Virus record (IMG/VR): IMGVR_UViG_2675903675_000001
Location: 1-64,000 of that record
Length of the DNA stretch: 64,000 bases
DNA from: a virus
Lineage: Duplodnaviria; Heunggongvirae; Uroviricota; Caudoviricetes
Direction: 5' to 3' (one strand)
Shown: piece after piece, positions 1 to 64,000 of the stretch
How positions within the stretch are numbered: the stretch's first letter is position 1
How the letters are laid out: each line of letters opens with the position of its first letter
Notes under the pieces: model-generated
Database searches by the model: none
What the model saw: the letters and a program-made list of their open reading frames with translations, nothing else
Told to the model about the DNA's origin: nothing
Made by a program: the position numbers and the translations under genes

Positions 1-354
1 AAAGATCGCATCGGTGATATTGTCACCGCCAATGTCATTAAAAACAAAGTTGCGCCTCCATTTAAAAAGGCATCATGGAACTTCTTTTATGACACCGACA
101 TCGGCATTGATTCAATGGATTCGCTTATCGATCACATGTTGGCAATCGGGTACATGAAGAAAAACGCATCAGGCAAAATAATGATAGGCGAAAAGTCTTA
201 CTCTCGAAAAGATGCGGTCGAAATGATTAAGCGCATTGAAAAAGACAAGCTGGTTGATTCCTTGGAGAAGTGGCACGAAGACAACAAAGAAGCCGCTGAC
301 GCTGCGATGGAAGGTGAGAAAGCAGAAGAAGTAGAGGAAGAAAGCGAAGATTAA
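1..354 (+). CDS. recA: RecA-like recombinase, C-terminal part (5' end lies outside window)
   Basis: Frame-1 translation '...NVIKNKVAPPFKKASWNFFYDTDIGID...' matches the conserved C-terminal region of bacterial RecA (E. coli '...[25 protein letters not shown]...'); acidic tail; stop at 352-354. Confidence 0.7.
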   Translation, partial: KDRIGDIVTANVIKNKVAPPFKKASWNFFYDTDIGIDSMDSLIDHMLAIGYMKKNASGKIMIGEKSYSRKDAVEMIKRIEKDKLVDSLEKWHEDNKEAADAAMEGEKAEEVEEESED

Positions 355-499
355 TTAAACCACAAAAGGGCGCACATAGCGCTCTTTTCTTTACCACCAA
401 TCCCAACCCCACCTTTGAAACTTATATAAATATCTTGTATGCCTTTGCTTAATTGATATCATACTGAAAATAAGTAATCAGATACATACAGAGGTATCA

Positions 500-679
500 A
501 TGTTTGAACAAGCCATGTTTAGAAAAACGGTAGATGCAAACAAAAGTATTCTTTCATTAATCCCAAAAGAAAAGAATAACTTAAAGAAAAGATCTATCTA
601 TATCAAAGCAGCAATATCAGCTAAGCGTGAGCTGATTAAATTAAAGGTAAAAAGTAATGAGCAAAATGGAAAAAACTGA
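500..679 (+). CDS. small basic protein (59 aa), hypothetical
   Basis: ATG at 500 preceded by GAGG at 491-494; lysine-rich ORF overlapping the start of the next gene; below the ORF-track cutoff. Confidence 0.3.
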   Translation: MFEQAMFRKTVDANKSILSLIPKEKNNLKKRSIYIKAAISAKRELIKLKVKSNEQNGKN

Positions 680-1403
680 TCCTGTTATTACCGAACGCGA
701 CAGAGACAGAACTGTAAGCCAGCACCCATCTTACGGGATTGTTTCTTTGTCCGTGACTCAAACAAACGGCACTCATCTTTACGGCTCTGATTTGAACCAT
801 CAAAGCTATATGCGCTTTGTCGTTTCATTGGGAGAAGAGCAGCGCGGTTCTGAATCTGATATTCACTACTCAAAAGCCTATGGTTTGGGTAAAAGCCCCG
901 TGTTGGTTGAGTTTTCTATGTCTATGAGTCAATACGTCTCTCTGATCACAACCCCAAACACCAGCTCTGGCGTTCCCTGTACGCTTAATCGTTATCGATC
1001 TAACGATATGGTTGTCCCACCAATGGCAACACGCCCTGCCCCATTCCATGAACGATTAGCGGATGACGTTGACGCTGCCGCCGCGAAAGAAGTTGAAAAG
1101 CTAAAACAGACACTCCGCTTTGTTAATGAACTTGTTGAAAAAGGGAAAGCAGGTAAGAAAGAAATATCTGAGTTGCAACGGATGCTTGAAAATCAAATTG
1201 GCAATCTACCGGGTAATTTAGCCTTTTCCGTCACGTTGGCAAAAGAGGCTGTAGACAAGACCGTTGAGCGTGGGAAAACAGAATTAGAAGCCTCGGTGGT
1301 TAATTCAATGATTCGTTTAGGTATATCAACGATTGGGCAGAGTGAAGACGGTCTTGCGTTGCGAGTACCCGACATTACTTTAATTTCTAAACAAGATGAA
1401 TAA
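657..1403 (+). CDS. hypothetical protein (248 aa)
   Basis: Long ORF with AAGG RBS; C-terminal half predicted helical; no recognisable motif. Confidence 0.55.
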   Translation: MSKMEKTDPVITERDRDRTVSQHPSYGIVSLSVTQTNGTHLYGSDLNHQSYMRFVVSLGEEQRGSESDIHYSKAYGLGKSPVLVEFSMSMSQYVSLITTPNTSSGVPCTLNRYRSNDMVVPPMATRPAPFHERLADDVDAAAAKEVEKLKQTLRFVNELVEKGKAGKKEISELQRMLENQIGNLPGNLAFSVTLAKEAVDKTVERGKTELEASVVNSMIRLGISTIGQSEDGLALRVPDITLISKQDE

Positions 1404-1451
1404 ATTATCTTTAAAAATAACCAATATATATAAATAAATTAAGGAAATAAA

Positions 1452-2234
1452 ATGCCTAACCATGTTAAGAACGTTATTACCGTTAACAACGGAACGAACA
1501 AAGAAAAACTTGCTTTTTTAAATGCCGTGGTTAATAGCGAAGGTTACTTTGATTTCAATCGGTTGGTGTACCGCCCTAAGTCGCTGGAAATTACAAGCGG
1601 CGGTCATACCGCGTCGTTTGCCAGTGCTCTTGTATCGGGGAAATTAGGTAAAAAGTCATTAGCGGAGTTAAGAAATAAACTAGGCGAAGAAGCCTATAGA
1701 CGAGGGTTAAGAGAGGGAAAACTGTACCATGAAAATATAGAAAAATATGGATGCGGTACATGGTATGAATGGAGTCGTGATAATTGGGGAACTAAATGGA
1801 ATGCCTACTCTCAAGAAATGCCTGTTAAAAAACGCAAAAGCCGCACTCAGTATGGTCACAACCATAAACCTACTCATGTCAAAGCTTATGAAAAACGTTT
1901 ATACAAAAAACAACTGAAAGCCTATATCGCTAATGGTGGTGATTTGATTATTAGCTTTGATACCGCTTGGTGCATACCTGAACCAATTTATCACGCAATG
2001 GCTGAACGATTCCCTCATTTAGATATTGAAGTCAAATACGCCGATGAAGATTGGGGTTCTAACTGCGGTCATTTACGAACAAAAAATGGGGTTTTGTTAG
2101 AGGTGGACGTTGCACCTTTATGGCGTGAACAGTCAGAAGAAGAACATATCAAATGGAGAGGGTTTGCGTTTCATCTTAATCATGGCGATGACGCTGATCC
2201 GAAAGATTTTGATATGGATGAAAACTACGAATAG
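1452..2234 (+). CDS. hypothetical protein (260 aa) with conserved NWGTKW block
   Basis: ORF with RBS 'aaggaaataaaATG'; Cys/His and Trp-rich motif 'GCGTWYEWSRDNWGTKWN'. Confidence 0.55.
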   Translation: MPNHVKNVITVNNGTNKEKLAFLNAVVNSEGYFDFNRLVYRPKSLEITSGGHTASFASALVSGKLGKKSLAELRNKLGEEAYRRGLREGKLYHENIEKYGCGTWYEWSRDNWGTKWNAYSQEMPVKKRKSRTQYGHNHKPTHVKAYEKRLYKKQLKAYIANGGDLIISFDTAWCIPEPIYHAMAERFPHLDIEVKYADEDWGSNCGHLRTKNGVLLEVDVAPLWREQSEEEHIKWRGFAFHLNHGDDADPKDFDMDENYE

Positions 2235-2351
2235 ACGTAGCGACTTGACTGAGTTTCTTCGTGAAATAGAGGTCAGCGAGTCTGAATATGAAGAAATCGA
2301 AGCTTGGTTTTCAAAGTACGAAATTAAAATTTAACACTCATTAAATATAAA

Positions 2352-2377
2352 ACACCGCTTCGTCGGTGTTTTTTTTG
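2352..2377 (+). terminator. rho-independent terminator
   Basis: Hairpin acaccg-cttcgt-cggtgt followed by T8. Confidence 0.7.
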
Positions 2378-2441
2378 ATGTAGGTATTTACTTACCTATG
2401 AATATGTATAAGAATCAACACCAACCTAACCGGAGATCATT

Positions 2442-2630
2442 ATGAAATATTATTTATTATCGATCACAACTTTGTTGTTGGTTCTATTTTTAGTGTTTTA
2501 TCTAGCACCGACTTTATTCTCAGCTAAAAGCGACTTTGGTGTATTAGGCGCTCTTGTTGTTCTGTTTTTTATCACGCCCTCTGTGGCAGTTTTCAGTTTT
2601 AGCAAAATCAAGAAATGGAGAAGTAAATAA
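2442..2630 (+). CDS. small integral membrane protein (2 TM), NfeD-like partner of SPFH protein
   Basis: 62 aa, two hydrophobic helices, stop overlaps start of downstream SPFH gene (ATGA overlap at 2627-2633). Confidence 0.6.
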   Translation: MKYYLLSITTLLLVLFLVFYLAPTLFSAKSDFGVLGALVVLFFITPSVAVFSFSKIKKWRSK

Positions 2631-3481
2631 TGCGTATTCGTAAAGGGATTTTAGGTATTGTATTAGCCATTGTCGCAATCACTGGATTGTCTGGTTGCGA
2701 ACGCGCCAAAGTACCTGCTGGTAATGTTGGTATCAAAGTTGATTTGTACGGTGGTGACAAAGGTGTGCAAAACGAAAAGCTGGGCACAGGTAAATACTGG
2801 CTGAGTTGGAATGAAGAGGTTTATCTGTTCCCTCTATTCAAGCAATTGCATCAATATGAACAACCTTTTATGTTCCAAACCTCTGATAGTATGACTATCA
2901 CAGCCGCAGTTGGTATCGAGTACCGTGTTATTGAAGATAAGGTTATCGATGTGTTTAAAACATATCGAAAAGGCGTTCAAGAAATCACTGATAACAATAT
3001 TCGACAACTGATCGCTGACTCACTGATTAACCACGGCTCAAAGCTTGATATTGATAAACTTGCGGCAGGTGGCAAAGCTGGTCTACTTGAAAGCGTCACT
3101 GTTGATTTACGCAAACAGCTTTCACCCGTAGGGATCGAAGTTCAGAAGGTTAGTTGGTTAGGTAAAATGGAATATCCGCCAGAAGTTGTTGAAGCAATCA
3201 ACAAGAAAAACCGAGCCGTTCAAGAAACTCAAATGCGACAAAATGAAGTTGAAAAATCCAAAGCAGAGGCTCAAAAATCGATTGAGGAAGCTAAGGGTAT
3301 TGCCGAATCAACTCGACTAAGAGCGGTTGCTGAGTCCGAAGCTATTTCCTTACGCGGTGATGCTTTACGCAAAAATCCAGAAGTTATCCAGTTAGAAGCT
3401 GTTAATAAATGGAATGGAGTAACGCCTCAATACATGGGCGGCGACGCGCCTCTTCCGTTTTTATCGGTTGGTTCTAAATAA
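2630..3481 (+). CDS. SPFH/band-7 (prohibitin-like) domain lipoprotein
   Basis: Signal peptide with lipobox 'LSGC'; SPFH-like core followed by a long coiled-coil, as in YqiK/HflC-type proteins. Confidence 0.65.
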   Translation: MRIRKGILGIVLAIVAITGLSGCERAKVPAGNVGIKVDLYGGDKGVQNEKLGTGKYWLSWNEEVYLFPLFKQLHQYEQPFMFQTSDSMTITAAVGIEYRVIEDKVIDVFKTYRKGVQEITDNNIRQLIADSLINHGSKLDIDKLAAGGKAGLLESVTVDLRKQLSPVGIEVQKVSWLGKMEYPPEVVEAINKKNRAVQETQMRQNEVEKSKAEAQKSIEEAKGIAESTRLRAVAESEAISLRGDALRKNPEVIQLEAVNKWNGVTPQYMGGDAPLPFLSVGSK

Positions 3482-3501
3482 TTTATTTACCAAACTTTCA
3501 A

Positions 3502-3527
3502 AAGGCGCTTATTTAGCGCCTTTTTTA
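3502..3527 (+). terminator. rho-independent terminator
   Basis: aaggcgct-tattt-agcgcctt followed by T6. Confidence 0.7.
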
Positions 3528-3680
3528 ATGTGCAAAAATAACTTCATTAATTAATCTATTTAATTTTCTTATCGAGATAAATATGGAAAGCAAGATTTAA
3601 GTTATCAGTCATCACACCTTGACTTTCATTTTTTTGCAAACTATAAAATAGGTATTCGCTTACTTAAAATCAGGTAAACA

Positions 3681-3857
3681 ATGAACCATTTACTCACAAT
3701 CTCAATCTTAATTTATATCGGTGGCGCAGGGTTAATGCTTGAGTCTCTTTTCCGCAACAAGGAGAAACTTCCGCTGATGAAGTGCTGGATTTGGATGTTT
3801 ATTTGTCTACCTAGCGTTAAATCTGAAATTGCAAAAATAAGGAAGCATTGCAAATGA
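3681..3857 (+). CDS. small membrane protein (58 aa)
   Basis: ATG at 3681 with AGGT RBS; hydrophobic 'LLTISILIYIGGAGLML'; stop overlaps next start. Confidence 0.4.
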   Translation: MNHLLTISILIYIGGAGLMLESLFRNKEKLPLMKCWIWMFICLPSVKSEIAKIRKHCK

Positions 3858-4051
3858 CCTCACCTATCATGGAATTTTTCAAATACGAACACCTACCAGA
3901 CCGCCTAAAAGCTATCAGCAAGCCTATTTGTGATTTGGCGATGCAAATGGATGAAACACTGCCGGAATCGGCTGAGAAGTCTGTAGGTTTACGAAAACTG
4001 CTGGAAGCTAAAGACGCTTTGGTTAGAGCCTCGTTAGGTGCAGGGAAATGA
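3854..4051 (+). CDS. hypothetical protein (65 aa)
   Basis: ATG 3854 with AAGGAAG RBS; translationally coupled to the next two small ORFs. Confidence 0.45.
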   Translation: MTSPIMEFFKYEHLPDRLKAISKPICDLAMQMDETLPESAEKSVGLRKLLEAKDALVRASLGAGK

Positions 4052-4263
4052 AAATTCTTATTAGCGGCGGCGGCAAAGCATTGCACGAACTTCGCAGAAG
4101 TTTATTGGGTCTATCACCCTCTTTTTTAACATTCGATGAATTTGACGGCTTTTTACCACAACCTTTCTATCAATCTACCCCGAACAAAAACAGATTAACG
4201 GGTGTTTTGAAAATGAAGCGTCTTTCAAGAACAAGAAGAAATAAGGCTAAGAACAAATGCTAA
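4048..4263 (+). CDS. hypothetical basic protein (71 aa)
   Basis: ATGA overlap with upstream ORF; Lys/Arg-rich C-terminus. Confidence 0.4.
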   Translation: MKILISGGGKALHELRRSLLGLSPSFLTFDEFDGFLPQPFYQSTPNKNRLTGVLKMKRLSRTRRNKAKNKC

Positions 4264-4601
4264 AAAAATTTTTACTCTCTATAGCGGTCTTTTTGTCTTT
4301 TGTTTTACTAAGCTCGGCTTACGCATCTAAAACAACGACCGACACTGCGAGCTTTACGAAGCAAGTCTCTAATTGCCGCGCTTATATTGACGGGATGACT
4401 TTTCCAGCGGTTGTTGTTGATACTCGTCGAAGTTTTATTGTTTTTGTTGATGGTCGAGAATACGCATCACCAGCTTTAGTCAACGGTTCTGGGGATTTGG
4501 TTTCAAGCGCGGAAAGCGATAAATTTAAGATAACAAGCGAAGGTTACACGGTATCAACGCCTGATGGTGTTTTTGATATAAGAAAATGCCAACTTTCTTG
4601 A
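4257..4601 (+). CDS. secreted protein with signal peptide (114 aa)
   Basis: N-terminal 'MLKKFLLSIAVFLSFVLLSSAYA' signal peptide. Confidence 0.5.
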   Translation: MLKKFLLSIAVFLSFVLLSSAYASKTTTDTASFTKQVSNCRAYIDGMTFPAVVVDTRRSFIVFVDGREYASPALVNGSGDLVSSAESDKFKITSEGYTVSTPDGVFDIRKCQLS

Positions 4602-4635
4602 TACTCTTTTTTAACGACCGCTGTGGTGAGTGCTG

Positions 4636-4794
4636 CTCTCGATAGTGGTCGTTTTGTTTTTGCTCTCTATAGCGGTCGTTCATTCCCTATTTCTTTGATT
4701 TTCTGATTTTTTCTAATAATTCCAACTCTTCCCTAGTCAATTCAGCCAAAACAGTATCTCCACTCTCTATAGCGGTCTTACTCTCTATAGCGGT
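4636..4794. repeat. iteron set downstream of repA (incA-like): 4 copies of CTCTC[T/G]ATAG[C/T]GGTC
   Basis: 15-mers at 4636-4650, 4663-4677, 4762-4776, 4780-4794; the last two lie inside the repA 3' coding end and encode the duplicated 'KTAIES'. Confidence 0.8.
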
Positions 4795-5703
4795 CTTACC
4801 CTTCTTGGGTTGCTTAGGCGTTTTTGTTTTGTTGAGTTTTGGCATTCTTTCGTGGATTAAAAAGTAAACTGCGTTACCTCTTTTAGTCTCAGTGCAGTCC
4901 AAATACCCTATTTCTTTTAACTGATCTAAAGCTCTTCTGACTGTCGCATTTTGCGTATTGACCCTAGATTTTAAGTTTAATCTCGCTCTTAGCCTCGCCA
5001 TAGATACCGGAGCAGGGTTGCTTGGCAAGCTCTCAATGAACGTATACAAAGCCTGTGCGCTCTCTTTCCTAGGTAATTCGTTGATGGCCCTCAACTGCAA
5101 CAAAACCTTGTGATCAAACTGGTATAACTCAAATATCTTTGGGTCTGCTTGAATAGTTACGGTATCGGCATCCATGTCGTAAGAAGCTGATTGAACAAGA
5201 TGCGTGTGGTAAGCCTTTTTATCATTTGTAAACGATAGCGTTGTTGACACAATACGTCTTAGGGACTCGTCCAGCCTTTCTCTTAGTCGCTTTGACGATC
5301 TGGACGAGGGTATTCCACAAAGTTTAACAAAATCAACAAACTTCAACGTTACCTTGTCACCTATCACCTTATGTTTAGCGAAAGAGTGAATAATGCCGAT
5401 CCATGTTTTGAAATCATTATCCATATCAAGACGTTCACCAGTTATCTTGATATTGGTGTAACCTTCTGATTTAGCTAAAGACAATTGCCTCAATTCATCA
5501 GTAGCATCCATCACCGCCATGAGATTTCGCTTACTGTTTTTGGTTGATTTAAGCGTAGGAACAAACAAGCCCAGTCTCATCAGTGCGACTGGCTGTACGG
5601 TGTTGTTACCGTTGGGAGATAACGTTACAAGCTCACCCGTATCTTTGTTAGCTTCTGAAAAATAAGGTAATAATTTACCATCTTCGCTTTTTTTAGTAGG
5701 CAA
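4687..5703 (-). CDS. repA: plasmid-type replication initiator, RepA-like (iteron-binding)
   Basis: 338-aa ORF sitting between two arrays of the same 15-bp iteron, as in P1 and other iteron-replicon plasmids; basic C-terminus; the protein family call is by context, not by a recognised motif. Confidence 0.6.
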
Positions 5704-5751
5704 GAATACACCCCTTTCGTTAAATCAGCTCTCACAGCGGTCTATTATTAC

Positions 5752-5941
5752 CTCTCTACATCGGTCGTGTCACTGTCTACAGCCGTTTATTTGCTCTCTA
5801 TAGCGGTCGTTGTTTGGTGAAATATCAGCGGTGATTCGTGTGTGGATAGTTTTATGCGCTGCTCTCTATAGTGGTCGTTAATCACTGTCTATAGTGGTCG
5901 GTCTGCTCTCTATAGTGGTCGTTTTACTCTCTATAGTGGTC
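5752..5941. repeat. iteron set upstream of repA (origin iterons): 7 copies, mostly at 21-bp phasing
   Basis: CTCTCTA[C/T]A[G/T][C/T]GGTC-type 15-mers at 5752, 5773, 5794, 5862, 5885, 5906 and 5927; 21-bp spacing within each triplet, i.e. two helical turns. Confidence 0.8.
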
Positions 5942-5981
5942 ATCAACCCCCTCTCAGGTCTTATGCACCAAGGGCTGCGGC

Positions 5982-6051
5982 GATCGGGGATCTTATAGGA
6001 TCTATTTAGGGATCTTATTATTGGATCTATCCTGTTGATAAGTGGATAACT
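5982..6051. promoter_or_regulatory. origin accessory region: 5 GATC sites within 46 bp plus two DnaA-box-like 9-mers
   Basis: GATC at 5982, 5989, 5999, 6011 and 6024 within GGATCT[T]AT repeats; 'tgttgataa' (6033-6041) and 'gtggataac' (6043-6051) are each 8/9 to the reverse complement of TTATCCACA. Confidence 0.6.
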
Positions 6052-6128
6052 CACCTGCTCGTTTTTCTTTTTCGCCTTCGTGGATGTTTGATAATTCAAT
6101 TACACACAAAACGAGAAGGAAATTTAAA

Positions 6129-6434
6129 ATGAATATTGGTGATGAAGTTGTAGCATGTGTCGGTATTAGAAGACACGAGGGATCTAAGTGTATCGCGATT
6201 TATGGCGTAGGTGAATTTTTAGGTGAACTAATGCCAGAACCGCATCATCCATTAACAGCAAAGGAGCGGGTTCAGAACACTCGTTTACCTCAAAATATGG
6301 CTAATATCGGCGGTGTTGTTGTTTCTGAGTGGCAATCACCATTCTATACGGTGGATGAGTTTAATCTCATCGTTGCAAAGAATGTTGAGTTAGAGGTAAT
6401 TAAGTTCCCGATCATCGTTAAAACACTTATTTAA
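6129..6434 (+). CDS. hypothetical protein (101 aa)
   Basis: ATG 6129 with AAGGA RBS; the upstream part of the track ORF crosses the origin and is unlikely to be coding. Confidence 0.45.
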   Translation: MNIGDEVVACVGIRRHEGSKCIAIYGVGEFLGELMPEPHHPLTAKERVQNTRLPQNMANIGGVVVSEWQSPFYTVDEFNLIVAKNVELEVIKFPIIVKTLI

Positions 6435-6512
6435 AAATAAATAGGCATTTCGGCACAACATTAAAAAAATCAGATATGATTTGCCTATAACTAGATTAAC
6501 AAGGCAAATCTA

Positions 6513-7145
6513 ATGAAAGACAATTCAATTAAGCAAAAGCATAAACGTGTAAGACGTCTAGAATCCGGCGTCTACACCATTGAACCTAACTCTGTTCTCG
6601 CTAGAAATGATCATCTATGCCAAATTTGCTCCATATCTTCCAACTGTCCGATTCAAATAGCTCTAAAACAAACTCAGGGGCACGCAGAAGCCACAATAAA
6701 AACTTGCGCTAGGTTTGTGCCATCTATCTCATTTAAATCGCCCTACGTGGGTTTAAACTCGTCTCTGTTTAATACATTAAGGGCTGGTACAACGTGGCAG
6801 GAAAGATTAGTCAAAGATAAAGTGATTGCATTAACCGACTCTGAAACCGGAGATATTATTCGTTTTGGGAAGGTTAGAAGTGTTGTTAGCGGTAACGTTG
6901 ATAAAATGCTAACCATACATGCGAAGTTCAATCACTTGGTTATGGGCGGTCAAACTGTTGATGACGTAAAGAAAGTAATTAAACAATCCTATGGTCATTT
7001 CCTAAAAGAAGACTCGAAGTTAACCGCAGTTTATATAGAACAAGTTAGCCATTCACTTATTGATAAAATAGATAAGAAACTAGGAACTCCGCCTACCGAC
7101 GTGCAATCCAATGTTATGAATTTAGACTGGTATCGCAACGTTTAA
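6513..7145 (+). CDS. hypothetical protein (210 aa)
   Basis: Long ORF, RBS 'aaggcaaatctaATG'; no motif recognised. Confidence 0.5.
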   Translation: MKDNSIKQKHKRVRRLESGVYTIEPNSVLARNDHLCQICSISSNCPIQIALKQTQGHAEATIKTCARFVPSISFKSPYVGLNSSLFNTLRAGTTWQERLVKDKVIALTDSETGDIIRFGKVRSVVSGNVDKMLTIHAKFNHLVMGGQTVDDVKKVIKQSYGHFLKEDSKLTAVYIEQVSHSLIDKIDKKLGTPPTDVQSNVMNLDWYRNV

Positions 7146-7265
7146 CCCGAATTAAGGCGTTCGATTTACTCAGCGCCTTACTCTTTTTAGTTCCTCGCCT
7201 TTGTCTTTCTGATATTATTCTTTTACTTAATAAGTAACCAAATACTTAATAAAAGGTAAAAGTAA

Positions 7266-8351
7266 ATGAAGAAAGCACTTTACGGTTTAATATCCGACAC
7301 TCATTACCATGTTTGGAACGCCTTCGCTTCAACATCTCATGACGGAATGAACTCACGTCTTAAAATTCAGCTTGATGCTACTTGGGAAGCCGCTGTTGCT
7401 GCTAAAAATGCAGGTGCAAAGTATCTATTCCACGCTGGTGATGTTTTCCATGTACGCGGCTCAATCGCGCCAACTGTTTTAAACAACACGTCGGATTTGT
7501 ACAACAAGATTAGAAATGAGTTAGGTTTGGAAATTTTTATTCTTGCTGGAAACCATGATCTTGAAACCAACGAATCTGTTTTATCAGCCAACGCCTCAAC
7601 CTCGTTTTCAAAAATTGGTGCAGAAATTGTTTGTTCACAAACGCCAAAAACGTTCAAGGTTGATGATGTTTGCGTTCACATGATTAGTTGGCATAGCGAC
7701 CACAAGGCATTACTGAATACAGTAAAAGAGTTAGCCAAAACATTAGATCCATCAGTGCCTAATGACTTGATTATTCATACCTCAATCAACAAAGCCATTC
7801 CCGGTATGCCGGATGTTGGTATGGAAGCTGAGGAGTTTGAAGGTCTTGGTTTTCGCTACGTATTGTCAGGTCATTACCACAACCACAAAGAGGTTATACC
7901 CGGAGTTGTCTCTATCGGCGCATTGACTCATCAAAATTGGGGTGATGTTGGTACAACGGCAGGGTATATGCTCATCAACGAAGACGGCTCGTATTCGCAA
8001 CATGAAACCAAATCCCCTAAATTTTTGGAGCTGGATGCTGATCTGGACGCTGAAAAAGTCAAAGGTAACTATGTCCGTATCAGTGCAGTAATCAAAAACG
8101 ACGAAGACGGTAAAAAGCTCGAAGAATTAGCGAAGCTGTGGGGTGCTAAAGGCGTTGCGCGAAACTTCACGAAAGAATCATCATTGGTTGGTGCGACAGC
8201 AGCAACGGCTGGGACGGCGAAGATTGACGGCTTGAAAGAGTCGGTCGGCAACTATTGTGTGTTGCTTGGCAAGTCGAGCAGCGATATTGACGTGTCGAAG
8301 TTAACCGGTATTTGTAACGATATTATGTCTCAAGCGGAAGGTGCTGAATAA
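7266..8351 (+). CDS. sbcD: SbcD/Mre11-family recombination nuclease (T4 gp47-like)
   Basis: Calcineurin-like phosphoesterase motifs in order: 'ISDTHYH', 'AGDVFH', 'LAGNHD', 'SGHYHNH'; stop overlaps the start of the SbcC-like gene. Confidence 0.8.
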   Translation: MKKALYGLISDTHYHVWNAFASTSHDGMNSRLKIQLDATWEAAVAAKNAGAKYLFHAGDVFHVRGSIAPTVLNNTSDLYNKIRNELGLEIFILAGNHDLETNESVLSANASTSFSKIGAEIVCSQTPKTFKVDDVCVHMISWHSDHKALLNTVKELAKTLDPSVPNDLIIHTSINKAIPGMPDVGMEAEEFEGLGFRYVLSGHYHNHKEVIPGVVSIGALTHQNWGDVGTTAGYMLINEDGSYSQHETKSPKFLELDADLDAEKVKGNYVRISAVIKNDEDGKKLEELAKLWGAKGVARNFTKESSLVGATAATAGTAKIDGLKESVGNYCVLLGKSSSDIDVSKLTGICNDIMSQAEGAE

Positions 8352-10270
8352 TGAAATTTATTAACATGACGATCGAAAACTTTATGCGTATTGCCGAAGC
8401 TAAGGTTGAGCTTAATGATCGTGGTTTGATTTTAATTCAAGGTAAGAACACTGACGATACTTCCGCTGATAGTAACGGTTCTGGTAAATCAACGCTAATG
8501 AACGCCTTGTGCTGGGCTATCTACGGCGAAACTGCCAACGGCATGAAGTCCGATGATGTTCTCAGTACAGGGTTTGAGAAAAACTGTCGTGTTATGGTTA
8601 TTGTCGAAGATGAAGACGGTAAGCGATACTCAATCATGCGTCATCGCGCTCACGTCGCCAACAAGAACCGTCTTATGATTTCAAACGAAGATGGGGATCT
8701 AACTAAAGGCACTGACAGACTCACCCAAGAATTTATCGAGAAGCTTATCGGCGCGTCAAAAGAAGTCTTTTTGGCATCCATATACGCAAGCCAAGAAAAC
8801 ATGCCCGATCTACCCGGCATGACAGACAAAAACTTAAAAGCGATTGTAGAAGAAGCGGCTGGTGTAAATCGTCTGACTCTTTCTTATGAGATTTCTCGTG
8901 ACCGTCACAATGCGAAGTTGGCTGAATTAGGGGGTGTAGAAGGTAAAATCACAATCGCGGATCGTGCTTTTATTAGCGCACTCGAAACATCGGAAGAAAC
9001 AGAGTCATCAGCCGTAAAGTGGGAGTCGCAACGAAAAGAACGTATAGAGGAAGCTAAAAAGAGTATCAACTATGCCGAAATCACACTTACTGAACTCTCT
9101 TTTGCAAATAAAGATTTGGAAAGTGCCGCCAACATTGATGAAAAAATAATAGCGATTCGAGCCGAAATATCTAGCGTCAGTGAGCATGATAAAAAAATTG
9201 AAACTATCAGAAAAGGTATTTCAACGGCTAACTCAAATCTTGCTGTGAAAAACAGCGACTTGACTCGATTGAAAAATCGGGCTGGTTCTGAAATGGAAAG
9301 AGCTAAAACGGTATCCGCGAAAGTTGGATCGCCATGTTCCGAATGTGGCAAGCCTTACTGCGAAGCTGACTTAGAAACCGTAAAAAACAGTCACACCTCA
9401 AAAGCAAGGGATTATTTAGTTGAGATTAAATCAACTATTCAGCCTGAAATTGAGCGTATTCAGGAAACTGTAGAAAAAGGCGAAAAAATGCTTGAGGTTT
9501 TAAAATCCTCTCGACCTAATGTTGATTCTCAAATTGAGAAAATCGCCCTTCTGCAAAAAAACAAAAGCGCTATTGAAAAATCTCTCAGCGAAGAACGTTC
9601 CGCCGATAAAGTCTACAAAGATGAGAAAAGTAAATTAAGCATAATCGAAGCTGAGAAAAACCCATTTGCCGCGCTCATTGAAAAGACAAAGAAAGAAGCC
9701 GCGCTCCTGAAAGATAATTTAAAAGATTTAAAGGAAGTTAAGAAGAAATTAGAAGATGAATGTTTTCTACTCGAGGCTGCTCGGAAAGTATTCTCACCAT
9801 CCGGTGTCCGCAGTCATATTTTGTCTAACGTAACGCCTTTCTTAAATTCAAGAACAGCGGAGTATCTCAATACATTATCTGACGGCACGATTGAAGCTGT
9901 TTGGTCTACCATGGAAACCACGAAGAAAGGTGAAGTTAGAGACAAGTTTAACATTGCGGTGTCGAAAGTGGGTGCATCTAAATCATTTGGCGGTCTGTCT
10001 GGTGGTGAGAAGCGTAAAGTTAGAATTGCAACGGCGTTGGCTTTGCAAGATCTCGTCGCTAGTCGTGCAACTAAAAACATTCAATTGTTTATTGGTGATG
10101 AAATCGACGACGCTTTAGATACAGCAGGTTTAGAGCGTTTGATGGGTATTTTGGAAGTTAAGGCTCGTGAGCGAGGCACTGTAATGATTATCTCTCACAA
10201 AGAAATGAAATCATGGTTTAGAGAGACGATAACGGTTGAATCTAAGGACGGTCGTTCTTATGTCAGCTAA
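8351..10270 (+). CDS. sbcC: SbcC/Rad50-family ATPase (T4 gp46-like)
   Basis: Walker A 'GSGKST', long central coiled-coil with zinc-hook-like 'CSECGKPYC', ABC signature 'LSGGEKRKV', Walker B 'LFIGDEID'. Confidence 0.8.
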   Translation: MKFINMTIENFMRIAEAKVELNDRGLILIQGKNTDDTSADSNGSGKSTLMNALCWAIYGETANGMKSDDVLSTGFEKNCRVMVIVEDEDGKRYSIMRHRAHVANKNRLMISNEDGDLTKGTDRLTQEFIEKLIGASKEVFLASIYASQENMPDLPGMTDKNLKAIVEEAAGVNRLTLSYEISRDRHNAKLAELGGVEGKITIADRAFISALETSEETESSAVKWESQRKERIEEAKKSINYAEITLTELSFANKDLESAANIDEKIIAIRAEISSVSEHDKKIETIRKGISTANSNLAVKNSDLTRLKNRAGSEMERAKTVSAKVGSPCSECGKPYCEADLETVKNSHTSKARDYLVEIKSTIQPEIERIQETVEKGEKMLEVLKSSRPNVDSQIEKIALLQKNKSAIEKSLSEERSADKVYKDEKSKLSIIEAEKNPFAALIEKTKKEAALLKDNLKDLKEVKKKLEDECFLLEAARKVFSPSGVRSHILSNVTPFLNSRTAEYLNTLSDGTIEAVWSTMETTKKGEVRDKFNIAVSKVGASKSFGGLSGGEKRKVRIATALALQDLVASRATKNIQLFIGDEIDDALDTAGLERLMGILEVKARERGTVMIISHKEMKSWFRETITVESKDGRSYVS

Positions 10271-11126
10271 GTTTAATTTAGCAACGGCTATTGCTTCGGC
10301 AATAGCTATCTCTGATGTGATACGTCTGTCTACCATTTACGGTGAGAGTATCGTTAAGAAAAAGGTGGATTACTCAACGGCATCCTCAAAAGATATCAAC
10401 TCAAGGATATTGGTTGCTGCCGGAAAATTCGCAAAAGATGATATTAGCGGTGGCTTTGTTATTTCGGCGAAGCAGTGGGCGAAAGACAAAAGCAGACTAG
10501 CTAACATTTTGACCGAAGAGAATATTGCTAGAATCGACGCTTGGTTATCTTTGCAAATGTTGGAAGGCATAGAGGAAGAGTTTTTATCAATTAGTGTGGT
10601 GCGTATTCACACGAACCTTAAAGGTAAAAGTGACTACATCGTCATGCCTTTTATCAAAGCTGAAAAAGACTTTGCTATAAAAGGCGATCGAATTGTTCTG
10701 TACTGTGAAATTAATCATTTAGATTTAGCGGCAGCGTTACAGTTATCGACAACTTACCATGCGGAATTGGAAAAGCTCGTCAGTGGCATTATGGCGCTAG
10801 GTTTTACCAAAGATGAGGGTTCACACGAAAAACCATCAAAATATCGCTCAAACGACAGCACAGTTGCAATTTTCGGGTGTACGTGTGGTAACACCACGTT
10901 CAAGTTTCGTGTTGATGTTGAAAGTGAAGAAATCACAAGAGATCTCAATCGTATCGCCGCAATATCGAGTTTTTACACCGTCTCGTCAGATTTTGACACG
11001 TTGGATATAAACAACGTTGCCGATAAGACTTTGGTGAAAGAGATTATGAAAAATGAAACCGTAAAAAACGTCAGTTCGGATAGCGTTACCGTAAACGGTA
11101 ATCAGTTCTTATTTGGTTCGTTTTAA
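10259..11126 (+). CDS. hypothetical protein (289 aa)
   Basis: ATG 10259 with AAGGA RBS, overlapping the sbcC stop; no motif recognised. Confidence 0.5.
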
Positions 11127-11161
11127 ACACAAAAACACACACAATTAGGTACAAATATATT

Positions 11162-11734
11162 ATGAGTAAAATTATTAAAGTGGCTGGCGTTGATCCTTCA
11201 ATGTCGAATTTCGGAATTGTTTTCGGTGAAATTGATATTGAAACCAACAAAGTCATTTCAATTAACCGAATGGAGTTAGCACAAACGTCATCCGGTGATA
11301 CAAAAAAATCAGTTCGAGTTAACAGCGACGACTTACGCCGAGCGAGTGAAATATGGAAAAAAGCCAAACCCATTATACAACAGGCTCAATTGGTTTTTTG
11401 CGAGCTTCCGGTCGGAAGTCAATCCAGTCGAGCACAAACCTCATACGGTATTTGTATTGGTGTTCTGGCTTGTATCGATAAACCGTTAATCCAAGTAACA
11501 CCAATCGAAATCAAAAAATTTGTTGCTGGTAAAAAAACAACCTCGAAAGAAGAAATTATTGAATGGGCGACCAGTAAGCATCCAGAAGCACCTTGGATTA
11601 CTCGAAAGGAAAAAGGTGAAATTAAGTTTGCTAATAAAAATGAACACTTAGCCGATGCCGTTGCCGCTATTTATACTGGAATGGAAACCGATCAGTATCG
11701 CCAAATCTCCGCAGTTCTCGCCACTCTAATCTAA
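11162..11734 (+). CDS. RuvC-like Holliday-junction resolvase (phage type)
   Basis: N-terminal 'VAGVDPSMSNFGIV' (RuvC motif I Asp), central 'CELP' (catalytic Glu), C-terminal 'HLADAVAAIYTG' resembling RuvC 'DAADAxAIA'. Confidence 0.55.
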   Translation: MSKIIKVAGVDPSMSNFGIVFGEIDIETNKVISINRMELAQTSSGDTKKSVRVNSDDLRRASEIWKKAKPIIQQAQLVFCELPVGSQSSRAQTSYGICIGVLACIDKPLIQVTPIEIKKFVAGKKTTSKEEIIEWATSKHPEAPWITRKEKGEIKFANKNEHLADAVAAIYTGMETDQYRQISAVLATLI

Positions 11735-11756
11735 TCAACATATAGGTTACTTATAG

Positions 11757-11790
11757 GTCAACCACACAGCATATTGTTTTGTGTGGTTGA
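11757..11790. other. inverted repeat caaccacac(ag)...gtgtggttg (hairpin)
   Basis: 9-bp arms with a 13-nt loop; the same arm sequence recurs at 19199-19236. Confidence 0.6.
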
Positions 11791-11849
11791 TAATAGGTAT
11801 ATACTTACCTATTATAATTAACCAATAATCAATAAGGTGGATTTAACAA

Positions 11850-14147
11850 ATGACTCTACGAGTGACTAAACGTGACGGCACACTTGTACCGTTCGATGCA
11901 ACTAAATTTAATCAAGTGGCGGAATACGGAACGATTGGAATTTCCGGCGTTAGCGCATCGGCTATCGCAATGAAAGTTCATATCGGTGCTCACAATGGCG
12001 TTAAAACTACTGATATTCACGCAATGATGGTGAAAGCAGCGGCAGATTTGATATCCAAAGAATCACCAAATTATGAAAAAGTTGCTGCGCGTTTAAACAT
12101 CGGCTTAATTCACAAAGAAGCTTTTGGTCAGTATGGCTACCCTGACTTATTTACCCATATTCAAACCAACGTTGCGCGTAAAAAATATGATAATGATTTA
12201 CTGACTAAATACTCTGAGTCAGAAATTAATGAATTAGGTGAATATCTCGATCCGTCTCGTGATGAACTTTTTGGTTACGCGGCCACAATCCAGTTACGCG
12301 GCAAATATCTTGTCCAGAATCGAGTAACTGGCGAAATCTACGAAGCGCCTCAACACGTCTATATGCTTGCTGCAATGTGTTTCTTCCAAGATTGGAAACA
12401 CAAAAGTATTAGCCGAATGAAAATGGTAAAAGATTTTTATGATGCCACATCTACTTTCAAGTTATCTCTACCTACGCCTATCATGTCAGGCTTACGCACT
12501 CCGACTCGTCAATTCAGCTCATGCGTTGTTATGGAAGCCGGGGACTCACTCTCGTCTATTAACGCAACCTCAGCCGCTATCGTTAATTATGTGTCACAAC
12601 GAGCCGGTATTGGTTTTGGTTTCGGGCGTATTCGCGCTCTTGGTAGTGAAATTAGAGGCGGTGAAGCGAATCATACAGGCGTTATTCCGTTCTTAAAGCT
12701 ATTCCAAGCAGCAGTGAAGTCTTGTTCACAAGGCGGCGTTCGTGGTGGAGCAGCAACAGCGTTTTACCCAATCTGGCATCGTGAAGCTGAAAATCTTCTC
12801 GTTATCAAAAACAACCGTGGTGTTGAAGAAAACCGTGTCCGTCACCTTGATTACGGTGTGATGATTAATGGCTATTTCTACAAGCGCCTTATTGCTCAAA
12901 AGAATATCTCGTTATTCAGCCCTCATGATGTGCCTGATTTGTATGAAGCTTTCTTTGCTGATCAAGATAAATTTGCTCTTCTATACGAAGCGGCGGAAGC
13001 CAACGAGTCTATTCAACGCATTTCTGTTCCGGCTGTAGAGCTGTTTTCCTCTTTGATGCAGGAACGTGCATCAACTGGTCGTATTTATATTGCTAACGTT
13101 GATCACATCAACACTCACGGCGCATTTAAGCCAGAACTAGCCCCTGTTCGACAATCAAATCTTTGTTTGGAAATTACACTACCAACGAAGCCGCTTGAAT
13201 TTACCAACGATCCTGATGGTGAAATCGCGTTATGTACGCTTTCGGCGTTTAACTTGGGTGCAATTGAAAATTTTGCTGAGTTTGAGCATCTTTCATTCCT
13301 GATTGTCGCCGCGCTTGATTCTTTGCTTGATTACCAAAACTACCCACTATTAGCGGCTGAACGCTCTACTAAACGTCGTCGTAGCTTAGGTGTTGGCGCA
13401 ACAAACCTCGCTTATTACTTAGCGAAGAACGGTTTTAAGTATTCTGACAATTTAGGCAATCAGTTTTTGCATGACACGTTTGAAGCCATTCAGTATTTCT
13501 TACTTAAAGCCTCAAATGAATTAGCCAAAGAAGTCGGTGCTTGTGAGTTGTTCCATGAAACCCGTTATTCCGCTGGTGAGCTGCCAATCGACCACTACCG
13601 CAAGCAATTAGACAAAATGGACATTGGTGTCACAGAGCCTCTGAAAATGGATTGGGATGCGTTACGCGCTGATATTTTAACGCATGGACTCCGCAACTCT
13701 ACCCTAACAGCTTTGATGCCATGTGAAACATCAAGTCAAATTACAAACAGCACAAACGGCATCGAGCCGCCTCGTGGACCTGTCTCTGTGAAAATGAGCA
13801 AGGAAGGTGCTGTCAAAATGGTTGTTCCTGAGTATGAGCGTTTAAAAGATCAATATGAATACTTATGGGAGCTAGGCGGTAATACGGGTTATCTGACGAA
13901 AGTTGCAATCATGCAAAAATTCGTTGATCAGGCTATTTCTGCTAACACCAACTACGACCCAGAGATTTACCCAGAAGGTCGAGTTCCAATGAATCAACTA
14001 CTTCAAGATTTACTAACGGCTTACTCAACCGGAGTTAAAACGCTGTATTACCACAATACACGCGATCGCTCAGGTGAAGAAGATGACGAGGTAGAAACGA
14101 TTGTTGCACCAGGCGGTGATGATTGCGGCGACGCCTGTAAATTGTAA
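11850..14147 (+). CDS. nrdA: ribonucleoside-diphosphate reductase class Ia, alpha subunit
   Basis: 765 aa; N-terminal ATP-cone, catalytic 'NLCLEI', C-terminal Cys pair 'CGDAC' typical of NrdA. Confidence 0.9.
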   Translation: MTLRVTKRDGTLVPFDATKFNQVAEYGTIGISGVSASAIAMKVHIGAHNGVKTTDIHAMMVKAAADLISKESPNYEKVAARLNIGLIHKEAFGQYGYPDLFTHIQTNVARKKYDNDLLTKYSESEINELGEYLDPSRDELFGYAATIQLRGKYLVQNRVTGEIYEAPQHVYMLAAMCFFQDWKHKSISRMKMVKDFYDATSTFKLSLPTPIMSGLRTPTRQFSSCVVMEAGDSLSSINATSAAIVNYVSQRAGIGFGFGRIRALGSEIRGGEANHTGVIPFLKLFQAAVKSCSQGGVRGGAATAFYPIWHREAENLLVIKNNRGVEENRVRHLDYGVMINGYFYKRLIAQKNISLFSPHDVPDLYEAFFADQDKFALLYEAAEANESIQRISVPAVELFSSLMQERASTGRIYIANVDHINTHGAFKPELAPVRQSNLCLEITLPTKPLEFTNDPDGEIALCTLSAFNLGAIENFAEFEHLSFLIVAALDSLLDYQNYPLLAAERSTKRRRSLGVGATNLAYYLAKNGFKYSDNLGNQFLHDTFEAIQYFLLKASNELAKEVGACELFHETRYSAGELPIDHYRKQLDKMDIGVTEPLKMDWDALRADILTHGLRNSTLTALMPCETSSQITNSTNGIEPPRGPVSVKMSKEGAVKMVVPEYERLKDQYEYLWELGGNTGYLTKVAIMQKFVDQAISANTNYDPEIYPEGRVPMNQLLQDLLTAYSTGVKTLYYHNTRDRSGEEDDEVETIVAPGGDDCGDACKL

Positions 14148-14166
14148 TTAACCGTTTTTAAAGACA

Positions 14167-14192
14167 AAGGTGGGCTTATGCTCACCTTTTTA
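14167..14192 (+). terminator. rho-independent terminator
   Basis: aaggtgggc-ttat-gctcacctt followed by a T-run. Confidence 0.65.
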
Positions 14193-14256
14193 TTCGTCTT
14201 GAGTGCCGATTTAGTTAATCCAAAATGAACTCGATACAAATTAAAAGGAAAAATGT

Positions 14257-15378
14257 ATGTCCGGTTATTCCACATTTAGACAAACAAAAAATGACGCGAC
14301 AAAAGAACCTATGTTTTTAGGGTTGAGCGTTAATATTTCTCGTTATGATCAGCAGAAGTATCGTCTTTTTGAAAAAGCGATTGAACGCCAGTTAAGTTTC
14401 TTCTGGCGACCGGAAGAAGTTGATGTATCGAAAGATCGCATTGACTACCAAAACATGCCTGAGCATGAAAAACACATATTTATCAGTAATCTAAAATACC
14501 AAACATTATTGGATTCAGTTCAAGGTCGCGGCCCTAACATTGCTTTTTTGCCTATATGTTCTATCCCTGAGTTGGAAACTTGGATTGAAACTTGGTCATT
14601 CTCTGAGACAATTCATAGCCGCAGTTACACACATATTATTCGTAATCTGGTGAATGACCCTGATCGGATATTTGACGGCATTGTCGAAGATGACATGATT
14701 TTAGCAAGGGCAGCGGCAGTAACGGGTGAGTATGACAAGTTGATTGAAATGACAGCCTCTCGTCAATATCTTGGTCTTGAAGCTTTTAACCATGAATACG
14801 GCGAGACTGCAATTCACGATCAAATATTCAAGACTTTGGTTGCGGTTAACGCTTTAGAAGCCATTCGTTTTTATGTTAGCTTCGCTTGTACATTCGCCTT
14901 TGGTGAACGCGGTATTATGGAAGCCAACGCCAAGATCATGAAATTCATTGCGCGTGATGAGGCTTTGCACTGCCACGTTACACAAGAAATGATTAAGCTG
15001 ATGTACAGCGGTCGTGAAGGTGATTTGTGGAAGGCGATCGCGGAAAATAATCGCCAATTTATCATCGATACCATGAAAGCCGTTGCAGAGCAGGAAATGG
15101 CATGGGCCGACTATCTATTTAAAGACGGTTCCATGATTGGGTTAAACGCAGATATGTTAAAGCAGTACGTTAAACATAGAACCAACGTTTCAATGAAACG
15201 TATTGGCTTTTCTTATATTTTCCCAGAAATCACCTCTGATCCGTTACCATGGATGAATAGTTGGTTGCTTTCCGACAACGTTCAGGTAGCACCACAAGAG
15301 GCTGAGAAGTCCGACTATCTGACAGGGCAAATTGACTCAACTATCGACGCTGGTGCGTTAGCCTCGTTTGATATTTAG
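14257..15378 (+). CDS. nrdB: ribonucleoside-diphosphate reductase beta subunit
   Basis: 373 aa; ferritin-like di-iron ligands (E..H, 'EAIRFY', 'DEALH'), C-terminal acidic tail for R1 binding. Confidence 0.85.
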
Positions 15379-15393
15379 AGCCTTTTGAAAAAC

Positions 15394-15424
15394 GAGTGAC
15401 TACAGTTGTCACTCATTTATTATT
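15394..15424 (+). terminator. rho-independent terminator
   Basis: gagtgac-tacagtt-gtcactc followed by an AT/T-rich tail. Confidence 0.6.
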
Positions 15425-15473
15425 ATCATCAATAAATAAACAAGATAAATTATTAATTTAAGGAAATAACTAA

Positions 15474-16280
15474 ATGATCAACACAATGAATTCTTTAAGT
15501 CTGAAAGCCGTGAACGCGCCTTCTCTTCAGAAAAACAAGTACATCACAAGCTTACACGCGCTGGTTAAAGAATTTCACCAAGTTTTTGATCACCCTATAA
15601 ACAGCAAAAATATCACTCCCGAATTGCTACGCTTACGTGCTTCGTTGATTCGAGAAGAAGCAAAAGAAGGGGAAGCTGCTTGGAATGATGAAGATGAAAT
15701 TGAGTTGTTGGATGCGATCGGTGACACGGTTTATGTTTTAGTCGGCACTCTCGTTTCTTTTGACAATTCGATGAGTCGCGTTTTGTCTTTAAAACACGGC
15801 GACTTGGAAAATCCCACAGTTTACACAAAAGCTATTTCAAATCTTTACAGCTCTTTTTCTTCCGACTTAGAACAAAGTTTTGAAATGGCTATGGCAACCG
15901 CCGATGGGCTTGAAGAAATCGCTGGTGATTTGGAGAAAGGTCGATTAGAAATAGCGGAAAATGCGCTTTCTCTTCTCCCTTATTTTATCTCTGATTGTTT
16001 ATCAATGTTCAACTACACGCTTGAAATGGCGGGGGTTTCTCTTATTGAGGTTGTTTCGGCTATTCATGAATCAAATATGACTAAGCTATGGGCTAGCAAT
16101 GCCGAAGAGCGTCAAAAGCAGATTGAGGAATGTAAATATGAGCGTGAGTCCTTAGCTTTCCGCCCTTGTCTGTCTCGTGATGGGATGATCGGCTATCGTT
16201 TAGCTGACGGAAAAATACTTAAATCCCCTAGTTACACGCCTGTAGACCTAAGTGTTTTTGCCGATCAATTATCGTACTAA
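15474..16280 (+). CDS. mazG: MazG-like nucleoside triphosphate pyrophosphohydrolase
   Basis: N-terminal 'LHALVKEFHQVFDHP...LIREEAKEGEAAWNDEDEIELLDAIGDTVYVLVGT' fits the MazG/HisE EExxE...D metal-binding helix pair; a second, weaker repeat in the C-terminal half. Confidence 0.5.
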   Translation: MINTMNSLSLKAVNAPSLQKNKYITSLHALVKEFHQVFDHPINSKNITPELLRLRASLIREEAKEGEAAWNDEDEIELLDAIGDTVYVLVGTLVSFDNSMSRVLSLKHGDLENPTVYTKAISNLYSSFSSDLEQSFEMAMATADGLEEIAGDLEKGRLEIAENALSLLPYFISDCLSMFNYTLEMAGVSLIEVVSAIHESNMTKLWASNAEERQKQIEECKYERESLAFRPCLSRDGMIGYRLADGKILKSPSYTPVDLSVFADQLSY

Positions 16281-16372
16281 TGTAAATGCATTTGATAAGT
16301 AGGTGAATACGTACTATTATTCACTCGCCTTGTTAGAAAGTTGTAATTTGTTGCACTTACTCTGGTTTTATT

Positions 16373-16401
16373 AGCGTACCTATATGGTGCGCTTTTTTTT
16401 T
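16373..16401 (+). terminator. rho-independent terminator
   Basis: agcgtacc-tatat-ggtgcgc followed by T9. Confidence 0.65.
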
Positions 16402-16456
16402 ATTTACTGCCTATCAAACTTATATAGAATATAGTAAGTAAGTATATACATAACAG

Positions 16457-17596
16457 GTGGATAAAATGGAATATATGGATAGTGAAGAAAAAAAAGATAT
16501 GTATGAAGGTAATTTATCGTTATCCAACGACGACTCATACCGTCAAATCATCGAATCGGTAGCAGATAGCGGTTTTGATTCAGGGAAAAACAGAACTGGG
16601 GTTAATACAGTAGGTTTGAGTTTTATCCCTAGCTTTTACTTTTTAAGCGGCGGCGTTGTTCCGATGATCTCCGGCAAAGCCGTTAATGGTAAACCTCTTC
16701 TTGTGGAGTTGGATTGGTATCTTCGAGGCGAAGGCAATATCAATTTCATGAGCGAAAACGGCGTGAAAATTTGGGATCAATGGGCTAATGCAAATGGCGA
16801 TTTAGGACCTGTGTACGGTAAGCAGTGGCGCAAGTGGCGTGACACTCGCGTTGTTACCCCTGAACAGTACGAACTAATCAAAGAACGCGGTTATGAAGTT
16901 GACGGTGAGCTGAAAGATGGTCGATTGGCAATTACTCGCGAAATAGATCAGCTACAACGCATCGTGGACAATCTACGCAACGATCCTGAAAACCGCCGTA
17001 ATATCATGTCAGCGTGGAACGTAGGCGAGTTGGAAGACATGGCTCTACCACCTTGTCATTTTGCGTTTGGTGCATGGAGCAGAGAATTAGATCCAGCATC
17101 ACGATTAACCATGGCTATTTGCACAGGTGTCAATCACATCGAACATGACGTCTGTTCAAAATACGCAGAAATCGCCGAAGAAATTAGAGAAATTGGCGGT
17201 GACTTAGATGAATTCCTCCAAACGGTTACGCATGAGTGGCTTGATTGCCGAGATATACCGCGTCGTGTACTAAACACGGGTATGGTTCAACGCAGTGTTG
17301 ATACTTTTGTTGGTATGCCTTTCAACATTGCAGGTTACGGCATTTTAACTCATTTCCTTGCTCACATTACAGGGCACATGGCTGGCAACTTCACTCACTT
17401 TGGTTTCGATGTTCATCTTTACGAAAATCACAAAGAAGGGTTTGAAGAATATGCAAGTCGTGAAGATATCGAAGAGAACAAGCCAATTGTGGTGTTCCCT
17501 GACTCATGGAAAGAGCTGGCGGATTTTAACTGGCAAGAAATACAAATTCACGGGTACAAATCCCACCCTTGGATCAAAGTTCCAGTTGCTAAGTAA
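16457..17596 (+). CDS. thyA: thymidylate synthase family protein (ThyA-like; possibly a dUMP/dCMP hydroxymethylase) with an internal insertion of about 60-70 aa
   Basis: Conserved blocks 'DLGPVYGKQWRKWRD', 'RRNIMSAWNVGELEDMALPPCH' (catalytic Cys), 'RSVDTFVGMPFNIAGYGILTHFLAHITG'. The protein is 379 aa versus about 264 for canonical ThyA, with the extra segment between the PPCH block and the QRS block. Confidence 0.75.
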   Translation: MDKMEYMDSEEKKDMYEGNLSLSNDDSYRQIIESVADSGFDSGKNRTGVNTVGLSFIPSFYFLSGGVVPMISGKAVNGKPLLVELDWYLRGEGNINFMSENGVKIWDQWANANGDLGPVYGKQWRKWRDTRVVTPEQYELIKERGYEVDGELKDGRLAITREIDQLQRIVDNLRNDPENRRNIMSAWNVGELEDMALPPCHFAFGAWSRELDPASRLTMAICTGVNHIEHDVCSKYAEIAEEIREIGGDLDEFLQTVTHEWLDCRDIPRRVLNTGMVQRSVDTFVGMPFNIAGYGILTHFLAHITGHMAGNFTHFGFDVHLYENHKEGFEEYASREDIEENKPIVVFPDSWKELADFNWQEIQIHGYKSHPWIKVPVAK

Positions 17597-17608
17597 GGAA
17601 ACGACTCA

Positions 17609-18046
17609 ATGCAACCTTTAGTAATTTGCACCCTAGATGGGGTGCTTTGCGACGATTTAGACAGACGGAATTTACTCAATGACGGCAGTCTGTCTGAGTA
17701 CCATGAACGCCATGAACGCGACACATCCATTATCTCAACTGTTCGTATGTTGAAGGGGTTTCAACGTACAGGCTGTGACATATTGATTGTCGATAATAGA
17801 CCTGATGAACACTTAGCCTCTACAGAAGCTTGGTTGAGTGAGTATGGCGTCTTTTTTGATTATCTCTATTTACCCAAAGCAAAAGAAGCCGGACGCAACT
17901 TTAAAATGAAAGCTGTTCGTGAACATTTGCGAGAAAACGGCGGGCAAATTTTGGCCGTTATTTGCTCCGAAAGGCAAGATGAGCATGATTTTAGAAACCA
18001 CCCTCACCGACCGATTGTTTATTCAGTTACGAGAGGCGCGTCGTGA
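17609..18046 (+). CDS. hypothetical protein, possibly HAD-like nucleotidase (145 aa)
   Basis: N-terminal 'VICTLDGVLCDD' weakly resembles HAD/5'(3')-deoxyribonucleotidase motif I, with only one Asp where DxD is expected; sits within the nucleotide-metabolism operon. Confidence 0.3.
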   Translation: MQPLVICTLDGVLCDDLDRRNLLNDGSLSEYHERHERDTSIISTVRMLKGFQRTGCDILIVDNRPDEHLASTEAWLSEYGVFFDYLYLPKAKEAGRNFKMKAVREHLRENGGQILAVICSERQDEHDFRNHPHRPIVYSVTRGAS

Positions 18047-18537
18047 TTTCTATTATCGCAGCAGTATCAAAAAATAATGGGATCGGTGCTAACAATGACT
18101 TGCCTTGGCATTGTCCTCGTGACTTGAAACTGTTTAAGCAAAAGACCACCGATGAAATCGTTGTAATGGGCCGAAAGACAGCCGAAAGCTTAGGGAAGCC
18201 TTTAAAGGGGCGTCTTAACTTTGTGTTGTCTCATGATCCGAGCCGAGTGCCTTACGGTTTTTCAATTATTCGAGATATTGAAGAGGTGGTTGAGTTATCC
18301 AACTACCATGCCGTTTATATCATCGGTGGTGCTGAAATTTACCGACAGTTTATCGATATCGCAGATCGCGCCTTTATCTCTCACATTGAAATCGACACGC
18401 CAGAAGCTGATACCTTTTTTCCAATGGATGAGCTTGAAGCTAAATTCACCCGTCGGATGACACTCAATTATTACGATGAACTCATTAACGAACCGGGCTT
18501 TAGTCACACAATGTATTGGAAGGAAAACAATGAATAA
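18043..18537 (+). CDS. folA: dihydrofolate reductase
   Basis: 'ISIIAAVSKNNGIGANNDLPW' followed by 'VVMGRKTAESLGKPLKGRLNFVLS' and 'IIGGAEIY' match the DHFR NADPH/folate-binding blocks. Confidence 0.85.
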   Translation: MISIIAAVSKNNGIGANNDLPWHCPRDLKLFKQKTTDEIVVMGRKTAESLGKPLKGRLNFVLSHDPSRVPYGFSIIRDIEEVVELSNYHAVYIIGGAEIYRQFIDIADRAFISHIEIDTPEADTFFPMDELEAKFTRRMTLNYYDELINEPGFSHTMYWKENNE

Positions 18538-19189
18538 GCCTTTTTTTGGTTTAGGTTTAACTGGCGCACAGGGAACTGGAAAAACGACACTTGCCAAGGC
18601 GTTGTCTGATAAAACTGGTATTCCTTATTTTGATGCAAATGTACGTGGGATCGTTAAAAAGCATGGATTTAATTTAAGAGAGCCTATGAGCACTCTTGAC
18701 CGTTTTAAAATGCAAACGTTGATTGCAAAGGAGCTGTTCGAGGGCTACCCCGATGAGAACTTTATTACGGACAGAACACCCGTTGATGTTGTTGCTTACA
18801 CAATGGCATACGTTCCGCCTGATTTAGTCCAAGGATCTGAGCTTGAGAAAGAAATCTCATGTTTGATGATAGATCTCATTACCGAAGCTCGAATAACGCT
18901 GGCTAAAAAATTTACGCATGTTGTTTTGGTTCGAGGCGGAATTTCGCTAAACGAAGAAGATGCTTCTCGTGAGGACCGAGCACCGATGGATTTTAGCTAT
19001 AGACTGAAAATTGAAAGTCTGATGGAAGGTGAGATTTTTCGTTTCTCTAATTTTGATTGTATGTCAGATATCCAATTTCTCTGTATGCCTAGAGAAATGA
19101 CTGCTTTGGAACGACGGGTAAATGCTCTTTTCCAAACATACAAACAGTCATTTGATATCGATGGCTTGAAAGAAAACACCTTCCACTAA
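18530..19189 (+). CDS. P-loop (d)NMP/nucleoside kinase-like protein
   Basis: ATG 18530 with GGAA RBS, overlapping the DHFR stop; Walker A 'GLTGAQGTGKTTLAKAL' at the N-terminus as in dNMP/thymidylate-kinase-like NTPases. Confidence 0.5.
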   Translation: MNKPFFGLGLTGAQGTGKTTLAKALSDKTGIPYFDANVRGIVKKHGFNLREPMSTLDRFKMQTLIAKELFEGYPDENFITDRTPVDVVAYTMAYVPPDLVQGSELEKEISCLMIDLITEARITLAKKFTHVVLVRGGISLNEEDASREDRAPMDFSYRLKIESLMEGEIFRFSNFDCMSDIQFLCMPREMTALERRVNALFQTYKQSFDIDGLKENTFH

Positions 19190-19198
19190 TACTTTAAT

Positions 19199-19236
19199 GC
19201 CTGTGTGGTTGATTTAATCTTTATCAACCACACAGC
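19199..19236. other. inverted repeat ctgtgtggttga...tcaaccacacag (12-bp arms)
   Basis: Perfect 12-bp inverted repeat with an 11-nt loop; arm sequence shared with 11757-11790. Confidence 0.6.
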
Positions 19237-19249
19237 GGAGATTTAAAAA

Positions 19250-19705
19250 ATGTCAGATATGGTTAATTATGATGATCACGAAGACACTGGTCTTATTGAT
19301 TTACGCGAAGAGATAGACCGCAAAACTTTGATCGCAATTGAGAAAATTGTAGAGAACTTAGAAAAGCGAATTTACACTCGCCGAGAAGCGGTTGTTGCAA
19401 TCAATGCGGTGTTTGATTCAGTTCAGGGCTTGGTTGGTGTTGAAGTTGGCGAAACGTTGAATGAAGTTCTGACGGGAATTCAAAAATCAGACAAGGAAGA
19501 TATGTTCCCCATGGTGTTTACTCACAAAGGGGTTGTTGTTATTTTAAACTTAGACTTGTTTAATTTAAGTGTCACAACGTCAATGATAACAGCCACAGGT
19601 AAGAAGATAGATAGTGTTGATCATGGCGAAAACGAACCTGAAACACTTAAAATAGCGGTCACAAAAGCCATGACAATCAAGAAAAACGGGGCTATTAAAT
19701 TATGA
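19250..19705 (+). CDS. hypothetical protein (151 aa)
   Basis: ORF with RBS 'gcggagatttaaaaaATG'; translationally coupled to the downstream exonuclease. Confidence 0.5.
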   Translation: MSDMVNYDDHEDTGLIDLREEIDRKTLIAIEKIVENLEKRIYTRREAVVAINAVFDSVQGLVGVEVGETLNEVLTGIQKSDKEDMFPMVFTHKGVVVILNLDLFNLSVTTSMITATGKKIDSVDHGENEPETLKIAVTKAMTIKKNGAIKL

Positions 19706-20259
19706 GAATTGCCGTTGGTGTTGACCTTGAATCGACAGGTTTAGACTACCAGAAAGACGGTCATCGTATAATTGAAATAGCACTTTGCGCTCGTGACTTA
19801 GATACCGGAAAAACGGTAAAAGATTTGGCGCTTCGATTCAACCCTCGTCGTGAGATATCAGCTAAAGCGTATGATGTTCACGGTATTAAGTTATCGGATT
19901 TAGTAGCTGAACCCTTGTTCGCTGATAAATGCGCTATGATAGCGTCGATACTCAACAACGCAGCCGTCATTGTCGCTCATAATGGCTTAGGGTTTGATAA
20001 GCCGTTTCTTGAGTATGAAATGGGATTGAGTGGCGTAAGTTTAAGGCAGGATCTAGTTTGGTTAGATACAATGCTTCATGGGTTATGGGCGACTCAAGAC
20101 GGCAAAAGACCAAGCCTCCGTGAGTTGGCTTTTTCTTTGGGTTTTGAGTATGACGAAGAAAAGGCGCATGGCGCTTTGTATGATGCCCAACTTATGATGG
20201 ATTGTTTTTTTACAGCTCGTGAAAAATACAATCTATTTAAGCTCCCTGATGAAGAGTGA
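19702..20259 (+). CDS. DnaQ-like DEDDh 3'-5' exonuclease
   Basis: Exo I 'VGVDLESTG', Exo II 'VAHNGLGFDKPFL', Exo III 'HGALYDAQLM'. Confidence 0.8.
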   Translation: MRIAVGVDLESTGLDYQKDGHRIIEIALCARDLDTGKTVKDLALRFNPRREISAKAYDVHGIKLSDLVAEPLFADKCAMIASILNNAAVIVAHNGLGFDKPFLEYEMGLSGVSLRQDLVWLDTMLHGLWATQDGKRPSLRELAFSLGFEYDEEKAHGALYDAQLMMDCFFTAREKYNLFKLPDEE

Positions 20260-20271
20260 TATTGAAATTTA

Positions 20272-20302
20272 GGGCTGGCTAATGTCAGCCTTTTCTTTTT
20301 TC
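20272..20302 (+). terminator. rho-independent terminator
   Basis: ggctg-gctaatgt-cagcc followed by ttttctttttt. Confidence 0.65.
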
Positions 20303-20397
20303 CCAAAGCCTACCCATTCCACTTCCTCGCCTTGTTAAACACATCATAATAAACGCATCAAACAAAATGTTAACGAACAAGCAAAAGGAAAAAGAAA

Positions 20398-21171
20398 ATG
20401 TCTATGATCACAACTGAGGGTTCAAAAATCGATTCTTTAGAAGCTATGTTGGCGGCGCTAGATACTAATTCTGAAACGGTTGAAGTGGGTGGATCTGATT
20501 TGGCTGGTTTCAGTGAGTTGGAGAAAATGGCGGCTGAGTTAAACCAGCTAGAAGGCGTTTCTCTTGAACCTGCTAAGAAAGGCAGTGTGAAGGGAATAAC
20601 AATTGTAGAGGAGGTTATCGAGGAAATGGATCTAGAATCCGTCTTGATGGAACTAACTGAAAAGATTGACCCTAGTGTTGGCTCAACTTCCCCGGAGTTA
20701 CCGGAAATTAAAGAGGAAGTTGGGGTCGAAGCTGCGGAAATCACCAAGCCAAAAAAAGAAAAGGCTTCTAGACCTCGCTTTCAGCTATCAGATCTCAGTG
20801 AAGAAGATTGTTCTAAAATCGGCTTATCGAAAGAAGTTATGTTAACTTCGGTTGATAGCTGTCCGGTAAAAGCCAAAGACAAGGCTCTTAATCTCGCTCA
20901 ATGGGCGCTGCGAGGTAGCGAATTGTCGATTTACACAAAATTAGGTTTAGAGTGCATTGTCAAAAACGGCTCTGCAACATCGGAATCGTTTAGAATTTAC
21001 ATGATGAGCAATCCATCAAAGCCCTATCCCACGGGTACGGCTGGAACACAAGCAGGTCAACTTATGGCGGTTTTTCCAGCTTTGGGGATCGCAACTAGAG
21101 AAGGACGTGAGTTAACCCTAAACAAAGAAAGTCCATTGGTTAAATTGTTTATCTCTCAATTGGGAGGGTAG
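20398..21171 (+). CDS. acidic hypothetical protein (257 aa)
   Basis: Strong RBS 'aaggaaaaagaaaATG'; N-terminal half highly acidic and helical; C-terminal half Cys-containing. Confidence 0.55.
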   Translation: MSMITTEGSKIDSLEAMLAALDTNSETVEVGGSDLAGFSELEKMAAELNQLEGVSLEPAKKGSVKGITIVEEVIEEMDLESVLMELTEKIDPSVGSTSPELPEIKEEVGVEAAEITKPKKEKASRPRFQLSDLSEEDCSKIGLSKEVMLTSVDSCPVKAKDKALNLAQWALRGSELSIYTKLGLECIVKNGSATSESFRIYMMSNPSKPYPTGTAGTQAGQLMAVFPALGIATREGRELTLNKESPLVKLFISQLGG

Positions 21172-21336
21172 CTGTAATCGATTAAGGGAGCGTTTAGTTG
21201 GTTAGCTATATGTTTCCTTGGGTTTTCCAATTAATCCTCTTAAAATCGCGTACAAGCTCAATTTATACCAATAAACACTTGAAGATCGATCCGCATTCTA
21301 TAGAATTGCTTATTTGTAATAGGTATATAGTTACTT

Positions 21337-21945
21337 ATGGTAAATAATAAAACAAGCGTTTCTTTAAAAAGAGACAAATCATTAAAAGATCTGTGGAGAA
21401 CGCCTAAATGGTTAGTTCAAGCGATTCAAACCGTATTATCGATTGAGTTCGAGGTTGATGTTGCTTGTAACAAACAAAACGCGCTTTTTGCTAATTACAT
21501 AGGCGTTGAAAAAGATGCTTTGACCTGTAGTTGGGGTTCACCAGGCACAAAGGCATTTTTGAACCCACCTTACTCTAACATTACGCCTTGGGTATATGCC
21601 GCAATTAGAGAGCAGTCTCGCGGCGTAACAACGGTCATGCTTATTCCGCAATCTATCGATACTAAGTGGTATTTGCTTGCTAGAGATTACGCAAATGAGG
21701 TCTTGCTTATTATCGGTGGGAGAATTGCGTTTCTTGAGCCAGATGTTGCCATGGGGTTTAAAGAAAATCGAAAAAATACAGGCGGAAGTATGTTAGTCGT
21801 TTTCCGTGGTTATTCTGATAAAGCAGGTTGCGTTATTCGAGAGGTCCCTATCTCAACGATGAAAGATATCGGTGGTTATATTCCGCCAGTGAGCGCCAAA
21901 GGAGCACCTAAAAAGAAACCCAAAAAATTGTGTACCGCAGCATAG
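21337..21945 (+). CDS. dam: phage-type DNA N6-adenine methyltransferase (Dam family)
   Basis: 'DLWRTPKWLVQAI', 'FEVDVACN...ALF', 'AFLNPPYSNITPWV' are the diagnostic blocks of the small phage Dam family (NPPY catalytic motif). Confidence 0.8.
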   Translation: MVNNKTSVSLKRDKSLKDLWRTPKWLVQAIQTVLSIEFEVDVACNKQNALFANYIGVEKDALTCSWGSPGTKAFLNPPYSNITPWVYAAIREQSRGVTTVMLIPQSIDTKWYLLARDYANEVLLIIGGRIAFLEPDVAMGFKENRKNTGGSMLVVFRGYSDKAGCVIREVPISTMKDIGGYIPPVSAKGAPKKKPKKLCTAA

Positions 21946-21954
21946 TTTTATTAA

Positions 21955-22032
21955 CCTAGCTCCCATAAGTATTTAATAGATTTTAATAGAAGTAACTTAA
22001 TAAGAAATTATATAAATACTATGGGAGCTAGG
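21955..22032. promoter_or_regulatory. 78-bp near-perfect inverted repeat built from two copies of the CCTAGCTCCCATAAGTATTT element
   Basis: Left arm 21955-21974 and right arm 22014-22032 are reverse complements (1 indel) around an AT-rich 39-nt centre; the same element recurs at 37035, 47313 and 63842. Confidence 0.75.
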
Positions 22033-22052
22033 CATTGAAATAACACTGCGGA

Positions 22053-22304
22053 ATGAAATTAAACAGTGGAGATTTAACAATGACAACCCCCGTTAATGTC
22101 GTAGCATTCGTGGAAACTGAATTTACTGAAATGGTAAGACGGCGGCTTGAAAGTAAAGATCAATCTTTTGAACTCGCGGAGTGGGCTTTTCGTTGTATTG
22201 AAGCAAGCGAACACAAAGATAACATGCGGCAGATGGTCGGTGTGTTGATCAATGAGGTGTTTGCTCAACGAAAAATAATTGCAAGTATGGAACTTGATCG
22301 GTAA
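22053..22304 (+). CDS. hypothetical protein (83 aa; the start may instead be ATG 22080)
   Basis: ORF immediately downstream of the conserved 'cactgcggaa' element, which also precedes terS; acidic. Confidence 0.45.
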   Translation: MKLNSGDLTMTTPVNVVAFVETEFTEMVRRRLESKDQSFELAEWAFRCIEASEHKDNMRQMVGVLINEVFAQRKIIASMELDR

Positions 22305-22315
22305 CGGTTCTTTTG

Positions 22316-22346
22316 GGGCGTAGAATTGACTCTACGCTTTTATTTT
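22316..22346 (+). terminator. rho-independent terminator
   Basis: ggcgtaga-attgac-tctacgc followed by ttttatttt. Confidence 0.7.
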
Positions 22347-22415
22347 CAAACAATAAGTACAAGATAAATATTGTAGTAAAAATGTCATAGAGAGCTTTTG
22401 GTTGACGAGGTGTTT

Positions 22416-22757
22416 ATGCGAATACATTTAAGTAAATTTGACGGTGAAAGATTGAGATTTGTTGGAGTGGTTACTCGACATGGCAGTAAGAAAAAAGGTT
22501 ACAAAGATTTGACATTACCAACTCTACTGCTTTCACCTGTAGAAACATTGTCAGGCGAATTTGTTGCCGATCATCTTTGGATGAATGTTACTAAACATCT
22601 ACAAGATGCTAGGGTTGGAGATACGGTTGAATTTGATGCTAGGGTTGGCATGTACGAAAAAGGATATAAAGGTAAAAAGAATGGGATCAATAAGCCAATT
22701 AGCAAAGATTATCGCCTCGAAAGACCTACCAAGATAGTTTTGCGTAAAAAAATATAA
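22416..22757 (+). CDS. hypothetical protein (113 aa)
   Basis: ATG 22416 with GAGGTG RBS; Lys-rich. Confidence 0.45.
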   Translation: MRIHLSKFDGERLRFVGVVTRHGSKKKGYKDLTLPTLLLSPVETLSGEFVADHLWMNVTKHLQDARVGDTVEFDARVGMYEKGYKGKKNGINKPISKDYRLERPTKIVLRKKI

Positions 22758-23728
22758 CTGATTAACTTTGTTATTTTTATTTCAAACTGGGTCGAAGATT
22801 TTGATCCGGTTTTTGCTTTGAAGAATTTTAGGCAAAATTATCTTATTGACCTTGGGTGGCATAGTATCGTGGAGGACACTAGGGCATTAATCTTTTCATT
22901 ACCTATTTATTTATAATCATTAAAATAAGATGAAAAGAAACCACAAAATCATAATAAAATTCAAGACACGGTATGCAGAACCTTATTTGGGAAAGGTCAA
23001 CCCGGCATCCAAGCGGCTTTTACGACATTGTTCGTAATGTGCGGTATTGTTTACACATCAGCCTTACTAGCTTGGGTAGTTATCGCATCGTACACGGTAC
23101 GGTTGAAAAAATTGCCACCATCACCTGCTTTATCCTCGGTCGAAAGTTATCGCCTTGAAAGTTTCCGCAATTGTCACTGATCTTATGCACTGTTTGTTTG
23201 TTTTCAGGGGAGGAGGTGCAAATACCTAACCATCGTTGCCATTTACTGAATAATATGCGGTATTTATGCAGTTATTGGGCGACTATCAGCCTTAGCATGA
23301 TAAACTTATTAATGCATTTACTCAATAAGTAAATACATACATAAAGCCATGTGTAAATATACGCTAAAGCCTTTCTGGCTAAGCTATAAGTAAAGGTTCT
23401 TACTTGTGGGGTTTTATGATTTAAAATTAATTTATTAAATATAGGTCAATAAAAGTAATCAAATACCTATTGCATTTAATTGTTTTGTGTTGCATATTGT
23501 CATTGTCATGGGATGACGCATATCGGCTAGCGCTGAGATTACTCAGGATGAGTGAACAGGGTTGTAGAGTCTGGAGATGTTTCCCGACTCTCGCCCGACC
23601 TGCCACGAGACAGGCTTACATTAAACCATTGCTTACTCCTGAAAACCCCACTCGCCACGGCAGGTTTTCATTTTCATAGGCAAAAACATTGAGTGAAGAC
23701 ACGAGAGATTTAAAACCCCCGATTGATA

Positions 23729-26700
23729 TCAGATTTTTCCACCGACACCTTTGAACTTTTCAATAAAATTGACGAACTTCTGGTATACCGTCTGTTTCTT
23801 GGTTTTGTATTGAGGGTTCAGTGGACTGAGTTTAGGTAATGTATCATTCAGTGCTGTGCCGTTTTCCGTGGCATATTCACGCTTGAGGGCATTTCTGATG
23901 TAGCGTCTGGTGGCGTCTTCATTCAGATTTTCCTCTTTTATTAAGGCGTCAGCCTCACGCAACTGAGCTTCTTGAGCGAACGTGTAGAATGCTTCAATAA
24001 TTCCTTCTCTATTCGTCATATCATCGAGGTTGGTCTGTTCGATAAAATCAACCATCAGCCCCTCCTTGGCTCTATTGCCGAGACTAGCACGAATCAACCG
24101 TTTCACTTCCTCTTTCACGGTGGCTTTGTCGGTATTTTTTTTGTGGTAGTCGTAAATTAGCCCCAGAATATAGTCGAGGTTAATCTCCTGAGACTTCAGC
24201 AAATCTATTTCAAAGACCACATCATCCCAGTCAACGTTCGTGCTATCCTTTTCATTGGCAGAGCGCTCACGGCGTTGCCAGTCACGAATATCGTTGTAGC
24301 TTGAGCGGTAGTCCTGAATTTTTCGCTCAGCCGGTAATCGTATGATTTGAAGTTCAGCAAATTTCTCATCATCCAGATAATGCTCGTTTTTAAATGCTTC
24401 CACAGCAACCGGATCGCTAAGATTAACGGTTTGCAGGGCTTTCAGTGAGGTAAATTCATCATAGTTTTGTAGGATACTCTCTGCTCGCAAGTACTCACCA
24501 AACAGTTTAACAAAGGCTTTCTTCTCTTTCTCCGATTCAATATCTGCTGGGTTCGGAAAGCGCGTTTCTAGCTCGGTGACGATATTCATAAAACCACGGC
24601 GAGCCTCACCCGTTACCGCATCTGTAAAACCTTCCATGTACTCTGTGTAACTTTTTTCCATCACCACACTTTTAGTATTACTTTTTCCAAACAGGGTGAT
24701 GGCATCAATGGTTGCCTGCTCTAAATCGCGGAAGGTGACAATGTTACCGAAAGTTTTCGTCGCATTGTAAATCCGGTTAGTCCGGGAAAATGCCTGCATC
24801 AATCCGTGATAACGCAGGTTTTTATCCACAAACAAGGTGTTAAGCGTCGGAGCATCAAAACCGGTCAGGAACATACCAACCACAATCAGCAGGTCAACCT
24901 CCTGCCCTTTAACCCGTTTTGCAAGGTCACGGTAGTAGTTTTGAAAGCTATTTCCGTCGGTACTGAAGTTGGTTTTAAAGCTGGCATTATAGTCGCCAAT
25001 CGCTGATTCCAGAAACTCTCGGGCGCTGCTGTTCATTGCCGTGACATCAAAGCTCTCATCATTAATATCCCCGACCGCGTCCTGCTCTTCATTGGCGGCA
25101 AAAGAGAAGATGGTGGCAACGGTCAGGGGCTTGTAGCTGCTATCTTGTTCAATGGCAGCCTGCTGGATGTGTTTAAACGCTTCGTAGTAAGCTTTTGCGG
25201 CATCAACACTGCTGACGGCAAACATGGCATTGAAGCCCGTTGCACCCGGGAAAGCGCGGTGTGTTTTTTTTCGAAAGTTTTTTAGAATGTAGTGGGTGAC
25301 TTCACTAATTCGCATGGGGTGCAGCAGAGCGTGCTTGTTTTCAGCAGCAGTGAGTTTTTTCTCATCCGTCTCAGTTTCTATTTCTTTAAATTGCGGGCGA
25401 ACATCATTGTAATCCACCTTAAACTTCAGCACTTTCTCATCACTAATGGCATCGGTGATAATGTAGGAATGCAGTTCTGCACCAAAAACGCTGGCAGTAT
25501 CTTCTGCACCTAAGGCATTTTTACCCGCAAAAATCGGCGTCCCCGTAAATCCGAACTGATAGAAACGTTTGAATTTCTTTTTCAGGTTCTTCTGAGCTTC
25601 ACCAAACTGACTGCGGTGACACTCATCGAAAATAAAAACAACTTGTTGCTGATATACCGGTAAATCAGCTTCTGCTTTTATCAGGTTGTTCAGTTTTTGA
25701 ATAGTAGTGACAATAATTTTGTTATCATCTTTTTCTAAATTACGTTTCAGCCCTGCCGTGCTATCAGAGCCATTCACGCTATCAGGGGAAAAGCGCTGAT
25801 ACTCTTTCATGGTCTGGTAATCGAGGTCTTTACGGTCAACCACGAAGAACACTTTATCTATGAAATCCAGTTCGGTCGCCAATCGTGCCGCTTTAAAGCT
25901 GGTCAGAGTCTTTCCTGAACCTGTGGTGTGCCAAATAAAGCCACCACTTTCTTTGCTGCTCCAGTTTTTGGCGTGGTAGGTACTGTTAATTTTCCACAAA
26001 ATACGCTCAGTAGCGGCTATCTGGTAAGGACGCATAATCAGCAGGTTATTACTGATATCAAAGACAGAATAATTGAACAAAATGTTCAGTAGAGTATTTT
26101 TTTGGAAGAATGTCGCCGTGAAATCTTTTAGGTCTTTAATTAGCGTATTGTCAGACCTAGCCCAATTCATGGTGAAATCAAAACTGTTCTTATCCCGTTT
26201 TGTGGTATTAGCAAAGTAACGGGTATCTGTGCCGTTTGAAATGATGAACACTTGCAGATATTTAAACAGAGAATTGTCGGTGTTGAAACTCTCTTTACTG
26301 TAGCGATGTATCTGGTTAAAGGCTTCTTTAATCGCGACACCACGTTTTTTAAGCTCAATTTGCACCAAGGGTAAACCGTTAACTAAGATAGTGACATCAT
26401 AACGATTAGCGTGGGTGCCCGTTTGTTCAAATTGCTGAATGACCTGCACTTTGTTACGAAGAAGATTTTTCTTATCAACAAGGTAGATATTTTCTAATCG
26501 TCCATCATCAAAAGTGAAGTCGCAGATATAATCGATATGAATTTTTCGGGTCTTATCAACAATTGAATCGCTTGGGTTATCCAAATACTGCTCAGTAAAA
26601 CGCCGCCATTCACTTTCAGTAAAAAACACTTTATTCAACGTTTGAAGCTGTGCACGTACGTTTGCTAGCATCGTGGATTGTGATGTTATATCAGGGACAA

Positions 26701-26851
26701 ACTCATACCCTTGATTACGTAAATCCTGAATCAGTTCGCATTCTAAATCTGCTTCACTTTGATAGCGGTCATTCTCATCCCACTCAGTCACGTATTTATC
26801 CAGCACAATAAAGTTATTGGATTCGGCAATGGTTTTTATTTGCTGCGTCAT
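23729..26851 (-). CDS. hsdR: Type I restriction enzyme, restriction subunit HsdR
   Basis: 1040 aa; SF2 helicase motifs '[12 protein letters not shown]' (I), '[10 protein letters not shown]' (II, DEAH-type), 'FGFTGTP' (III); size and order typical of HsdR. Confidence 0.9.
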
Positions 26852-26929
26852 ACGGCTCCCTGCTTTTTCATTCTGTTGTGCTGAATGCCGGTAAAACCGG
26901 CATAACAGACGTTATCAGGCGGTCATGTG

Positions 26930-28140
<1,211 letters not shown>

Positions 28141-28144
<4 letters not shown>

Positions 28145-29697
28145 ACCTGCACCTCGCTGCTTTCAATTTCTGCCACTATCGCATCGATATCTGTACGTAG
28201 CTGGTCAATTCTGGCAACTGTCTTTTTCAACTCAGCATTCAGTTCAGTAATGTTAACGATTTCGCGGGTGTCTTCGGCTACCACATAGCTACTGACTGAC
28301 AGGTTATAGTCATTGGCAGCTACAGCTTCAGACGTGACAGATTTTGCTAGATAGTCTGTATCTTCTTTGCTGTCGAAGACCTGCATGATTTGTGCGATTT
28401 GTTCATCCGTCAGGACGTTGTTATTGGTCTCTTTTTTGAATAAGCCGCTGGCATCAATAAACTGCACGTTCGTATCTGTTTTATGCTTTGACAGCACCAG
28501 AATATTCACGGCAATGGTTGTTCCGAAGAACAGGTTAGGCGCTAAAGAAATCACCGTTTCAACATAGTTATTATCAACCAAATATTGCCGAATTTTTTGC
28601 TCTGCACCACCACGGTAGAAAATCCCCGGAAAACAGACTATTGCCGCACGTCCCTTGGATGACAGATAATTTAGTGCATGGAGGACAAACGCAAAATCCG
28701 CTTTTGATTTTGGTGCCAACACCCCCGCTGGGGCGAAGCGATCATCATTAATCAGTGTCGGGTCATCACTGCCAATCCATTTCACCGAATAAGGTGGATT
28801 AGACACAATCGCATCAAACGGCTTGTCATCCTTAAATTCAGGTGCAAGTAAGGTGTTGCCCAGTTTAATGTTGAATTTATCGTAGTTGATGTTGTGCAGG
28901 AACATGTTCATACGCGCAAGGTTAAAGGTCGTATGATTAATCTCCTGACCAAAGAAGCCGTCTTCGATGATGTGATTATCAAAGTGTTTTTTCGCCTGAA
29001 GCAGCAGTGAACCGGAACCACAGGCAGGGTCATAGATTTTATTCACGTGAGTCTGACCGTGCATAGCCAACTGAGCAATCAGTTTTGACACATGCTGAGG
29101 TGTAAAGAACTCACCGCCTGACTTACCGGCATTGGCTGCATAATTAGAAATCAGAAACTCATACGCATCGCCGAACAGGTCTATTTGATGCTCGATAAAG
29201 TTACCGAGCTTTAATCCCTCCACGCCTTTCAGCACAGCGGCAAGCCGGATGTTTTTATCTTTGACGGTGCTTCCCAGTCGATTACTGGTGGTATCAAAAT
29301 CGGCGAACAAGCCTTTGATATCCGGTTCAGATGGGAAGCCAGACGCAGAGCTTTCAATTGCCACAAAAATACTGTTTAAATCTGCGTTTAGTCGGTCATT
29401 GGTGTTCGCTTTAGCCGCCACATTGCAAAACAGTTGACTCGGATAAATAAAATACCCTTTCGTTCTGACAGCATCTTCTTTGATATCGTTAGTGATTATA
29501 CTGTCATCAAGCGCCGCATACCGGATACTGTCATCACCGGCTTCAATGTAATTAGCGAAGTTTTCACTGATAAATCGGTAAAACAGCGCCCCAAGAACAT
29601 ATTGCTTAAAGTCCCATCCATCCACTGAACCTCGGACATCGTTAGCTATTGCCCATATCTGGCGGTGTAGTTCTGCTCGCTGTTGTAAACTTGTCAT
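28141..29697 (-). CDS. hsdM: Type I restriction-modification N6-adenine DNA methyltransferase HsdM
   Basis: 518 aa; motif I '[12 protein letters not shown]', motif IV 'NPPYSVKW'; N-terminal HsdM_N-like helical domain. Confidence 0.9.
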
Positions 29698-30293
29698 AAT
29701 TCATCCTGTTAAAAACTGATCATGCATTCTTGCTAATCACACTTAAAAGCAATAGTCATTCTGAGGTTAATATTGTTTTTTTGAAAATTATACTCTAACT
29801 ACTACTTTTTAGCGAAAACTGGGATTTTCAATTAGAAGACTCATTAGCGCATAAATACTTCGGGATTGAAGTCATTAAGCGTGTTAAAGATCCCTCTGCT
29901 GTGTCTACAATGTTTAATGTCAATAATTCGTTTATTTATGGCAAAGAATGCGGGGATATTGTTTATGATATTTAAACCTGAAACATACGTTCACTCAAAA
30001 GGCTTTGGAGCCTAATTTATGAAGCAGCATGGCGTGTCGGTTGGAGAGCATTAAAAACGATTTGCTGGCTGGTGCTATGGCACGGTTTCTACCTAACTAG
30101 GTATTTGCTGTTGCTCAATATATTGCCTGATGATGGATATTGGCGCTCCGCCGCGTTAGCTTGTTGAGAGATGGTGCAGCCAGACCGAGGAACCCACTGA
30201 GGTGAATCAGACTTCTGTCTGAGTGCTATAGGAATCCTCGTCCTTTAGGACGAGGAGGATGTCAAAGGGTCTGTAGTATTTGATTATTAATAA

Positions 30294-30860
30294 TCAGAAA
30301 CGGTAACCAACGCCAAGATTAAAGCCATTAATAGAATGACTGCCATTCATATCAATCTTCGTACCTTCATAGCCTAAGTTAACAGATACATTTTTGATTG
30401 GATTAATGACAATTCCCGCACCGTAAGCGAAATTGGTTTTTGTGGTAGATGCTGATTCATACTCATAATAACCTTGCTCTTTATAAGAACTTTCCACATC
30501 AGCTTTCATGCGCGCAGCACCAATTAATCCATATAAACTAACATAGTCATTAATACGATACGCAGGCCCTGCAAGTAATGAATAATATTTCAGATCTGCT
30601 TTAGCTTTTAAATAGTCACCCATGTCATTGCTTTCATGAGCAGAATCATCACCCTTCATATAAGTGAATGAACCAACAATACTGACAGGTGAATCCCACT
30701 CATAACGATACTGTAAATTTACGCCATGAATATTTTTAAAATCTTGGACTTTACTCTGAGCATAACCTATAGATACCGTTTGATTGTCAGCGTAAGCCAT
30801 ACTTCCAAACAAGCACCCTGCAACAATAATTGCTGATAAATATTTATTTTTTGTATTCAT
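30294..30860 (-). CDS. Ail/Lom/OmpX-family outer-membrane beta-barrel protein
   Basis: ATG at 30860 on the minus strand; signal peptide 'MNTKNKYLSAIIVAGCLFGSMAYA'; alternating amphipathic strands and a C-terminal 'GVGYRF' ending in Phe, typical of 8-strand OMPs of the Ail/Lom/PagC family. Confidence 0.75.
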   Translation of the reverse strand: MNTKNKYLSAIIVAGCLFGSMAYADNQTVSIGYAQSKVQDFKNIHGVNLQYRYEWDSPVSIVGSFTYMKGDDSAHESNDMGDYLKAKADLKYYSLLAGPAYRINDYVSLYGLIGAARMKADVESSYKEQGYYEYESASTTKTNFAYGAGIVINPIKNVSVNLGYEGTKIDMNGSHSINGFNLGVGYRF

Positions 30861-31359
30861 GTTTAATGTAATCCATTGATTTAAAATTAATAAAAATAAA
30901 ACAACCACTAAAAACTACTAACAATTAAGAATAAATTAAATCATTACATAATGTTATTATCAATGTATTTTTGTGATTTAGTGTAAAAAATACAAGATGT
31001 TTATTTTGTATTACTTAGTTGTTTTTGTTCTGATATAAGAATGATCTTTTTTGTTTTGGCTTAATTTTCCAAGCCGCCGTCTCAGGTTTAATCTCTAAGA
31101 GACAATGAACGCGATAAACTAGTTTATGTTTAAAGGGGGAGCCTTGGAATATTAGTCGGAAATAGAATTCCCAGAAACTTGACTGAAGTGAGTCAAAAAC
31201 TGCTCCTTACTTAAAGAAACTGGCATTGTTTTTTCTTATAAAAACTAACGTTTTGACGATTGAAATAAATACCTTTATTTGCTTATTGTCAGCCTTTTTT
31301 TACATGTGAAAATAAAATCAATAAGAAATTGATATTAATTACATGATGAGGTTAACAAT

Positions 31360-33051
31360 ATGGGCACTTTAGTTGCTTCCACCGCTGATTTACTGTTCCA
31401 ACAAAACGATGTGGCTTTCCGTGAGGAAGTTAATCAAATCAGAAGCGTGATTGCCGAGTATCAACGTGAAGAAGCTGAACGTGAAATGCTTCATAAAATC
31501 TTATTTTCTGGTGATCGAGTTTCTAAGATTAATCAGTTATTAGATGAAGCATCAAAACCTGGTGAAAGAAATTCAGGTTTTTACCGATTACCCAATCAAA
31601 TTGACTTCGATTATGTTCGTTCAAATTTAAGAGCGCAGTATTGGCAAAAGGTTGTCGATATGACAAACGTTCTTCAACTAATGCCAGCAAACCGTCGTGA
31701 GCAGTGGAGAAGCCAATTCATTGAAGGCAAAATGACGCTGGATAATCCGCTAGAACATGGTAAACGTCGCGTTACAGGTGATTATGTTGGTGTGCCTGAG
31801 TTTAATGAGAATACGGTAGTTCCAACGCTTTTAGGTTTGCTAAACGACAGAAACATGTATTTGAATGAGCGTGTTTATAATGTGTTCAGCGTTCTAAGCC
31901 CTAAGCACAAAACTAATAAAAGCTATGGCTTTTCTGAAAAATTGATTGTCGCCGACGTGGTATCACAGTTTTGGGGCAACAGCGTTTGGCTGAATACCTA
32001 TCGAGAAGACAACATTGACGATCTAAGAATGACATTGCGGTTCTTCGCTCACGGTAGATTTGGTCGCGTTCAGAGTTTGAAGGATGTGTTGAGTAAAGTA
32101 TACACGGACGGTAATGTTGGAAAGTGGGCTTCAATTGACGGCAATGTGATGCGTGTGAAGATGTTTAAGAATGGCAATTTACATATTGAAATTCACCCTG
32201 ACGTTGCATGGCGGCTCAACGAAGTGCTGGCGGCATCATTACCGTACGCAATCCCATCCGAATTTAGAAGTGTACCTAATTCACGTTCAGCGGTGAAAGA
32301 TTTTGGGGAAATTATCCATATCTTAGATGAAGATATGATATCGCTAATCGCCAACACCTACATAGATAAGAAAACAGGCAAATACAAGTGTTTGGATAAC
32401 AACTGGAACCGCCACAAAGCATCACATAAAGAATATAATTCGATTATGCAAAAGTTAGGAGGCGAGTTCGATCCTGAGATTAAATCATGGTCATTTAGTT
32501 ATGATTTTGATTGTGTGAGAGGTTACATTGTCGAAAATCGTTCAATGCCAGATCAGAAAAGTTACCAGTTCTACCCTACACCGGAGACTATTCAAGTTTA
32601 CGTTTCGGATTTAATCACGTTACAGGACGACGAAACCCTATTAGAGCCATCAGCAGGACGGGGTGACTTGATTTCACCAATAAACCAACCAGAGCAAACA
32701 ACGTGTATTGAGCTTTCCCCTTTGTTCTGCCAGATATTAAAGTCAAAAGGGTATGAGTCAATCAATGAAGACTTTTTGAAATGGTCGAGTAATAACGAAG
32801 GCGTTTATTTTGATAAAATAGCCATGAACCCACCTTACTCAGAAGGTAGAGCAAAGGTCCATGTGAAAGCGGCAATCAGTCATTTAAAATCAGGTGGTCG
32901 TTGTGTTGCGGTTGTACCCGGAAGTGAGCGTATGGATTGGGTTGATAAGTCGCTATACTCGGTTGAGGACTGCGCCACGTTCAGTAATGAATTTGAAGAC
33001 ACAGGCGTAACAGTGAAAGTATTTACGATAGATAAGCGTCGGAAATTATAG
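31360..33051 (+). CDS. 563-aa protein with a C-terminal gamma-class-like SAM methyltransferase domain (motif X 'FYPTP', motif I 'LLEPSAGRGDL', motif IV 'NPPY'); the N-terminal 400 aa are unknown
   Basis: Motif order X-I-IV within residues about 405-500 as in gamma-type N6-adenine/N4-cytosine MTases; only about 50 aa follow NPPY, so no C-terminal TRD. Confidence 0.6.
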   Translation: MGTLVASTADLLFQQNDVAFREEVNQIRSVIAEYQREEAEREMLHKILFSGDRVSKINQLLDEASKPGERNSGFYRLPNQIDFDYVRSNLRAQYWQKVVDMTNVLQLMPANRREQWRSQFIEGKMTLDNPLEHGKRRVTGDYVGVPEFNENTVVPTLLGLLNDRNMYLNERVYNVFSVLSPKHKTNKSYGFSEKLIVADVVSQFWGNSVWLNTYREDNIDDLRMTLRFFAHGRFGRVQSLKDVLSKVYTDGNVGKWASIDGNVMRVKMFKNGNLHIEIHPDVAWRLNEVLAASLPYAIPSEFRSVPNSRSAVKDFGEIIHILDEDMISLIANTYIDKKTGKYKCLDNNWNRHKASHKEYNSIMQKLGGEFDPEIKSWSFSYDFDCVRGYIVENRSMPDQKSYQFYPTPETIQVYVSDLITLQDDETLLEPSAGRGDLISPINQPEQTTCIELSPLFCQILKSKGYESINEDFLKWSSNNEGVYFDKIAMNPPYSEGRAKVHVKAAISHLKSGGRCVAVVPGSERMDWVDKSLYSVEDCATFSNEFEDTGVTVKVFTIDKRRKL

Positions 33052-33339
33052 AGCGAAATAGCCACGTCAAAGGTGTTGACGTAAAATCTGTCATATTGAC
33101 GTTTTCTATAAGTGCGAATTGACTATCATTTTAAGCCTCTTTTTGAGGTTTTTTTGTTAATTAAATCAAGTAGTTGAGTATGTGTAAGAGTGCGAAAGCC
33201 TAGATCAACGTAAAGTCAACGAAAAAGTGACTTTTGAAGAGCAAAAAGTTGATCTATTTACAAACCAATTCTTACACAATTAAAACCAGAATTGGAGGCT
33301 CAGCGAACAAACAAATTAAATAGAATAAATCTAAAACGC

Positions 33340-34060
33340 CACCCAAAGATGACCCAACAAATCCACCCTAAATTCATTCCTGAACATTGCGGAATATCAA
33401 CCAACCAAAGAACCCAAAGAGCAGCCCAAAGCAAACCGCAAATAACAACCCACCTAACTACACCAGGTTAAATGACCCACCTAATATCCAAAGGCAACCA
33501 ACCAAAGTTTCCAAGGCGATTAACACTCCGCAAGAAAAACCTAGAAGAGACAAACAATCAATAAATCCCAATACGTCACCACCAACAGTAACAACAACTA
33601 AGAGTGAACGAAAACAAAGGGAAAGCCCACACGTCAACCATCACAGCAAGGAATAAGCCATAGATAAACAATCCCACTAAGCAAACCGCAAAGATAACTA
33701 AATAATACAATTTCCCAATACGTCATCACTAACAGCAATAAGAAAACAAGAGAAGCAACCAAACAACCACAGCAAGCAATAACCCAATAGAACACCCATA
33801 GAGACAACCAACAATCAAACGCAGATACAAGCCATTACAGGAAGCATTACACGCAATACATTAAAAGCAACCCCATAGGAAGAACCGCAGTAAAGAACGA
33901 AAGTAACCTCGTAGGAAGATAAGCAGTAAGACAGCGGATATTGTTATAGGAAATACAGCCCTTAAAACGGAGACAGTTGAACGTTTAAGACAGCAAATAT
34001 TCAGAGGAGTAAGTCAGGAAGGTAGGACAGAAGATAAGTTAGGAAGTATAAGGCGGTAAA
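33340..34060 (+). other. T-depleted noncoding block: about 450 nt A+C-rich (33400-33840), then about 220 nt A+G-rich (33840-34060); no ORF on either strand
   Basis: Hand counts give 4-12 T per 60 nt, about 10-13% against about 30% elsewhere; G is also very low in the first part; nine GGA/AGGA motifs in the purine-rich part. Confidence 0.8.
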
Positions 34061-34069
34061 AAGTGAAGC

Positions 34070-34450
34070 GGGCGCGTTCAATCGCCGTATTTATCGGTCA
34101 TATCATTAGCCTTTACCTCAGCCAGCCGACGGGAAGCTCCCTACGGTTGGAAACGGGAAACGGCGGCGAATTCCCTTCGGTCGGCTTCGGGAAACGGCGA
34201 GCAATCGGTACTATGGAAAAACGTGTCGGCGGAAAGTTGTCCCGAGAAAATCGGTAGAGATGAGAAATTCTGATTAGCGGCAAATTCACCGCTAGACAAT
34301 AAGGGAGAAGTGGCTTGTTTGCATCAAGCGCCTAGCAGCACATTCACATACCATATTATACACGACCCTCAGAGGGTGGAGTAACGAAATAAGTCGGTCT
34401 TGGTTCCCCTTCGGCTACCTTCGGTTACCGTCGGTTCAATTTAACCTAAC
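34070..34450 (+). ncRNA. GC-rich, UUCG-tetraloop-rich candidate structured RNA/DNA element
   Basis: At least four local hairpins with cTTCGg loops (e.g. 'cccttcggtcggcttcggg', 'ccccttcggctaccttcggttaccgtcgg') and the motif TTCGGGAAACGG, which also appears in each 33-bp repeat at 38247-38399. Confidence 0.3.
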
Positions 34451-34452
34451 TT

Positions 34453-34560
34453 TGCCTGTTGATAGTTCTCTACGCCTTGTTGATTTAATTTCCTGCCTAT
34501 TTGAATGCTTCATAATTATCTCATCGAAACAAAAACAACGAATTTAAAATTAAGGATTTC
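34453..34560 (+). promoter_or_regulatory. promoter/leader module P2 (copy 1), duplicated at 34932-35040
   Basis: About 95-nt near-identical block 'gcctgttgatagtt...cataattatctcatcgaaacaaaaacaacgaattYaaa' followed by an AAGGA RBS. Confidence 0.6.
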
Positions 34561-34562
34561 AC

Positions 34563-34814
34563 ATGAGTAAATTAATTAACTGTCGTACAGCACGTTTATA
34601 TCAAGCAGGTCATGAGTTGGACGAAGCGGTAAAGCGTGGCGCAAATGCCAACTTATTTATGCAATATGACGAAAAGTACAAAGGTGGCTCAATTCCCTAT
34701 CATGACCTGTATGGAACAACACCAACTAAGCCGTATAGCTGTGAATATCATACAGGCGGTCGTATGGGGGAGCAGTTGAGACAAGGGGCAAGTAGTAGAC
34801 GAGATCATCAGTAA
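34563..34814 (+). CDS. hypothetical small protein (83 aa)
   Basis: RBS 'aaggatttcacATG'; own promoter module and own terminator. Confidence 0.55.
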   Translation: MSKLINCRTARLYQAGHELDEAVKRGANANLFMQYDEKYKGGSIPYHDLYGTTPTKPYSCEYHTGGRMGEQLRQGASSRRDHQ

Positions 34815-34848
34815 ATAATTTTAGATGCGCCTTGTATCAGGGAAACAG

Positions 34849-34873
34849 AGTGGACTTCGGTCCACTTTTTTTA
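34849..34873 (+). terminator. UUCG-tetraloop rho-independent terminator (module T, copy 1)
   Basis: agtggac-ttcg-gtccact followed by T7; the whole block 34818-34875 is duplicated at 35806-35865. Confidence 0.8.
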
Positions 34874-35040
34874 ATTGCGCTAACCTTCGACAATAACATC
34901 GATAAGAAAACAATTTCATTGTGATAAATTTGCCTGTTGATAGTTTTCTTCGCCTTTCTTATTTAGTTCTACGCCTACTTGATTCCGTCATAATTATCTC
35001 ATCGAAACAAAAACAACGAATTCAAATAAAGGATCACAAG

Positions 35041-35802
35041 ATGGAATTTTTATACGGCATTGATCAAAAAACTAAAGAACGTTTTGTTATTATCGGTTAT
35101 CAGTGTGATTTGAGTTCTAGTGACGACAAAGAGCAAAAAACACTTAGCCAATACAACAAAGTATTATCGAAGATTAATAGCATTGAAAGTCCAGCGGTTG
35201 GCAAAGATGCGATGTTATTGATTAGCAAAAACAGGAATGAGGCATCAGAAAAGGTAGATAAATTATTCAACAAGCTGTTTTCCGGCATTAATGATGAATT
35301 GGACTTTGAGAAAGCAAAAGAAAAATTAGTCGGGACAAAAAATGGTAGACGTTGGAAAAAAGCTCATGAGGGAATGATAGCCAGTTTTAACAAATCTACA
35401 GACGCGGCTAGTATAGGTGGAAAGAGACAAATTGCGGATTGGAATAAGCTAGAAAAAAGAGCTAAAAAAATAATAAACGGAGCTAATTGCAAATCTGTTA
35501 ATGCGGCCATAATTGCAAAATTTGAGCGTGACGACAGTTTAAGGGTTTTGTTTGTAGATGAACAAATGATTTCAGATTTTTACCACTCTCACAACAGAGT
35601 CCCAGATTTTAAAAATTTGTTATGTGAAGGGTTGTTAGTTGAAGATGCTTTTTTATGTTGTCAGCCAAGGTTTGGGAAGTACAACTTTGATGTGAATTTA
35701 AGTCACTCGTCGGGCGGTGTTGTGAAAAACAAAGTGACAGTTCATTTTCTTCATGGTGAGTCTTACATTGATGACAACGGCTGCATTCAAGTAGGTGGTT
35801 GA
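35041..35802 (+). CDS. hypothetical protein (253 aa)
   Basis: ATG 35041 preceded by the duplicated leader and AAGGA; the upstream part of the track ORF is the promoter duplicate and is not coding. Confidence 0.55.
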   Translation: MEFLYGIDQKTKERFVIIGYQCDLSSSDDKEQKTLSQYNKVLSKINSIESPAVGKDAMLLISKNRNEASEKVDKLFNKLFSGINDELDFEKAKEKLVGTKNGRRWKKAHEGMIASFNKSTDAASIGGKRQIADWNKLEKRAKKIINGANCKSVNAAIIAKFERDDSLRVLFVDEQMISDFYHSHNRVPDFKNLLCEGLLVEDAFLCCQPRFGKYNFDVNLSHSSGGVVKNKVTVHFLHGESYIDDNGCIQVGG

Positions 35803-35836
35803 TAGATTTTAGATGCGTCTTGCATCAGAGAAACAG

Positions 35837-35861
35837 AGTGGGCTTCGGCTCACTTTTTTTA
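35837..35861 (+). terminator. UUCG-tetraloop rho-independent terminator (module T, copy 2)
   Basis: agtgggc-ttcg-gctcact followed by T8. Confidence 0.8.
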
Positions 35862-35969
35862 ATTGAGTCAACCGACGGGAATAACATCGATAAGAAAACA
35901 ATTTCATTGTGATAAATTTACCGTTAAGATATCGGCGTTATTTACACAATCATCGATAAGGAAATCGAT

Positions 35970-36407
35970 ATGCCTATTTTCAAAAAAGAAAACGTTAAAA
36001 TCGACCTCTACTACGCTTCCGGTAAACACGAAGAAAGCGGCAGTAAAGTTGCAGAGGCGACTATCCTCATTAACAACCGCGAAGACAATACTGAAATTGC
36101 GGCAATCACTCTTCGTCGTGCAACTGACAAGGCTCGTAAACAAACCTACGGCATGGGTTCTGTTCGCATGGAATTCGGGGCTGATAAATTTACAAACGCC
36201 GTCCATCAGCATTTCTGCGCCGATATTGAGAAACGCTTCAAGGAAGTGATGAGTGAGGTGAATGATTTCTTCGAGAGCGGTTTGGACAGTTCTACTTGGA
36301 TCGGAGCTTTCGGTTTGAAAATCTTCTCAGATGCCGAAGCTGGCGCTCTTCTCCCCGAGTCGGTGATTAATCTGCTTACCGATGGCACGGCGGAAGTAAC
36401 CGAATAA
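35970..36407 (+). CDS. hypothetical protein (145 aa)
   Basis: RBS 'aaggaaatcgatATG'; preceded by module P1 (caataacatcgataagaaaacaatttcattgtgataaattt), which is also present at 34891-34931. Confidence 0.55.
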   Translation: MPIFKKENVKIDLYYASGKHEESGSKVAEATILINNREDNTEIAAITLRRATDKARKQTYGMGSVRMEFGADKFTNAVHQHFCADIEKRFKEVMSEVNDFFESGLDSSTWIGAFGLKIFSDAEAGALLPESVINLLTDGTAEVTE

Positions 36408-36431
36408 CACCTGCGGTTCCCGAAGGTCTAA

Positions 36432-36460
36432 AGCGCGGTCTTGCACACTGCGCTTTTTTA
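36432..36460 (+). terminator. rho-independent terminator
   Basis: agcgc-13-nt loop-gcgct followed by T6. Confidence 0.5.
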
Positions 36461-36550
36461 TTTGTGCCCTTTCGTTAATCCTTTTGTGCCTATCTGCTGG
36501 TGGCAAAATACATCCATCAAAACGAGAAACATAAATAAAAGGATTACAGT

Positions 36551-36871
36551 ATGAGCAACGAATTAACCACCACCATTAACACAATCTTTCCTGATGACTG
36601 TCGTGAAATTGAAGTAGGCGAAAGGTTGCTTCATGTGGAGATTGGCAAATCTTTATTTGAACTGGTGGAGGAAGAAGTTTACCGCAAAAACAGTAATGAA
36701 CTGATTGATTCACGGATAGCCATGATCCGCAAAAACTGGAATGGCAGAAGTTACACAACTTCAACGGTAAGACATTTTCCACAAAGCCAACGTGACCAAG
36801 CGATTAATGAGTTTTTGGCGGTAACACAATGGGCGTTAGTGGAAGCGGCACAACAAAAGTTGTCGAAATAA
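36551..36871 (+). CDS. hypothetical protein (106 aa)
   Basis: RBS 'aaggattacagtATG'; upstream 'ctatctgctggtggcaaaatacatc' is shared with the promoter of the 37799 gene. Confidence 0.55.
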   Translation: MSNELTTTINTIFPDDCREIEVGERLLHVEIGKSLFELVEEEVYRKNSNELIDSRIAMIRKNWNGRSYTTSTVRHFPQSQRDQAINEFLAVTQWALVEAAQQKLSK

Positions 36872-36974
36872 CCGAATTAACGTGGGTGACACTGGACGTC
36901 GCTCATTGAAGAATTTGTAATGCTGTGAAATAACAGGGACGTCCTTTAAGATATTCATTCCCGACCAATTGGTC

Positions 36975-36999
36975 TGCCATCTTCGGGTGGCTTTTTTTT
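36975..36999 (+). terminator. rho-independent terminator (UUCG loop)
   Basis: tgccatc-ttcg-ggtggc followed by T8. Confidence 0.5.
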
Positions 37000-37159
37000 G
37001 GTTAATATCCGCCGAAGGGTAAATAAACACAATGCCTAGCTCCCATAGTATTTAATAGATTTATTTCAATCCCGTTGGTAAAAACTATTTCGCCTTTTCC
37101 TACATGTAATAATTACTTCATTAAGAAATACAACTAAACAAATTAATGGAGTAAACAGT

Positions 37160-37534
37160 ATGAGCAATATCGTTAAGAAATTCGAAAAGGCAATTGTAGC
37201 TTGTTTTAGTGACGCTAAGGTGACGGTTGTTTTCCCGTTCAACGATAAAATTCGCCGTTCTAAAAATCTTGATTTTGATCTATCTTATCAAACTTCCAGT
37301 GAGCTAATTGCGGTTGCAGAAGAACGCGGGGTAAAATTGTCGGTAGATGATATTGTTCATCTCGTTAACTGTCGGATCTCTCACGTCTCTTCTATTTATC
37401 AAGATGTTGAGATTGAGGATGTTGAGCTAAAGCTCAGGGACGGGTCAACTAAACTAACTCGCACTCTCAGAACGCCTAGTATGACTTTAAGTAATTATGA
37501 TCGCAGTCATATTCGCATTTTGAGTGGCGCGTAA
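37160..37534 (+). CDS. hypothetical protein (124 aa)
   Basis: Leader 'cattaagaaatacaactaaacaaattaatggagtaaacagtATG' is nearly identical to the leader of the 37799 gene. Confidence 0.55.
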   Translation: MSNIVKKFEKAIVACFSDAKVTVVFPFNDKIRRSKNLDFDLSYQTSSELIAVAEERGVKLSVDDIVHLVNCRISHVSSIYQDVEIEDVELKLRDGSTKLTRTLRTPSMTLSNYDRSHIRILSGA

Positions 37535-37562
37535 CTCTCAGCTTAAACACCAGCCAACACAA

Positions 37563-37582
37563 AGCGGCTAACGCCGCTTTTC
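37563..37582 (+). terminator. rho-independent terminator
   Basis: agcggc-taac-gccgct followed by tttt. Confidence 0.5.
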
Positions 37583-37584
37583 AA

Positions 37585-37656
37585 CCCACCTCTTTTAATC
37601 AGGCAAACAACCCACCTCTTTTAATCAGGCAAACAGCCCACCTCTTTTTATCAGGC
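37585..37656. repeat. 24-bp tandem direct repeat x3 (caacccacctcttttaatcaggcaaa)
   Basis: Units at 37585-37608 and 37609-37632 are identical; 37633-37656 has 4 mismatches. Confidence 0.85.
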
Positions 37657-37798
37657 GTTTAATCTAGAAGCCGTAGGTAGCCTAAGATGTGGTGAATATA
37701 ATCTCAAGACCCGTCAATCATTACTTTTTGCCCTATCTGCTGGTGGCATAATTACATCATTAAGAAAAACAACTAAATAAATTAATGGAGCAAACAAT

Positions 37799-38104
37799 AT
37801 GCGACCTAATGCCTATAGCCACAGCCACGTAAACAACCTTTTTCTCGATAACGCTCAGTTAGAACGTGAGCAACTTTTGGATGCGGCAATTGAAAAGCAG
37901 ATTATAGAAAGTCGCGACAATCTTCACCGCAAGATACGATTGGCTGACCGCATTCGTAACGCCAATGATGAAACTAAACGTCCGTCTGCTTGTGAGAAGA
38001 TTACACTGGTCGCCTTTTCTCTGAACAAAGAGCCGCTGTATTCCGATGGTGAGTCGTTCTATACGCTTGATAAGCAATTCAATCGAACCCTATTTAGTCT
38101 GTAA
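37799..38104 (+). CDS. hypothetical protein (101 aa)
   Basis: Duplicated leader and RBS GGAG; promoter-like 'tgccctatctgctggtggcataattacatc' (TGn-CATAAT extended -10) upstream. Confidence 0.55.
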   Translation: MRPNAYSHSHVNNLFLDNAQLEREQLLDAAIEKQIIESRDNLHRKIRLADRIRNANDETKRPSACEKITLVAFSLNKEPLYSDGESFYTLDKQFNRTLFSL

Positions 38105-38129
38105 CGTTGTGTGTGTTGTGTGTAATTAA

Positions 38130-38157
38130 GATGCGGGGTTGCTCCCGCATCTTTTTG
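38130..38157 (+). terminator. rho-independent terminator
   Basis: gatgcggg-gttgct-cccgcatc followed by T5. Confidence 0.75.
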
Positions 38158-38246
38158 TTCCAGAGTTTGCCGTCGGTAGCCTTCGAGTGATAGCCGGACA
38201 GATTTGCGGTTTGCGTCGGGCAGCGGTTGCGCCGTCGGCTGGTGGT

Positions 38247-38399
38247 GGTTTCGGGAAACGGGTAGAAAAGGCAATGGTAGGTTTCGGGAAACGGGTAGAA
38301 AAGGCAATGGTAGGTTTCGGGAAACGGGTAGAAAAGGCAATGGTAGGTTTCGGGAAACGGGTAGAAACGGCAGTTGTCGGTTTCGGGAAACGGGGCGAG
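38247..38399. repeat. 33-bp tandem direct repeat, about 4.6 copies (ggtttcgggaaacgggtagaaaaggcaatggta)
   Basis: Copies at 38247, 38280 and 38313 are identical; 38346 is diverged; a partial unit at 38379; no intervening spacers. Confidence 0.9.
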
Positions 38400-38439
38400 T
38401 TTCGCCTCATGCGAACGATGAGGAAAGTTAAATGAGACT

Positions 38440-38550
38440 GATTGTTATTTGATGGATTATCTCATTTGAGGGTTGCCCTTGTTTGATGACTATTCTCATT
38501 TGAGAACCGTCCTTATTTGAGAACCTCCCTTATTTGAGAATTAATCTCAA
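38440..38550. repeat. cluster of 5 degenerate [T]ATTTGAG[A] 9-mers at roughly 20-bp spacing, followed by an AT-rich stretch
   Basis: 'ctcatttgagg', 'ctcatttgagaa', 'cttatttgagaa', 'cttatttgagaa', 'tctcaatacg'-type repeats visible between 38451 and 38545. Confidence 0.6.
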
Positions 38551-38920
38551 TACGTGTTTTTCTATAGATAAACTATGGCTTAACTATCTAGCCAAACAAG
38601 CAAAATAAGAAGGTAATAAAGGGAAATACTTATTTGTTTAAACGAACTATAATCCAATTTAAGCGATTTTGTAATTAAGTAATGCAATTTATCATTTGAT
38701 TAAATAAAGTCGCTTAGAATCGCTCTGGCTGGCTCTGTTTAGTGGTGTTATGTCGTTTGATGCAAGCAATTATAACCAGCCAACGAAAATAAACGCTGTA
38801 AGCCAGTGTAAGCGCGTGAATTGTTTAAGCAGTGCAATAGTGCGAAAAGCGCAAAAAAATGATTGTGGTGTGATTGGTGGAGTATAACGCGGATTGTAGT
38901 CTAGCGGCGTGAGCGACGAA

Positions 38921-38956
38921 AAACAAATAAAAAAATCCGCTCAATTGAACGGATTC
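38921..38956 (-). terminator. rho-independent terminator for the minus-strand operon ending at 38973
   Basis: On the minus strand: hairpin aatccg-10-nt loop-cggatt followed by a T-run (A-run 38921-38935 on plus). Confidence 0.6.
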
Positions 38957-38972
38957 TATTAAATGAGATTGT

Positions 38973-39644
38973 TTATTCTGCTGCTAAATCTAACTCGGTT
39001 TGCGCTGCTTTGTCTTTTGTGAATACAGATTTTAAATATTTGACCAGCTCATTATCTGTATTTATTTTATACTCGCCATAACCTAAACTGATTTTTCCGC
39101 CAGTATATGTAACAATCCCTAAACGTTGGCATAATTTCAACGCTTGATTAGTTTGTGTAAATCCGTCATCAATATCGCGATCAATCTGTTTTTTATATTC
39201 GCCCATTCTTGCGCGATATTCGCGCATCGTAAATTTATTTTTATCCGCTTTGATAAAATCTAATGCTGCAATGATATTCGACGCGCTCATGTCTGATATA
39301 TCATAACTATAGAAACCATTAGCAACGCTTTTAATCACTAAACCAAACTTGTTTAAGCTGTAAGAATTGGCAGCAATTTCTTTTAATAAATCCATCGGAT
39401 CAGCTTTTGCGCTTTTAACTATGTAATAAAGTGCCGTCACTGATTTTTCATTCATTGAAACCAAAGAGGAAAGATTTTGAAAATATTTTGCTTTTGTCTG
39501 CGCTGCCTGCAATTCCTTTTTTTCCGCGCTTGATAATTTAGCAACATCAGATAAACGCTGTTCAACTTGCGCTAAATTATCATCAAATAAAGAAAGAGTT
39601 GATGCAACTGAAGAAACGATAAAAGATTTAGATAATTGAGCCAT
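38973..39644 (-). CDS. hypothetical protein (223 aa)
   Basis: Long minus-strand ORF with RBS; helical; no motif recognised. Confidence 0.5.
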   Translation of the reverse strand: MAQLSKSFIVSSVASTLSLFDDNLAQVEQRLSDVAKLSSAEKKELQAAQTKAKYFQNLSSLVSMNEKSVTALYYIVKSAKADPMDLLKEIAANSYSLNKFGLVIKSVANGFYSYDISDMSASNIIAALDFIKADKNKFTMREYRARMGEYKKQIDRDIDDGFTQTNQALKLCQRLGIVTYTGGKISLGYGEYKINTDNELVKYLKSVFTKDKAAQTELDLAAE

Positions 39645-40090
39645 GATGTGATCCTATTTTAAATTCGCTATATTGCGAGTGATTGTAATTTATGTTTCGT
39701 TGGCGTTGTTCGCTTTCGATGTGACACATATTATCAGTTCTTTTTTTTCTTGCAAGCGTTTTATTGAGTGGTTTATAAGTTTTTTTTGTTTCTATATGCG
39801 GTGAGAGTCTTAGAAAAAACAGTCACTTATCTGTAGGTCATCCATGAAAATATTCCCTTTTATGATCTTTAGCCTTATATATAACCCAAAGGCTAATAAG
39901 TTATCATTATATTGATGTGTATTACGTGCTTTTGGTGATTAAGATGATTAAGATAGACAGGTGAGGTGAGACTTCTGGTGATTAAGATAGGCAGGTGCTT
40001 CTGGTGCGTAAAAATAATTGCGTATTAGGTGCTGAGAGAGCCTTATATAAATTAGCCTGAACAAGTCAGGCTAACAATTAACTGTCTGCG

Positions 40091-40618
40091 TTACTCTGCT
40101 AATGATCCGTCATCTTCAAGCGGAACAATACGTTTAACCGCATCATACATAATCAAGACCTGACCTGTGGATGTGGCTATCTGCAAAGAATCTAAGTCGT
40201 GGCTAAAACTAAAGCCCTTATATATTTTTCCGCTTTTTAGAAGCACCGAAACGTCTTTCTTGGTCGCGTGGGCTTTTCTCAAAATTGGATGGAAAGTTTT
40301 AAATTTAGGTAAGGTGGATTTGTCAAAATACTGAGTTTTCGAATCCGACTCATCGAATTCTCTTCTTTCGATAACCTCAACTGTAGCAATTTCCGCCAAT
40401 AACATTCTCCTATCAGAAAAAACGACCACGCCTCTTCTGGCGTTTATCTTCACAGGGTTGGTTGTAAAAATTTCGCCGTTGAGTTTTGTTACCTTAACAG
40501 ATTTGTTTTTAGCTTTTGCTAAATTGGAAATCAGAGTTAACGCTCCACGATATATTCTTTCGTTAAATCGATTAATGCCATATGTAACATCCACCTTTGG
40601 CAATTCACTGTTAATCAT
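40091..40618 (-). CDS. hypothetical protein (175 aa)
   Basis: Minus-strand ORF; basic; no motif recognised. Confidence 0.5.
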   Translation of the reverse strand: MINSELPKVDVTYGINRFNERIYRGALTLISNLAKAKNKSVKVTKLNGEIFTTNPVKINARRGVVVFSDRRMLLAEIATVEVIERREFDESDSKTQYFDKSTLPKFKTFHPILRKAHATKKDVSVLLKSGKIYKGFSFSHDLDSLQIATSTGQVLIMYDAVKRIVPLEDDGSLAE

Positions 40619-40797
40619 TTCTCGTCTCTCTATCGATAATATTTTATTGTCGCTATGGTAACAGAACGACAGCGGCGTAATAAGATGCCTTTAAATGACC
40701 CTTGATATAAACACTTACGTAAATATACAATGAGAAATATTCTCAGGTATTGGAAAATGTATGAAAAATAAGATTTTACTCACCATTTTAGTATCGA

Positions 40798-41193
40798 TTG
40801 GATGCGGTTGCGTCAAAAGAGGTTCCGATTGAGAGAATGTATTGGGAGTCAGGTAGAGAAAGCAGCAATGGAGACAGTGTTATTATTGTCAAGCGAGATT
40901 CAGGGCCTACCTACTCCGCCTGTACTGCGAATATCTTTTTTCAAGGTACTCGGGTTTCTGAGTTAGAACCTGGTGAAAAGGTTACGATGTACGTTAATAG
41001 CGGTGAATACGTTATTGGTGAGTTCCTAAGTGGAGCCGGTTGTTTACCGTTTCTAAAAACATTGGTTGCGGTGATAAAGCCGAACTCTAATAACGTCTTT
41101 AGAGTAAAAACTACGTTCATGGGTGCTAACGGTGGTGATGCTCTTATTCGTGACAATGACATATCCATGGTGCTGATGAACAGCTTAAATTAA
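40798..41193 (+). CDS. hypothetical protein; possibly a frameshifted lipoprotein (see findings)
   Basis: 131-aa ORF; an upstream 24-codon ORF in another frame (40761-40832) encodes a lipoprotein signal peptide 'MKNKILLTILVSIGC'. Confidence 0.4.
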   Translation: MDAVASKEVPIERMYWESGRESSNGDSVIIVKRDSGPTYSACTANIFFQGTRVSELEPGEKVTMYVNSGEYVIGEFLSGAGCLPFLKTLVAVIKPNSNNVFRVKTTFMGANGGDALIRDNDISMVLMNSLN

Positions 41194-41223
41194 AAAAAGA
41201 GGGCGGATATCCGCCCTCTTTTA
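41191..41223. terminator. bidirectional rho-independent terminator
   Basis: A7-agagggcgg-atat-ccgccctct-T4; serves the convergent genes on both sides. Confidence 0.8.
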
Positions 41224-41225
41224 AG

Positions 41226-41855
41226 TTAAACAATCATACTTTTAATCGTCGCAATGCCTTTCTCGGTTAAAGCCCAAGTTATCTTGTCGCGGCTAGGGTC
41301 TAATCGCATAAAATCACCATCTAAAGATCGCTTAGTTGGCATGTCGTCAGATTTTTTTAACCAACCTAATAATTGAAGTGTGGTAATTAGTCGAGATACC
41401 GGAATGTTCAATTCTTTTGATGCTGGCAATCTGTTGTAGGTCTTTGTTTCATCATTTTCAATTTGCTCTAAACTATCCAACTCGGTTAAAAAGTTTTTCG
41501 ACCACTCATCTTCTATTCTCGTTTTTTCTAACATTTCCATGATGGACGAGACTGAAACAACTTTGTTAACAAGGATGTGTTCAACCATTTGCAAGAAACC
41601 TAGTGAGGTTCTGTCTTGTTTACTTCCTTTTGTTAGCGCCATATCAGCTAAAATTGACTTCAATAAATTCGCCCCTGATAGATGGGGATGTGCTCTCATG
41701 AAATCAATAAATTCAGCCGCGTATGTTTGACCCAAAGAATGATCGTCTTTATTAGCTGGTTTCCAATAGACTATCTTTGATGGAGATTTTCCGCCAATGA
41801 ATGGAAGATTTAAAAATAAATTGATGGTTTGATTGTTGTTTAGCTGCTTTGCCAT
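41226..41855 (-). CDS. hypothetical protein (209 aa)
   Basis: Minus-strand ORF; no motif recognised. Confidence 0.5.
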   Translation of the reverse strand: MAKQLNNNQTINLFLNLPFIGGKSPSKIVYWKPANKDDHSLGQTYAAEFIDFMRAHPHLSGANLLKSILADMALTKGSKQDRTSLGFLQMVEHILVNKVVSVSSIMEMLEKTRIEDEWSKNFLTELDSLEQIENDETKTYNRLPASKELNIPVSRLITTLQLLGWLKKSDDMPTKRSLDGDFMRLDPSRDKITWALTEKGIATIKSMIV

Positions 41856-41926
41856 TTTGCTTATCTCGTTTGTGTGTGTTTGTGGGACGAGATGGATATT
41901 AAAATGGCGAAGCAGGGTAAAAAGTT

Positions 41927-42232
41927 TTAGTTATCGGTGTTTTCGGTTTGTGAAAATCTTGAGTTCATTAAGCTATCAAGCATTTCTTTGTTGATCTTAC
42001 CTTCCTTATACATCTTGGTTAACTTAGATATTACATCGTTTTCAGTTGCTAGCTTTTCAATCATCTTATCAAAGTCGGTAAGCGTGATATTTTCGAGAAT
42101 GGCATTAAGTAACAATTCGATACTCGGTTTAATCCTCTTTTCCTTTAAGCGATTTTTTAACACATCAAGTTTATCTTGGGATTTTGCGGTTGCTCTGAAT
42201 TGAACAACTTTATCTTTTCTAACTAAACTCAT
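41927..42232 (-). CDS. hypothetical protein (101 aa)
   Basis: Minus-strand ORF, Lys-rich and helical. Confidence 0.45.
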   Translation of the reverse strand: MSLVRKDKVVQFRATAKSQDKLDVLKNRLKEKRIKPSIELLLNAILENITLTDFDKMIEKLATENDVISKLTKMYKEGKINKEMLDSLMNSRFSQTENTDN

Positions 42233-42273
42233 AATAAAAATACCTTTAAAAAATACCTTTAAAATAATTATAT

Positions 42274-43926
42274 CTACGCATTAAGTAAATTAAAAGGTAA
42301 TTCACTACCTTCTGGTAATATACCTTGGTGAAAGCCGTCAGTTTCCTTAATAATTACGCGCCGCTCGAATGAATGCTTTAACAGATGGTTGTTGGAGTAA
42401 TCAAGGAAGTCAATGACGAAGCAAATGTTAGCCTGATCCTTTTTCTTACGTAATCCCCTACCTACTCGTTGACGTAATTCCACTTCCGCTTTGCCGCCGC
42501 CAGCCAAAATAACGCCACCGACACCGGGAACATCGACACCAACATCAAGAATGGTTGAGCCGATAAGAACATCAATTTCACGGTTACGAAGTTTGTTAAG
42601 TTGTTGTAGACGTTCTTTTTGCTTACTTTCACCGAAGATAAACTCGGTCCTAATGCCTAAATCAGTCAACATTTCTTTGAGTATTTGACCATGGCGTTTT
42701 AGACGAACAAGCAGCATTGTTGATAAGCCGTGGTCAAAGAGTTCTTTTGCGTGCTTAACGACTAATTTATTTCTAGCGAGATTGTAGGTGATCCCAAGTT
42801 GCGCGGCTCTTGTGTAAGGTGAGGTTCGACCCAATCGGCTATTACCCATTTTGTCAGCTAAATCTTCTTTGATTCTTGCTTCATCGGGGATGTAGTCAGT
42901 TTTGAGATAAAGAAAGTAAGGTTTAGCAAGAATACCTCTATCAATCAGATATTTTTCACTCACTTTAATGCCGATTGAGCCTGTTACTGCCATTAATCGC
43001 ATATTGGCTTCCGCTGAGTCTTTCATAAATGGCGTGGCGGTAAGTCCTAATCGATAATCGGCGTTGACACACATCCGAGAAACATCATAAAAGCCATTGC
43101 CCGAAGACTCGTGAGCTTCTTCTAAAATAAGCAGAATAGTTTCTTTGAGCATCATTTTGATAGCGGCTTGTCTGCGGTAGTGAAATTCACGCTTTTTAGC
43201 CCATTCAATACGTTGTTCTTCTTTGGAAGGGTGGGGCTTTTTGGTTTTTTCAGACTTTTTGGTTTTTGGTGGGAGTTTTTCGACAAAACGAGGGTACTCA
43301 TCTAAAAAGCTCGTCAATGTTTGGATAGTAGCAACGTTAATATGTCGTGAAAAATGAAACATACCGTCACCGATGATCCCAATCTTTTCACCTTTCAGCT
43401 CAGGTTCGCCATTTTCAGCTCGGTAGTCTAAAGATTGCTGGAAGTTGTCACGCATTTGGTGCATCAGAACAGAACGAGTTGTAATAAACAACGTTAAACG
43501 CTTAACACGGGCTGCCGCCTTACATGCCACAACACTTTTGCCTCCGCCTGTGGCGACTTGAGCGATCATACCGCCGATATTCACCATTCTTTCAACGGTT
43601 TCATCTTGGTAAAGATAATCAGGATTGAAAGGAAAGTCGTTTACTTCAGGGTTTGGTTTGCCAAGCGGTTCAGCCATGGGTTTTCGATTGAGTAAAACGC
43701 GGTGACCAGAGGATTCGAGCTTTTTGCGAACAGCGGAAACAAAACCTGATGGAAAGCTACGAGTTGACCAGTTAAACATGGTCGATTTTCCATCCCAATC
43801 TTTGGACATAAACTCAGCGCCTGCTATTTCATAACTCAGTGCTTCCTGTATGCACTTTTTCACGGATTCGTCGGCATTATCGCTAACAATAGCGTTAACA
43901 GCGTTATAGACGATAGCGATATTCAT
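42274..43926 (-). CDS. SF2 DEAD/DEAH-box helicase (phage replication/recombination helicase, UvsW-like class)
   Basis: ATG at 43926 with AAGG RBS; motif I 'ATGGGKSVVA', motif II 'LEEAHES', motif III 'LTATP', motif VI 'QRVGRGLR'. Confidence 0.75.
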   Translation of the reverse strand: MNIAIVYNAVNAIVSDNADESVKKCIQEALSYEIAGAEFMSKDWDGKSTMFNWSTRSFPSGFVSAVRKKLESSGHRVLLNRKPMAEPLGKPNPEVNDFPFNPDYLYQDETVERMVNIGGMIAQVATGGGKSVVACKAAARVKRLTLFITTRSVLMHQMRDNFQQSLDYRAENGEPELKGEKIGIIGDGMFHFSRHINVATIQTLTSFLDEYPRFVEKLPPKTKKSEKTKKPHPSKEEQRIEWAKKREFHYRRQAAIKMMLKETILLILEEAHESSGNGFYDVSRMCVNADYRLGLTATPFMKDSAEANMRLMAVTGSIGIKVSEKYLIDRGILAKPYFLYLKTDYIPDEARIKEDLADKMGNSRLGRTSPYTRAAQLGITYNLARNKLVVKHAKELFDHGLSTMLLVRLKRHGQILKEMLTDLGIRTEFIFGESKQKERLQQLNKLRNREIDVLIGSTILDVGVDVPGVGGVILAGGGKAEVELRQRVGRGLRKKKDQANICFVIDFLDYSNNHLLKHSFERRVIIKETDGFHQGILPEGSELPFNLLNA

Positions 43927-44004
43927 AAATAATACCTTATATTTTAGTAAAACAATCATTATACTAAGTAAGTTAATACTTATGGAAAGTATGGGAAAAA
44001 TACA

Positions 44005-44706
44005 ATGGAATGTAAAACTAATTTTTTAGAGGTCGAGACGGGAAAGCTGATTCCTAACGGCTGGAACACAAATAGCGTCCCGATCGCAAACATGGACAAG
44101 CTAAAAGCGTCGGTCGAGCGACTAGGTTTGTTTAAGCCGGTTATTGTTCGTGAAGTCGGTGATAAATATGAAATCCTTGGCGGTGAACATCGTTGGCGAG
44201 TTGCTGTTGAGCTAGGTTTACCTACTATCATGATTGCCAATCTAGGCGCAATTGATGAAAAAACCGCAAAGCAGATCTCAGTAGTGGACAACGAGCGGTA
44301 CGGTGAAGACGATGCCGAAAGCTTCTCTCGTTTGTTGGAAGATATTCAATTAGATCTTGATTACAGCTTTGCTGATTTAGCCCCTATCGAAGATATTTTG
44401 AAAGATGTAATGCCCTCTATTTCCTCAGAGTCAGCTTTTCGTGAGCTTGAAGCACTAAGTAGTGAAATGGGTATGAGTTCAGGCATGGACGAGTCTGAAC
44501 CCGAGCCTTTACGCGATCGCGCCGAAAAAACCGAAATTGGGAAAAGCCAAATGATGCGATTCAAAGTTTCCGCAGATGCGGCTGAAACTATTGAAGCGGT
44601 CATTGCGGCTGTTATCCGTGATGAAGGTATTAAAACAGGTAACAAAATGGAAGATGTGGGAGAAGCCTTTCTCTTCATCGCTGAAAAATACAAGGAAGTG
44701 CGCTAA
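44005..44706 (+). CDS. ParB-like nuclease (ParBc/Srx fold) domain protein 1
   Basis: 'KPVIVREVGDKYEILGGEHRWRVAVELGLPTI' matches the ParB N-terminal domain GxxR box; acidic C-terminal half. Confidence 0.65.
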   Translation: MECKTNFLEVETGKLIPNGWNTNSVPIANMDKLKASVERLGLFKPVIVREVGDKYEILGGEHRWRVAVELGLPTIMIANLGAIDEKTAKQISVVDNERYGEDDAESFSRLLEDIQLDLDYSFADLAPIEDILKDVMPSISSESAFRELEALSSEMGMSSGMDESEPEPLRDRAEKTEIGKSQMMRFKVSADAAETIEAVIAAVIRDEGIKTGNKMEDVGEAFLFIAEKYKEVR

Positions 44707-45380
44707 TGGAACATAAATTCGAGATTGTTTATTTAGACCCTCGCACTCTTACCCCGTATGCGAAGAACGCGAAGAAGCACAACGAGCAGCAAATCAAAGA
44801 CCTCGCGGAAGCTATCAAAAAGCGTGGATTTGACCAGCCGATTACGGTCGATAAAGACATGGTGATTATCACAGGTCATGGTCGAACAGAGGCGTCAATT
44901 TTCGCCGGGTTAAAATTGGTTCCGGTTATTATTCGTGATGATTTAAGCGAAAAAGAAGTTGCTGCTAAACGTCTTGAAGATAACCGTCTATCGAGCACCG
45001 ACTATGATGCGCTGCTGATCCAAGAAGAGCTTAAAGGCTTAATTGATGACGATATCGCGGTTTACGGATTTTCTGAGCGTGAATTGAGTGTTTTGGTTGA
45101 AGACATGACGGCGAATATTTCTACGGAAGATTTGGTTACTGATTTAGCAAGCGAAACCGAGCGTCAACGTGACGAGCATGAAGAGGTTACTCGCGAAGTT
45201 GCAAAATCAGATGTTCGTTTGGTGGACGTGATGGGCTTTAAATCGCTCCCTGCCAGCGTTGCGATTGAAGTGGGTGATTTGCTGTCACACATGGAAGAAG
45301 TCACGGGAAAAGAAGGGGTAGACGCTTTCGTGGCATTTGCACAGAAGATCTCAAAAGAAATGTACGGGGATAACGCATGA
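44706..45380 (+). CDS. ParB-like nuclease domain protein 2
   Basis: 'QPITVDKDMVIITGHGRTEASIFAGLKLVPVII' ParBc-like; translationally coupled to genes on both sides. Confidence 0.6.
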   Translation: MEHKFEIVYLDPRTLTPYAKNAKKHNEQQIKDLAEAIKKRGFDQPITVDKDMVIITGHGRTEASIFAGLKLVPVIIRDDLSEKEVAAKRLEDNRLSSTDYDALLIQEELKGLIDDDIAVYGFSERELSVLVEDMTANISTEDLVTDLASETERQRDEHEEVTREVAKSDVRLVDVMGFKSLPASVAIEVGDLLSHMEEVTGKEGVDAFVAFAQKISKEMYGDNA

Positions 45381-46033
45381 GCGAATATCTAATCAACGTA
45401 TCTTTTGATACGCGAGTCACAAAGACAACCCGAACCTTGGAAGTGGCAGAGTCTTTCGGCTTAGGTATGGACAATAAGCAATTCACGCTTTACGACAACC
45501 TTTCGGTAAAAATAGACCAGGGGGAGGTTGTTTACATTACCGGGCAATCAGGATCAGGTAAGTCGGTTATTTTACGTGAATTACAAAGGCTGATGAAAGA
45601 GAGCGGTAAAACGGTCGCGTCCATTGACGACATTGTGTTTGATGACAATGTGAACGTTATCGATCAGGTTGGCAAAACCACCGCAGAGGCTTTGAGTTTG
45701 CTGTCTATGGCTGGTTTGAACGACGCTTACCTATTTATCCGCAAACCTTCTGAAATGTCTGACGGCCAAAGATACCGACTCAAAATTGCTATGTTGATTG
45801 AATCCGGTGCGAACGTATGGGCCGCAGATGAATTTGGGGCCGTGTTAGACCGTGTTACAGCACAAGCCGTCGCTTCTAACTTCCAAAGAGCCGCACGCAA
45901 TGTCGGTGCTACCGTTATGGTGGCAACAACGCATGAGGATCTAATCAATGCTTTGCGTCCTAGCGTTACGATCACAAAGCATTACAAAGAGCGCGTGAAG
46001 GTCGATTATTCGGAGGATAGTGGCAATGAATGA
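45377..46033 (+). CDS. ABC-type/SMC-like P-loop ATPase (218 aa)
   Basis: Walker A 'GQSGSGKS', ABC signature-like 'MSDGQRYRL', Walker B 'VWAADEFGAVLD', H-loop 'ATTHE'. Confidence 0.6.
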   Translation: MSEYLINVSFDTRVTKTTRTLEVAESFGLGMDNKQFTLYDNLSVKIDQGEVVYITGQSGSGKSVILRELQRLMKESGKTVASIDDIVFDDNVNVIDQVGKTTAEALSLLSMAGLNDAYLFIRKPSEMSDGQRYRLKIAMLIESGANVWAADEFGAVLDRVTAQAVASNFQRAARNVGATVMVATTHEDLINALRPSVTITKHYKERVKVDYSEDSGNE

Positions 46034-46922
46034 TGTTGTTATTCAACGTCACCAGCTTGAGGACTTCCCAAAGCACCTCGACTTCATGAAAGATATGGTC
46101 GTGTCGAAAGGTACGATTGAAGATTGGCATGAGTTGAAGTCACTGCACTACAAGACCGATGGTAAGCCATTTGCGCCTTGTTATTACAAATGTACGCTAC
46201 ACGGTCGATTAGTGGGTGTCGTGGTCATGGCATACCCGAAATTGCTTCTAGCACCTCGCCACCGAATGTTTCCGAAACTCAAGCCGACAACCAACACAAC
46301 GATTGCTAATCAGTATTGGGGCAAGTATGTGAACGCCAGTTTTGCGGTGGTGAGCCGATGTGTGGTTGATACGCTATATCGCGGTTTAGGCGTGAGTTAT
46401 CGGTTAATCAACATTGCTTCTCGTATGCACAACAAGCCGATCATTGAAATTCAATCCTCGATGAGTAAATACAATCCGTTTGCAATGAAAGCAGGTTTTG
46501 AGTTCATCAGACCGGAAAGACCGAAAACGTATGAAAGCGCGTTGAGAGTATATCAGCGGCATTTTCGTTCTGACGCCGGCGATACCGAATCTATCGTGAT
46601 AGAGCTTTTCGCTATGACGGAAAGCCGTCGTCGTCGTGCATTGTCTGATTTAGTGACTAATTACCACAAGAATTCATCACTGGCGAAGGCAGGTAGAAAC
46701 AGAGGCACAACGATTCAGGATATTTTAGACACGTTGTGTACCGAAGAGGCGATTGTGAAGTTGTTGAAGGAAATTCATAACCTCAGTTTCACCACACCGC
46801 TGTATGGGGCATATCGTAACCCTGACTTTGATAGAGAGCTTCCAAGCGAAATCTGTCTTCTGGCATTCGATAACCAAGAAACGCGCTCAGAATTGGATTT
46901 AACGCGCTTAAAATCGATTTAA
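46026..46922 (+). CDS. hypothetical protein with GNAT-like acetyl-CoA-binding motif (298 aa)
   Basis: ATG 46026 with GGAGG RBS; 'VVSRCVVDTLYRGLGVSYRLI' resembles GNAT motif A (Q/R-x-x-G-x-G/A). Confidence 0.4.
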   Translation: MNDVVIQRHQLEDFPKHLDFMKDMVVSKGTIEDWHELKSLHYKTDGKPFAPCYYKCTLHGRLVGVVVMAYPKLLLAPRHRMFPKLKPTTNTTIANQYWGKYVNASFAVVSRCVVDTLYRGLGVSYRLINIASRMHNKPIIEIQSSMSKYNPFAMKAGFEFIRPERPKTYESALRVYQRHFRSDAGDTESIVIELFAMTESRRRRALSDLVTNYHKNSSLAKAGRNRGTTIQDILDTLCTEEAIVKLLKEIHNLSFTTPLYGAYRNPDFDRELPSEICLLAFDNQETRSELDLTRLKSI

Positions 46923-46940
46923 CAATGGAGTTTTAAAAAC

Positions 46941-47204
46941 ATGGACGTAACACACAAGCAAAAATTAATCATTGGCACAATCTGGATCGGAATGGAACGA
47001 TTTGACCCGATAGATATGGATGAGCTTTTAGAAATGCTGCCGTACAAAACAACAAAGCAGTCAATGCAATTCTCAATCCGCGCTTTGATTAAAAAAGGGT
47101 TGGTTATTAAAAGTGGTTTAAAAAAGCGAAGCACTAACGGCTACAACCGTGTGACATTTGAATTAACAGAGTTAGGTTCTGCTATTGCTAAAATGTATCG
47201 CTAA
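46941..47204 (+). CDS. small hypothetical protein, possible winged-helix DNA-binding protein (87 aa)
   Basis: ORF directly upstream of the terminase genes; basic helical C-terminus. Confidence 0.45.
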   Translation: MDVTHKQKLIIGTIWIGMERFDPIDMDELLEMLPYKTTKQSMQFSIRALIKKGLVIKSGLKKRSTNGYNRVTFELTELGSAIAKMYR

Positions 47205-47312
47205 ACAATACCGCGTTCCCATTAAGATATATTAGTAATTAATAGGAATTAGTTATTTTTATTATTTATTTATTTTCATGTTTTTATTAATTAAAGCAGT
47301 AAGAAATTATAT

Positions 47313-47352
47313 AAATACTATGGGAGCTAGGTCTTCAATCACACTGCGGAAA
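47313..47352 (+). promoter_or_regulatory. conserved element aaatactatgggagctagg...cactgcggaa upstream of terS
   Basis: Same about 40-nt element as at 22014-22052, upstream of gene 22053. Confidence 0.6.
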
Positions 47353-47365
47353 AAGGAATTTTCGA

Positions 47366-47968
47366 GTGACTGTCAAAGAAGAAAAAACGCGGTTAACATC
47401 TGCAAAGTGGGCAGAAGCAGAGGCGGCATGGTCGTCTGGTGAGTTTTCACTATCTCAGTTAGAAGCGAAGTTTGGTGTCAGACGTGAAACGTTGTCCCGT
47501 CATTTCAAAAAAAGAAAAATCACCAAAGGGGTTGATGTTGTTGGGAAGATGGTGCGTGACGCTATCAAATCCGACGCGGAAGTGAGAGCTAAAGAGCGGT
47601 CAATGCTGATAGAAGAGCGTCGGAGCAAGTACGATCGCTTTGCTGTCAATATAGCGGCTCTGGTGATGAGAGAGGTTACTGAGGGTTCTAAAGCTATCGC
47701 TTCCGGTGAGATATCTGGCTTCGCTAAACATGAAGGAAATATAAAGGCCCTTCAAAGAGCTTCAATCACACTCGGAAAATGTTTTGAGGTTTCAAGTAAA
47801 GCTCTAAACATGGATCGTGTTGAAATGGAAGAAGATGATCTACCGTCGCTGATGTTCGGGGAGTTAACCCAAGGTCAAGTTGCGGAACTTCGTAAGAGTG
47901 ATGAGCCAGTTGATTTAAGTGAGGAAATCGACTTCGAGGGAGATGAAGACGAGGAAGGTGAAGAATAA
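47366..47968 (+). CDS. terS: terminase small subunit
   Basis: GTG start with AAGGA RBS; N-terminal HTH 'SLSQLEAKFGVRRETLSRHFKK', acidic C-terminal tail; immediately precedes the large subunit with overlapping stop/start. Confidence 0.7.
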   Translation: MTVKEEKTRLTSAKWAEAEAAWSSGEFSLSQLEAKFGVRRETLSRHFKKRKITKGVDVVGKMVRDAIKSDAEVRAKERSMLIEERRSKYDRFAVNIAALVMREVTEGSKAIASGEISGFAKHEGNIKALQRASITLGKCFEVSSKALNMDRVEMEEDDLPSLMFGELTQGQVAELRKSDEPVDLSEEIDFEGDEDEEGEE

Positions 47969-49227
47969 TGGCTAATAAACAAGGACGTTTACAGCTAGTT
48001 CAACTTCACGCAGGTCAGATGGAGGTGTTTAAATCACCCCATCGATTTAAGGTGGTTTGTGCTGGTCGTCGTTGGGGGAAATCAAGATTATCGATATCGA
48101 AGACAATCAAGGCGGCTGTCAAAGCGCCTAAGCAGCGTGTTTGGTACATAGCCCCGACCTACCAAATGGCACGACAAATTATGTGGGATGATATTCAAGA
48201 AATTATCCCTCGTAAGTGGATCAGGAAGAAAAATGACACAACGATGACTATCGTTCTCAAGAACGGTAGTGAAGTAGCGTTAAAAGGTGCTGACAAGCCA
48301 GATACCTTGCGTGGTGTTGCGCTTAACTTTGTGGTTCTCGATGAGTTCCAAGACATGAAGGCTGACACCTGGTACAAGGTTATACGTCCAACTCTTTCGA
48401 CAACGAAAGGTGAAGCGTTAATCATCGGTACACCAAAAGGTTACTCGGCATTTCATAAATTGTGGACGATCGGCCAAAACAAATCCATGCAGAAAAAGGG
48501 GCATTGGAAAAGCTGGCAGTTTGTCACTGCTGACTCACCTTTCGTTTCTGAGGCTGAGGTTGCGGCAGCACAAGAGGATATGGACCCGAAATCATTCGCA
48601 CAAGAGTACCTTGCTTCGTTTGAAAACATGTCGGGTCGTGTCTATTATCCGTTTGACAGTAAGATCCATGTTCGGAAATGCGAGTTCAACCCTAAATTAC
48701 CTATTTGGGTAGGTCAGGACTTTAACATTGATCCAATGTCCTCAGTAATACTGCAACCACAACCTAATGGAGAGATTTGGGCTGTTGATGAGATAGTTTT
48801 ATTTTCATCGAATACAGCGGAGGTTTGTGATGAGTTGGAGCGTAAATACTGGCGTTGGAAGAGTCAAATTACCATTTTTCCCGATCCAGCAGGTAGCTAT
48901 CGTCAACATGCTAGAGGCGAGTCGGATATTGATATTTTCAAAGAAAAAGGGTTTACTCGTATCGATTTCCCCAAGAAGCATCCACCGATAGCTGATAGGG
49001 TTAACTCAACAAACAGGATGTTGATGAGTGCGGCGGGAACTGTAAGATTTTTTGTAGATCCGAAATGCAAACATTTAATTGAATCGTTTGAAAAGGTTAT
49101 TTACAAACCGGGTTCGCGAGATGTGGATAAGAAAGCAGGTGTCGAGCACAGTGCGGATGCTGTTGGGTACTCTATCCATCGTAAATTCCCGATCAAAAAG
49201 CGCAAAGTATTGGGTGGGTCTCGATAA
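47968..49227 (+). CDS. terL: terminase large subunit (ATPase + RNaseH-like nuclease)
   Basis: Walker A 'CAGRRWGKS', Walker B 'VVLDEFQD', C-terminal nuclease Asp 'IFPDPAGS'. Confidence 0.85.
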   Translation: MANKQGRLQLVQLHAGQMEVFKSPHRFKVVCAGRRWGKSRLSISKTIKAAVKAPKQRVWYIAPTYQMARQIMWDDIQEIIPRKWIRKKNDTTMTIVLKNGSEVALKGADKPDTLRGVALNFVVLDEFQDMKADTWYKVIRPTLSTTKGEALIIGTPKGYSAFHKLWTIGQNKSMQKKGHWKSWQFVTADSPFVSEAEVAAAQEDMDPKSFAQEYLASFENMSGRVYYPFDSKIHVRKCEFNPKLPIWVGQDFNIDPMSSVILQPQPNGEIWAVDEIVLFSSNTAEVCDELERKYWRWKSQITIFPDPAGSYRQHARGESDIDIFKEKGFTRIDFPKKHPPIADRVNSTNRMLMSAAGTVRFFVDPKCKHLIESFEKVIYKPGSRDVDKKAGVEHSADAVGYSIHRKFPIKKRKVLGGSR

Positions 49228-49268
49228 TATTAATAGGTATTTACCCGCATAACAAAAGGATTTGTTTT

Positions 49269-50828
49269 ATGAGTATCAACAATAACCTCCAGAAAAAATA
49301 TAAAGATTTGGTTTCACGTAGACACCCTGAATATGAGGAAAGGCTTTCTCATTGGAATTTCTTATCCGCGACTTATGCAGGTGGTAGAAAATGGTTCAAA
49401 GAGAATATTTTCCGATACTACAAGGAAGGCGATAAGGATTTCGGAGAGCGACTGGAACGTGCTTACCGCTTCAATCACACTCGAGAGGTCGTTAATTTAA
49501 TTAACAAGTATATCTTTCGTGAAAACATTTCCCGTGAGCGAGAAGATGCGCCAGATTCTATTGTTGGCTTTTGGGATAGAGCGACTAGAGAGCAAGCAGG
49601 GATTGATGAGCTTATGTCATCTATTGATATTCAAACGTCAATTTTTGGGCGTATTTGGGTTGTTGTCGATTCCACAATGAAAGCAAGTGGTGACGTGGCT
49701 TCGGTCGCTGATGAGAAGAAAGCAAACGCCAGACCTTACGCATATTGGATTCCACCACAGCAAATGCTTGATTTCGCTTACGATGATGACGGTGACATGC
49801 TTTGGGCGTTAACGCATGAAGTTGCGAGAGATGATAAAGATCCATTTACTTCAAGCGGCAAACAGGAAAATCGTTATCGTTTATGGACTCAGAATGAGTG
49901 GTATCTTTTCCGTGAAGTGAAGAAAGGTACTGGTAAGTCTGTTGTTATTGAACTTGAAGATCAGGGTTCTCATGGGCTTGATATGGTTCCTGTTTTCCCT
50001 GTTGATTGTATGGGAAATTCACAATCAGTTTATTTTAGCCCTTCACTAATTGATGATATCGCTTACTTAGATCGCGCTGTTGCCAACTACTTATCCAACC
50101 TCGATGCAATCATCCAAGACCAGACTTTTAGCCAATTGGCGATTCCGGTTCAATCAATGATGCCGGGCGATGACGACCATAAAAAAGTTTTGGAGTTTGG
50201 GACGAAGAGAGTGTTTACCTACGACGCGGAAGGCGGAGCACAGCCTTTTTACATGTCGCCAGACCCAAAGCAAGCATCGATGATCATCCAGACGGTTCAA
50301 ACTGTTATTAATGAAATCTATCACTCTGTAGGTGTGGCTGGTGAGCGAACCAAGCAAGATAACGCGAAGGGGATTGACAACAGTTCAGGTGCGGCTAAAG
50401 CGTATGATTTTCAGCGTGTAAACAGTTTGCTTGTCACAAAGGCTGAGCGTTTGCAGCGGGCGGAGCGTCAAATGCTGTTTATTGCCGCTAAATGGATGGG
50501 GCAAGAGACGTCGGAAGAGGATATTGCTAAATATCTTTCATACCCTGAAAGTTTCGACGTTCGTGGTTTGATGGATGAGTTTGAGGTATCTAAACAGCTC
50601 AAAGAAATTGACGCGCCTGACTCAGTTCGTCGTCATCAAATGGATATCCTGATTGATAAAATTTTTCCAAACGTTTCAAAAGATATGAAAAGTGACTTCG
50701 AAATAGATCTGAAAGCTTTTCCACCTAAAAATGATAAATTAATGCTTGATAATAAGTCGGCACTTACTTATGATTCAGGTAATAGAGATCGAGAAACTGA
50801 TCCTGAATCTACTCAAGAAACCGAGTGA
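49269..50828 (+). CDS. portal protein
   Basis: 519 aa immediately after terL; size and position as lambda gpB; acidic C-terminus. Confidence 0.75.
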   Translation: MSINNNLQKKYKDLVSRRHPEYEERLSHWNFLSATYAGGRKWFKENIFRYYKEGDKDFGERLERAYRFNHTREVVNLINKYIFRENISREREDAPDSIVGFWDRATREQAGIDELMSSIDIQTSIFGRIWVVVDSTMKASGDVASVADEKKANARPYAYWIPPQQMLDFAYDDDGDMLWALTHEVARDDKDPFTSSGKQENRYRLWTQNEWYLFREVKKGTGKSVVIELEDQGSHGLDMVPVFPVDCMGNSQSVYFSPSLIDDIAYLDRAVANYLSNLDAIIQDQTFSQLAIPVQSMMPGDDDHKKVLEFGTKRVFTYDAEGGAQPFYMSPDPKQASMIIQTVQTVINEIYHSVGVAGERTKQDNAKGIDNSSGAAKAYDFQRVNSLLVTKAERLQRAERQMLFIAAKWMGQETSEEDIAKYLSYPESFDVRGLMDEFEVSKQLKEIDAPDSVRRHQMDILIDKIFPNVSKDMKSDFEIDLKAFPPKNDKLMLDNKSALTYDSGNRDRETDPESTQETE

Positions 50829-50853
50829 TTTATTTTTACAAGGAATGTAATAC

Positions 50854-51714
50854 ATGAATTTATTTCAAATGCTAATGGCTCGTCGTGGGCTTTTGATGGA
50901 TATCGAGACGGGTGGTAACGGTTCTGGTGGTGCAGGTGACCCACCTCAGCCAGAAAAAAGCCCAGAAGCTCGTAACGACGGTTATTCAAGTCTGTCGCAA
51001 GAAGAAATGCTTGCTCGACTCGTCGCTGCCGATGCGGAAAAAGCAACGCTCATCAAGGAAACGATGAAGCGTAAGGCTGACAACAAAACGTTGACCGAAA
51101 AGTTAACTGCTTTTGGTGACGCGACCCCTGAGCAAATTTCTGAGCTTTTGGAGTCTAAACGTCTTGCGGAAGAAGAAAGCCAGCGACGTGAGCAGGAAGA
51201 GCAAGAGAAGCGCGGTGAGTTTGACGCTGTTAAAAAGCAGATGGTTGAAGCGCACAAGGTTGAAGTTCAGTCTCGTGACGAAAAGCTTCAAGCAGTCGAA
51301 ACGGAAAACCAATCTTTACGCGCTCAAATTCTTGAAATGACTGTAGGCACAGCATTTGGCGGCTCTAACTTCTTACGTGAAGAAACACTGATCACACCTG
51401 CAAAAGCGCGAGTGATTTACGGTGCTCACTTTGAAGTGAATGAAGAAGGTAAGGTTGTTGGGTTCGACAAACCAGCCGGTTCTAAAGATCGTGCTGTCTT
51501 AGTTGACGGCAGCGGTAACGCTTTAGACTTCGAGCAAGCGATTGAGCGGGTTTTAAAGTCTGATCCAGAGGTTGATTCTTTGCTGCGTAGCAAAGCTAAG
51601 CAAGGGGCTGGTTCAAAGTCTGAACCTCAACCTACGCAGCAAGCCAAAGGTCGTGAATTAGACTCGCTAGGAAAAATCAGCGCAGGTTTGTCTAAGTTAC
51701 ACGCCAAGAAGTAG
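50854..51714 (+). CDS. head scaffolding protein
   Basis: 286 aa; central Glu/Gln/Arg-rich coiled-coil; position between portal and capsid. Confidence 0.6.
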   Translation: MNLFQMLMARRGLLMDIETGGNGSGGAGDPPQPEKSPEARNDGYSSLSQEEMLARLVAADAEKATLIKETMKRKADNKTLTEKLTAFGDATPEQISELLESKRLAEEESQRREQEEQEKRGEFDAVKKQMVEAHKVEVQSRDEKLQAVETENQSLRAQILEMTVGTAFGGSNFLREETLITPAKARVIYGAHFEVNEEGKVVGFDKPAGSKDRAVLVDGSGNALDFEQAIERVLKSDPEVDSLLRSKAKQGAGSKSEPQPTQQAKGRELDSLGKISAGLSKLHAKK

Positions 51715-51776
51715 TAAAGCGGAGGCAGGACGCCTCCGTAACAATTAAACAAGTGTGCATATAAAGGGAATTTACG

Positions 51777-52661
51777 ATGCCATTACTGCGTGACGAAGCT
51801 GAAAAGCTATCGAACAACACCTTAGAGCAAGGTGTTATCGAAACCATCATTGACCGCGAAGATTTATTCGCCGTTCTCCCGTTCATGAAAGTGGACTCTA
51901 AAGCTTACCTTTATAACCGTGAAGCTGAGTTGAGCGAAGCTGCGTTTATCGATGTGAATGACGTTGTTCCTGAAGGAGCGGCTAAGTTCACAGAGCATGT
52001 TGCTAAGCTGCGTATCTTGGCAGGTGATGTTGATGTGGATAAATTCCTCGCAACGACCATGGCAGATACCAATAGCCAGTTGGCGATTCAGATCCGCTCT
52101 AAAGTAAAAGGTCTTGCTCGTGCTTTCCGTCGCAACCTGATTTTAGGTGACTCAACCACTAACGCGAAAACGTTTGACGGTATTCCTAAGCTTCTTCACA
52201 AAGACCAGAAAATTATCGCCGATAGTGCAATGACCTTCTCAATGCTGGATGAGTTGGTGGATGCTGTTAAAGATTTAGGCGCTGACGCAATCATGATGCG
52301 TTCTGAGCATATTCGTGCTTACCGCGCATTGCTACGTACTGTCAATGTCGGTCCTACCGAAATCATGATCGAAAACTTCGGTCGCCCAATGCTGACGCAT
52401 AACGGTATTCCATTCATCGTCAATGACTTCATCCCTACTGTTGGTGATACGAAGGCGAAGAAGGCGGATATCTACTGTCTGCATATGAGCGAAGAAAACG
52501 GTCTGACGGGTCTGTATGGCGGCGAAAGCGCAGGTATTGTTGTTGAAGATATTGGCACAGTCCAAAACAAAGATTCAACCCGTACTCGTGTTAAATGGTA
52601 CTGCTCTTTGGCTAACAAGCATGACAAAGCACTAGCCGCTCTAACAGGCGTTGCTATCTAA
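51777..52661 (+). CDS. major capsid protein
   Basis: 294 aa following the scaffold gene; strong RBS 'aagggaatttacgATG'; position and size fit the lambda gpE position. Confidence 0.65.
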   Translation: MPLLRDEAEKLSNNTLEQGVIETIIDREDLFAVLPFMKVDSKAYLYNREAELSEAAFIDVNDVVPEGAAKFTEHVAKLRILAGDVDVDKFLATTMADTNSQLAIQIRSKVKGLARAFRRNLILGDSTTNAKTFDGIPKLLHKDQKIIADSAMTFSMLDELVDAVKDLGADAIMMRSEHIRAYRALLRTVNVGPTEIMIENFGRPMLTHNGIPFIVNDFIPTVGDTKAKKADIYCLHMSEENGLTGLYGGESAGIVVEDIGTVQNKDSTRTRVKWYCSLANKHDKALAALTGVAI

Positions 52662-52729
52662 GTTGGTGTTAAGCAGGACAATTTGGGGTGAGGCGTAAGC
52701 CCACCCCTTTTTATTTTCAGAGAGGTTAT

Positions 52730-52996
52730 ATGAATTTTGGTGAAGCGTTGGAAGCTGCGAAAGTAGGTTGTCGTATAGCGCGATTAGGTTGGAACGGAAA
52801 AAATCAATTTGTAATAAAAGCTGGTGGTTATACGGTTGCCGAAGCCCGTCCGGGTAGTGATTACGCAAAGGCTGGAATTGAGGGTGAGTTTAACATATCA
52901 CCACACCTTGATTTAAAAAATGCTCAAGGAGATATGCAGCCGGGTTGGGTTCCTTCTCAGGGTGATTTGTTTGCTGACGATTGGGTGATTTTATAA
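52730..52996 (+). CDS. DUF2829-like small protein (candidate Tad2-like anti-Thoeris sponge)
   Basis: ATG 52730 with GAGG RBS; N-terminal 'MNFGEALEAAKVGCRIARLGWNGKNQFV' matches, from memory, the DUF2829 signature (M-F-x-EAL-x-x-K-x-G-x-x-V-x-R-x-GWNG). Confidence 0.45.
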   Translation: MNFGEALEAAKVGCRIARLGWNGKNQFVIKAGGYTVAEARPGSDYAKAGIEGEFNISPHLDLKNAQGDMQPGWVPSQGDLFADDWVIL

Positions 52997-53057
52997 TTTC
53001 GCCAAAGTTTAAAACGATGGCTGTCTAGGTGATTTGTTAAAAATTTAGTGAGGTTGT

Positions 53058-53321
53058 ATGGCTAGTAAGAAAGTAAAGATCACTGAAAGCTCGATGCGCG
53101 GTTACACAGGTCATTTATTCATGACCGAATTTGAAGATGGTGTTTCGATTTCACCGCTGCCAAAGCGGAAACTTGAGAAAATTTTATCAACGGTGAGATC
53201 GAGCGTTGTTGAGAAGCCTAAGCCTCCTGTTGTTGAGAAGCCTAAGCCTCCTGTTGTTGAGAAGCCTAAGCCTCCTGTTGTTGAGAAGCCTCCTGTTGTT
53301 GAAGAAGATTTAGAGTCTTAA
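53058..53321 (+). CDS. small head-associated protein with 4x 'VEKPKPPV' repeats
   Basis: 87 aa; 24-bp DNA tandem repeats at 53205-53300; the N-terminal 45 aa are paralogous to the next gene. Confidence 0.55.
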   Translation: MASKKVKITESSMRGYTGHLFMTEFEDGVSISPLPKRKLEKILSTVRSSVVEKPKPPVVEKPKPPVVEKPKPPVVEKPPVVEEDLES

Positions 53322-53373
53322 TAACACTTAAACAGCGGTTGATTAACAGCCGCTTTGTATAGAAAGAGAACCC

Positions 53374-53814
53374 ATGAAACCTGCAAAAATTAAATTACTT
53401 GAATCCGCTTTTGCATCTTACACAGGCTATATGTCTGGTGTTGAATTTAAAAATGGCGAAAGCATCGGTGAAGTGCCTTTTGTCGATCAGCAGCGTATTT
53501 GCTCTATCATGAAAGCACAAACAATTGAAGGTGTTAACGTAAGTGGCGCGTCAGCTTTGGCGATGTCGCGAGAATTAACATCTTTCTCCGCCTTAGAAAA
53601 TGAGAAAAAAGCTGATTTGGTTATCGACTCACCTCGCGGTGAAGATGGTGGCGGTAGCAATGATGAAATTATTCGATTTACTCGCGCTGAATTAGAAGCG
53701 GTCGCTGACGATGGTGGCATTGCTGGTTTACGTGACATCGGTAACAGATTTGATGTCAAAGCTACTTCGATTGAAAAAATGATCGATGCTATTTTGGCGG
53801 TTGCGGGGGAATAA
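53374..53814 (+). CDS. head-associated protein, paralog of the preceding gene (146 aa)
   Basis: N-terminal 'KIKLLESAFASYTGYMSGVEFKNGESIG' aligns with 'KVKITESSMRGYTGHLFMTEFEDGVSIS' of the 53058 protein. Confidence 0.55.
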   Translation: MKPAKIKLLESAFASYTGYMSGVEFKNGESIGEVPFVDQQRICSIMKAQTIEGVNVSGASALAMSRELTSFSALENEKKADLVIDSPRGEDGGGSNDEIIRFTRAELEAVADDGGIAGLRDIGNRFDVKATSIEKMIDAILAVAGE

Positions 53815-54650
53815 TGGCACAACTCAACGTTGTTAAATCAGGAAAGCCGGCAGATATTACCGTTACGTTTGATGCTCTCGATGTTGTGAGCGCCACATAC
53901 TCTGTTTATGACGGCGAAGGTAATGAGTTAGCAAAAGACGTAAAAATTAATATCAAAAGTGGTGATTTGTCGGCGTCGTTTAGTGTCTCTGAGTCGTTAA
54001 ATACTTTGAATGACTCAGACAAAGATATGCGTATAGTTACTGTTAAAACAAAGACAGCAACCGGTATGGTGGCAGAGTTCGATCACTATTATGCCGTTAT
54101 GGCTTCTTTGAATCTGATGGTACCTAAGCAATCATTCATCCCACTGATGAAAGCGAAACTTGCCGCCATGGATATGTATGACGCTGACGATTTTTTGTTA
54201 CTTAGCGATCATACTCAACGTCAGGCTCTTATTGAGGCGACAAGCAAGATAAAGGCAATGAGTTTTAGCTTAAAACGGATCTATAAGATTTCTGATACAG
54301 AATACGATAGACCTCAAAATATATTGACTACCAATACCTTACCGTTCTATTTGGCTGGTGATTTTAGACGTAATATTATTGACTTCACCGAATTAACTGA
54401 TGAGCAGTTCGCTTCTTTGCCTGAATACTTCCTAAATGATTTAGCTCAAGCTTGTATGATTGAGGCTGTTTCGATCATCAAAACAAACGGGGCGGCGGAT
54501 GCTAGAGAGGAAGGGTTGTTATCTGAGTCTATCGGTGAAACAACCAACATGTACAGAACGGGGCGTTCGGCAACACAAGCTCTTTCGCGCAAAACATGGC
54601 GATTGTTGGGTCGGTACATTGATGGAACGATTCGATTAAGTAGAGGTTGA
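53814..54650 (+). CDS. hypothetical head protein (278 aa)
   Basis: Translationally coupled within the head gene block. Confidence 0.5.
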   Translation: MAQLNVVKSGKPADITVTFDALDVVSATYSVYDGEGNELAKDVKINIKSGDLSASFSVSESLNTLNDSDKDMRIVTVKTKTATGMVAEFDHYYAVMASLNLMVPKQSFIPLMKAKLAAMDMYDADDFLLLSDHTQRQALIEATSKIKAMSFSLKRIYKISDTEYDRPQNILTTNTLPFYLAGDFRRNIIDFTELTDEQFASLPEYFLNDLAQACMIEAVSIIKTNGAADAREEGLLSESIGETTNMYRTGRSATQALSRKTWRLLGRYIDGTIRLSRG

Positions 54651-54653
54651 TTT

Positions 54654-55007
54654 ATGAACATTAGTTACCAATCAACCGCAACCGTTTATCGTAAATCTCG
54701 TAAGTTGGATATTTACGGTCAGCCGACTCTTAGCTTTGCTGGAAAATACCCGGTTGGGTTTATTCGGTTTATCAAGGCTTATGATAAAACTTCTGTGCGT
54801 GCTGACAGTTCAGCCTCAAAAGGTAAAGCTGACATTACTCTTTTTGATGCGGCTTTTGTAATGCCTAAATCTTCTCGATTGGAGATTGATGACGTGTTGC
54901 TTGTTGAAGGCGTTAAGCTGGAAGTTAAAAGCATTCATGATCGCTTTGGTTTACGTGGTAAAGAAGGTCATTACGAAGTGGGGGCTAATCTGTGGGTATC
55001 TCAGTAA
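54654..55007 (+). CDS. head-tail joining protein (lambda gpFII-like by size and position)
   Basis: 117 aa, same length as lambda FII; gene order. Confidence 0.45.
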   Translation: MNISYQSTATVYRKSRKLDIYGQPTLSFAGKYPVGFIRFIKAYDKTSVRADSSASKGKADITLFDAAFVMPKSSRLEIDDVLLVEGVKLEVKSIHDRFGLRGKEGHYEVGANLWVSQ

Positions 55008-55489
55008 ACATAGGATCATTTAAACGCGCTCAGGAACGATTGACACACAGCCAAAACGCTTTAAAGCGTAATTTGCTCAATGAGCTTCGGGCAATGGCTA
55101 AAACCATGGAAAGATACGCTCGCGCTATGTCTCCAAGAGAGACAGGGAGTTTGGAAAAGTCTATACATGCTCGTGTCGTCAATTCCAAAAATGAGGTTCA
55201 TGTTGAGCTATCAGTATCGGGAGCCGCACCACGTCAAGGCACAAATAACCGAGGCGGAGCGGTTCGTCGTGCTTTAGTGGGCCGATACGCAGGTTATATG
55301 CACGACAACCAATATCGGCTCGGAGCTATGTCTCGCGAAAAGCAAAGACAAAATTATGCCGCTGGTGTGAAAGTGAAGGTGGGGAAAGGCTTTGTTGAAA
55401 GAGCAGGTAACACGGTGTGGAAGCGATACCGTGACAACTTAAAAGAGGTTGGTGTTAAAGCTGGTTTTGGTAAAGGACGCTGGAAATGA
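54992..55489 (+). CDS. tail-component/head-tail joining protein (gpZ-like by position)
   Basis: 165 aa, overlapping starts and stops within the tail operon. Confidence 0.4.
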   Translation: MGISVNIGSFKRAQERLTHSQNALKRNLLNELRAMAKTMERYARAMSPRETGSLEKSIHARVVNSKNEVHVELSVSGAAPRQGTNNRGGAVRRALVGRYAGYMHDNQYRLGAMSREKQRQNYAAGVKVKVGKGFVERAGNTVWKRYRDNLKEVGVKAGFGKGRWK

Positions 55490-55872
55490 TACTAGAGGCT
55501 TTTGCTCGATATCTAGAAAGTAAAAATTTGGGTGAGGTAGGTGTTGACCTATTTTGTTATTACATGCCACCAAAAGTACCTCGTGGTATTATGGTTATGA
55601 CGCCCAATGATGGTATTTTGATAGATCCTGAGTTAAAAGGTTATTATCAAGATATTTTCCCTGTAATGATTAGAGCGGAGAATATAAATTTACTCAACAA
55701 CCTTAGCGAAAGAGTATTAAAAGAGATGGATGCTAGAGATTTCGAGGTTGATGGTGTATATTTTAACTTTATTCGAGCAGCTACCTTTCCTTCGATTTAC
55801 CCCCAAAATAACGGTGGTTCGTTTGAGGCAGGTTTTGTTGTTGAGTTTAGTTGTTATTTTTCAAGTGAGTAA
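55486..55872 (+). CDS. tail terminator protein (gpU-like by size and position)
   Basis: 128 aa, immediately upstream of the major tail protein. Confidence 0.45.
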   Translation: MILEAFARYLESKNLGEVGVDLFCYYMPPKVPRGIMVMTPNDGILIDPELKGYYQDIFPVMIRAENINLLNNLSERVLKEMDARDFEVDGVYFNFIRAATFPSIYPQNNGGSFEAGFVVEFSCYFSSE

Positions 55873-55933
55873 GTGATTACTTTCTTGCAGTAATAACTGT
55901 AAAATTTATTTTTTTATAGGTAAAGGAATACTT

Positions 55934-56425
55934 ATGGCTGGCAATAAAGTAGAAAACATTAAATTAGGCGCTTGTAACGTTTCGTTCAAAGGTGAAGATT
56001 TAGGCTTTACCAAAGGCGGTGTTGAGGTGGAAATTTCAACCGACACATTAAAAGTTAACGTCGATCAGATGGGTGAAACTGTTGTTTCAGAGTTTATCCA
56101 AGGTCGAAACATCAAAGTAACGGTTCCTTTGGCAGAAACGGTTCTTGAGCGATTAGCCGCCATCATGCCGGGCAGTACGCTATCAGCAGAAAAAGATGTT
56201 ATTAGCATTATGACAGGTATCGGGGTTAACTTGGTTGAAGTGGCACAGGAGCTGGTTTTAACACCGACAAACAAGGACGACTACATTCTAACATTGCCAA
56301 AAACAGCAACCGCCGGTAGCTTCAATATGGCATATAAGCATGATGACGTTCGCGTCTACAGCATTGAGTTTACTGCTTATCCTGATGAAAAAGGTGTATT
56401 GGGAAAACTAGGAAAAAAAAAGTAG
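55934..56425 (+). CDS. major tail tube protein
   Basis: 163 aa with strong RBS 'aaggaatacttATG', between the terminator protein and the G/GT chaperones. Confidence 0.6.
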   Translation: MAGNKVENIKLGACNVSFKGEDLGFTKGGVEVEISTDTLKVNVDQMGETVVSEFIQGRNIKVTVPLAETVLERLAAIMPGSTLSAEKDVISIMTGIGVNLVEVAQELVLTPTNKDDYILTLPKTATAGSFNMAYKHDDVRVYSIEFTAYPDEKGVLGKLGKKK

Positions 56426-56592
56426 ACAAATTACAGCCGCCCCAAGAGTTTCCACCAATAACTGAAACGGAAACTGACGCCGTTACACCATCCACTGGAA
56501 AGGGCGGAAATAAAGCTAGTAAGTAATCAAGTACCTATTATAATATAAGGCTTCAATTAAGAAGCCTTTTTTATTTACATGGAGTTTACCCA

Positions 56593-56910
56593 ATGGCTAA
56601 GTTACTAGATTTAGATGCTATCGCACCGACAAAAAAAGAAATTTCTCTGCGTGGAAAAATTCATGCGCTTTTGCCTGTCACCGTGGGCTTATTCGCCATG
56701 GCACAAAAATTCCAAGCGCAAGGTGTGGAAACCATGTCGGTGACTGAACAGTTGAAGGCTGGTGTTGATCTGGTTGGTGCATTAATTCCCACAATGAAAA
56801 AAAATGACATTGAGTCACTGACACCAGATCAGATTCAGCAGATTGTCATGTTCGCCTTTAAAGAGGGTGAAGAAATTAATGAAAAACACGCAGGTGAAGA
56901 TGCAAAGTAA
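56593..56910 (+). CDS. tail assembly chaperone G
   Basis: 105 aa, acidic, immediately upstream of the tape measure with an overlapping -1 frame ORF. Confidence 0.6.
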   Translation: MAKLLDLDAIAPTKKEISLRGKIHALLPVTVGLFAMAQKFQAQGVETMSVTEQLKAGVDLVGALIPTMKKNDIESLTPDQIQQIVMFAFKEGEEINEKHAGEDAK

Positions 56911-57254
56911 CAACCCGTGATGAAAAGGGAGTCGAGGTTGTTACAATCGACTTCGGTTTCTATTTTTGCCGTGTTGTTTCCTTTTACGGTGACCCATCAG
57001 ATTCAGTAATTAATATGCCTCTTGAGCGATTTTGGCTGCTTAGCAGAAACATAGACCGCATAAAGGCAGAAGACGATATTCGCCGTTTGCAGATTGCAAG
57101 AGTTGGTCAAGCGACGGCGGAAAGTTACGGGGCATTTGAGAAAAGTTTACAACAGCGATTGGGGCAACCTATAGTTACAAAAGAAGTTCGTTCACCTATC
57201 AATGTCGAAGCCGATCCAGATGCCAGAATGAAGTTAGAAAGAATATTCGGTTGA
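56593..57254 (+). CDS. tail assembly chaperone GT (predicted -1 frameshift product; slip at CAAAG 56902-56907)
   Basis: Frame 0 is open from 56898 to 57254 with no internal ATG before 57015; G ends 'gca aag taa', so a -1 slip of tRNA-Lys from AAG to AAA next to the stop would fuse the frames, as in lambda G/GT (GGGAAAG). Confidence 0.45.
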
Positions 57255-60200
57255 GGCTAAGGATGGCTGATTCGTTAGGTTTTAGGTTGTCATTGGATGA
57301 CAAAGATTTTGAGATCAAGATAACAAACGCCGGACGTTTGCTTGGTCGTCTTCCAGCCCACGCGAACAAGGCAAACGCGGGGATAAAAAGATTAGAGGGC
57401 GGTTTCAGCGGATTTAGTAAAACCTTGTCAGAGACGATTACAACAATCGGTATGGCATCGTTTGCTATTGGCACAATGAAATCAGCCCTTTTTGATTGGC
57501 AGAAGTCAATCTTAGACAGTGCTGGTAAATTAGAACGTCTTCAAGTCATGCTTCAAGGCTTGGCTACTTCATCAGACAGAGCTAAAGAGTCAATATCTGA
57601 CTTTAATTACATTGTTAACAAAGCAAAAAGCGCACCCTTCTCAATTGATGCCATATCAGACAGTTTCGTTAAATTAAAATCAGCAGGAATAGACCCGACA
57701 AATGGCTCGTTAAACTCCATGGTTGACGCTGTGGCTCGTTTTGGCGGCGACAGTGAGCTTCTCAAGCGTGCAACCATTGCGATCCAGCAAATGGCTGGTA
57801 AGGGCGTTGTGTCGATGGAAGAACTTCGCCAACAATTAGGTGAAGCTGTTCCAACCGCCATGCAAGCTATGGCAACCAGTATGAACCTGTCTATGGGCGA
57901 GTTAACCAAAGCCGTATCTTCGGGTAAGGTTGAGGCAACGACCGCCGTAACCGGTATGTTGAACATCATGGAGATGTCTTATAAAGGCTCCGCTAAGCGC
58001 ATGATGAATACCTACACTGGTATCGTTTCTCAAATTCAAACCAACATGGCATTGTTGGCAAAAGAGATCGGCGATGCAGGTTACATGGACGCGGTTAAGG
58101 GCGCTCTTAAAGATGTAAATAGCCTTCTGACTAGCGACGCTGCCTCTTATTACGGCAAGCAATTTGGTGATATGGCTAAAACCGTGATTGATGGTGCGAG
58201 GGAAATGTTTACATGGATCTTAAACAACCAATCCACACTTACCTCGTTGCTTCAAATTATTTTAGCTGTCGCAGGGGCTAAAATTTTCCTGTCCTTCTTT
58301 AAATCAGCAACAAGTGCAATAACCTCGTTCAACGGCGCTATTGCAAGAGCGGTGAGTGGTGGAGGTGCTGGTCTTATTGGGTTTGGTAGAGGCATTTCTG
58401 ATGTTGCAAATCGGTCGCAGCGAATGGGCGGCTCTCTTAATGTTGCTACGGTAGCAATAGGGAAAATGACTCACGCTTGGCGCGGATTAAATGGAGTGAT
58501 GAAAGCCAATCTGATTGTCGCAGCTATTACGACGGTCATTGAGATTGTGGCGTCTTTAGCATGGTGGTTTGGTCGTGTTGAGGAAAAGACAAAAGACGCC
58601 TCTGACGCAGCCAGAAATATGCCGAGTATGGTGACCGACGAACAGCTTGCCTTACTGAAAAAAAATCTTCATGAGCAGGAAAAAGAGGTTGATGAGTCGA
58701 ATAAACGACTAAGAAAAGCGAAGCAATATCGTGATCAGATTCACGACAACAAAAAAAGAGGGGTTTGGGTCGGTGATGGTAAGGTTGAGTCAGTTAACAA
58801 AGAATATGAAGAAGCCTTAAAAGAGCGCAACGATTTGGAGCAAAAATACAGCGACGACAAAAATTTAATTGAAGTTTCTGAAATGGCTCGTTCTAAAGAG
58901 GCTATGCGAAAAAAACTCGATTTGATTATGGAAGCTAATCAGAAAGAGAGTGATGTTCGTAAAGCCGACTATGAAGCTAAAAAGAAAGAGATTGAAACCA
59001 ATCGAGACAAAGAGCTTTTGGCTAATAAAGGTAATACAGAAAAACAAGAAGCTGTGCGAAAAGAATCTGCCGATAAGCTTCGTGAGATCTACGAGAATGA
59101 GGCTGAGGCTGATAGAGTTGGCTTAGAAAAAGTTCGTAAAGAGTACGATAAGCAACAGAAAGAAATTAGTGACAAAATTGTCGAAAGAACCGCTGAGTTA
59201 GGTGATGCTATGGCGGAGAAGAATGACATTTTGTTAAACAAGTTGATTTCTCAAAAAGCGCAGATTGGCATTCATTACACCGACATAGCTAACCAGATCA
59301 ACACGCTTGCTCAGGCGGTTGCTAACGGTAGAGATTTAATGTTTAAAGGTTGGAAAGGTCAAGATGGCAGTTTTAACGATGGCGGTGATGACACCTTTGA
59401 GAAGGGTGTAGATGTTATCAGAAGGAAAAATCAATTACTGGCGTTAGGTGACAAGATTGACAATGGCGAAAGTATAGCAACCATTGACGGTCGTATTTCA
59501 AAAGGCAAGGCGGAAGCTAAGGCAAGTATGGAAATTGTCGAGGTGATGAAGAAGCGAGGTCTTGCCGTTGATAATTTGAAAGAAGCCTACGATAAACTGT
59601 CTGTCTCAGAAAGAGCTAAAGTTGACGATACGCTTGCCGATGCTCGAATTCAAGATGAGGCTGATAGAAAAAAAGCTAAATTTATGGAGTCAAAAAAAGG
59701 TGAGTCAGCCGCAGAAAAAGCCAAGCGTCAAGCTGAAAAACTCGCAGCCGAGCACGTAAAAGTTATCGAACAAGCCGAGCAAATGGCGGAGAAAGTTGGT
59801 TTCGGTAGTCAAGAAGTCGTTAAGTATGATCAAAGCATTAAAGATTTGACCGACAGTCTGAAAAAACTATCCGAGTCTAAGCCTCAAGCTGGTGTTTTAA
59901 GTCAGGAGCAGATTGACGAAGCTAAAAAGCAACTTGAAGAAATCCGCGATACGTCAGAAGACTACAGAAAATCGTTAGCCAAAGACTCATCCGATCAGCT
60001 AATTTCTAAATGGGCCGGCTTCTCTAAAACAGTTGTTGGCAATATGACAACAAGTGTTGAAGAACAAAGAGTTGAGTTCAATAAAAGCTATGACGAGGCG
60101 GATAGATATTTCAAAAAAATCATTGAAAGATCTAAAGACAACAAAGAGGTTAAAGAGCATTTAGAAAACGAATACGCGAAGTTCCAAGCCGGAAAACAAG

Positions 60201-61309
60201 AAGCCTTAGTTCGCATGACGGAAACCGCCACGGCTAAAATGGCGTATGACTATCAGAACTTAGGTAACTTAATTGACGAGAACATCAAAGGTGTCTTCGA
60301 TAATTTAGAAGATAAGTTGATGAATTTCATCAGCACAGGTGAGTTTTCAATTAAAGAGTTTGGAGATTTCATTTTCACTGAGTTGCAGCGAACCTTTGTC
60401 AGAAGCATGGTTGTTTCACCAATTATCAATAGTCTAGGTTTAGGGGCTGGTGGTGATACTGGCGCAAGTCTTGTTAAATCGATGGGCACAGCCATGAGTG
60501 GTATTTTTGGCTCAGGGGGCGACAGTGGTAAAGATCCGAATGCCAAAGCCACTGATGCGCTGGGTAAAGCGGCGGAAGACACCACTGGCGCATTACAAAA
60601 TATGCAATCACAAGGAATATTCGCAACGATTGCGGCTTACGCTAAACAACTGTGGGCGACTATTACAGGGACAGCAGCGACAGAGACGAAAGCAACCGCC
60701 GAAATAACAGCAACCACCACAATCGGTACATTCACAGGTTCAGTGATTGGGGCAACAACAGCGCTTAGTGCGTTTATCGCATCTTTGGGTACTGAGAGCG
60801 CAGCAAGTGGATTGCAGGGGATCATCGGTATTGGAGCCGCTGTCGGTGGTGCCGTTGCTGGTGGTGCTTCTGGTGCTGGTGGTGCCGCCGCAGCGGGCGC
60901 GGGAAGTAATGGCTTTGCCACGGGTAGTTTTGCCGCCAACATTCCTGCATTTGCTAACGGTGGCATCATGAGTGCGCTAGGTGAGGTGCCATTAAAAACC
61001 TATGCGAGAGGAGGCATTGCGTCCTCGCCTCAATTAGCGTTATTTGGTGAAGGCAAGTACAACGAAGCCTACGTTCCACTGCCGGATGGTCGAAGCATAC
61101 CTGTTAACATGAACGTCAATGGTGGAGAATCTAGTGGCGAGGGTGGTGTGGTTATTTCTATCTCGGTGATAAACCAAGATGGTGAAAGCAAAGATTCGTC
61201 AAGCATGAGCCAAGATAAGCTTTGGAACGGCGCGGCTGAGAAAATTAAGGCGATTGTTGTTGATACAATCACAGAGAACAAAAGACCAGGCGGTATATTG
61301 TCGGAGTAA
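57251..61309 (+). CDS. tail tape measure protein
   Basis: 1352 aa; helical and coiled-coil rich; Gly/Ala-rich hydrophobic segments near the C-terminus; position after G/GT. Confidence 0.85.
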   Translation: MRLRMADSLGFRLSLDDKDFEIKITNAGRLLGRLPAHANKANAGIKRLEGGFSGFSKTLSETITTIGMASFAIGTMKSALFDWQKSILDSAGKLERLQVMLQGLATSSDRAKESISDFNYIVNKAKSAPFSIDAISDSFVKLKSAGIDPTNGSLNSMVDAVARFGGDSELLKRATIAIQQMAGKGVVSMEELRQQLGEAVPTAMQAMATSMNLSMGELTKAVSSGKVEATTAVTGMLNIMEMSYKGSAKRMMNTYTGIVSQIQTNMALLAKEIGDAGYMDAVKGALKDVNSLLTSDAASYYGKQFGDMAKTVIDGAREMFTWILNNQSTLTSLLQIILAVAGAKIFLSFFKSATSAITSFNGAIARAVSGGGAGLIGFGRGISDVANRSQRMGGSLNVATVAIGKMTHAWRGLNGVMKANLIVAAITTVIEIVASLAWWFGRVEEKTKDASDAARNMPSMVTDEQLALLKKNLHEQEKEVDESNKRLRKAKQYRDQIHDNKKRGVWVGDGKVESVNKEYEEALKERNDLEQKYSDDKNLIEVSEMARSKEAMRKKLDLIMEANQKESDVRKADYEAKKKEIETNRDKELLANKGNTEKQEAVRKESADKLREIYENEAEADRVGLEKVRKEYDKQQKEISDKIVERTAELGDAMAEKNDILLNKLISQKAQIGIHYTDIANQINTLAQAVANGRDLMFKGWKGQDGSFNDGGDDTFEKGVDVIRRKNQLLALGDKIDNGESIATIDGRISKGKAEAKASMEIVEVMKKRGLAVDNLKEAYDKLSVSERAKVDDTLADARIQDEADRKKAKFMESKKGESAAEKAKRQAEKLAAEHVKVIEQAEQMAEKVGFGSQEVVKYDQSIKDLTDSLKKLSESKPQAGVLSQEQIDEAKKQLEEIRDTSEDYRKSLAKDSSDQLISKWAGFSKTVVGNMTTSVEEQRVEFNKSYDEADRYFKKIIERSKDNKEVKEHLENEYAKFQAGKQEALVRMTETATAKMAYDYQNLGNLIDENIKGVFDNLEDKLMNFISTGEFSIKEFGDFIFTELQRTFVRSMVVSPIINSLGLGAGGDTGASLVKSMGTAMSGIFGSGGDSGKDPNAKATDALGKAAEDTTGALQNMQSQGIFATIAAYAKQLWATITGTAATETKATAEITATTTIGTFTGSVIGATTALSAFIASLGTESAASGLQGIIGIGAAVGGAVAGGASGAGGAAAAGAGSNGFATGSFAANIPAFANGGIMSALGEVPLKTYARGGIASSPQLALFGEGKYNEAYVPLPDGRSIPVNMNVNGGESSGEGGVVISISVINQDGESKDSSSMSQDKLWNGAAEKIKAIVVDTITENKRPGGILSE

Positions 61310-61312
61310 TAC

Positions 61313-61645
61313 ATGGAACGTAAAACCTTTAAATGGCACCCGAAGTTTGAATCGAGAAAAAATTTCAAAACCAATGTGGATAAGCAAGTTTTCGACGATG
61401 GTTATGAGCAGCGTTATTCATCAGGCTTCAACTGGCGTAAATTGGAGTGGAGTTTGGTCTTTGAAGGCAGCTACGCCCTTATTGATGAGATTGATAATTT
61501 CCTCTTTGAACATGGAGGTAAAAAATCATTCAAATGGGTATCGCCAGACAAGAAAAGTTATATAATTGTTTGTGATGAGTTCAATGTAGTTAAAAATCAA
61601 GGAACTAAGATTTTAACCGCATCGTTTAGACAAGTATTTGAATAA
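61313..61645 (+). CDS. minor tail protein (lambda gpM-like)
   Basis: 110 aa (lambda M is 109), directly after the tape measure. Confidence 0.6.
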   Translation: MERKTFKWHPKFESRKNFKTNVDKQVFDDGYEQRYSSGFNWRKLEWSLVFEGSYALIDEIDNFLFEHGGKKSFKWVSPDKKSYIIVCDEFNVVKNQGTKILTASFRQVFE

Positions 61646-61696
61646 ATCTACGCTACCCTCTAAACAGGGGTAGCCTGTTTCAAGGAATGAAGCACA

Positions 61697-62404
61697 ATGG
61701 CTAATAAAACGATTAGACAGCAAATTCAACAACTTTCACCTGATTCTATTTTTGAGTTCTTTGTTATCGATCTGCCTAAACGTTTCGGCGGTGGCGAGTT
61801 TTACTTTCATTCTGGCGTGAATGGGGTTTTAGGGCCGATTGTGTGGCAAGGTAAGACTTATGAGCCTATGCCAATCGAAGCAACCGGTTTTGAGATGAGC
61901 GGTGAAGGTAAGCTGCCTAGACCTAAGCTGAGAGTTGCTAATATGAACGGCATCATTTCCGCTGAGCTACAGACCAAAGATGATCTCCTTGGTTGTCAGG
62001 TAACGAGAAAAAGGACAATGCAGTGCTTTCTCGACGCGGAAAACTTCCCAAGCAAAACCAATCCAGAAGCCGACCCTAATCAACACTTCCCTGATGATAT
62101 TTGGTTTATTGACCAAAAGGCGATTGAAACGCCAGATCTTGTTGAGTTCGATCTCGCTTCCGTTTATGACCTTATGGGTGTTCAGCTACCAAACCGACAA
62201 ATCATCAGAAACTCATGCCAGTGGGAATACCGCTCTGCTGAATGCGGCTATACCGGACCTGCTTTTGATAAAGACAATAAACAAACTCTCATAGCCGGAG
62301 CCGACCACTGCCCTAAGCGGTTGGTTAGTTGCCAAGCTCGACGTAATTACTTCGCCGACGGCATTATTATGTTTGGCGGTTTTCCGGGGGCGACACGTTC
62401 ATGA
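61697..62404 (+). CDS. minor tail protein (lambda gpL-like)
   Basis: 235 aa (lambda L is 232); C-terminal Cys cluster 'CQWEYRSAECGY...CPKRLVSC' as in the gpL Fe-S site. Confidence 0.7.
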   Translation: MANKTIRQQIQQLSPDSIFEFFVIDLPKRFGGGEFYFHSGVNGVLGPIVWQGKTYEPMPIEATGFEMSGEGKLPRPKLRVANMNGIISAELQTKDDLLGCQVTRKRTMQCFLDAENFPSKTNPEADPNQHFPDDIWFIDQKAIETPDLVEFDLASVYDLMGVQLPNRQIIRNSCQWEYRSAECGYTGPAFDKDNKQTLIAGADHCPKRLVSCQARRNYFADGIIMFGGFPGATRS

Positions 62405-63174
62405 TTAAAAATATGATGAGCGCCGATCTCTACAGTTCCATGCAACTTGCGGCAGTGAAATCATACCCTGACGAAGCGTGTGGCTTGCTTGTGAACACGA
62501 AAGCGAACAAGTACGAATTGGTGCTGTGTCGCAATGTAGCGACTGACCCCGAGAATTTCTTTGTTATGGACGCTGATGACCAAATAAACGCGGAGAAGCA
62601 GGGAGACGTCGTTGGAGTGTGGCATAGCCATACAGATCAGACAAACGAAGCAAGTGAAGCGGATAAAGCAGGGTGCGAAGCATCAGAACTGCCTTGGTTT
62701 ATTATCAATGTTACGAAAAACTACGATCCCAATATTGAAGCCGACTTTCTTGTGAGTGATGTTAATGTTATCTCACCAAGCGGTTTTGAAATGCCCTATG
62801 AAGGTCGTCCATATGCTTTCGGGGTATTTGATTGCTGGATGTTATGTCGAGACTATCTAAAGAGAGAATTTGGTGTTCATGTAGACGCCTGTCCATTACT
62901 TCATATCCCTAATTGGTGGGATGGTGATGTTGATATTCTTGGCGACAACTACGAAGGTCAGGGATTGGTTAAGTTACCGCACGGCACAGAGCCTCAGCGT
63001 GGTGATTTATTCTTTATGAAGATGGGCGCAAAAATGCCCGATCATTGCGCGGTTTATATTGGTGATAACTTAATACTCCACCATCAAACAAACCGTCTCA
63101 GCAGTAAAGCCATTTATGGCGGTATGTATCAAAAATGCACTATTCACCACTTACGGCACAAGGATTTGCTATGA
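62401..63174 (+). CDS. tail assembly protein (lambda gpK-like; MPN/JAB + NlpC/P60 domains)
   Basis: JAB motif 'VGVWHSHTDQTNEASEAD' with upstream 'DEACGLL'; C-terminal NlpC/P60 Cys-His ('FDCWMLCRDY', 'HCAVYIG'). Confidence 0.75.
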   Translation: MIKNMMSADLYSSMQLAAVKSYPDEACGLLVNTKANKYELVLCRNVATDPENFFVMDADDQINAEKQGDVVGVWHSHTDQTNEASEADKAGCEASELPWFIINVTKNYDPNIEADFLVSDVNVISPSGFEMPYEGRPYAFGVFDCWMLCRDYLKREFGVHVDACPLLHIPNWWDGDVDILGDNYEGQGLVKLPHGTEPQRGDLFFMKMGAKMPDHCAVYIGDNLILHHQTNRLSSKAIYGGMYQKCTIHHLRHKDLL

Positions 63175-63794
63175 GCGAAGCAACAAGTAATTTCGTCACT
63201 TTTGAACTAGGTGGCGTTTTGGGTAAACGATTTGGAAAAGAGCACAAAATAAGATGCGCTAATGTTAGACAAGGTTTGGGGATCATCGATTGTAATCGCA
63301 GTGGTTTTCTGGCGTGGATGAAGCTAAACGCCAACAAATATCAGAAATACCATATCCGCGTTACCAAAGCCAACGGCGTAGTGCGTGACATGAGCGAAGC
63401 TGAGTTTAAGATGGAAAATCAAGGTGAGTTAGCCAACGTTCGAGTTACTCCGATTTACCGTGGCTCAGGGGGTAAAGTTTTAAGCGGCATTCAGGTTGCG
63501 GTGGGTGTTTCTCTCATCCTTGTTGGTGCATTTTCATCCGCGTTTACCGGAGGTGCGAGTATTTCAATGATGGTTGCTGGTGCGTCAATGCTGGCATCTG
63601 GCGTTATCGGTTTGTTATCTAAACAGCCTAAAATTAAAGTAGGCGTGGATAATCGGAAAAACTCAACCTACTTTGATGGGCCTCAAAACACCATCGAACA
63701 AGGCGATCCGGTTCCGCTAATTTACGGTGACGAGATACTGGTCGGTTCCAAGTTAATCAGTCTTAAACTTTCCGTAGATCAAATCCCAACTTAA
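63171..63794 (+). CDS. tail assembly protein (lambda gpI-like)
   Basis: ATG 63171 with AAGGA RBS, ATGA overlap with the gpK-like stop; C-terminal hydrophobic segment 'VAVGVSLILVGAF...MMVAGASMLASGVIGLL' as in gpI. Confidence 0.65.
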   Translation: MSEATSNFVTFELGGVLGKRFGKEHKIRCANVRQGLGIIDCNRSGFLAWMKLNANKYQKYHIRVTKANGVVRDMSEAEFKMENQGELANVRVTPIYRGSGGKVLSGIQVAVGVSLILVGAFSSAFTGGASISMMVAGASMLASGVIGLLSKQPKIKVGVDNRKNSTYFDGPQNTIEQGDPVPLIYGDEILVGSKLISLKLSVDQIPT

Positions 63795-63804
63795 CACATC
63801 AAAA

Positions 63805-63835
63805 GAGGGTGCATTCCGCGCCCTTTCTTATTTTA
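63805..63835 (+). terminator. rho-independent terminator
   Basis: gagggtgc-attcc-gcgccctt followed by tcttatttt. Confidence 0.6.
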
Positions 63836-63942
63836 CTTAGCCTAGCTCCCATAAGATATATAACAATCTTTACTCTACAATAATCTTAAATATTCATTAT
63901 AATAAGTAGGTGGATACTTATATAATATATGGAGATTAAAAG

Positions 63943-64000
63943 TGAAGAAAAATATCCCTTTGGCTGGTGCTGGTGGCGGAGGAAAGCAAAGCTCTCGAAC
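63943..64000 (+). CDS. host specificity/central tail fibre protein (lambda gpJ-like), N-terminal 19 codons only
   Basis: GGTGGA RBS; 'MEIKSEEKYPFGWCWWRRKAKLS' begins like J-family proteins; gene order after gpI. Confidence 0.5.

Follow-up and report, generated by a model that had tools for sequence, protein, structure and literature searches.

Phage P1 is the closest characterised relative of the replicon described here. In P1, origin and operator roles are combined in one incC array. In the GenBank record of P1, an 18-bp DnaA site comes first, followed by Dam sites 5 to 1 and by five incC iterons, which are spaced 21 bp apart and enclose PrepA; repA is next, and nine incA iterons begin at its stop codon. 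RepFIB of IncF plasmids consists of a rep gene with iterons on both sides and a DnaA site (PMC11983097). Among phage-plasmids, the SSU5 supergroup includes SSU5, pHCM2, pKpn/pKPHS1, pMT1 and pSLy3 (Pfeifer et al. 2021, PMC7969092). Plasmid-typing databases already list replication genes of the SSU5 type under IncFIB (10.1101/2025.09.12.675607), and for the Klebsiella pKPHS1 subgroup, iterons close to repA were noted earlier (PMC6735626). Moellerella (Morganellaceae) was not discussed as a host genus in the phage-plasmid literature that we searched.

A circular phage-plasmid of Moellerella wisconsensis and its initiator gene

The window (the whole 64,000-nucleotide stretch that was analysed) is 99-100% identical to the circular Moellerella wisconsensis plasmid pNX2019-MW3 (108,260 bp, RefSeq) and 98-99% identical to the circular plasmids pW18-2-b (108,166 bp) and pW1-b (103,329 bp). 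These three circular plasmids of 103-108 kb are parts of three complete M. wisconsensis genomes. The element thus exists as a circular plasmid, a point that the first-pass annotation had left to be checked. Its major capsid protein shares 83.7% identity with that of SSU5 over 100% of the length, and terminase large-subunit domains are present. A near-identical plasmid record lists a tape measure protein, tail protein L, a C40 peptidase and a tail assembly protein, as in a lambda-like distal tail. Because an SSU5-type capsid, terminase and tail genes are found together with a circular plasmid form, we assigned the element to the SSU5 supergroup, and the earlier reading of it as a phage-plasmid with a P1-type replicon stands on the same evidence. 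A phage-plasmid lifestyle is supported by the gene content and the plasmid records. The element also encodes DnaE, a primase, a DnaB-like helicase, a ligase, nrdAB, thyA, dhfr and Dam, and ParB-like genes (44005-45380) lie beside the terminase, 39 kb from the replicon.

The initiator gene, repA, is the one long minus-strand open reading frame (ORF) of the region (Table 1). It is intact and conserved, and the RefSeq annotation of the near-identical plasmids contains the same ORF. In tblastn searches, its product showed 48.9% identity to P1/P7 RepA (amino acids 28-286, E 1e-73), 69% to SSU5 RepA (amino acids 6-286) and 55-57% to RepA of SSU5-like phage-plasmids from Klebsiella and E. coli. Full-length alignments yielded identities of 83% to Drgb1, 63% to SSU5, 51% to pJN2-26 and 47% to P1. 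RepA also matches phrog_775 (E 5.3e-135) and, with 44.4 bits (E 2.8e-11; gathering score 22.4), the Pfam family Rep3_N (WH1; PF01051). The profile comparison therefore bears out the first-pass annotation, which had called the ORF repA-like and named Rep_3 as the profile to compare it with. Judged by these matches, RepA is genuinely homologous to P1/P7 RepA and is an initiator of the P1 RepA/Rep_3 family; its family membership is settled by the homology to P1 RepA. Relatives surfaced only at the protein level and among plasmids; megablast of positions 4200-6500 against the phage collection returned no match. An NCBIfam search with RepA produced only noise. Searches of PDB sequences with phmmer and with a five-sequence profile gave zero meaningful matches to RepA, so that structures of the RepE, pi and pPS10 type could not be linked to it by sequence. 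A single-sequence AlphaFold model of RepA was too poor (mean pLDDT of 44.5) to show the two winged-helix domains (WH1-WH2) of the family.

All tblastn matches of RepA end at residue 286, which equals the length of P1 RepA. The 52 residues that follow are also found in Drgb1, SSU5 and pJN2-26, where they comprise a variable linker and a conserved ending, L[TS]xEExxLLExLRKxK. Because this ending is conserved in the relatives, we take the tail to be translated and under selection, with no stop codon having been missed.

Iterons and the origin module

The 15-mer CTCTCTATAGYGGTC has 13 matches at up to three mismatches in the 64-kb window, compared to 1.47 expected, and none of 100 shuffles (0/100) reached that number. 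Twelve of the 13 matches fall within 4275-5941, on both sides of repA; 11 of them are on the same strand and one is inverted. The match at 38733 is likely due to chance. Two extra degenerate copies were found in phase with the others, at 5731 and 5773, and an independent repeat finder recovered the same iteron families. Including its flanks, one iteron spans about 19 bp, RCTCTCTATAGYGGTCGTT.

Since repA is on the minus strand, upstream of the gene means higher coordinates. The array on this side consists of six good and two degenerate copies, directly repeated at about two helical turns, with start-to-start spacings of 21, 21, 23, 68, 21, 21 and 21 bp, in agreement with the first-pass annotation, which had counted about seven upstream iterons, mostly at 21 bp. 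A second, control (incA-like) cluster is present at and after the 3' end of repA (4781, 4763, 4663, 4636 and 4275, plus the inverted copy at 4613-4630). The four downstream copies that had been reported do exist; however, two of them (4763 and 4781) fall within the 3'-terminal part of the repA ORF. The range first assigned to the replicon, 4635-6060, proved too narrow, with more iterons lying beyond it at 4275-4289 and, inverted, at 4613-4630. When the three Moellerella plasmids were compared, pW1-b was found to lack exactly one 27-bp downstream unit, the one that contains the 4636 copy. This is the kind of unit-length change that would be expected of an iteron array.

Table 1. Features of the replicon and the Dam gene (window positions)
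Feature	Position	Strand	Details
repA	4687..5703	-	338 aa; TTG start after AAAGGGG; SSU5-clade C-terminal tail, aa 287-338
Copies of CTCTCTATAGYGGTC (starts)	4275, 4636, 4663, 4763, 4781, 5752, 5794, 5862, 5885, 5906, 5927	+	
Inverted degenerate iteron copy	4613-4630		15-mer core 4616-4630
Outlying perfect iteron	4275..4289	-	within signal-peptide codons of the + strand ORF 4257-4601
Downstream incA-like iterons	4613..4680	.	direct copies 4663 and 4636, plus inverted degenerate copy 4613-4630
In-ORF iterons	4763..4795	-	two perfect copies in the repA 3' end; code for KTAIES twice, in the tail linker
Proximal iteron array	5731..5808	-	copies 5794 and 5752, plus degenerate 5773 and 5731; 21-bp phase
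Candidate repA promoter	-35 GTGACA 5773-5768; -10 AATAAT 5749-5744	-	10/12 match to sigma-70 consensus, within the proximal iterons
Third DnaA box CTATCCACA	5841..5849	-	separates the two iteron sub-arrays; counterpart of the P1 right-hand box
Distal (origin) iteron array	5862..5941	-	4 copies, starts 5927, 5906, 5885 and 5862; spacing 21/21/23 bp
GC-rich spacer, GATC region to iterons	5942..5981	-	60% GC; aligns with P1, Klebsiella and SSU5 spacers
Five GATC sites in AGATCC-type heptamers	5982..6027	-	AT-rich, 37% GC; starts 5982, 5989, 5999, 6011 and 6024
Tandem DnaA boxes TTATCCACT (6041-6049) and TTATCAACA (6033-6041)	6033..6049	-	both 8/9; one-T overlap; outer end of origin
Phage-type orphan N6-adenine methyltransferase (Dam, PF05869)	21337..21945	+	126.7 bits

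Within the window, DnaA boxes with one mismatch occur at chance level (75 found and 72 expected). The boxes of the origin were therefore accepted not by statistics but because they align column by column to the annotated DnaA site of P1. They flank the distal iterons, with those at 6033-6049 aligned to the P1 DnaA site and the one at 5841-5849 to its right-hand box. The two 8/9 DnaA-box matches of the first-pass annotation are the tandem pair, and its five GATC sites in 46 bp were likewise recovered, at 5982-6027. This is the only place in the window where three or more GATC sites occur within 60 bp. The window contains 193 GATC sites in total, compared to 212 expected, and is neither depleted of nor enriched in them; when the 193 sites were placed at random, five or more fell within 46 bp in 25 of 20,000 placements (P of about 0.001). 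By analogy with P1, the heptamer stretch is presumed to be the Dam-methylated opening region, which would also serve for SeqA sequestration. The proximal iteron array, in turn, is presumed to be the operator for autorepression of repA. The candidate promoter within it is a consensus match only, as the promoter/terminator scan did not rise above shuffles. Rfam detected zero RNA families anywhere in the window, so no known antisense-RNA control element could be recognised. Stronger conservation of the origin than of its flanks in the three Moellerella plasmids was considered and dropped; they differ at one to four positions in 381 bp of origin, which about matches the background of 1-2%.

Proposed function of the replicon and alternative explanations

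We consider it very probable that an SSU5-like siphovirus phage-plasmid of M. wisconsensis replicates in its plasmid state from the region 4275-6049, an iteron-controlled replicon of the theta type that is homologous to P1 oriR/repA/incA. Every binding and regulatory step proposed for it is modelled on P1 and on iteron plasmids generally. In the distal array (5862-5941), the 19-bp iterons would be the binding sites of RepA monomers, while host DnaA would occupy the boxes on either side of that array, at 6033-6049 and 5841-5849. The joint action of RepA and DnaA would open the adjacent AT-rich stretch (5982-6032), in which the five GATC heptamers lie, and lead to loading of the host helicase. 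After initiation, the hemimethylated GATC sites would be sequestered by SeqA, which would limit re-initiation. The proximal iterons (5731-5808) overlap the candidate promoter, and binding of RepA there would repress repA. RepA would also be titrated by the iterons that lie within the 3' end of its gene and past it (4275-4795), and these would handcuff the origin iterons, resulting in a low copy number. The presence of a DnaE, a primase and a DnaB-like helicase of the element's own was counted against this explanation.

A more elaborate division of roles within the SSU5-clade replicon can be proposed, although we regard it as tentative and unlikely. The distal array would be the origin, and the proximal array, as the remnant of a tandem origin duplication, would be the repA operator. 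The iterons that code for the RepA tail would then let RepA block its own transcription, an autoregulatory layer that is undescribed for P1.

Because the element encodes a near-complete replisome, the RepA/iteron origin might also, or instead, be a lytic origin for its own DnaE, primase and DnaB-like helicase. We judge this to be decidedly unlikely. The oriR/RepA system of P1 serves the plasmid state only, and lytic replication of that phage is driven by a separate system, oriL/repL. P1 oriR is also annotated as an origin of plasmid replication (GenBank). Furthermore, handcuffing and autorepression are copy-limiting designs, which would be ill suited to runaway lytic replication.

A different question concerns the timing of initiation at the plasmid-state origin. 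The first-pass annotation had pointed to a Dam-family ORF, and the PF05869 match confirmed this assignment (Table 1). Dam genes of this type are common in lambdoid, T1-like and SSU5-like phages. With such a gene in the element, a 65%-identical homologue in the SSU5-like Klebsiella phage record vB_KpnS_p4727 and five GATC sites at the origin, it is conceivable that most methylation of the cluster is due to the Dam of the element itself and that the phage enzyme, not host Dam, times replication. This appears very unlikely to us. P1 and all relatives that were examined have kept the GATC heptamer module, and the hosts of the replicon relatives are Dam+/SeqA+ Enterobacterales. P1 itself encodes a methyltransferase, Dmt, yet its oriR relies on host Dam and SeqA. 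Moreover, the dam gene lies among nucleotide-metabolism and DNA-replication genes (nrdAB, thyA, dhfr and an exonuclease), a placement that suggests expression in the lytic phase, and the GATC content of the window is unremarkable. Replacement of host Dam by the element's own enzyme at the origin is speculation.

It is most improbable that the repeats are a chance family or one with another purpose (a partition site or the operator of another regulator) beside a decayed rep gene: nothing specific favours this beyond the presence of the ParB-like genes in the window (44005-45380), which are 39 kb away and adjoin the terminase, whereas the repeats lie on both sides of repA exactly as in P1, keep a 21-bp phasing and co-vary with RepA across relatives, and repA itself is intact and conserved.

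The plasmid-state replicon is thus real but not new; it is an ordinary plasmid-maintenance origin built like that of P1 and opens no new biological question. Its main value lies in annotation, as the maintenance replicon and the iterons of the Moellerella SSU5-like phage-plasmids are now identified, and RefSeq labels the repA product only as a 'RepB family' initiator. The iterons are also the likely incompatibility determinant of these phage-plasmids.

Comparison with P1, RepFIB and the SSU5 supergroup

When read in the direction of repA, the window shows the same order of elements as P1. The layout claimed in the first-pass annotation (DnaA boxes, GATC heptamers, iterons, repA and iterons) is indeed the one annotated in the P1 GenBank record. 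The homology to P1 extends from RepA to the origin, where the DnaA-box/GATC/spacer module aligns with P1 oriR at the nucleotide level; GGATAGATCCAATAAT is identical in both, and AGATCCCCGATCGCCGCAG corresponds to AGATCCCTGATCGTTGCAG in the alignment. The five GATC sites of the window align with P1 Dam sites 1-5 and show similar spacings (13/12/10/7), and the box at 5841-5849 is equivalent to the right-hand DnaA box of P1, with AAAACTATCCACACA common to both. The two replicons are also alike in the iteron unit of about 19 bp and the 21-bp spacing, and the candidate promoter in the window lies among iterons.

The iteron sequence itself, however, is unrelated (AACGACCRCTATAGAGAGY / AACGACCRCTATAGAGAG in the window and GATGTGTGCTGGAGGGAAA in P1), and because of this difference an incompatibility specificity other than that of P1 would be expected. 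P1 has five upstream iterons followed by the right-hand box, whereas the window has four plus four around that box. P1 RepA lacks the extra tail of about 50 amino acids, part of which is encoded by two iterons in the window. Downstream, nine iterons in P1 compare with about five to six in the window, two of those within the ORF. In P1, parAB follows incA, but no parAB adjoins the replicon in the window, where the neighbours are small plus-strand ORFs with zero family matches. The virion of P1 is a myovirus, in contrast to the SSU5-type siphovirus encoded by the element.

RepFIB can be likened to the replicon by description. It has the same initiator family and the same plan of rep gene, iterons and DnaA site (PMC11983097). 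P1-like records label RepA homologues as 'RepFIB replication protein A', and the identity of the window RepA to those phage copies is 42-43%.

The DnaA/GATC/spacer module could be aligned at the nucleotide level among the window, P1, Klebsiella pJN2-26, SSU5 and Drgb1, a Pectobacterium plasmid. Three iteron types occur among these replicons: CCACTATAGAGAG in the window, Drgb1 and SSU5, TATGCTGTCAGCGGT in pJN2-26 and GATGTGTGCTGGAGGGAAA in P1. The type follows the identity of RepA to that of the window, being shared by Drgb1 (83%) and SSU5 (63%) and different in pJN2-26 (51%) and P1 (47%). Such co-variation of iterons and RepA is the pattern that would be expected of initiator-binding sites. 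Across the SSU5 supergroup, the opening module of P1 oriR (DnaA boxes and GATC heptamers) is hence preserved at almost every base, whereas iterons and RepA have diverged in step, which makes a tidy case of modular origin evolution. Tools for curing or incompatibility could be designed with the help of this pattern.

SSU5 and Drgb1 share with the window not only the iteron type but also the tail motif of RepA and an in-ORF iteron. In Drgb1, an iteron is present at the same place as the outlier at 4275 in the window. The arrangement of the origin differs, however. SSU5 and Drgb1 contain the DnaA/GATC/iteron module twice in tandem, with decayed GATC sites in the repA-proximal copy, whereas the window has a single GATC module and a bare proximal iteron array. 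This bare array looks like a further-reduced form of the duplication seen in SSU5 and Drgb1. SSU5 also has at least 14 downstream iterons, in both orientations, compared to the fewer copies in the window. As a whole, the element resembles the SSU5 supergroup in its size (about 100-110 kb) and in its set of DNA-metabolism genes.

Iterons within and beyond the repA coding sequence

Iterons on the downstream side of repA extend into protein-coding sequence. One perfect copy lies within an ORF for a small, secreted-looking protein (MLKKIFTLSIAVFLSFVLLSSAYA...), and the homologue of this ORF in the Pectobacterium plasmid Drgb1 carries an iteron at the equivalent position. RepA itself ends in a C-terminal tail that is present in the SSU5 clade and absent from P1 RepA. 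Across the clade, the tail combines a variable linker with a conserved ending (L[TS]xEExxLLExLRKxK); in the window, the linker is coded by two perfect iterons, giving KTAIES twice. One of the three Moellerella plasmids, pW1-b, displayed a natural 27-bp deletion that removes exactly one downstream iteron unit and aligned opposite window positions 4633-4659. A scan of the whole window (1-64000) against Rfam returned no family at or above the gathering score.

Positions of iteron-associated features and other gene blocks in the window
Feature	Positions	Strand	Remarks
Perfect iteron	4275-4289		In signal-peptide codons of ORF 4257-4601 (+)
RepA C-terminal tail	4687-4850	-	aa 287-338
Metallophosphoesterase and 639-aa SMC/AAA_23 ATPase	7266-10270	+	Just past the origin
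Cargo block	23729-29697; 30294-30908; 31360-33051	-; -; +	Type I restriction-modification system (R, S, M subunits), Ail/Lom-family outer-membrane protein, DUF4942 protein
Two successive ParB_N-domain proteins and ABC-type ATPase	44005-46033	+	Immediately upstream of terminase

Other gene blocks and source of the window

Gene identities in the cargo block were taken from the annotation of the near-identical record. The metallophosphoesterase and the SMC/AAA_23 ATPase constitute an SbcD/SbcC-like nuclease pair. The ParB_N pair and the ABC-type ATPase, which do not adjoin the replicon, may make up a partition system, or may instead be a module associated with packaging. In pNX2019-MW3, nrdB is separated by an IS26 from the gene for NTP pyrophosphohydrolase (NZ_CP129024.1 71055-71759); the window lacks this IS26 at ~15400-15470 (offset, ~828 bp), a sequence difference indicating that the copy of the element in the window is a different one, free of IS26.

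Origin module copy number in relatives

Phage SSU5 (1822-2460) and Drgb1 (5500-5040, minus strand) each contain a tandem pair of origin modules comprising DnaA boxes, GATC sites, and five iterons; in both, the GATC sites of the copy nearer repA are decayed (GAACC, GACCC). In contrast, the window comprises only one GATC module, followed by two iteron subarrays.

Follow-up and report, generated by a model that had tools for sequence, protein, structure and literature searches.

The gap at 33052-34562 of the window (the whole 64,000-nt stretch of viral DNA analysed here, which is an SSU5-type phage-plasmid of Moellerella) is, as judged by comparison of related sequences, a composite module of non-coding DNA conserved in SSU5-type phage-plasmids. 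The module runs in the order promoter/operator-like block, T/G-poor tract, hairpin, G-rich repeat block, and promoter cassette of the next gene (Table 1). Its length is about 1.4 kb, with a tract of about 590-800 nt, and it was single-copy in every SSU5-type element examined (11 lineages, 859 PLSDB plasmids, and 12 phage records); the 11 lineages came from Moellerella, Morganella, Pectobacterium, Providencia, Salmonella, E. coli, and Klebsiella. We tentatively read the tract as a lytic-phase, untranslated, single-stranded leader of the Rho-loading type that would act as RNA, an explanation that we regard as possible without calling it probable.

Table 1. Features of the module and of its partner locus (positions in the window)
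Feature	Position	Strand	Remarks
Block 1, TTGACG/ACGTCAA hexamer copies and invariant TTGACGTTTTCTATAAGTGCGAATTGACTATCA (33096-33128)	33064-33128	+	
Intrinsic terminator of the upstream gene, AAGCCTCTTTTTGAGGTTT and T-run	33133-33158	+	terminator scan
Block 2, promoter/operator-like element	33203-33283	+	spacing identical in an alignment of 10 lineages
A/C-rich, T- and G-poor tract	33290-33839	+	A 47%, C 28%, G 12%, T 13%
Tract, purine-rich continuation	33840-34046	+	68% purine; (Y)AGGAAG and ATAGA-type motifs
TATAAG anchor and hairpin (purine arm/pyrimidine arm), then CCGTATTTAT	34047-34098	+	
G+C-rich block of short direct repeats	34100-34446	+	34-nt unit x2 (34127-34194) with GGGAAACGG
Repeat block, further elements	34203; 34291-34342	+	AATCGGTAC at 34203; CGCTAGACAA..TTTGCAT..CAGCACA at 34291-34342
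Repeat block, CCTTCGG/CCGTCGG x3	34407-34433	+	
Promoter/leader cassette and Shine-Dalgarno of the variable downstream gene	34447-34562	+	outside the biased tract
Partner locus, 4 kb downstream	37582-38546	+	3 x 26-nt CCCACCTCTTTTAATCAGGCAAA (37582-37659)
Partner locus, arrays	38214-38411; 38445-38546	+	5 x 33-nt GGTTTCGGGAAACGGGTAGAAAAGGCAATGGTA (38214-38411), perfect; 3 x 34-nt CTCATTTGAG (38445-38546)

The lack of ORFs in this gap, noted in an earlier sequence-only reading, was confirmed. No ORF of at least 90 aa was present on either strand from the DUF4942 methyltransferase gene (31360-33051) to an 83-aa ORF at 34563, and the longest one within the gap, which starts with TTG, was of 89 aa. 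The + strand of the tract had 11-21 stop codons in each frame, and no reading frame was kept among the homologues when the tract was considered as a protein-coding gene or pseudogene. A frameshifted ORF across the tract, which the same reading had named as evidence against its proposal, was not found; the ORFs annotated over the tract in relatives disagreed in frame and strand and included the promoter block, and the PGAP annotation of most PLSDB plasmids was empty at the module. Small ORFs filled in at the module by some annotation pipelines are probably spurious. A GTG-start 64-aa ORF at 34063 was rejected because it was not conserved (36-83 aa in relatives, start codon missing in SSU5). The base after T was A about as often as the composition predicts, and thus there was no special stop-codon signal. 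The search for tRNA and tmRNA found none, and Rfam at the gathering threshold gave no match in the whole 64 kb, with only chance-level matches (E>1) in the region at E<10. The neighbouring genes and both flanking terminators were all on the + strand. The gap was heterogeneous: the biased tract was restricted to 33290-34046, 34060-34446 was G+C-rich and repeat-rich, and 34447-34562 was a copy of a promoter/leader cassette. The genes on both flanks were variable and the flanks recombination-prone; eight Chi sites, all on the + strand, were present in the window, and the region lay 13 kb from the terminase genes.

Base composition was measured in 300-nt windows across the 64 kb. T fell to a minimum of 0.11 against a mean of 0.286 (sd 0.044); the windows with T below 0.16 were all inside 33276-34075, and none had A below 0.16. 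The strong T-depletion claimed for this region was therefore real and unique in the window, and its extent had been overstated: A+C in 33400-33840 was 76% (A 47.8%, C 28.6%, G 12.2%, T 11.3%) rather than about 85%, purine in 33840-34060 was 68% rather than about 80%, and T in the latter segment was 17% rather than the 10-13% given for the whole. Over the first 550 nt of the tract, C/G was 2.25 (window mean, 0.87 ± 0.2), YC dimers numbered 12.5 per 100 nt (versus 8.8 ± 1.9), and the GC skew was strongly negative (-0.3 to -0.5); the cumulative GC skew showed no switch of polarity at the module. C/G across the whole tract was 1.3-2.2 in the 11 lineages. Degenerate directional repeats were found within 33290-33839 (CCCACCT..AGGC at 33449 and 33476), and CCCAATACGTCA-type units in the tract at 33562, 33626, and 33709.

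The predicted minimum free energy (MFE) of 33290-33839 on the + strand was -43 kcal/mol, compared with -137 ± 16 kcal/mol for 43 other 550-nt windows (z = +5.9), and 71% of the + strand tract RNA was predicted to be unpaired. The complement was predicted to fold normally (-135 kcal/mol), and in every one of the 11 lineages the MFE per nt of the + strand was about half that of the complement. The proposals that an RNA from this strand would be unable to self-pair and that the tract is non-coding and strand-asymmetric were thus borne out computationally, the former for the + strand only. G.U pairing makes an asymmetry of T/G depletion matter specifically for RNA. The tract had no significant long-range complementarity to other parts of the window. 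The segment 34060-34450, considered as a structured RNA, was no more stable than expected (z = +0.5 and +1.3) and showed little covariation (RNAalifold covariation term, about -1 kcal/mol); a large structured ncRNA (GOLLD, ROOL, HEARO, or OLE-like) or a group I/II intron was rejected on these fold scores and the lack of an Rfam match.

Among the 11 lineages, the tract had T of 0.13-0.18 and G of 0.14-0.19. A (0.35-0.48; 0.35 in SSU5) and C (0.20-0.31) traded off with the genome G+C, so that A+C was constant at 0.66-0.71. The purine-rich tract end was present in all lineages, and the GGA motif itself was not kept. The search for relatives that keep the composition rather than the sequence, which the sequence-only reading had recommended, gave a positive answer: identity went down to 55-59% and T and G stayed low. 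It was composition scans and shared anchors alone that revealed the homology to SSU5; a blastn search of phages with the window copy and a protein-anchored viral scan gave no match, two exact-pattern scans of viral contigs gave 0 and 14 matches, the 14 by chance, and two such scans of metagenomes gave one true relative, contig L040 (OJKJ01000038.1). Tract identity was compared with that at fourfold-degenerate sites of the adjacent methyltransferase gene, and was 0.67 versus 0.72 between SSU5 and Cyrano, 0.55 versus 0.45 between the window and Pectobacterium, and 90% versus 49% between Pectobacterium and Providencia, the last of which would reflect either sequence-level constraint or recent exchange. 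On these comparisons, the primary sequence of the tract seems only loosely constrained, with near-neutral drift in some of them. From the kept composition and the + strand MFE, it is the inability to pair that seems to be under selection.

Such fast drift, together with the recombination-prone flanks and the co-oriented Chi sites, would also suit a non-functional region (a decayed gene or filler left by mutation bias), a signal for packaging or recombination, or a strand on which modified thymidine is avoided, a set of explanations to which we give hardly any credence. Length, position in the module, and composition were kept in the 11 lineages and the 859 plasmids despite the differing host G+C, the skew was seen nowhere else in the 64 kb, and no reading frame was conserved, all of which argue against filler. 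The distance to the terminase genes argues against a packaging signal. If thymidine were modified, the other strand of the duplex would still carry T, and we know of no evidence for thymidine hypermodification in the SSU5-type group.

Block 1 was identical in the six sequences of alignment A1, occurred once in the window, and had a recognisable counterpart, TTGAGGATTTCTATAAGAG..CGTTGATCGCC, in SSU5, Cyrano, and the Klebsiella phages. The terminator hairpin that follows it was kept, with the loop or stem changed, in Pectobacterium, Providencia, and Morganella, and was absent in the SSU5 clade. Block 2 contained the direct repeats ATCAACG-N4-GTCAACG (33204-33221), an inverted GTTGATC, and a -35-like TTGATC (33249-33254) followed after an 18-nt spacer by a -10-like TACACA (33273-33278); the pattern RTCAACG-N4-RTCAAC occurred exactly once in each element, the 50-kb loci included. 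The tract begins about 10 nt or less from this -35/-10-like pair, on either side of which hexamer repeats lie. The -10-like hexamer is weak and lacks the conserved final T, and the consensus promoter scan did not call block 2; for these reasons we only infer its promoter activity, and describe block 2 as promoter/operator-like on its sequence. As for expression, CYRAN_103, an ORF over the tract start, had FPKM 0 in both LB replicates of E. coli LF82 with the relative Cyrano and was near the floor in macrophages, and the upstream gene CYRAN_102 was expressed in the Cyrano lysogen (PMC9928086, S1 Table); the data refer to uninduced lysogens, and the FPKM value covers the 5' part of the tract. 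A silent tract beside the expressed CYRAN_102 fits a repressed, lytic-phase unit.

In the leader reading, the + strand of the tract would be transcribed from the block 2 element only on leaving lysogeny. The product would be a long, untranslated, unfoldable RNA with C well above G, and by virtue of these properties would offer a factor that binds single-stranded RNA a very large platform to load onto; Rho would be the best match to the conserved composition and Hfq the second. The transcript would end or pause at the hairpin at 34047-34098, and the tract would gate or insulate transcription heading for the repeat block and the variable accessory genes that follow. In this scheme we infer that block 2 is an active promoter, that the timing is lytic, that the tract acts as RNA, and which factor is bound. 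With regard to the properties of rut sites, the tract contains a C-rich/G-poor segment of at least 80 nt and is predicted to be unstructured and untranslated. To our knowledge, 550-800 nt is far beyond the need of any known Rho loading site, and U-depletion is not a requirement of Rho. Alternatively, a 0.6-0.8-kb, fully single-stranded, U/G-excluding RNA might be made in bulk during the lytic phase as a trans decoy for Rho, Hfq, or RNase E. We consider this unlikely; if it were true, the function would be encoded in the composition and not in the sequence, and this would be a new kind of phage RNA.

The model of the sequence-only reading itself, a trans-acting sponge ncRNA in which an Hfq-binding ARN tract is followed by a CsrA-binding GGA tract, is in our view very unlikely. 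It accords with the A-rich, unstructured tract, in which about 41 ARN triplets occur in runs of at least three, and with the GGA motifs, of which at least nine had been reported. We counted 10 GGA in 33840-34060 (221 nt) of the window copy; the excess over mononucleotide shuffles (6.0 ± 1.9, p = 0.04) was marginal, and the homologous tracts of Pectobacterium, Providencia, and L040 had 4 each. Nor can GGA sit in hairpin loops, because the tract RNA does not fold. The ARN runs were at the level of dinucleotide shuffles in the window (p = 0.4-0.6) and in modest excess in three relatives, and A goes down to 0.35 in SSU5 with the T/G depletion retained. With GGA unconserved and composition sufficient to account for the ARN runs, there is no support for an Hfq/CsrA sponge in lysogeny; the FPKM of 0 over the tract start in LF82(Cyrano) is also against a sponge expressed in the lysogen, and bears on lysogeny and not on a lytic-only Hfq decoy. 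No Rfam family was matched, and the covariance models of CsrB, CsrC, and RsmX/Y/Z found nothing in the 64 kb. Sm/Hfq- and FljA-like proteins are encoded in the Moellerella, Providencia, and Pectobacterium lineage, which favours the model, but SSU5-type phages with the module lack the genes; a tie between the module and these proteins was rejected, as SSU5 has the module without them. A likeness between the E. coli fliC leader (verified sequence) and CCCAATACGT and AGCCGACGGG was likewise discarded as not significant, with p = 0.26-0.6 in the four other lineages tested and 0.04 in the window. Likenesses to a GcvB-type sponge, a MazF/ACA decoy, and a T7-like promoter were dropped, each without any conserved specific signal.

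Downstream of the tract, the TATAAG and CCGTA(TTT/GAA)AT anchors were conserved in the 11 lineages. A hairpin was present at the homologous position in each lineage, with weak statistical support, and was called terminator-like in Cyrano and one Klebsiella phage. No lineage lacked GGGAAA(A/C)GG copies, which with one exception lay on the + strand, and degenerate GGGAAACGG copies lay in the module at a spacing of 21-44 nt; motif copies were co-oriented with transcription except for three isolated minus-strand matches. The 34-nt unit, present twice in the module, resembles the 33-nt tandem repeat at 38214-38411, and in the iteron test the perfect 5 x 33 array was found only in the partner locus. 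This locus occupies a convergent intergenic gap after a terminator, and the gap is probably untranscribed. The cassette at 34447-34562 is AT-rich and 84% identical to 34925-35026, which precedes the next ORF; the gene downstream of the module varies among relatives.

Several families of short directional repeats are present in the tract and in the G-rich block after it; their recurrence in a perfect tandem array 4 kb away points to DNA-binding proteins, against the RNA reading. A close rival to the leader reading, with about the same likelihood, well short of even, is that the module and the partner array both gather sites bound by the same phage proteins and act in cis as DNA (as a lytic origin whose partner is an enhancer or a copy-control site, as dispersed centromere sites of the ParB-like proteins, or as repressor looping sites), the skew being a by-product of co-oriented A/C-rich sites. 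The families CCCACCT..CAGGC and TTCGGGAAACGG..CAATGGTA are common to the module and the 37.6-38.5-kb locus, the latter family forming the 5 x 33-nt array that adjoins 34-nt repeats and AT-rich DNA; the two-locus arrangement is also found in SSU5; and the repeat spacing of 26-34 bp is about three helical turns. The single copy per genome in 859 plasmids, the silence in lysogeny, the lack of RNA covariation or excess stability in the G-rich block, and the 90% tract identity between Pectobacterium and Providencia are consistent with such sites as well. Against them, the spacers between the recognisable repeats are equally T/G-poor, and A and C are exchanged with genome G+C as T and G stay low, for which an array bound as duplex has no need. 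Moreover, the SSU5-Cyrano tract drifts at about the neutral rate, the motif copies are almost all co-oriented with transcription, the GC skew does not switch polarity at the module, the RepB iterons are unrelated to the module repeats, and no candidate initiator or binding protein was identified.

A lytic origin of the R-loop type would combine RNA and DNA action: a promoter-driven, U-poor RNA would stay hybridised at the purine/G-rich tract end and would prime or open the DNA beside the iteron-like repeats. We think this rather improbable. Nearest-neighbour energies (RNA:DNA, Sugimoto 1995; DNA:DNA, SantaLucia 1998) made the module the most hybrid-favourable 1-kb + strand window in 3/3 genome segments (z = -2.3 to -2.9; -77 kcal/mol in the window, -101 in SSU5, and -71 in Pectobacterium Drgb1); owing to the homology of the element, the three results do not count as independent. 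In the SSU5, E. coli, and Klebsiella copies, the TATAAG anchor is succeeded by clusters of G, iteron-like repeats and AT-rich DNA are found downstream, and RNase H-like proteins are encoded by these elements. The energy advantage is modest, however, and is equalled by shorter windows elsewhere in the 64 kb, and the negative GC skew of the first 550 nt is opposite to that of classical R-loop-prone sequence.

Among clinical Klebsiella, E. coli, Enterobacter, and Salmonella, phage-plasmids of the SSU5 type are common. We know of no map of the control of lysis and lysogeny, the lytic origin, or the partition sites of the group, and our literature searches found neither a description of the module region nor any report of Rho-dependent 3' ends or bicyclomycin sensitivity there. 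The 1.4-kb single-copy module is an obvious candidate for a missing control element of the group, and its invariant blocks provide a compact typing marker. If the tract acts as RNA, this would be an unusual case of selection for base composition (inability to pair) while the sequence drifts, and Cyrano and PhiR41_1, which are tractable elements of E. coli, would allow a direct test.

Several known systems resemble the module in part. CrcZ/CrcY (Hfq/Crc, A-rich CA motifs) and CsrB/CsrC/RsmZ (CsrA, GGA loops) share with the tract its A-richness and repeated single-stranded motifs. The tract differs in being 2-3 times longer, without an Rfam match, and silent in the lysogen; its GGA motifs are unconserved and outside loops, its ARN and A content are unconserved, and it has no conserved AANAANAA or A-R-N repeats beyond composition of the kind expected of a CrcZ-type RNA. 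P4 ori/crr, P1 incC/incA, and SPP1 oriL/oriR have, like the module and its partner, two non-coding loci, a few kb from each other, with shared short direct repeats, one of them a regular tandem array adjoining AT-rich DNA; the module repeats are unrelated to theirs in sequence, and those origins have no 0.7-kb strand-asymmetric tract. ColE1 RNA II, T4 ori(uvsY)/ori(34), and mitochondrial LSP-CSB have the layout of the R-loop reading (a promoter, a non-coding transcript of several hundred nt, a G-rich hybrid-forming segment, and then a DNA-opening site), but ColE1 RNA II is highly structured, and the first 550 nt of the tract are C-rich, not G-rich. The rut regions (lambda tR1; the rho, mgtA, corA, and tna leaders) differ from the tract, which is 5-10 times longer, strongly U-depleted, and A-rich, with no antiterminator identified for the module; like the tract, they are untranslated, with C above G and an unstructured RNA 3' of a promoter, and, as proposed here for the module, a pause or hairpin is followed by gating of downstream expression.

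The gap between the methyltransferase gene (31360-33051, +) and an 83-aa open reading frame (ORF; 34563-34814, +) holds a composite region, here called the module (33052-34562), with a T- and G-poor core, the tract. As the sequence-only reading had stated, the gap is ORF-free (longest ORF, 89 aa; both strands checked) and holds a T-depleted block. That block is the sole such region in the 64 kb: T falls to 0.11 in 300-nt windows vs 0.286 +/- 0.044, and every 300-nt window with T<0.16 starts within 33276-33776. The stated degree of bias was too high: at 33400-33840 T was 11%, within the proposed 10-13%, with A+C at 76% rather than about 85%, and 33840-34060 was 68% purine with 17% T, not about 80% and 10-13%. 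The expectation that RNA of this strand would hardly self-pair was borne out by computed folding (33290-33839, + strand, -43 kcal/mol, compared with -137 +/- 16 in windows of 550 nt from elsewhere; z = +5.9); the complement had a normal folding energy.

Features of the module, of the partner locus about 4 kb downstream and of annotated ORFs (window coordinates unless a segment is named)
Feature	Position	Remark
TTGACG/ACGTCAA hexamers and invariant 33-nt block	33064-33128	
Intrinsic terminator	33133-33158	after hexamers and 33-nt block
Promoter/operator-like block	33203-33283	direct repeats ATCAACG/GTCAACG 11 bp apart and inverted GTTGATC
Biased tract	33290-34046	A/C-rich, then purine-rich
TATAAG anchor and purine-arm/pyrimidine-arm hairpin, then CCGTATTTAT	34047-34098	
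G+C-rich block	34100-34446	short direct repeats (GGGAAACGG, CCTWCGG) and invariant islands
Promoter/leader cassette copy	34447-34562	second copy precedes next ORF
Repeated cassette pair	34818-34934, 35806-35922	
Repeated cassette pair	34447-34548, 34925-35026	
Repeated cassette pair	37109-37162, 37748-37801	
3 x 26 nt CCCACCTCTTTTAATCAGGCAAA	37582-37659	partner locus
Perfect 5 x 33-nt array GGTTTCGGGAAACGGGTAGAAAAGGCAATGGTA	38214-38411	partner locus
3 x 34-nt repeats (next to AT-rich DNA)	38445-38546	partner locus, downstream of 33-nt array
SSU5_108, SSU5_109	L065 (SSU5 segment) 40891-41130, 41506-41703	SSU5 annotation within module
CYRAN_103, CYRAN_104	L066 (Cyrano segment) 1607-1963, 2453-2857	Cyrano annotation within module
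PhiR41_1 ORFs	L067 (PhiR41_1 segment) 1575-1961, 2486-2755	hypothetical proteins within module

In the promoter-like block, the inverted GTTGATC also supplies a -35-like hexamer, and after 18 nt comes a weak -10-like TAYAnn; this layout is alignable over ten lineages, and each element has a single occurrence of the repeat motif. The hairpin lies at the equivalent position in all lineages and was terminator-like by scan in Cyrano and one Klebsiella phage, with weak statistical support; a GTG ORF at the same place was discarded as a gene because it is not conserved. In the G+C-rich block, folding energy was not in excess and covariation was nearly absent. Repeated cassettes, 84-91% identical, separate the small genes that follow the module; one type is a terminator block of about 110 nt (TTTTAGATGCGCCTTGCATCAGGG..GTGGGCTTCGGCCCAC-Tn..AATAACATCGATAAGAAAACAATT), the other a promoter/leader block, and both are present in the Pectobacterium and Providencia elements. 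The layout has the look of a cassette system and could promote gene swapping. Two complementarities, neither statistically significant, were also observed: 22 nt (86%) between the methyltransferase gene 3' end (32973-32994) and the tract start (33370-33391), lost where the upstream gene differs, and a 13-nt motif, AAGCAAACCGCAAA, with two tract copies (33429/33679), complementary to 38202-38214 just before the 33-nt array.

The ORFs annotated within the module, probably spurious in SSU5, Cyrano and PhiR41_1 alike, differ in frame and strand between lineages, and at least one takes in the conserved promoter-like block. No ORF was found to span the region, each frame of the window copy holding 11-21 stops; the module is non-coding.

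The window is 97% identical to pW1-b, a 103-kb non-mobilizable Moellerella wisconsensis plasmid. It carries terminase, portal, capsid and tail genes, a RepB plasmid replicon, nrdAB/thyA/DHFR and ParB-like proteins, and its DUF4942 methyltransferase is 45-46% identical to the counterparts of Salmonella phage SSU5, Escherichia phage Cyrano and several Klebsiella phages; by this gene content and kinship we assign it to the SSU5-type phage-plasmids. The plasmid-mode origin is the region of 21-bp iterons (GCTCTCTATAGCGGTCGTT; 4274-4804, 5728-5944) on both sides of the RepB initiator gene (4687-5703, -); the iterons have no relation to the module repeats. Upstream of the methyltransferase gene, a type I restriction-modification system (hsdR, hsdS, hsdM) and a Lom/Ail outer-membrane protein gene occupy 23729-30908; since fimbrial usher and SPOR genes replace the type I system in pW1-b, this segment is a variable accessory island. 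Chi sequences (GCTGGTGG) number 8 in the 64 kb, all on the + strand (8/8; - strand, 0; expectation, about 1 per strand), at 36496, 37739, 38238, 52820, 60446, 60857, 60875 and 63969, two of the eight within repeated promoter cassettes.

In three further Moellerella plasmids the module is present at 93-96% identity with different flanking genes on both sides (a Clp protease replaces the methyltransferase upstream, and the downstream small ORFs differ). In Pectobacterium (Drgb1), Providencia plasmids, a metagenome contig and Logan contigs, blastn similarity is confined to the first 185 nt; despite this limit, the same order of compositions is found. SSU5, Cyrano and pJN2-26 had appeared to be without the module, because a gene comes straight after their methyltransferase; a scan for T-poor windows later located the SSU5 module 6 kb further downstream (record 90.39-91.8 kb) and another copy in a Morganella contig. 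With the SSU5 copy as query, the module was detected in 12/12 SSU5-type phage records and in 859 PLSDB plasmids (Klebsiella, 449; Escherichia, 224; Enterobacter, 91; Salmonella, 49; others), essentially one copy per record, and PGAP had no annotation there in nearly all the PLSDB cases listed. With this distribution the module is conserved and not an oddity of one lineage. One contig (JAEWTL010000044.1, "MAG: Bacillota bacterium") combines a methyltransferase gene of the SSU5 type with a copy of the module that closely resembles the SSU5 one; its Bacillota label is probably a binning error.

Conservation of composition rather than sequence, proposed in the sequence-only reading as a check, was found in 11 lineages: the tract has 590-800 nt with T 0.13-0.18, G 0.14-0.19, A 0.35-0.48 and C 0.20-0.31, A+C is steady at 0.66-0.71, and folding of the + strand is about half as strong as that of its complement in all 11. 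In the AT-rich elements of Moellerella, Providencia and Pectobacterium, much A goes with little C; SSU5 and the E. coli and Klebsiella elements show the opposite. Drift was gauged by tract identity vs identity at fourfold-degenerate sites of the adjacent methyltransferase gene: 0.67 vs 0.72 for SSU5-Cyrano, 0.69 vs 0.56 for SSU5-pJN2-26, 0.55 vs 0.45 for window-Pectobacterium and 0.90 vs 0.49 for Pectobacterium-Providencia, the last meaning either local sequence constraint or recent exchange. Across long distances the tract retains its lack of pairing partners for A and C, along with a few short motifs.

The observation behind the sequence-only reading is thus real and more general than could be known from one sequence. 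Its specific interpretation, a trans-acting sponge RNA for Hfq (ARN) and CsrA (GGA), is mostly wrong; the unstructured RNA and the conservation of composition survive. The sponge fails on several counts. GGA at 33840-34060 is only marginally enriched (10 vs 6.0 +/- 1.9 expected), shows no conservation (the Pectobacterium and Providencia tracts and that of the metagenome relative have 4 each) and is not displayable in loops; ARN runs are not above the level predicted from composition, which they track, and A content varies among lineages; and no Rfam family matched the module. A link to the Hfq-like and FljA-like proteins encoded by the lineage of the window was likewise rejected: tblastn of a 175-aa and a 76-aa protein against the phage collection, module-carrying SSU5-type phages included, gave no match, and therefore no co-occurrence. 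The former, FljA-like (40091-40618, -; Pfam Flag1_repress, PF03614, 31 bits, above cutoff), occupies the position of the SSU5 'transcriptional repressor'; the latter, Hfq/FljA-like, lies outside the window (L059 24605-24835) upstream of a DnaB-like helicase gene. FljA is a repressor of phase-1 flagellin; likeness of the module to the fliC leader was not significant.

The sole relevant expression data located in the literature are from lysogenic E. coli LF82 carrying Cyrano (PMC9928086, S1 Table; log2(5+FPKM)). CYRAN_103 extends over the promoter-like block plus the tract's first 240 nt. Its values lay at the floor (FPKM 0) in the two LB replicates and close to it in every macrophage sample; therefore, the tract is not a lysogenic transcript in Cyrano. 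CYRAN_104 (hairpin and G-rich block) was at about 6-12 FPKM, and the upstream gene CYRAN_102 at about 45-59 FPKM (PMC9928086).

Lysogenic silence and single-copy conservation would be explained by a purely DNA-level replication or partition site, a tentative reading about as probable as an RNA leader. Two module repeat families reappear 4 kb downstream at the ORF-poor partner locus (37582-38546), which lies in a convergent intergenic gap. This locus looks like a candidate lytic origin or centromere, and SSU5 shows the same pairing (partner equivalent, L065 44400-44470, 45050-45170). The shared families suggest that the protein(s) bound at the partner locus also bind the module, at least in its G-rich block. 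However, such a site leaves unexplained that the spacers are as T/G-poor as the repeats, that A and C are interchangeable, and that nearly all motif copies are oriented with transcription. In an R-loop variant, the module would act through a stable RNA:DNA hybrid. With RNA:DNA and DNA:DNA nearest-neighbour energies, reportedly those of Sugimoto 1995 and SantaLucia 1998, respectively, it was the most hybrid-favourable 1-kb + strand window in the window, SSU5 and Drgb1 (z -2.3 to -2.9), but this advantage is modest and the first 550 nt of the tract have strongly negative GC skew.

We tentatively prefer to regard the tract as a lytic-phase untranslated leader that may be selected for single-strandedness. 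Such a leader would be a platform of the Rho-loading type: C/G is high (2.25 in the first 550 nt of the window copy; 1.3-2.2 over the whole tract in 11 lineages), and the tract is unstructured and untranslated. Its RNA would act as a gate for transcription that runs on to the repeat block and the variable accessory genes.

What the first reader, a model, noticed from the sequence alone, without database searches (positions are those of the whole stretch)
34450..38160. Cassette-like array of six small unknown genes, each with its own promoter/leader and terminator, with modules duplicated between genes
Genes at 34563, 35041, 35970, 36551, 37160 and 37799 (83-253 aa, no recognisable domains) are all on the plus strand and each is followed by a hairpin terminator. 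An about 95-nt promoter-leader block is nearly identical upstream of the first two genes (34453-34560 versus 34932-35040). An about 58-nt terminator block is duplicated (34818-34875 versus 35806-35865). A 41-nt block is shared at 34891-34931 and 35879-35919. The leaders of the 37160 and 37799 genes are near-identical, and an extended -10 like promoter 'ctatctgctggtggcaWaat' precedes both the 36551 and 37799 genes. This is the signature of modular gain and shuffling of independently expressed moron-type genes, the usual home of anti-defence and host-takeover functions, inside an island that also carries a Type I R-M system.
Basis: seen in the sequence. Interest (0 to 1): 0.65.

Follow-up and report, generated by a model that had tools for sequence, protein, structure and literature searches.

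The report
Swappable small-gene array in a phage-plasmid
This is the small-gene region of an SSU5-type phage-plasmid from Moellerella, where three conserved genes alternate with two slots in which unrelated unknown genes are exchanged exactly between a shared promoter block and a shared terminator block, much like the regulatory cassettes known from T4-type phages.

Summary
There are six plus-strand ORFs, each followed by a hairpin and a U-run, and four duplicated non-coding blocks far beyond chance.

The window is an SSU5/pHCM2-type phage-plasmid of Moellerella wisconsensis. Ten related loci show that the array is not six independent morons.
- g3, g4 and g6 are a conserved, syntenic backbone.
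- g1 and g2 sit in slot A, upstream of g3. g5 sits in slot B, between g4 and g6. All three are lineage-variable ORFans.

In slot A the same promoter-leader (P) and terminator (T) modules enclose g1, g2, an unrelated 123-aa gene, or a three-codon remnant. Homology stops at the start codon and resumes just after the stop codon. Chimeric P and T modules and unit-by-unit mosaicism point to homologous recombination inside the modules. The nearest known mechanism is the PeSL cassettes of T4-type phages.

All eight Chi sites in the window are on the plus strand.

Protein functions remain unknown: there were no family, solved-structure or fold matches. The anti-defence role is unproven.

Three unexplained elements conserved across the supergroup lie in or next to the array: a T-poor stretch of about 0.8 kb, a CCCACCT…CAGG motif and an AAGAAAACAA leader motif.

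The parts
34447..34562 (+). P module copy 1. This is the promoter-leader of g1, with GCCT-N13-ATAAT (-10 CATAAT at 34511-34516), an A-rich leader and a Shine-Dalgarno sequence.
   Evidence: 84% identical over 102-107 nt to copy 2. The same module precedes g2 in L001 and L002, the unrelated gX in L003, and g1 in Providencia. Its promoter signature was found.
34563..34814 (+). g1, 83 aa. Variable slot-A cassette ORF of unknown function.
   Evidence: Present only in the window and in two Providencia elements, at 82% aa and 80% nt identity. Absent from L001-L004. GC3 is 0.35.
34818..34875 (+). T module copy 1. It has a small hairpin GATGC-N5-GYATC, then an intrinsic terminator (stem 34847-34868, UUCG loop, U7).
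   Evidence: It is 89-96% identical in Pectobacterium, Providencia and the metagenomic relative, whatever ORF precedes it. The stem shows the double change GGAC/GTCC versus GGGC/GCCC.
34876..34934 (+). B41 block copy 1, a g3-type promoter core (AATAAC ATCGATAAGAAAACAA). It is duplicated together with the T module.
   Evidence: 40 nt are identical to 35880-35919. The exact motif AAGAAAACAA lies at 34904.
34925..35040 (+). P module copy 2, the promoter-leader of g2 (-10 CATAAT at 34989-34994).
35041..35802 (+). g2, 253 aa. Variable slot-A cassette ORF and an absolute ORFan.
   Evidence: Found only in Moellerella phage-plasmids. It has one cluster among 1.84 billion representatives and two clusters in the 5.8-billion-cluster search. 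There is no PDB relative by sequence. GC is 0.36 and GC3 0.34.
35806..35863 (+). T module copy 2 (terminator stem 35835-35856, U7).
35864..35969 (+). B41 block copy 2 plus the g3 leader. This is the promoter-leader of the conserved gene g3.
   Evidence: AAGAAAACAA lies at 35892. The block is conserved upstream of g3 in L004, L005, L009, L020 and L021.
35970..36407 (+). g3, 145 aa. Conserved backbone gene of family phrog_2473 (SSU5_114, CYRAN_107, phiKO2 gp62).
36430..36462 (+). Terminator after g3.
36481..36550 (+). Promoter-leader of g4. It has GCCT-N13-AAAAT, with Chi (GCTGGTGG, 36496-36503) in the spacer and TGn directly before the -10.
   Evidence: A 37-nt stretch is 97% identical upstream of g4 in Xenorhabdus, although the g4 proteins are only 50% identical.
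36551..36871 (+). g4, 106 aa. Conserved backbone gene of unknown function.
   Evidence: Syntenic, at 50-54% aa identity, in L004, L005, L009, L020 and L021. No PDB relative. The single-sequence AF2 model is unusable, with pLDDT 50.
36976..36999 (+). Terminator after g4.
37065..37607 (+). Slot-B insertion, the g5 cassette. It comprises a promoter-leader at 37092-37159 (-10 AATAAT at 37108-37113), g5 at 37160-37534 (124 aa), and a weak terminator at about 37561-37580.
   Evidence: Present in the window and L001. Absent from L002, L003 and L025, even though L025 has a g6 identical to the window's. Its leader is a 91% copy of the g6 leader. In relatives the same slot holds HigB/HigA (L005), RelE with an HTH antitoxin (L009) or a 70-aa ORF (L021).
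37582..37659 (+). Three tandem 26-nt repeats, each carrying the motif CCCACCT-N-CAGG.
   Evidence: The motif is conserved at this position, and inside the upstream T-poor stretch, across the whole SSU5 supergroup.
37724..37798 (+). Promoter-leader of g6. It has CCCT-N13-ATAAT, with Chi at 37739-37746 and -10 CATAAT at 37747-37752.
   Evidence: The -10 and leader start (TTCATAATTACATCATTAAGAAA) are conserved upstream of g6 in L004, L005 and L020.
37799..38104 (+). g6, 101 aa. Conserved backbone gene of unknown function.
   Evidence: Syntenic, at 40-49% aa identity, in all subgroup relatives. No PDB relative.
38128..38158 (+). Terminator after g6, marking the end of the array.

Best explanation
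The segment is the small-gene, hyperplastic region that SSU5/pHCM2-type phage-plasmids carry. It lies between a DUF4942 DNA methyltransferase with a T-poor spacer on one side and, on the other, a divergently oriented pair of genes: a phrog_1513 gene and an FljA-family regulator.

It is built of six monocistronic units, each with promoter, A-rich leader, ORF and intrinsic terminator. Three units (g3, g4, g6) are a conserved backbone. Two slots hold interchangeable cargo: slot A upstream of g3 (here g1 and g2) and slot B between g4 and g6 (here g5).

In slot A, cargo ORFs are exchanged exactly from start codon to stop codon between a conserved promoter-leader module (P) and a conserved terminator-plus-next-promoter module (T-B41). 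The modules do two jobs. They supply ready-made expression signals to whatever ORF lands between them. They also supply 60-120 bp of homology at which general homologous recombination deletes, duplicates, replaces and laterally exchanges units. This is the mechanism described for the PeSL cassettes of T4-type phages. Co-oriented Chi sites embedded in two of the promoters and just beyond g6 may raise RecBCD-dependent exchange here.

Shown here: the anatomy, the conserved-versus-variable split, breakpoints at the modules in slot A, chimeric modules, and unit-wise mosaicism.

Inferred: that the promoters fire, when they fire, that Chi matters, and what the proteins do. The cargo is accessory. Relatives carry toxin-antitoxin pairs in slot B. 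An anti-defence or host-interaction role for the ORFans is plausible but untested.
For: Identity of the element:
- 93-95% nt identity to three Moellerella wisconsensis plasmids of 103-108 kb.
- The g3 family is present in SSU5, Cyrano and phiKO2.
- Phage terminase, Type I R-M and ParB-like genes lie in the same window.

Backbone versus cargo:
- g3, g4 and g6 are syntenic in Pectobacterium Drgb1, Providencia PROV236 and PROV145, Xenorhabdus hominickii and a metagenomic 109-kb contig.
- g1, g2 and g5 are patchy.
- Slot A states seen: g1+g2, g2, gX, g1, g1 plus a 348-aa gene, a 112-aa gene, and an 'empty' P + ATG GAT ATC TAA + T.
- Slot B states seen: g5, empty, HigBA, RelE with antitoxin, and a 70-aa ORF.

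Breakpoints:
- Window 33001-34557 and window 34933-40000 both align onto the single P module of L001 and L002. L003 keeps P and T but has a different ORF between them.
- P homology runs to the ATG, and T homology starts 2-6 nt after the stop codon, whatever the ORF.

Recombination footprints:
- L003 has a mosaic P module.
- L003 has a chimeric terminator stem, GTGGAC/GCCCAC, with an A.C mismatch.

Lateral exchange:
- g1 is 80% nt identical, and gX 87%, between lineages whose adjacent g3, g4 and g6 are barely alignable or not alignable at the DNA level.
- Providencia PROV145 carries a Moellerella-type g3 (78% aa) beside Providencia-type g4 (54%) and g6 (40%).
- Cargo GC3 is 0.34-0.36, against 0.42-0.49 for the backbone genes.

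Module conservation exceeds coding conservation:
- The T module is 89-96% identical across genera.
- A 37-nt stretch of the g4 promoter is 97% identical in Xenorhabdus.

Expression signals:
- Terminator hairpins fold after every gene, four of the six better than at least 97% of 200 shuffles; those after g3 and g4 are weaker by that measure (z -1.9 and -1.6).
- The shared promoter signature GCCT-N13-ATAAT occurs 9 times on the plus strand, 5 of them in the array. Shuffles gave 4.75 for both strands together.

Chi: 8 sites, all on the plus strand, against 0.82 expected. Three lie in the array's intergenic DNA.

Mechanistic precedent: PMC2839356 and PMC4122927.
Against: - No expression data exist for this element. 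The -35 regions are weak, and the generic promoter scan found fewer sigma-70-like sites than in shuffles (10 against 17.4).
- The slot-B indel is not bounded by a repeated module on its left side. The break at 37064/37065 shows no homology, so g5 gain or loss needs another event or unseen intermediates.
- Joining B41 to P copy 2 (34931/34932) also needs a non-homologous step or a circular intermediate.
- Only about ten relatives exist in the collections searched, several of them near-clonal.
- Conservation of the modules could reflect selection for common regulation rather than for recombination.
- Chi activity in Moellerella is assumed from what is known of enteric RecBCD enzymes. It was not tested.
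Confidence: 0.68

Rival explanations
1. All six genes are independently acquired moron-type genes that encode anti-defence or host-takeover functions.
For: - Each gene has its own promoter-like leader and terminator.
- g1, g2 and g5 are patchy ORFans with low GC3.
- SSU5-group elements have few recognisable anti-defence systems, so unknown ones could sit here (10.1101/2025.09.12.675607).
- The backbone genes evolve fast, at 40-54% aa identity, against 81-83% for the neighbouring methyltransferase.
Against: - g3, g4 and g6 are fixed and syntenic in every subgroup relative. g3 is family-wide in two phage-plasmid groups.
- No hit to any PADLOC, Pfam, NCBIfam or PDB family, and no fold match for g3.
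- In Cyrano lysogens, CYRAN_109 is the only gene inside the array listed at 5-fold or more above background (PMC9928086). Most array genes therefore do not meet the expression criterion for morons in that relative.
- Where slot-B cargo can be identified in relatives, it is toxin-antitoxin pairs, not anti-defence genes.
Confidence: 0.2
2. The shared blocks exist only because the genes belong to one regulon. Promoters, leaders and terminators are kept alike by selection for a common regulator, for example the adjacent FljA-family protein or a repressor of AAACAA/TTGTTT sites. The gene-content differences arose by ordinary illegitimate recombination and local tandem duplication, and the modules play no role in exchange.
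For: - The same promoter signature also precedes unrelated genes elsewhere in the window, at 3518, 6074, 20329 and 31292.
- The AAGAAAACAA motif downstream of the -10 is conserved across the whole SSU5 supergroup.
- In SSU5 and Cyrano the promoters sit inside operator-like inverted repeats.
- An FljA-family gene is always adjacent.
- The left breakpoint of slot B lacks homology.
Against: - Slot-A breakpoints coincide with the modules to the nucleotide.
- Chimeric P and T modules are seen, including a stem mismatch that selection for function would not create.
- Cassettes are shared between diverged backbones at much higher identity than their neighbours.

The two explanations are not exclusive. 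Regulation probably explains why the modules are conserved, and recombination is what that conservation permits.
Confidence: 0.2
3. The array is one early operon. It is transcribed from the conserved promoter-like box at about 33265, through the 1.1-kb T-poor leader. The hairpins are attenuators overcome by antitermination, and the internal 'promoters' are minor.
For: - A conserved block, 75-81% identical across genera, ends in a CACAAT box exactly where the T-poor stretch begins.
- No intrinsic terminator is seen between the T-poor stretch and g1.
- All genes are co-oriented.
- The stretch is C-rich, G-poor and unstructured, as Rho loading sites are (the comparison with Rho sites rests on general knowledge).
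Against: - Six strong terminators in 3.6 kb, each followed by a conserved -10 at a fixed distance from a conserved upstream box.
- The modules travel with individual ORFs.
- No antiterminator or nut/put-like RNA was detected by Rfam.
Confidence: 0.1
4. The array is a site-specific cassette system of the integron type, or the duplicates are an assembly artefact.
For: There is only a superficial resemblance: an array of small swappable ORFs with repeated flanks.
Against: - The immediate neighbours are a methyltransferase, a phrog_1513 gene and an FljA-family gene, not an integrase.
- Each ORF has its own promoter, and the flanks are promoter and terminator sequences rather than attC-type sites.
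- The repeat copies have diverged (84-91%) and recur in independent complete assemblies.
Confidence: 0.02

Closest known systems
PeSL (promoter-early stem-loop) regulatory cassettes in the hyperplastic regions of T4-type phages (Arbiol et al. 2010, PMC2839356; Comeau et al. 2014, PMC4122927)
   Same: - Repeated intergenic modules combine a sigma-70-type promoter and a terminator stem-loop.
- The modules run from the stop codon of the upstream gene to the Shine-Dalgarno sequence and start codon of the next.
- They are concentrated next to ORFans in a plastic region.
- Insertions, deletions and replacements between close relatives have their breakpoints in the modules.
- The modules give each ORF portable expression signals.
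   Different: - The host element is a temperate siphovirus-type phage-plasmid, not a lytic T4-type myovirus.
- The sequences are unrelated.
- Terminator and promoter are separate blocks on either side of the ORF in this lineage, although SSU5 and Cyrano do embed the promoter inside an inverted repeat.
- The -35 elements are weak.
- Chi sites are embedded in the promoters.
- Conserved backbone genes are interleaved with the slots.
- Mini-circles and promoter activity were shown for PeSLs and are untested here.
Morons of lambdoid and other temperate phages (the concept of Hendrix and colleagues, recalled from memory; applied operationally in PMC9928086)
   Same: g1, g2 and g5 are autonomous promoter-ORF-terminator units. 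They lie between genes that are adjacent in close relatives, and their composition is atypical.
   Different: - g3, g4 and g6 are not insertions.
- Here the flanking signals are shared, reusable modules rather than signals that arrived with each gene.
- Expression from the repressed prophage, which is part of the operational definition, is unknown. In Cyrano it was not seen for most array genes.
Small-gene arrays of SSU5, Cyrano and pHCM2-like phage-plasmids (SSU5_103-118, CYRAN_101-111)
   Same: - Same genomic position.
- Same orientation.
- Same g3 family.
- Same T-poor stretch upstream.
- Same AAGAAAACAA leader motif and CCCACCT…CAGG motif.
   Different: - Only g3 is recognisably shared at the protein level.
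- The P and T module sequences are specific to the subgroup found in Moellerella, Providencia, Pectobacterium and Xenorhabdus.
- None of the papers retrieved and read here (searches; papers read) describes these arrays as a module-swapping system.
Integron gene cassettes
   Same: An ordered array of exchangeable single ORFs.
   Different: - No integrase gene adjacent to the array.
- No attC sites seen in the flanks.
- Every unit has its own promoter and terminator.
- Exchange appears to be by general homologous recombination.

Membership tests
PeSL-type modular regulatory cassettes (functional class) | Repeated intergenic motif containing a sigma-70-like promoter immediately upstream of the Shine-Dalgarno sequence and start codon of an ORF. 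| tested here: met
   The P, B41 and g4/g5/g6 leaders share GCCT-N13-ATAAT and an A-rich leader ending at the ATG. The -10 is good and the -35 is weak. Activity was not measured.
PeSL-type modular regulatory cassettes (functional class) | A stem-loop acting as terminator or attenuator within the same intergenic module. | tested here: met
   A hairpin with a U-run follows each of the six genes. The T-module stem shows a double compensatory change. Termination itself was not measured.
PeSL-type modular regulatory cassettes (functional class) | Preferential association with ORFans in a plastic region. | tested here: met
   g1, g2, g5 and gX are lineage-restricted ORFans. The P and T module sequences occur only in this array within the window.
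PeSL-type modular regulatory cassettes (functional class) | Indel and replacement breakpoints between close relatives fall inside the modules. | tested here: met
   Met exactly for slot A. Met only partly for slot B: the right side falls in a repeat tract and the left side has no homology.
PeSL-type modular regulatory cassettes (functional class) | Formation of circular excision products (mini-circles) by module-to-module recombination. | not testable with these tools
   This needs outward-facing PCR or long-read sequencing of phage and plasmid DNA.
PeSL family in the strict sense (homologous elements of T4-type myoviruses) | Element resides in a T4-type phage genome and shares the PeSL sequence consensus. 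| tested here: not met
   The host element is an SSU5-type phage-plasmid. The sequences differ, and there is no consensus -35. It is therefore an analogue, not a member.
Moron | Autonomous unit with its own promoter and terminator, inserted between genes that are adjacent in related phages. | tested here: met
   Met for g1, g2 and g5. Not met for g3, g4 and g6, which are themselves the conserved neighbours.
Moron | Expressed from the repressed prophage or plasmid state. | not testable with these tools
   There are no transcriptome data for this element. In Cyrano, Table 1 lists CYRAN_109 within the array and CYRAN_102 upstream of the T-poor stretch at 5-fold or more above background. The g3 homologue CYRAN_107 is not listed (PMC9928086).
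Known anti-defence or defence protein families | Significant match of any of the six proteins to a curated family or a solved structure. | tested here: not met
Integron cassette array | Integron integrase next to the array, and attC sites flanking promoterless ORFs. | tested here: not met
   The flanking genes are a DUF4942 methyltransferase, a phrog_1513 gene and an FljA-family gene. The flanks are promoter and terminator modules. No dedicated attC model was run.

The most novel reading that the evidence does not exclude
The array, the conserved T-poor stretch upstream of it and the adjacent FljA-family gene may form one post-transcriptional expression platform common to all SSU5-type phage-plasmids.
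- The T-poor stretch would be transcribed into an unstructured A/C-rich RNA of about 0.8 kb.
- It carries the same AAGAAAACAA and CCCACCT…CAGG motifs as the gene leaders.
- It would act as a decoy or loading platform for an RNA-binding regulator (the FljA-like protein, Hfq or Rho), which sets when the swappable genes are translated.
- Any ORF dropped between P and T would inherit that control.
- The co-oriented Chi sites would make the platform a programmed recombination hotspot.
Probability: 0.08. Interest if true: 0.75.

Novelty: new variant of a known kind. Interest (0 to 1): 0.5.

Why it matters
Phage-plasmids of the SSU5 group are common in enteric pathogens. One survey finds very few recognisable anti-defence systems in them.

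This analysis shows where they keep their fastest-changing small genes. It gives a concrete, testable rule for how those genes are swapped: an ORF-precise exchange between reusable promoter and terminator modules, as in T4-type PeSLs, but in a temperate plasmid-like phage.

That rule has three uses:
- It defines the cargo slots to mine for new host-interaction genes.
- It gives natural "landing pads" for engineering.
- It extends PeSL-type modular shuffling beyond lytic myoviruses.

The conserved T-poor stretch and the two supergroup-wide motifs are unexplained cis elements that deserve experiments.

Tried and rejected
Searches that found nothing useful:
- Family searches of all six proteins against Pfam, NCBIfam, PADLOC and PHROGs. 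The only hit was g3 to phrog_2473, function unknown.
- PDB sequence and profile searches for g2, g3, g4 and g6.
- The single-sequence AF2 model of g4 is unusable, with pLDDT 50.
- An exhaustive HMMER search with g2 found only itself.
- Rfam at a permissive threshold, and tRNA search over 30-42 kb, gave nothing credible.
- Pattern scans of viral contigs for the T module gave 0 hits. The B41 core gave 3 hits with no similarity to the array DNA or its proteins.
- The metagenome scan gave one true relative, L020.
- blastn against the phage collection found nothing.

Ideas considered and dropped:
- A sigma-28 (FliA) promoter reading of the SSU5 'GCGATAAT' boxes. There is no TAAA at the required distance (by inspection).
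- A resemblance between CCCAATACGT in the T-poor stretch and my recollection of the fliC 5' leader. A 10-mer match is expected by chance, and I could not retrieve the real sequence, so I dropped it.
- An operator-like inverted repeat around the window's own P modules. None was found, unlike in SSU5 and Cyrano.
- Protein coding in the T-poor stretch. Similarity between relatives is equal in all frames.
- The 33-nt tandem repeat as a family-wide feature. It is specific to the Moellerella lineage.

Full report
**What is in the sequence**

- g1 34563-34814
- g2 35041-35802
- g3 35970-36407
- g4 36551-36871
- g5 37160-37534
- g6 37799-38104

Coding density is only 69%, with spacers of 143-288 nt. 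Every gene is followed by a hairpin and a U-run. The one after g5 has a short U-tract.

The duplicated blocks are real and far above chance. Self-alignment gives 149 bits (34818-34934 vs 35806-35922, 117 nt, 88%), 113 bits (34451-34557 vs 34929-35034, 84%), 76 bits (37109-37162 vs 37748-37801, 91%) and 44 bits (36481-36539 vs 37724-37781). The maximum in 100 shuffles was 29 bits.

The box CTATCTGCTGGTGGCAWAAT occurs exactly twice and contains the Chi octamer GCTGGTGG.

**What the element is**

The 7-kb region is 93-95% identical to three 103-108-kb non-mobilizable plasmids of Moellerella wisconsensis. It is more distantly related to Providencia pPROV236-2 and Pectobacterium Drgb1.

g3 belongs to phrog_2473. 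Its homologues lie in Salmonella phage SSU5 (SSU5_114), E. coli phage-plasmid Cyrano (CYRAN_107), many Klebsiella and E. coli SSU5-like elements, and the N15-like phiKO2 (gp62).

The window also carries a terminase, ribonucleotide reductase, ParB-like genes and a Type I R-M system. So this is an SSU5/pHCM2-type phage-plasmid.

The array sits between two landmarks:
- On one side, a DUF4942 DNA methyltransferase (31360-33051) followed by 1.4 kb of non-coding DNA.
- On the other, a divergent pair: a phrog_1513 gene (38973-39644, minus strand) and an FljA-family regulator (40091-40618, minus strand; Pfam Flag1_repress, E 2e-7).

This layout is kept in all relatives.

**Backbone and slots**

I compared the window with ten related loci:
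- L001-L003, L024 and L025, from Moellerella
- L004, Pectobacterium
- L005 and L021, Providencia
- L009, Xenorhabdus
- L020, a metagenomic contig

g3, g4 and g6 are present and syntenic in every one of them. Across genera they are 40-78% identical at the amino-acid level.

The other genes are patchy:
- g1 occurs only in the window and the two Providencia elements.
- g2 occurs only in Moellerella elements, and it has no other relative among 1.84 billion representative proteins.
- g5 occurs only in the window and L001.

The variation is confined to two slots.

Slot A, upstream of g3, holds one of the following:
- g1+g2 (window)
- g2 (L001, L002)
- an unrelated 123-aa gene, gX (L003, L024, L020)
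- g1 (L005)
- g1 plus a 348-aa gene (L021)
- a 112-aa gene (L009)
- in Drgb1, only a promoter, ATG GAT ATC TAA and the terminator: an empty cassette

Slot B, between g4 and g6, holds one of the following:
- g5 (window, L001)
- nothing (L002, L003, L004, L020, L025)
- a HigB/HigA pair (L005)
- a RelE-type toxin with an HTH antitoxin (L009)
- a 70-aa ORF (L021)

**How the cargo is exchanged**

In slot A the breakpoints coincide with the repeated modules.
- The window aligns to L001 and L002 up to the end of P copy 1, and again from the start of P copy 2. Both copies map onto their single P module.
- L003 keeps P and T but has a different ORF between them.

Multiple alignments show that P homology runs to the ATG. 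T homology begins 2-6 nt after the stop codon, whether the preceding ORF is g1, g2, gX or the three-codon remnant.

There are footprints of crossovers inside the modules:
- The P module of L003 is a mosaic of the g1-type and g2-type copies.
- The L003 terminator stem combines a g1-type left arm (GTGGAC) with a g2-type right arm (GCCCAC), which creates an A.C mismatch.

The units also move between lineages:
- g1 is 80% identical at the DNA level between Moellerella and Providencia.
- gX is 87% identical between L003 and L020.
- The adjacent g3, g4 and g6 of the same pairs are barely alignable or not alignable at the DNA level.
- Providencia PROV145 has a Moellerella-type g3 (78% aa) next to Providencia-type g4 (54%) and g6 (40%).

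Cargo genes have lower GC3 (0.34-0.36) than backbone genes (0.42-0.49).

The non-coding modules are more conserved than the genes they serve. T is 89-96% identical across genera. A 37-nt stretch of the g4 promoter, including Chi, is 97% identical in Xenorhabdus, where g4 itself is only 50% identical.

Together this matches the mechanism described for the PeSL cassettes of T4-type phages. Those are composite promoter/terminator motifs next to ORFans, which serve both as portable expression signals and as homology for recombination (PMC2839356 and PMC4122927).

Two steps do not fit simple module-to-module exchange:
- The left boundary of the g5 insertion (37064/37065) has no homology.
- The joint between B41 and P copy 2 needs a non-homologous event or a circular intermediate.

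**Expression signals**

The array promoters share a fixed architecture: GCCT-N13-(A/T)TAAT, some with TGn, followed by an A-rich leader of 40-75 nt and a Shine-Dalgarno sequence.
- In the window this signature occurs nine times on the plus strand.
- Five of these are in the array. The others lie upstream of other plus-strand genes, at 3518, 6074, 20329 and 31292.
- Shuffles gave 4.75 for both strands together.

So this is a promoter class of the element, not of the array alone.

Just downstream of the -10, a motif centred on AAGAAAACAA is conserved across the entire SSU5 supergroup.
- The exact 10-mer occurs three times in the window, all on the plus strand (33740, 34904, 35892), against 0.37 expected.
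- It occurs two to eight times per locus in the SSU5-type relatives scanned (five or more in six of the seven), nearly always on the array strand.
- In SSU5 and Cyrano it forms the right arm of 16-33-nt inverted repeats that enclose the promoter. The window's lineage lacks these and uses separate terminators instead.

None of this has been tested for activity. The -35 regions are weak, and the generic promoter scan is not enriched.

The only transcriptome available is from the distant relative Cyrano in the lysogenic state. Its Table 1 lists CYRAN_109 within the array, and CYRAN_102 upstream of the T-poor stretch, at 5-fold or more above local background. It does not list the g3 homologue (PMC9928086). 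This argues against calling the whole array morons in the operational sense.

**Chi**

The window has eight Chi octamers, all on the plus strand, against 0.82 expected. Three lie in intergenic DNA of the array:
- in the spacers of the g4 and g6 promoters
- just beyond g6, at 38238

Relatives also carry Chi in or next to the array, though not always in the same place or orientation.

From general knowledge of RecBCD, co-oriented Chi sites protect linear or rolling-circle DNA ends and stimulate recombination to their 5' side. For ends lying to the right of the array, that side is the array itself. This is an inference. Chi recognition in Moellerella was not tested.

**Protein function**

No function could be assigned.
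- There are no curated family hits and no PDB relatives by sequence.
- The g3 model is confident (pLDDT 84: a four-stranded sheet packed against two helices) but has no convincing structural neighbour.
- The single-sequence model of g4 is unusable.

The identifiable cargo in relatives is toxin-antitoxin modules. A recent survey found few recognisable anti-defence systems in SSU5-group elements (10.1101/2025.09.12.675607). An anti-defence role for these ORFans is therefore possible, but it is not supported by any result here.

**Things outside the finding that may belong to the same system**

- **T-poor stretch.** Directly upstream of the array lies a roughly 0.8-kb stretch with almost no T on the plus strand.
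  - 33290-33840 is A 47%, C 28%, G 12% and T 13%. A purine-rich part follows, to about 34060.
  - It is the least foldable RNA of the whole window, at -11 to -12 kcal/mol per 200 nt, against a mean of -44 with sd 9.
  - It is unique in the window.
  - The composition, not the sequence, is conserved at the same position in every relative where that position was fetched, including SSU5 and Cyrano.
  - It is non-coding, because similarity between relatives is frame-independent.
- **Conserved block.** A 190-nt block (33095-33281) precedes the T-poor stretch. It is 75-81% identical across genera and ends in a -10-like CACAAT.
- **19-nt motif.** CC(C/A)ACCT-N8-12-CAGG occurs four times in the window, against 0.29 expected. 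In all SSU5-type relatives it is found at the same two places: inside the T-poor stretch and just upstream of the last array gene.

I have no tested explanation for these elements. Candidates are a Rho or Hfq loading platform or decoy RNA, an R-loop-type origin, or binding sites for a partition or replication protein.

**Verdict**

There is modular shuffling of independently signalled genes, but on a conserved three-gene backbone. The nearest known mechanism is PeSL-type recombination, not simple moron accretion.
- The anti-defence function is unproven.

I rate this a new variant of a known kind, of moderate interest.

Noticed in passing
window 33290-34060: A T-poor (plus strand) non-coding stretch of about 0.8 kb. 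The first 550 nt are A/C-rich and the rest is purine-rich. It is the least foldable RNA in the window and the only such stretch in it. The same composition, not sequence, is found at the same position in every SSU5-type relative where that position was fetched, including SSU5 and Cyrano. Function unknown.
   Followed up: partly
window 33095-33281: A non-coding block just after the DUF4942 gene, 75-81% identical in Pectobacterium and Providencia. It contains TTGAC(G/T) direct repeats, a terminator hairpin, a GATCAAC…GTTGATC inverted repeat with GATC sites, and a CACAAT box exactly where the T-poor stretch starts. It may be a promoter or control region for a T-poor transcript.
   Followed up: partly
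window 33449; 37585, 37611, 37637 (also L006 4243-4623 and 8177; L007 4911-4972 and 8560): The motif CC(C/A)ACCT-N8-12-CAGG occurs four times in the window, against 0.29 expected. Across the SSU5 supergroup it recurs on the array strand at two fixed places: inside the T-poor stretch and upstream of the last array gene. It looks like a protein-binding site. Its partner is unknown.
   Followed up: partly
window 36496, 37739, 38238, 52820, 60446, 60857, 60875, 63969: Eight Chi octamers (GCTGGTGG), all on the plus strand, against 0.82 expected. This fits protection of linear or rolling-circle DNA from RecBCD. Three lie in intergenic DNA of the array.
   Followed up: partly
window 38243-38394 and 38445-38540: A 33-nt tandem repeat (4.6 copies here, 2-3.6 in L001-L003) contains TTCGGGAAACGG, which also occurs once at 34186 on the other side of the array. 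It is followed by 17/34-nt repeats. The 33-nt repeat was not found in the Pectobacterium, Providencia or SSU5 loci scanned for tandem repeats. It looks like iterons, but no role was tested.
   Followed up: partly
window 40091-40618 (minus strand): An FljA-family protein (Pfam Flag1_repress, E 2e-7) is conserved next to the array in all relatives. FljA-type proteins block translation of fliC mRNA (PMC2652032). It is therefore a candidate post-transcriptional regulator of the shared A-rich leaders. Untested.
   Followed up: partly
L004 6860-6990 (Pectobacterium plasmid Drgb1): An 'empty cassette': an array-type promoter, then ATG GAT ATC TAA, then the conserved T module. It is either a deletion scar or a vacant landing pad.
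   Followed up: yes
L005 10900-11700; L009 (reverse strand) about 12370-12700: Slot B of the Providencia and Xenorhabdus relatives carries type II toxin-antitoxin pairs: HigB/HigA, and RelE with an MqsA-like HTH antitoxin.
   Followed up: yes
L006 2081-2152, L007 3357-3420: In SSU5 and Cyrano the array promoters are enclosed by 16-33-nt inverted repeats (AAACAAnTTGTTTTCT … AGAAAACAAnTTGTTT). This resembles PeSL subclasses in which the stem-loop overlaps the promoter, or paired operators.
   Followed up: partly
window 3518, 6074, 20329, 31292: The same promoter signature (GCCT-N13-ATAAT and an A-rich leader) occurs outside the array. The sites at 20329 and 31292 lie directly upstream of plus-strand genes, the latter being the DUF4942 methyltransferase. 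This suggests an element-wide promoter class.
   Followed up: no
window 23729-29697 (minus strand): A complete Type I R-M system (HsdR, HsdS, HsdM) lies in a separate variable slot. L003 has it too. At that position L001 has fimbrial-usher and SPOR genes, and L002 has umuDC and a ClpP-like gene between DUF4942 and the array.
   Followed up: partly
window 34063-34257: A 64-aa GTG-start ORF lies in the GC-rich spacer between the T-poor stretch and g1. A gene of the same length (64 aa) was called at the corresponding position on a related Logan contig (L024). There is no family match and no obvious ribosome-binding site, so it is probably not a gene.
   Followed up: no
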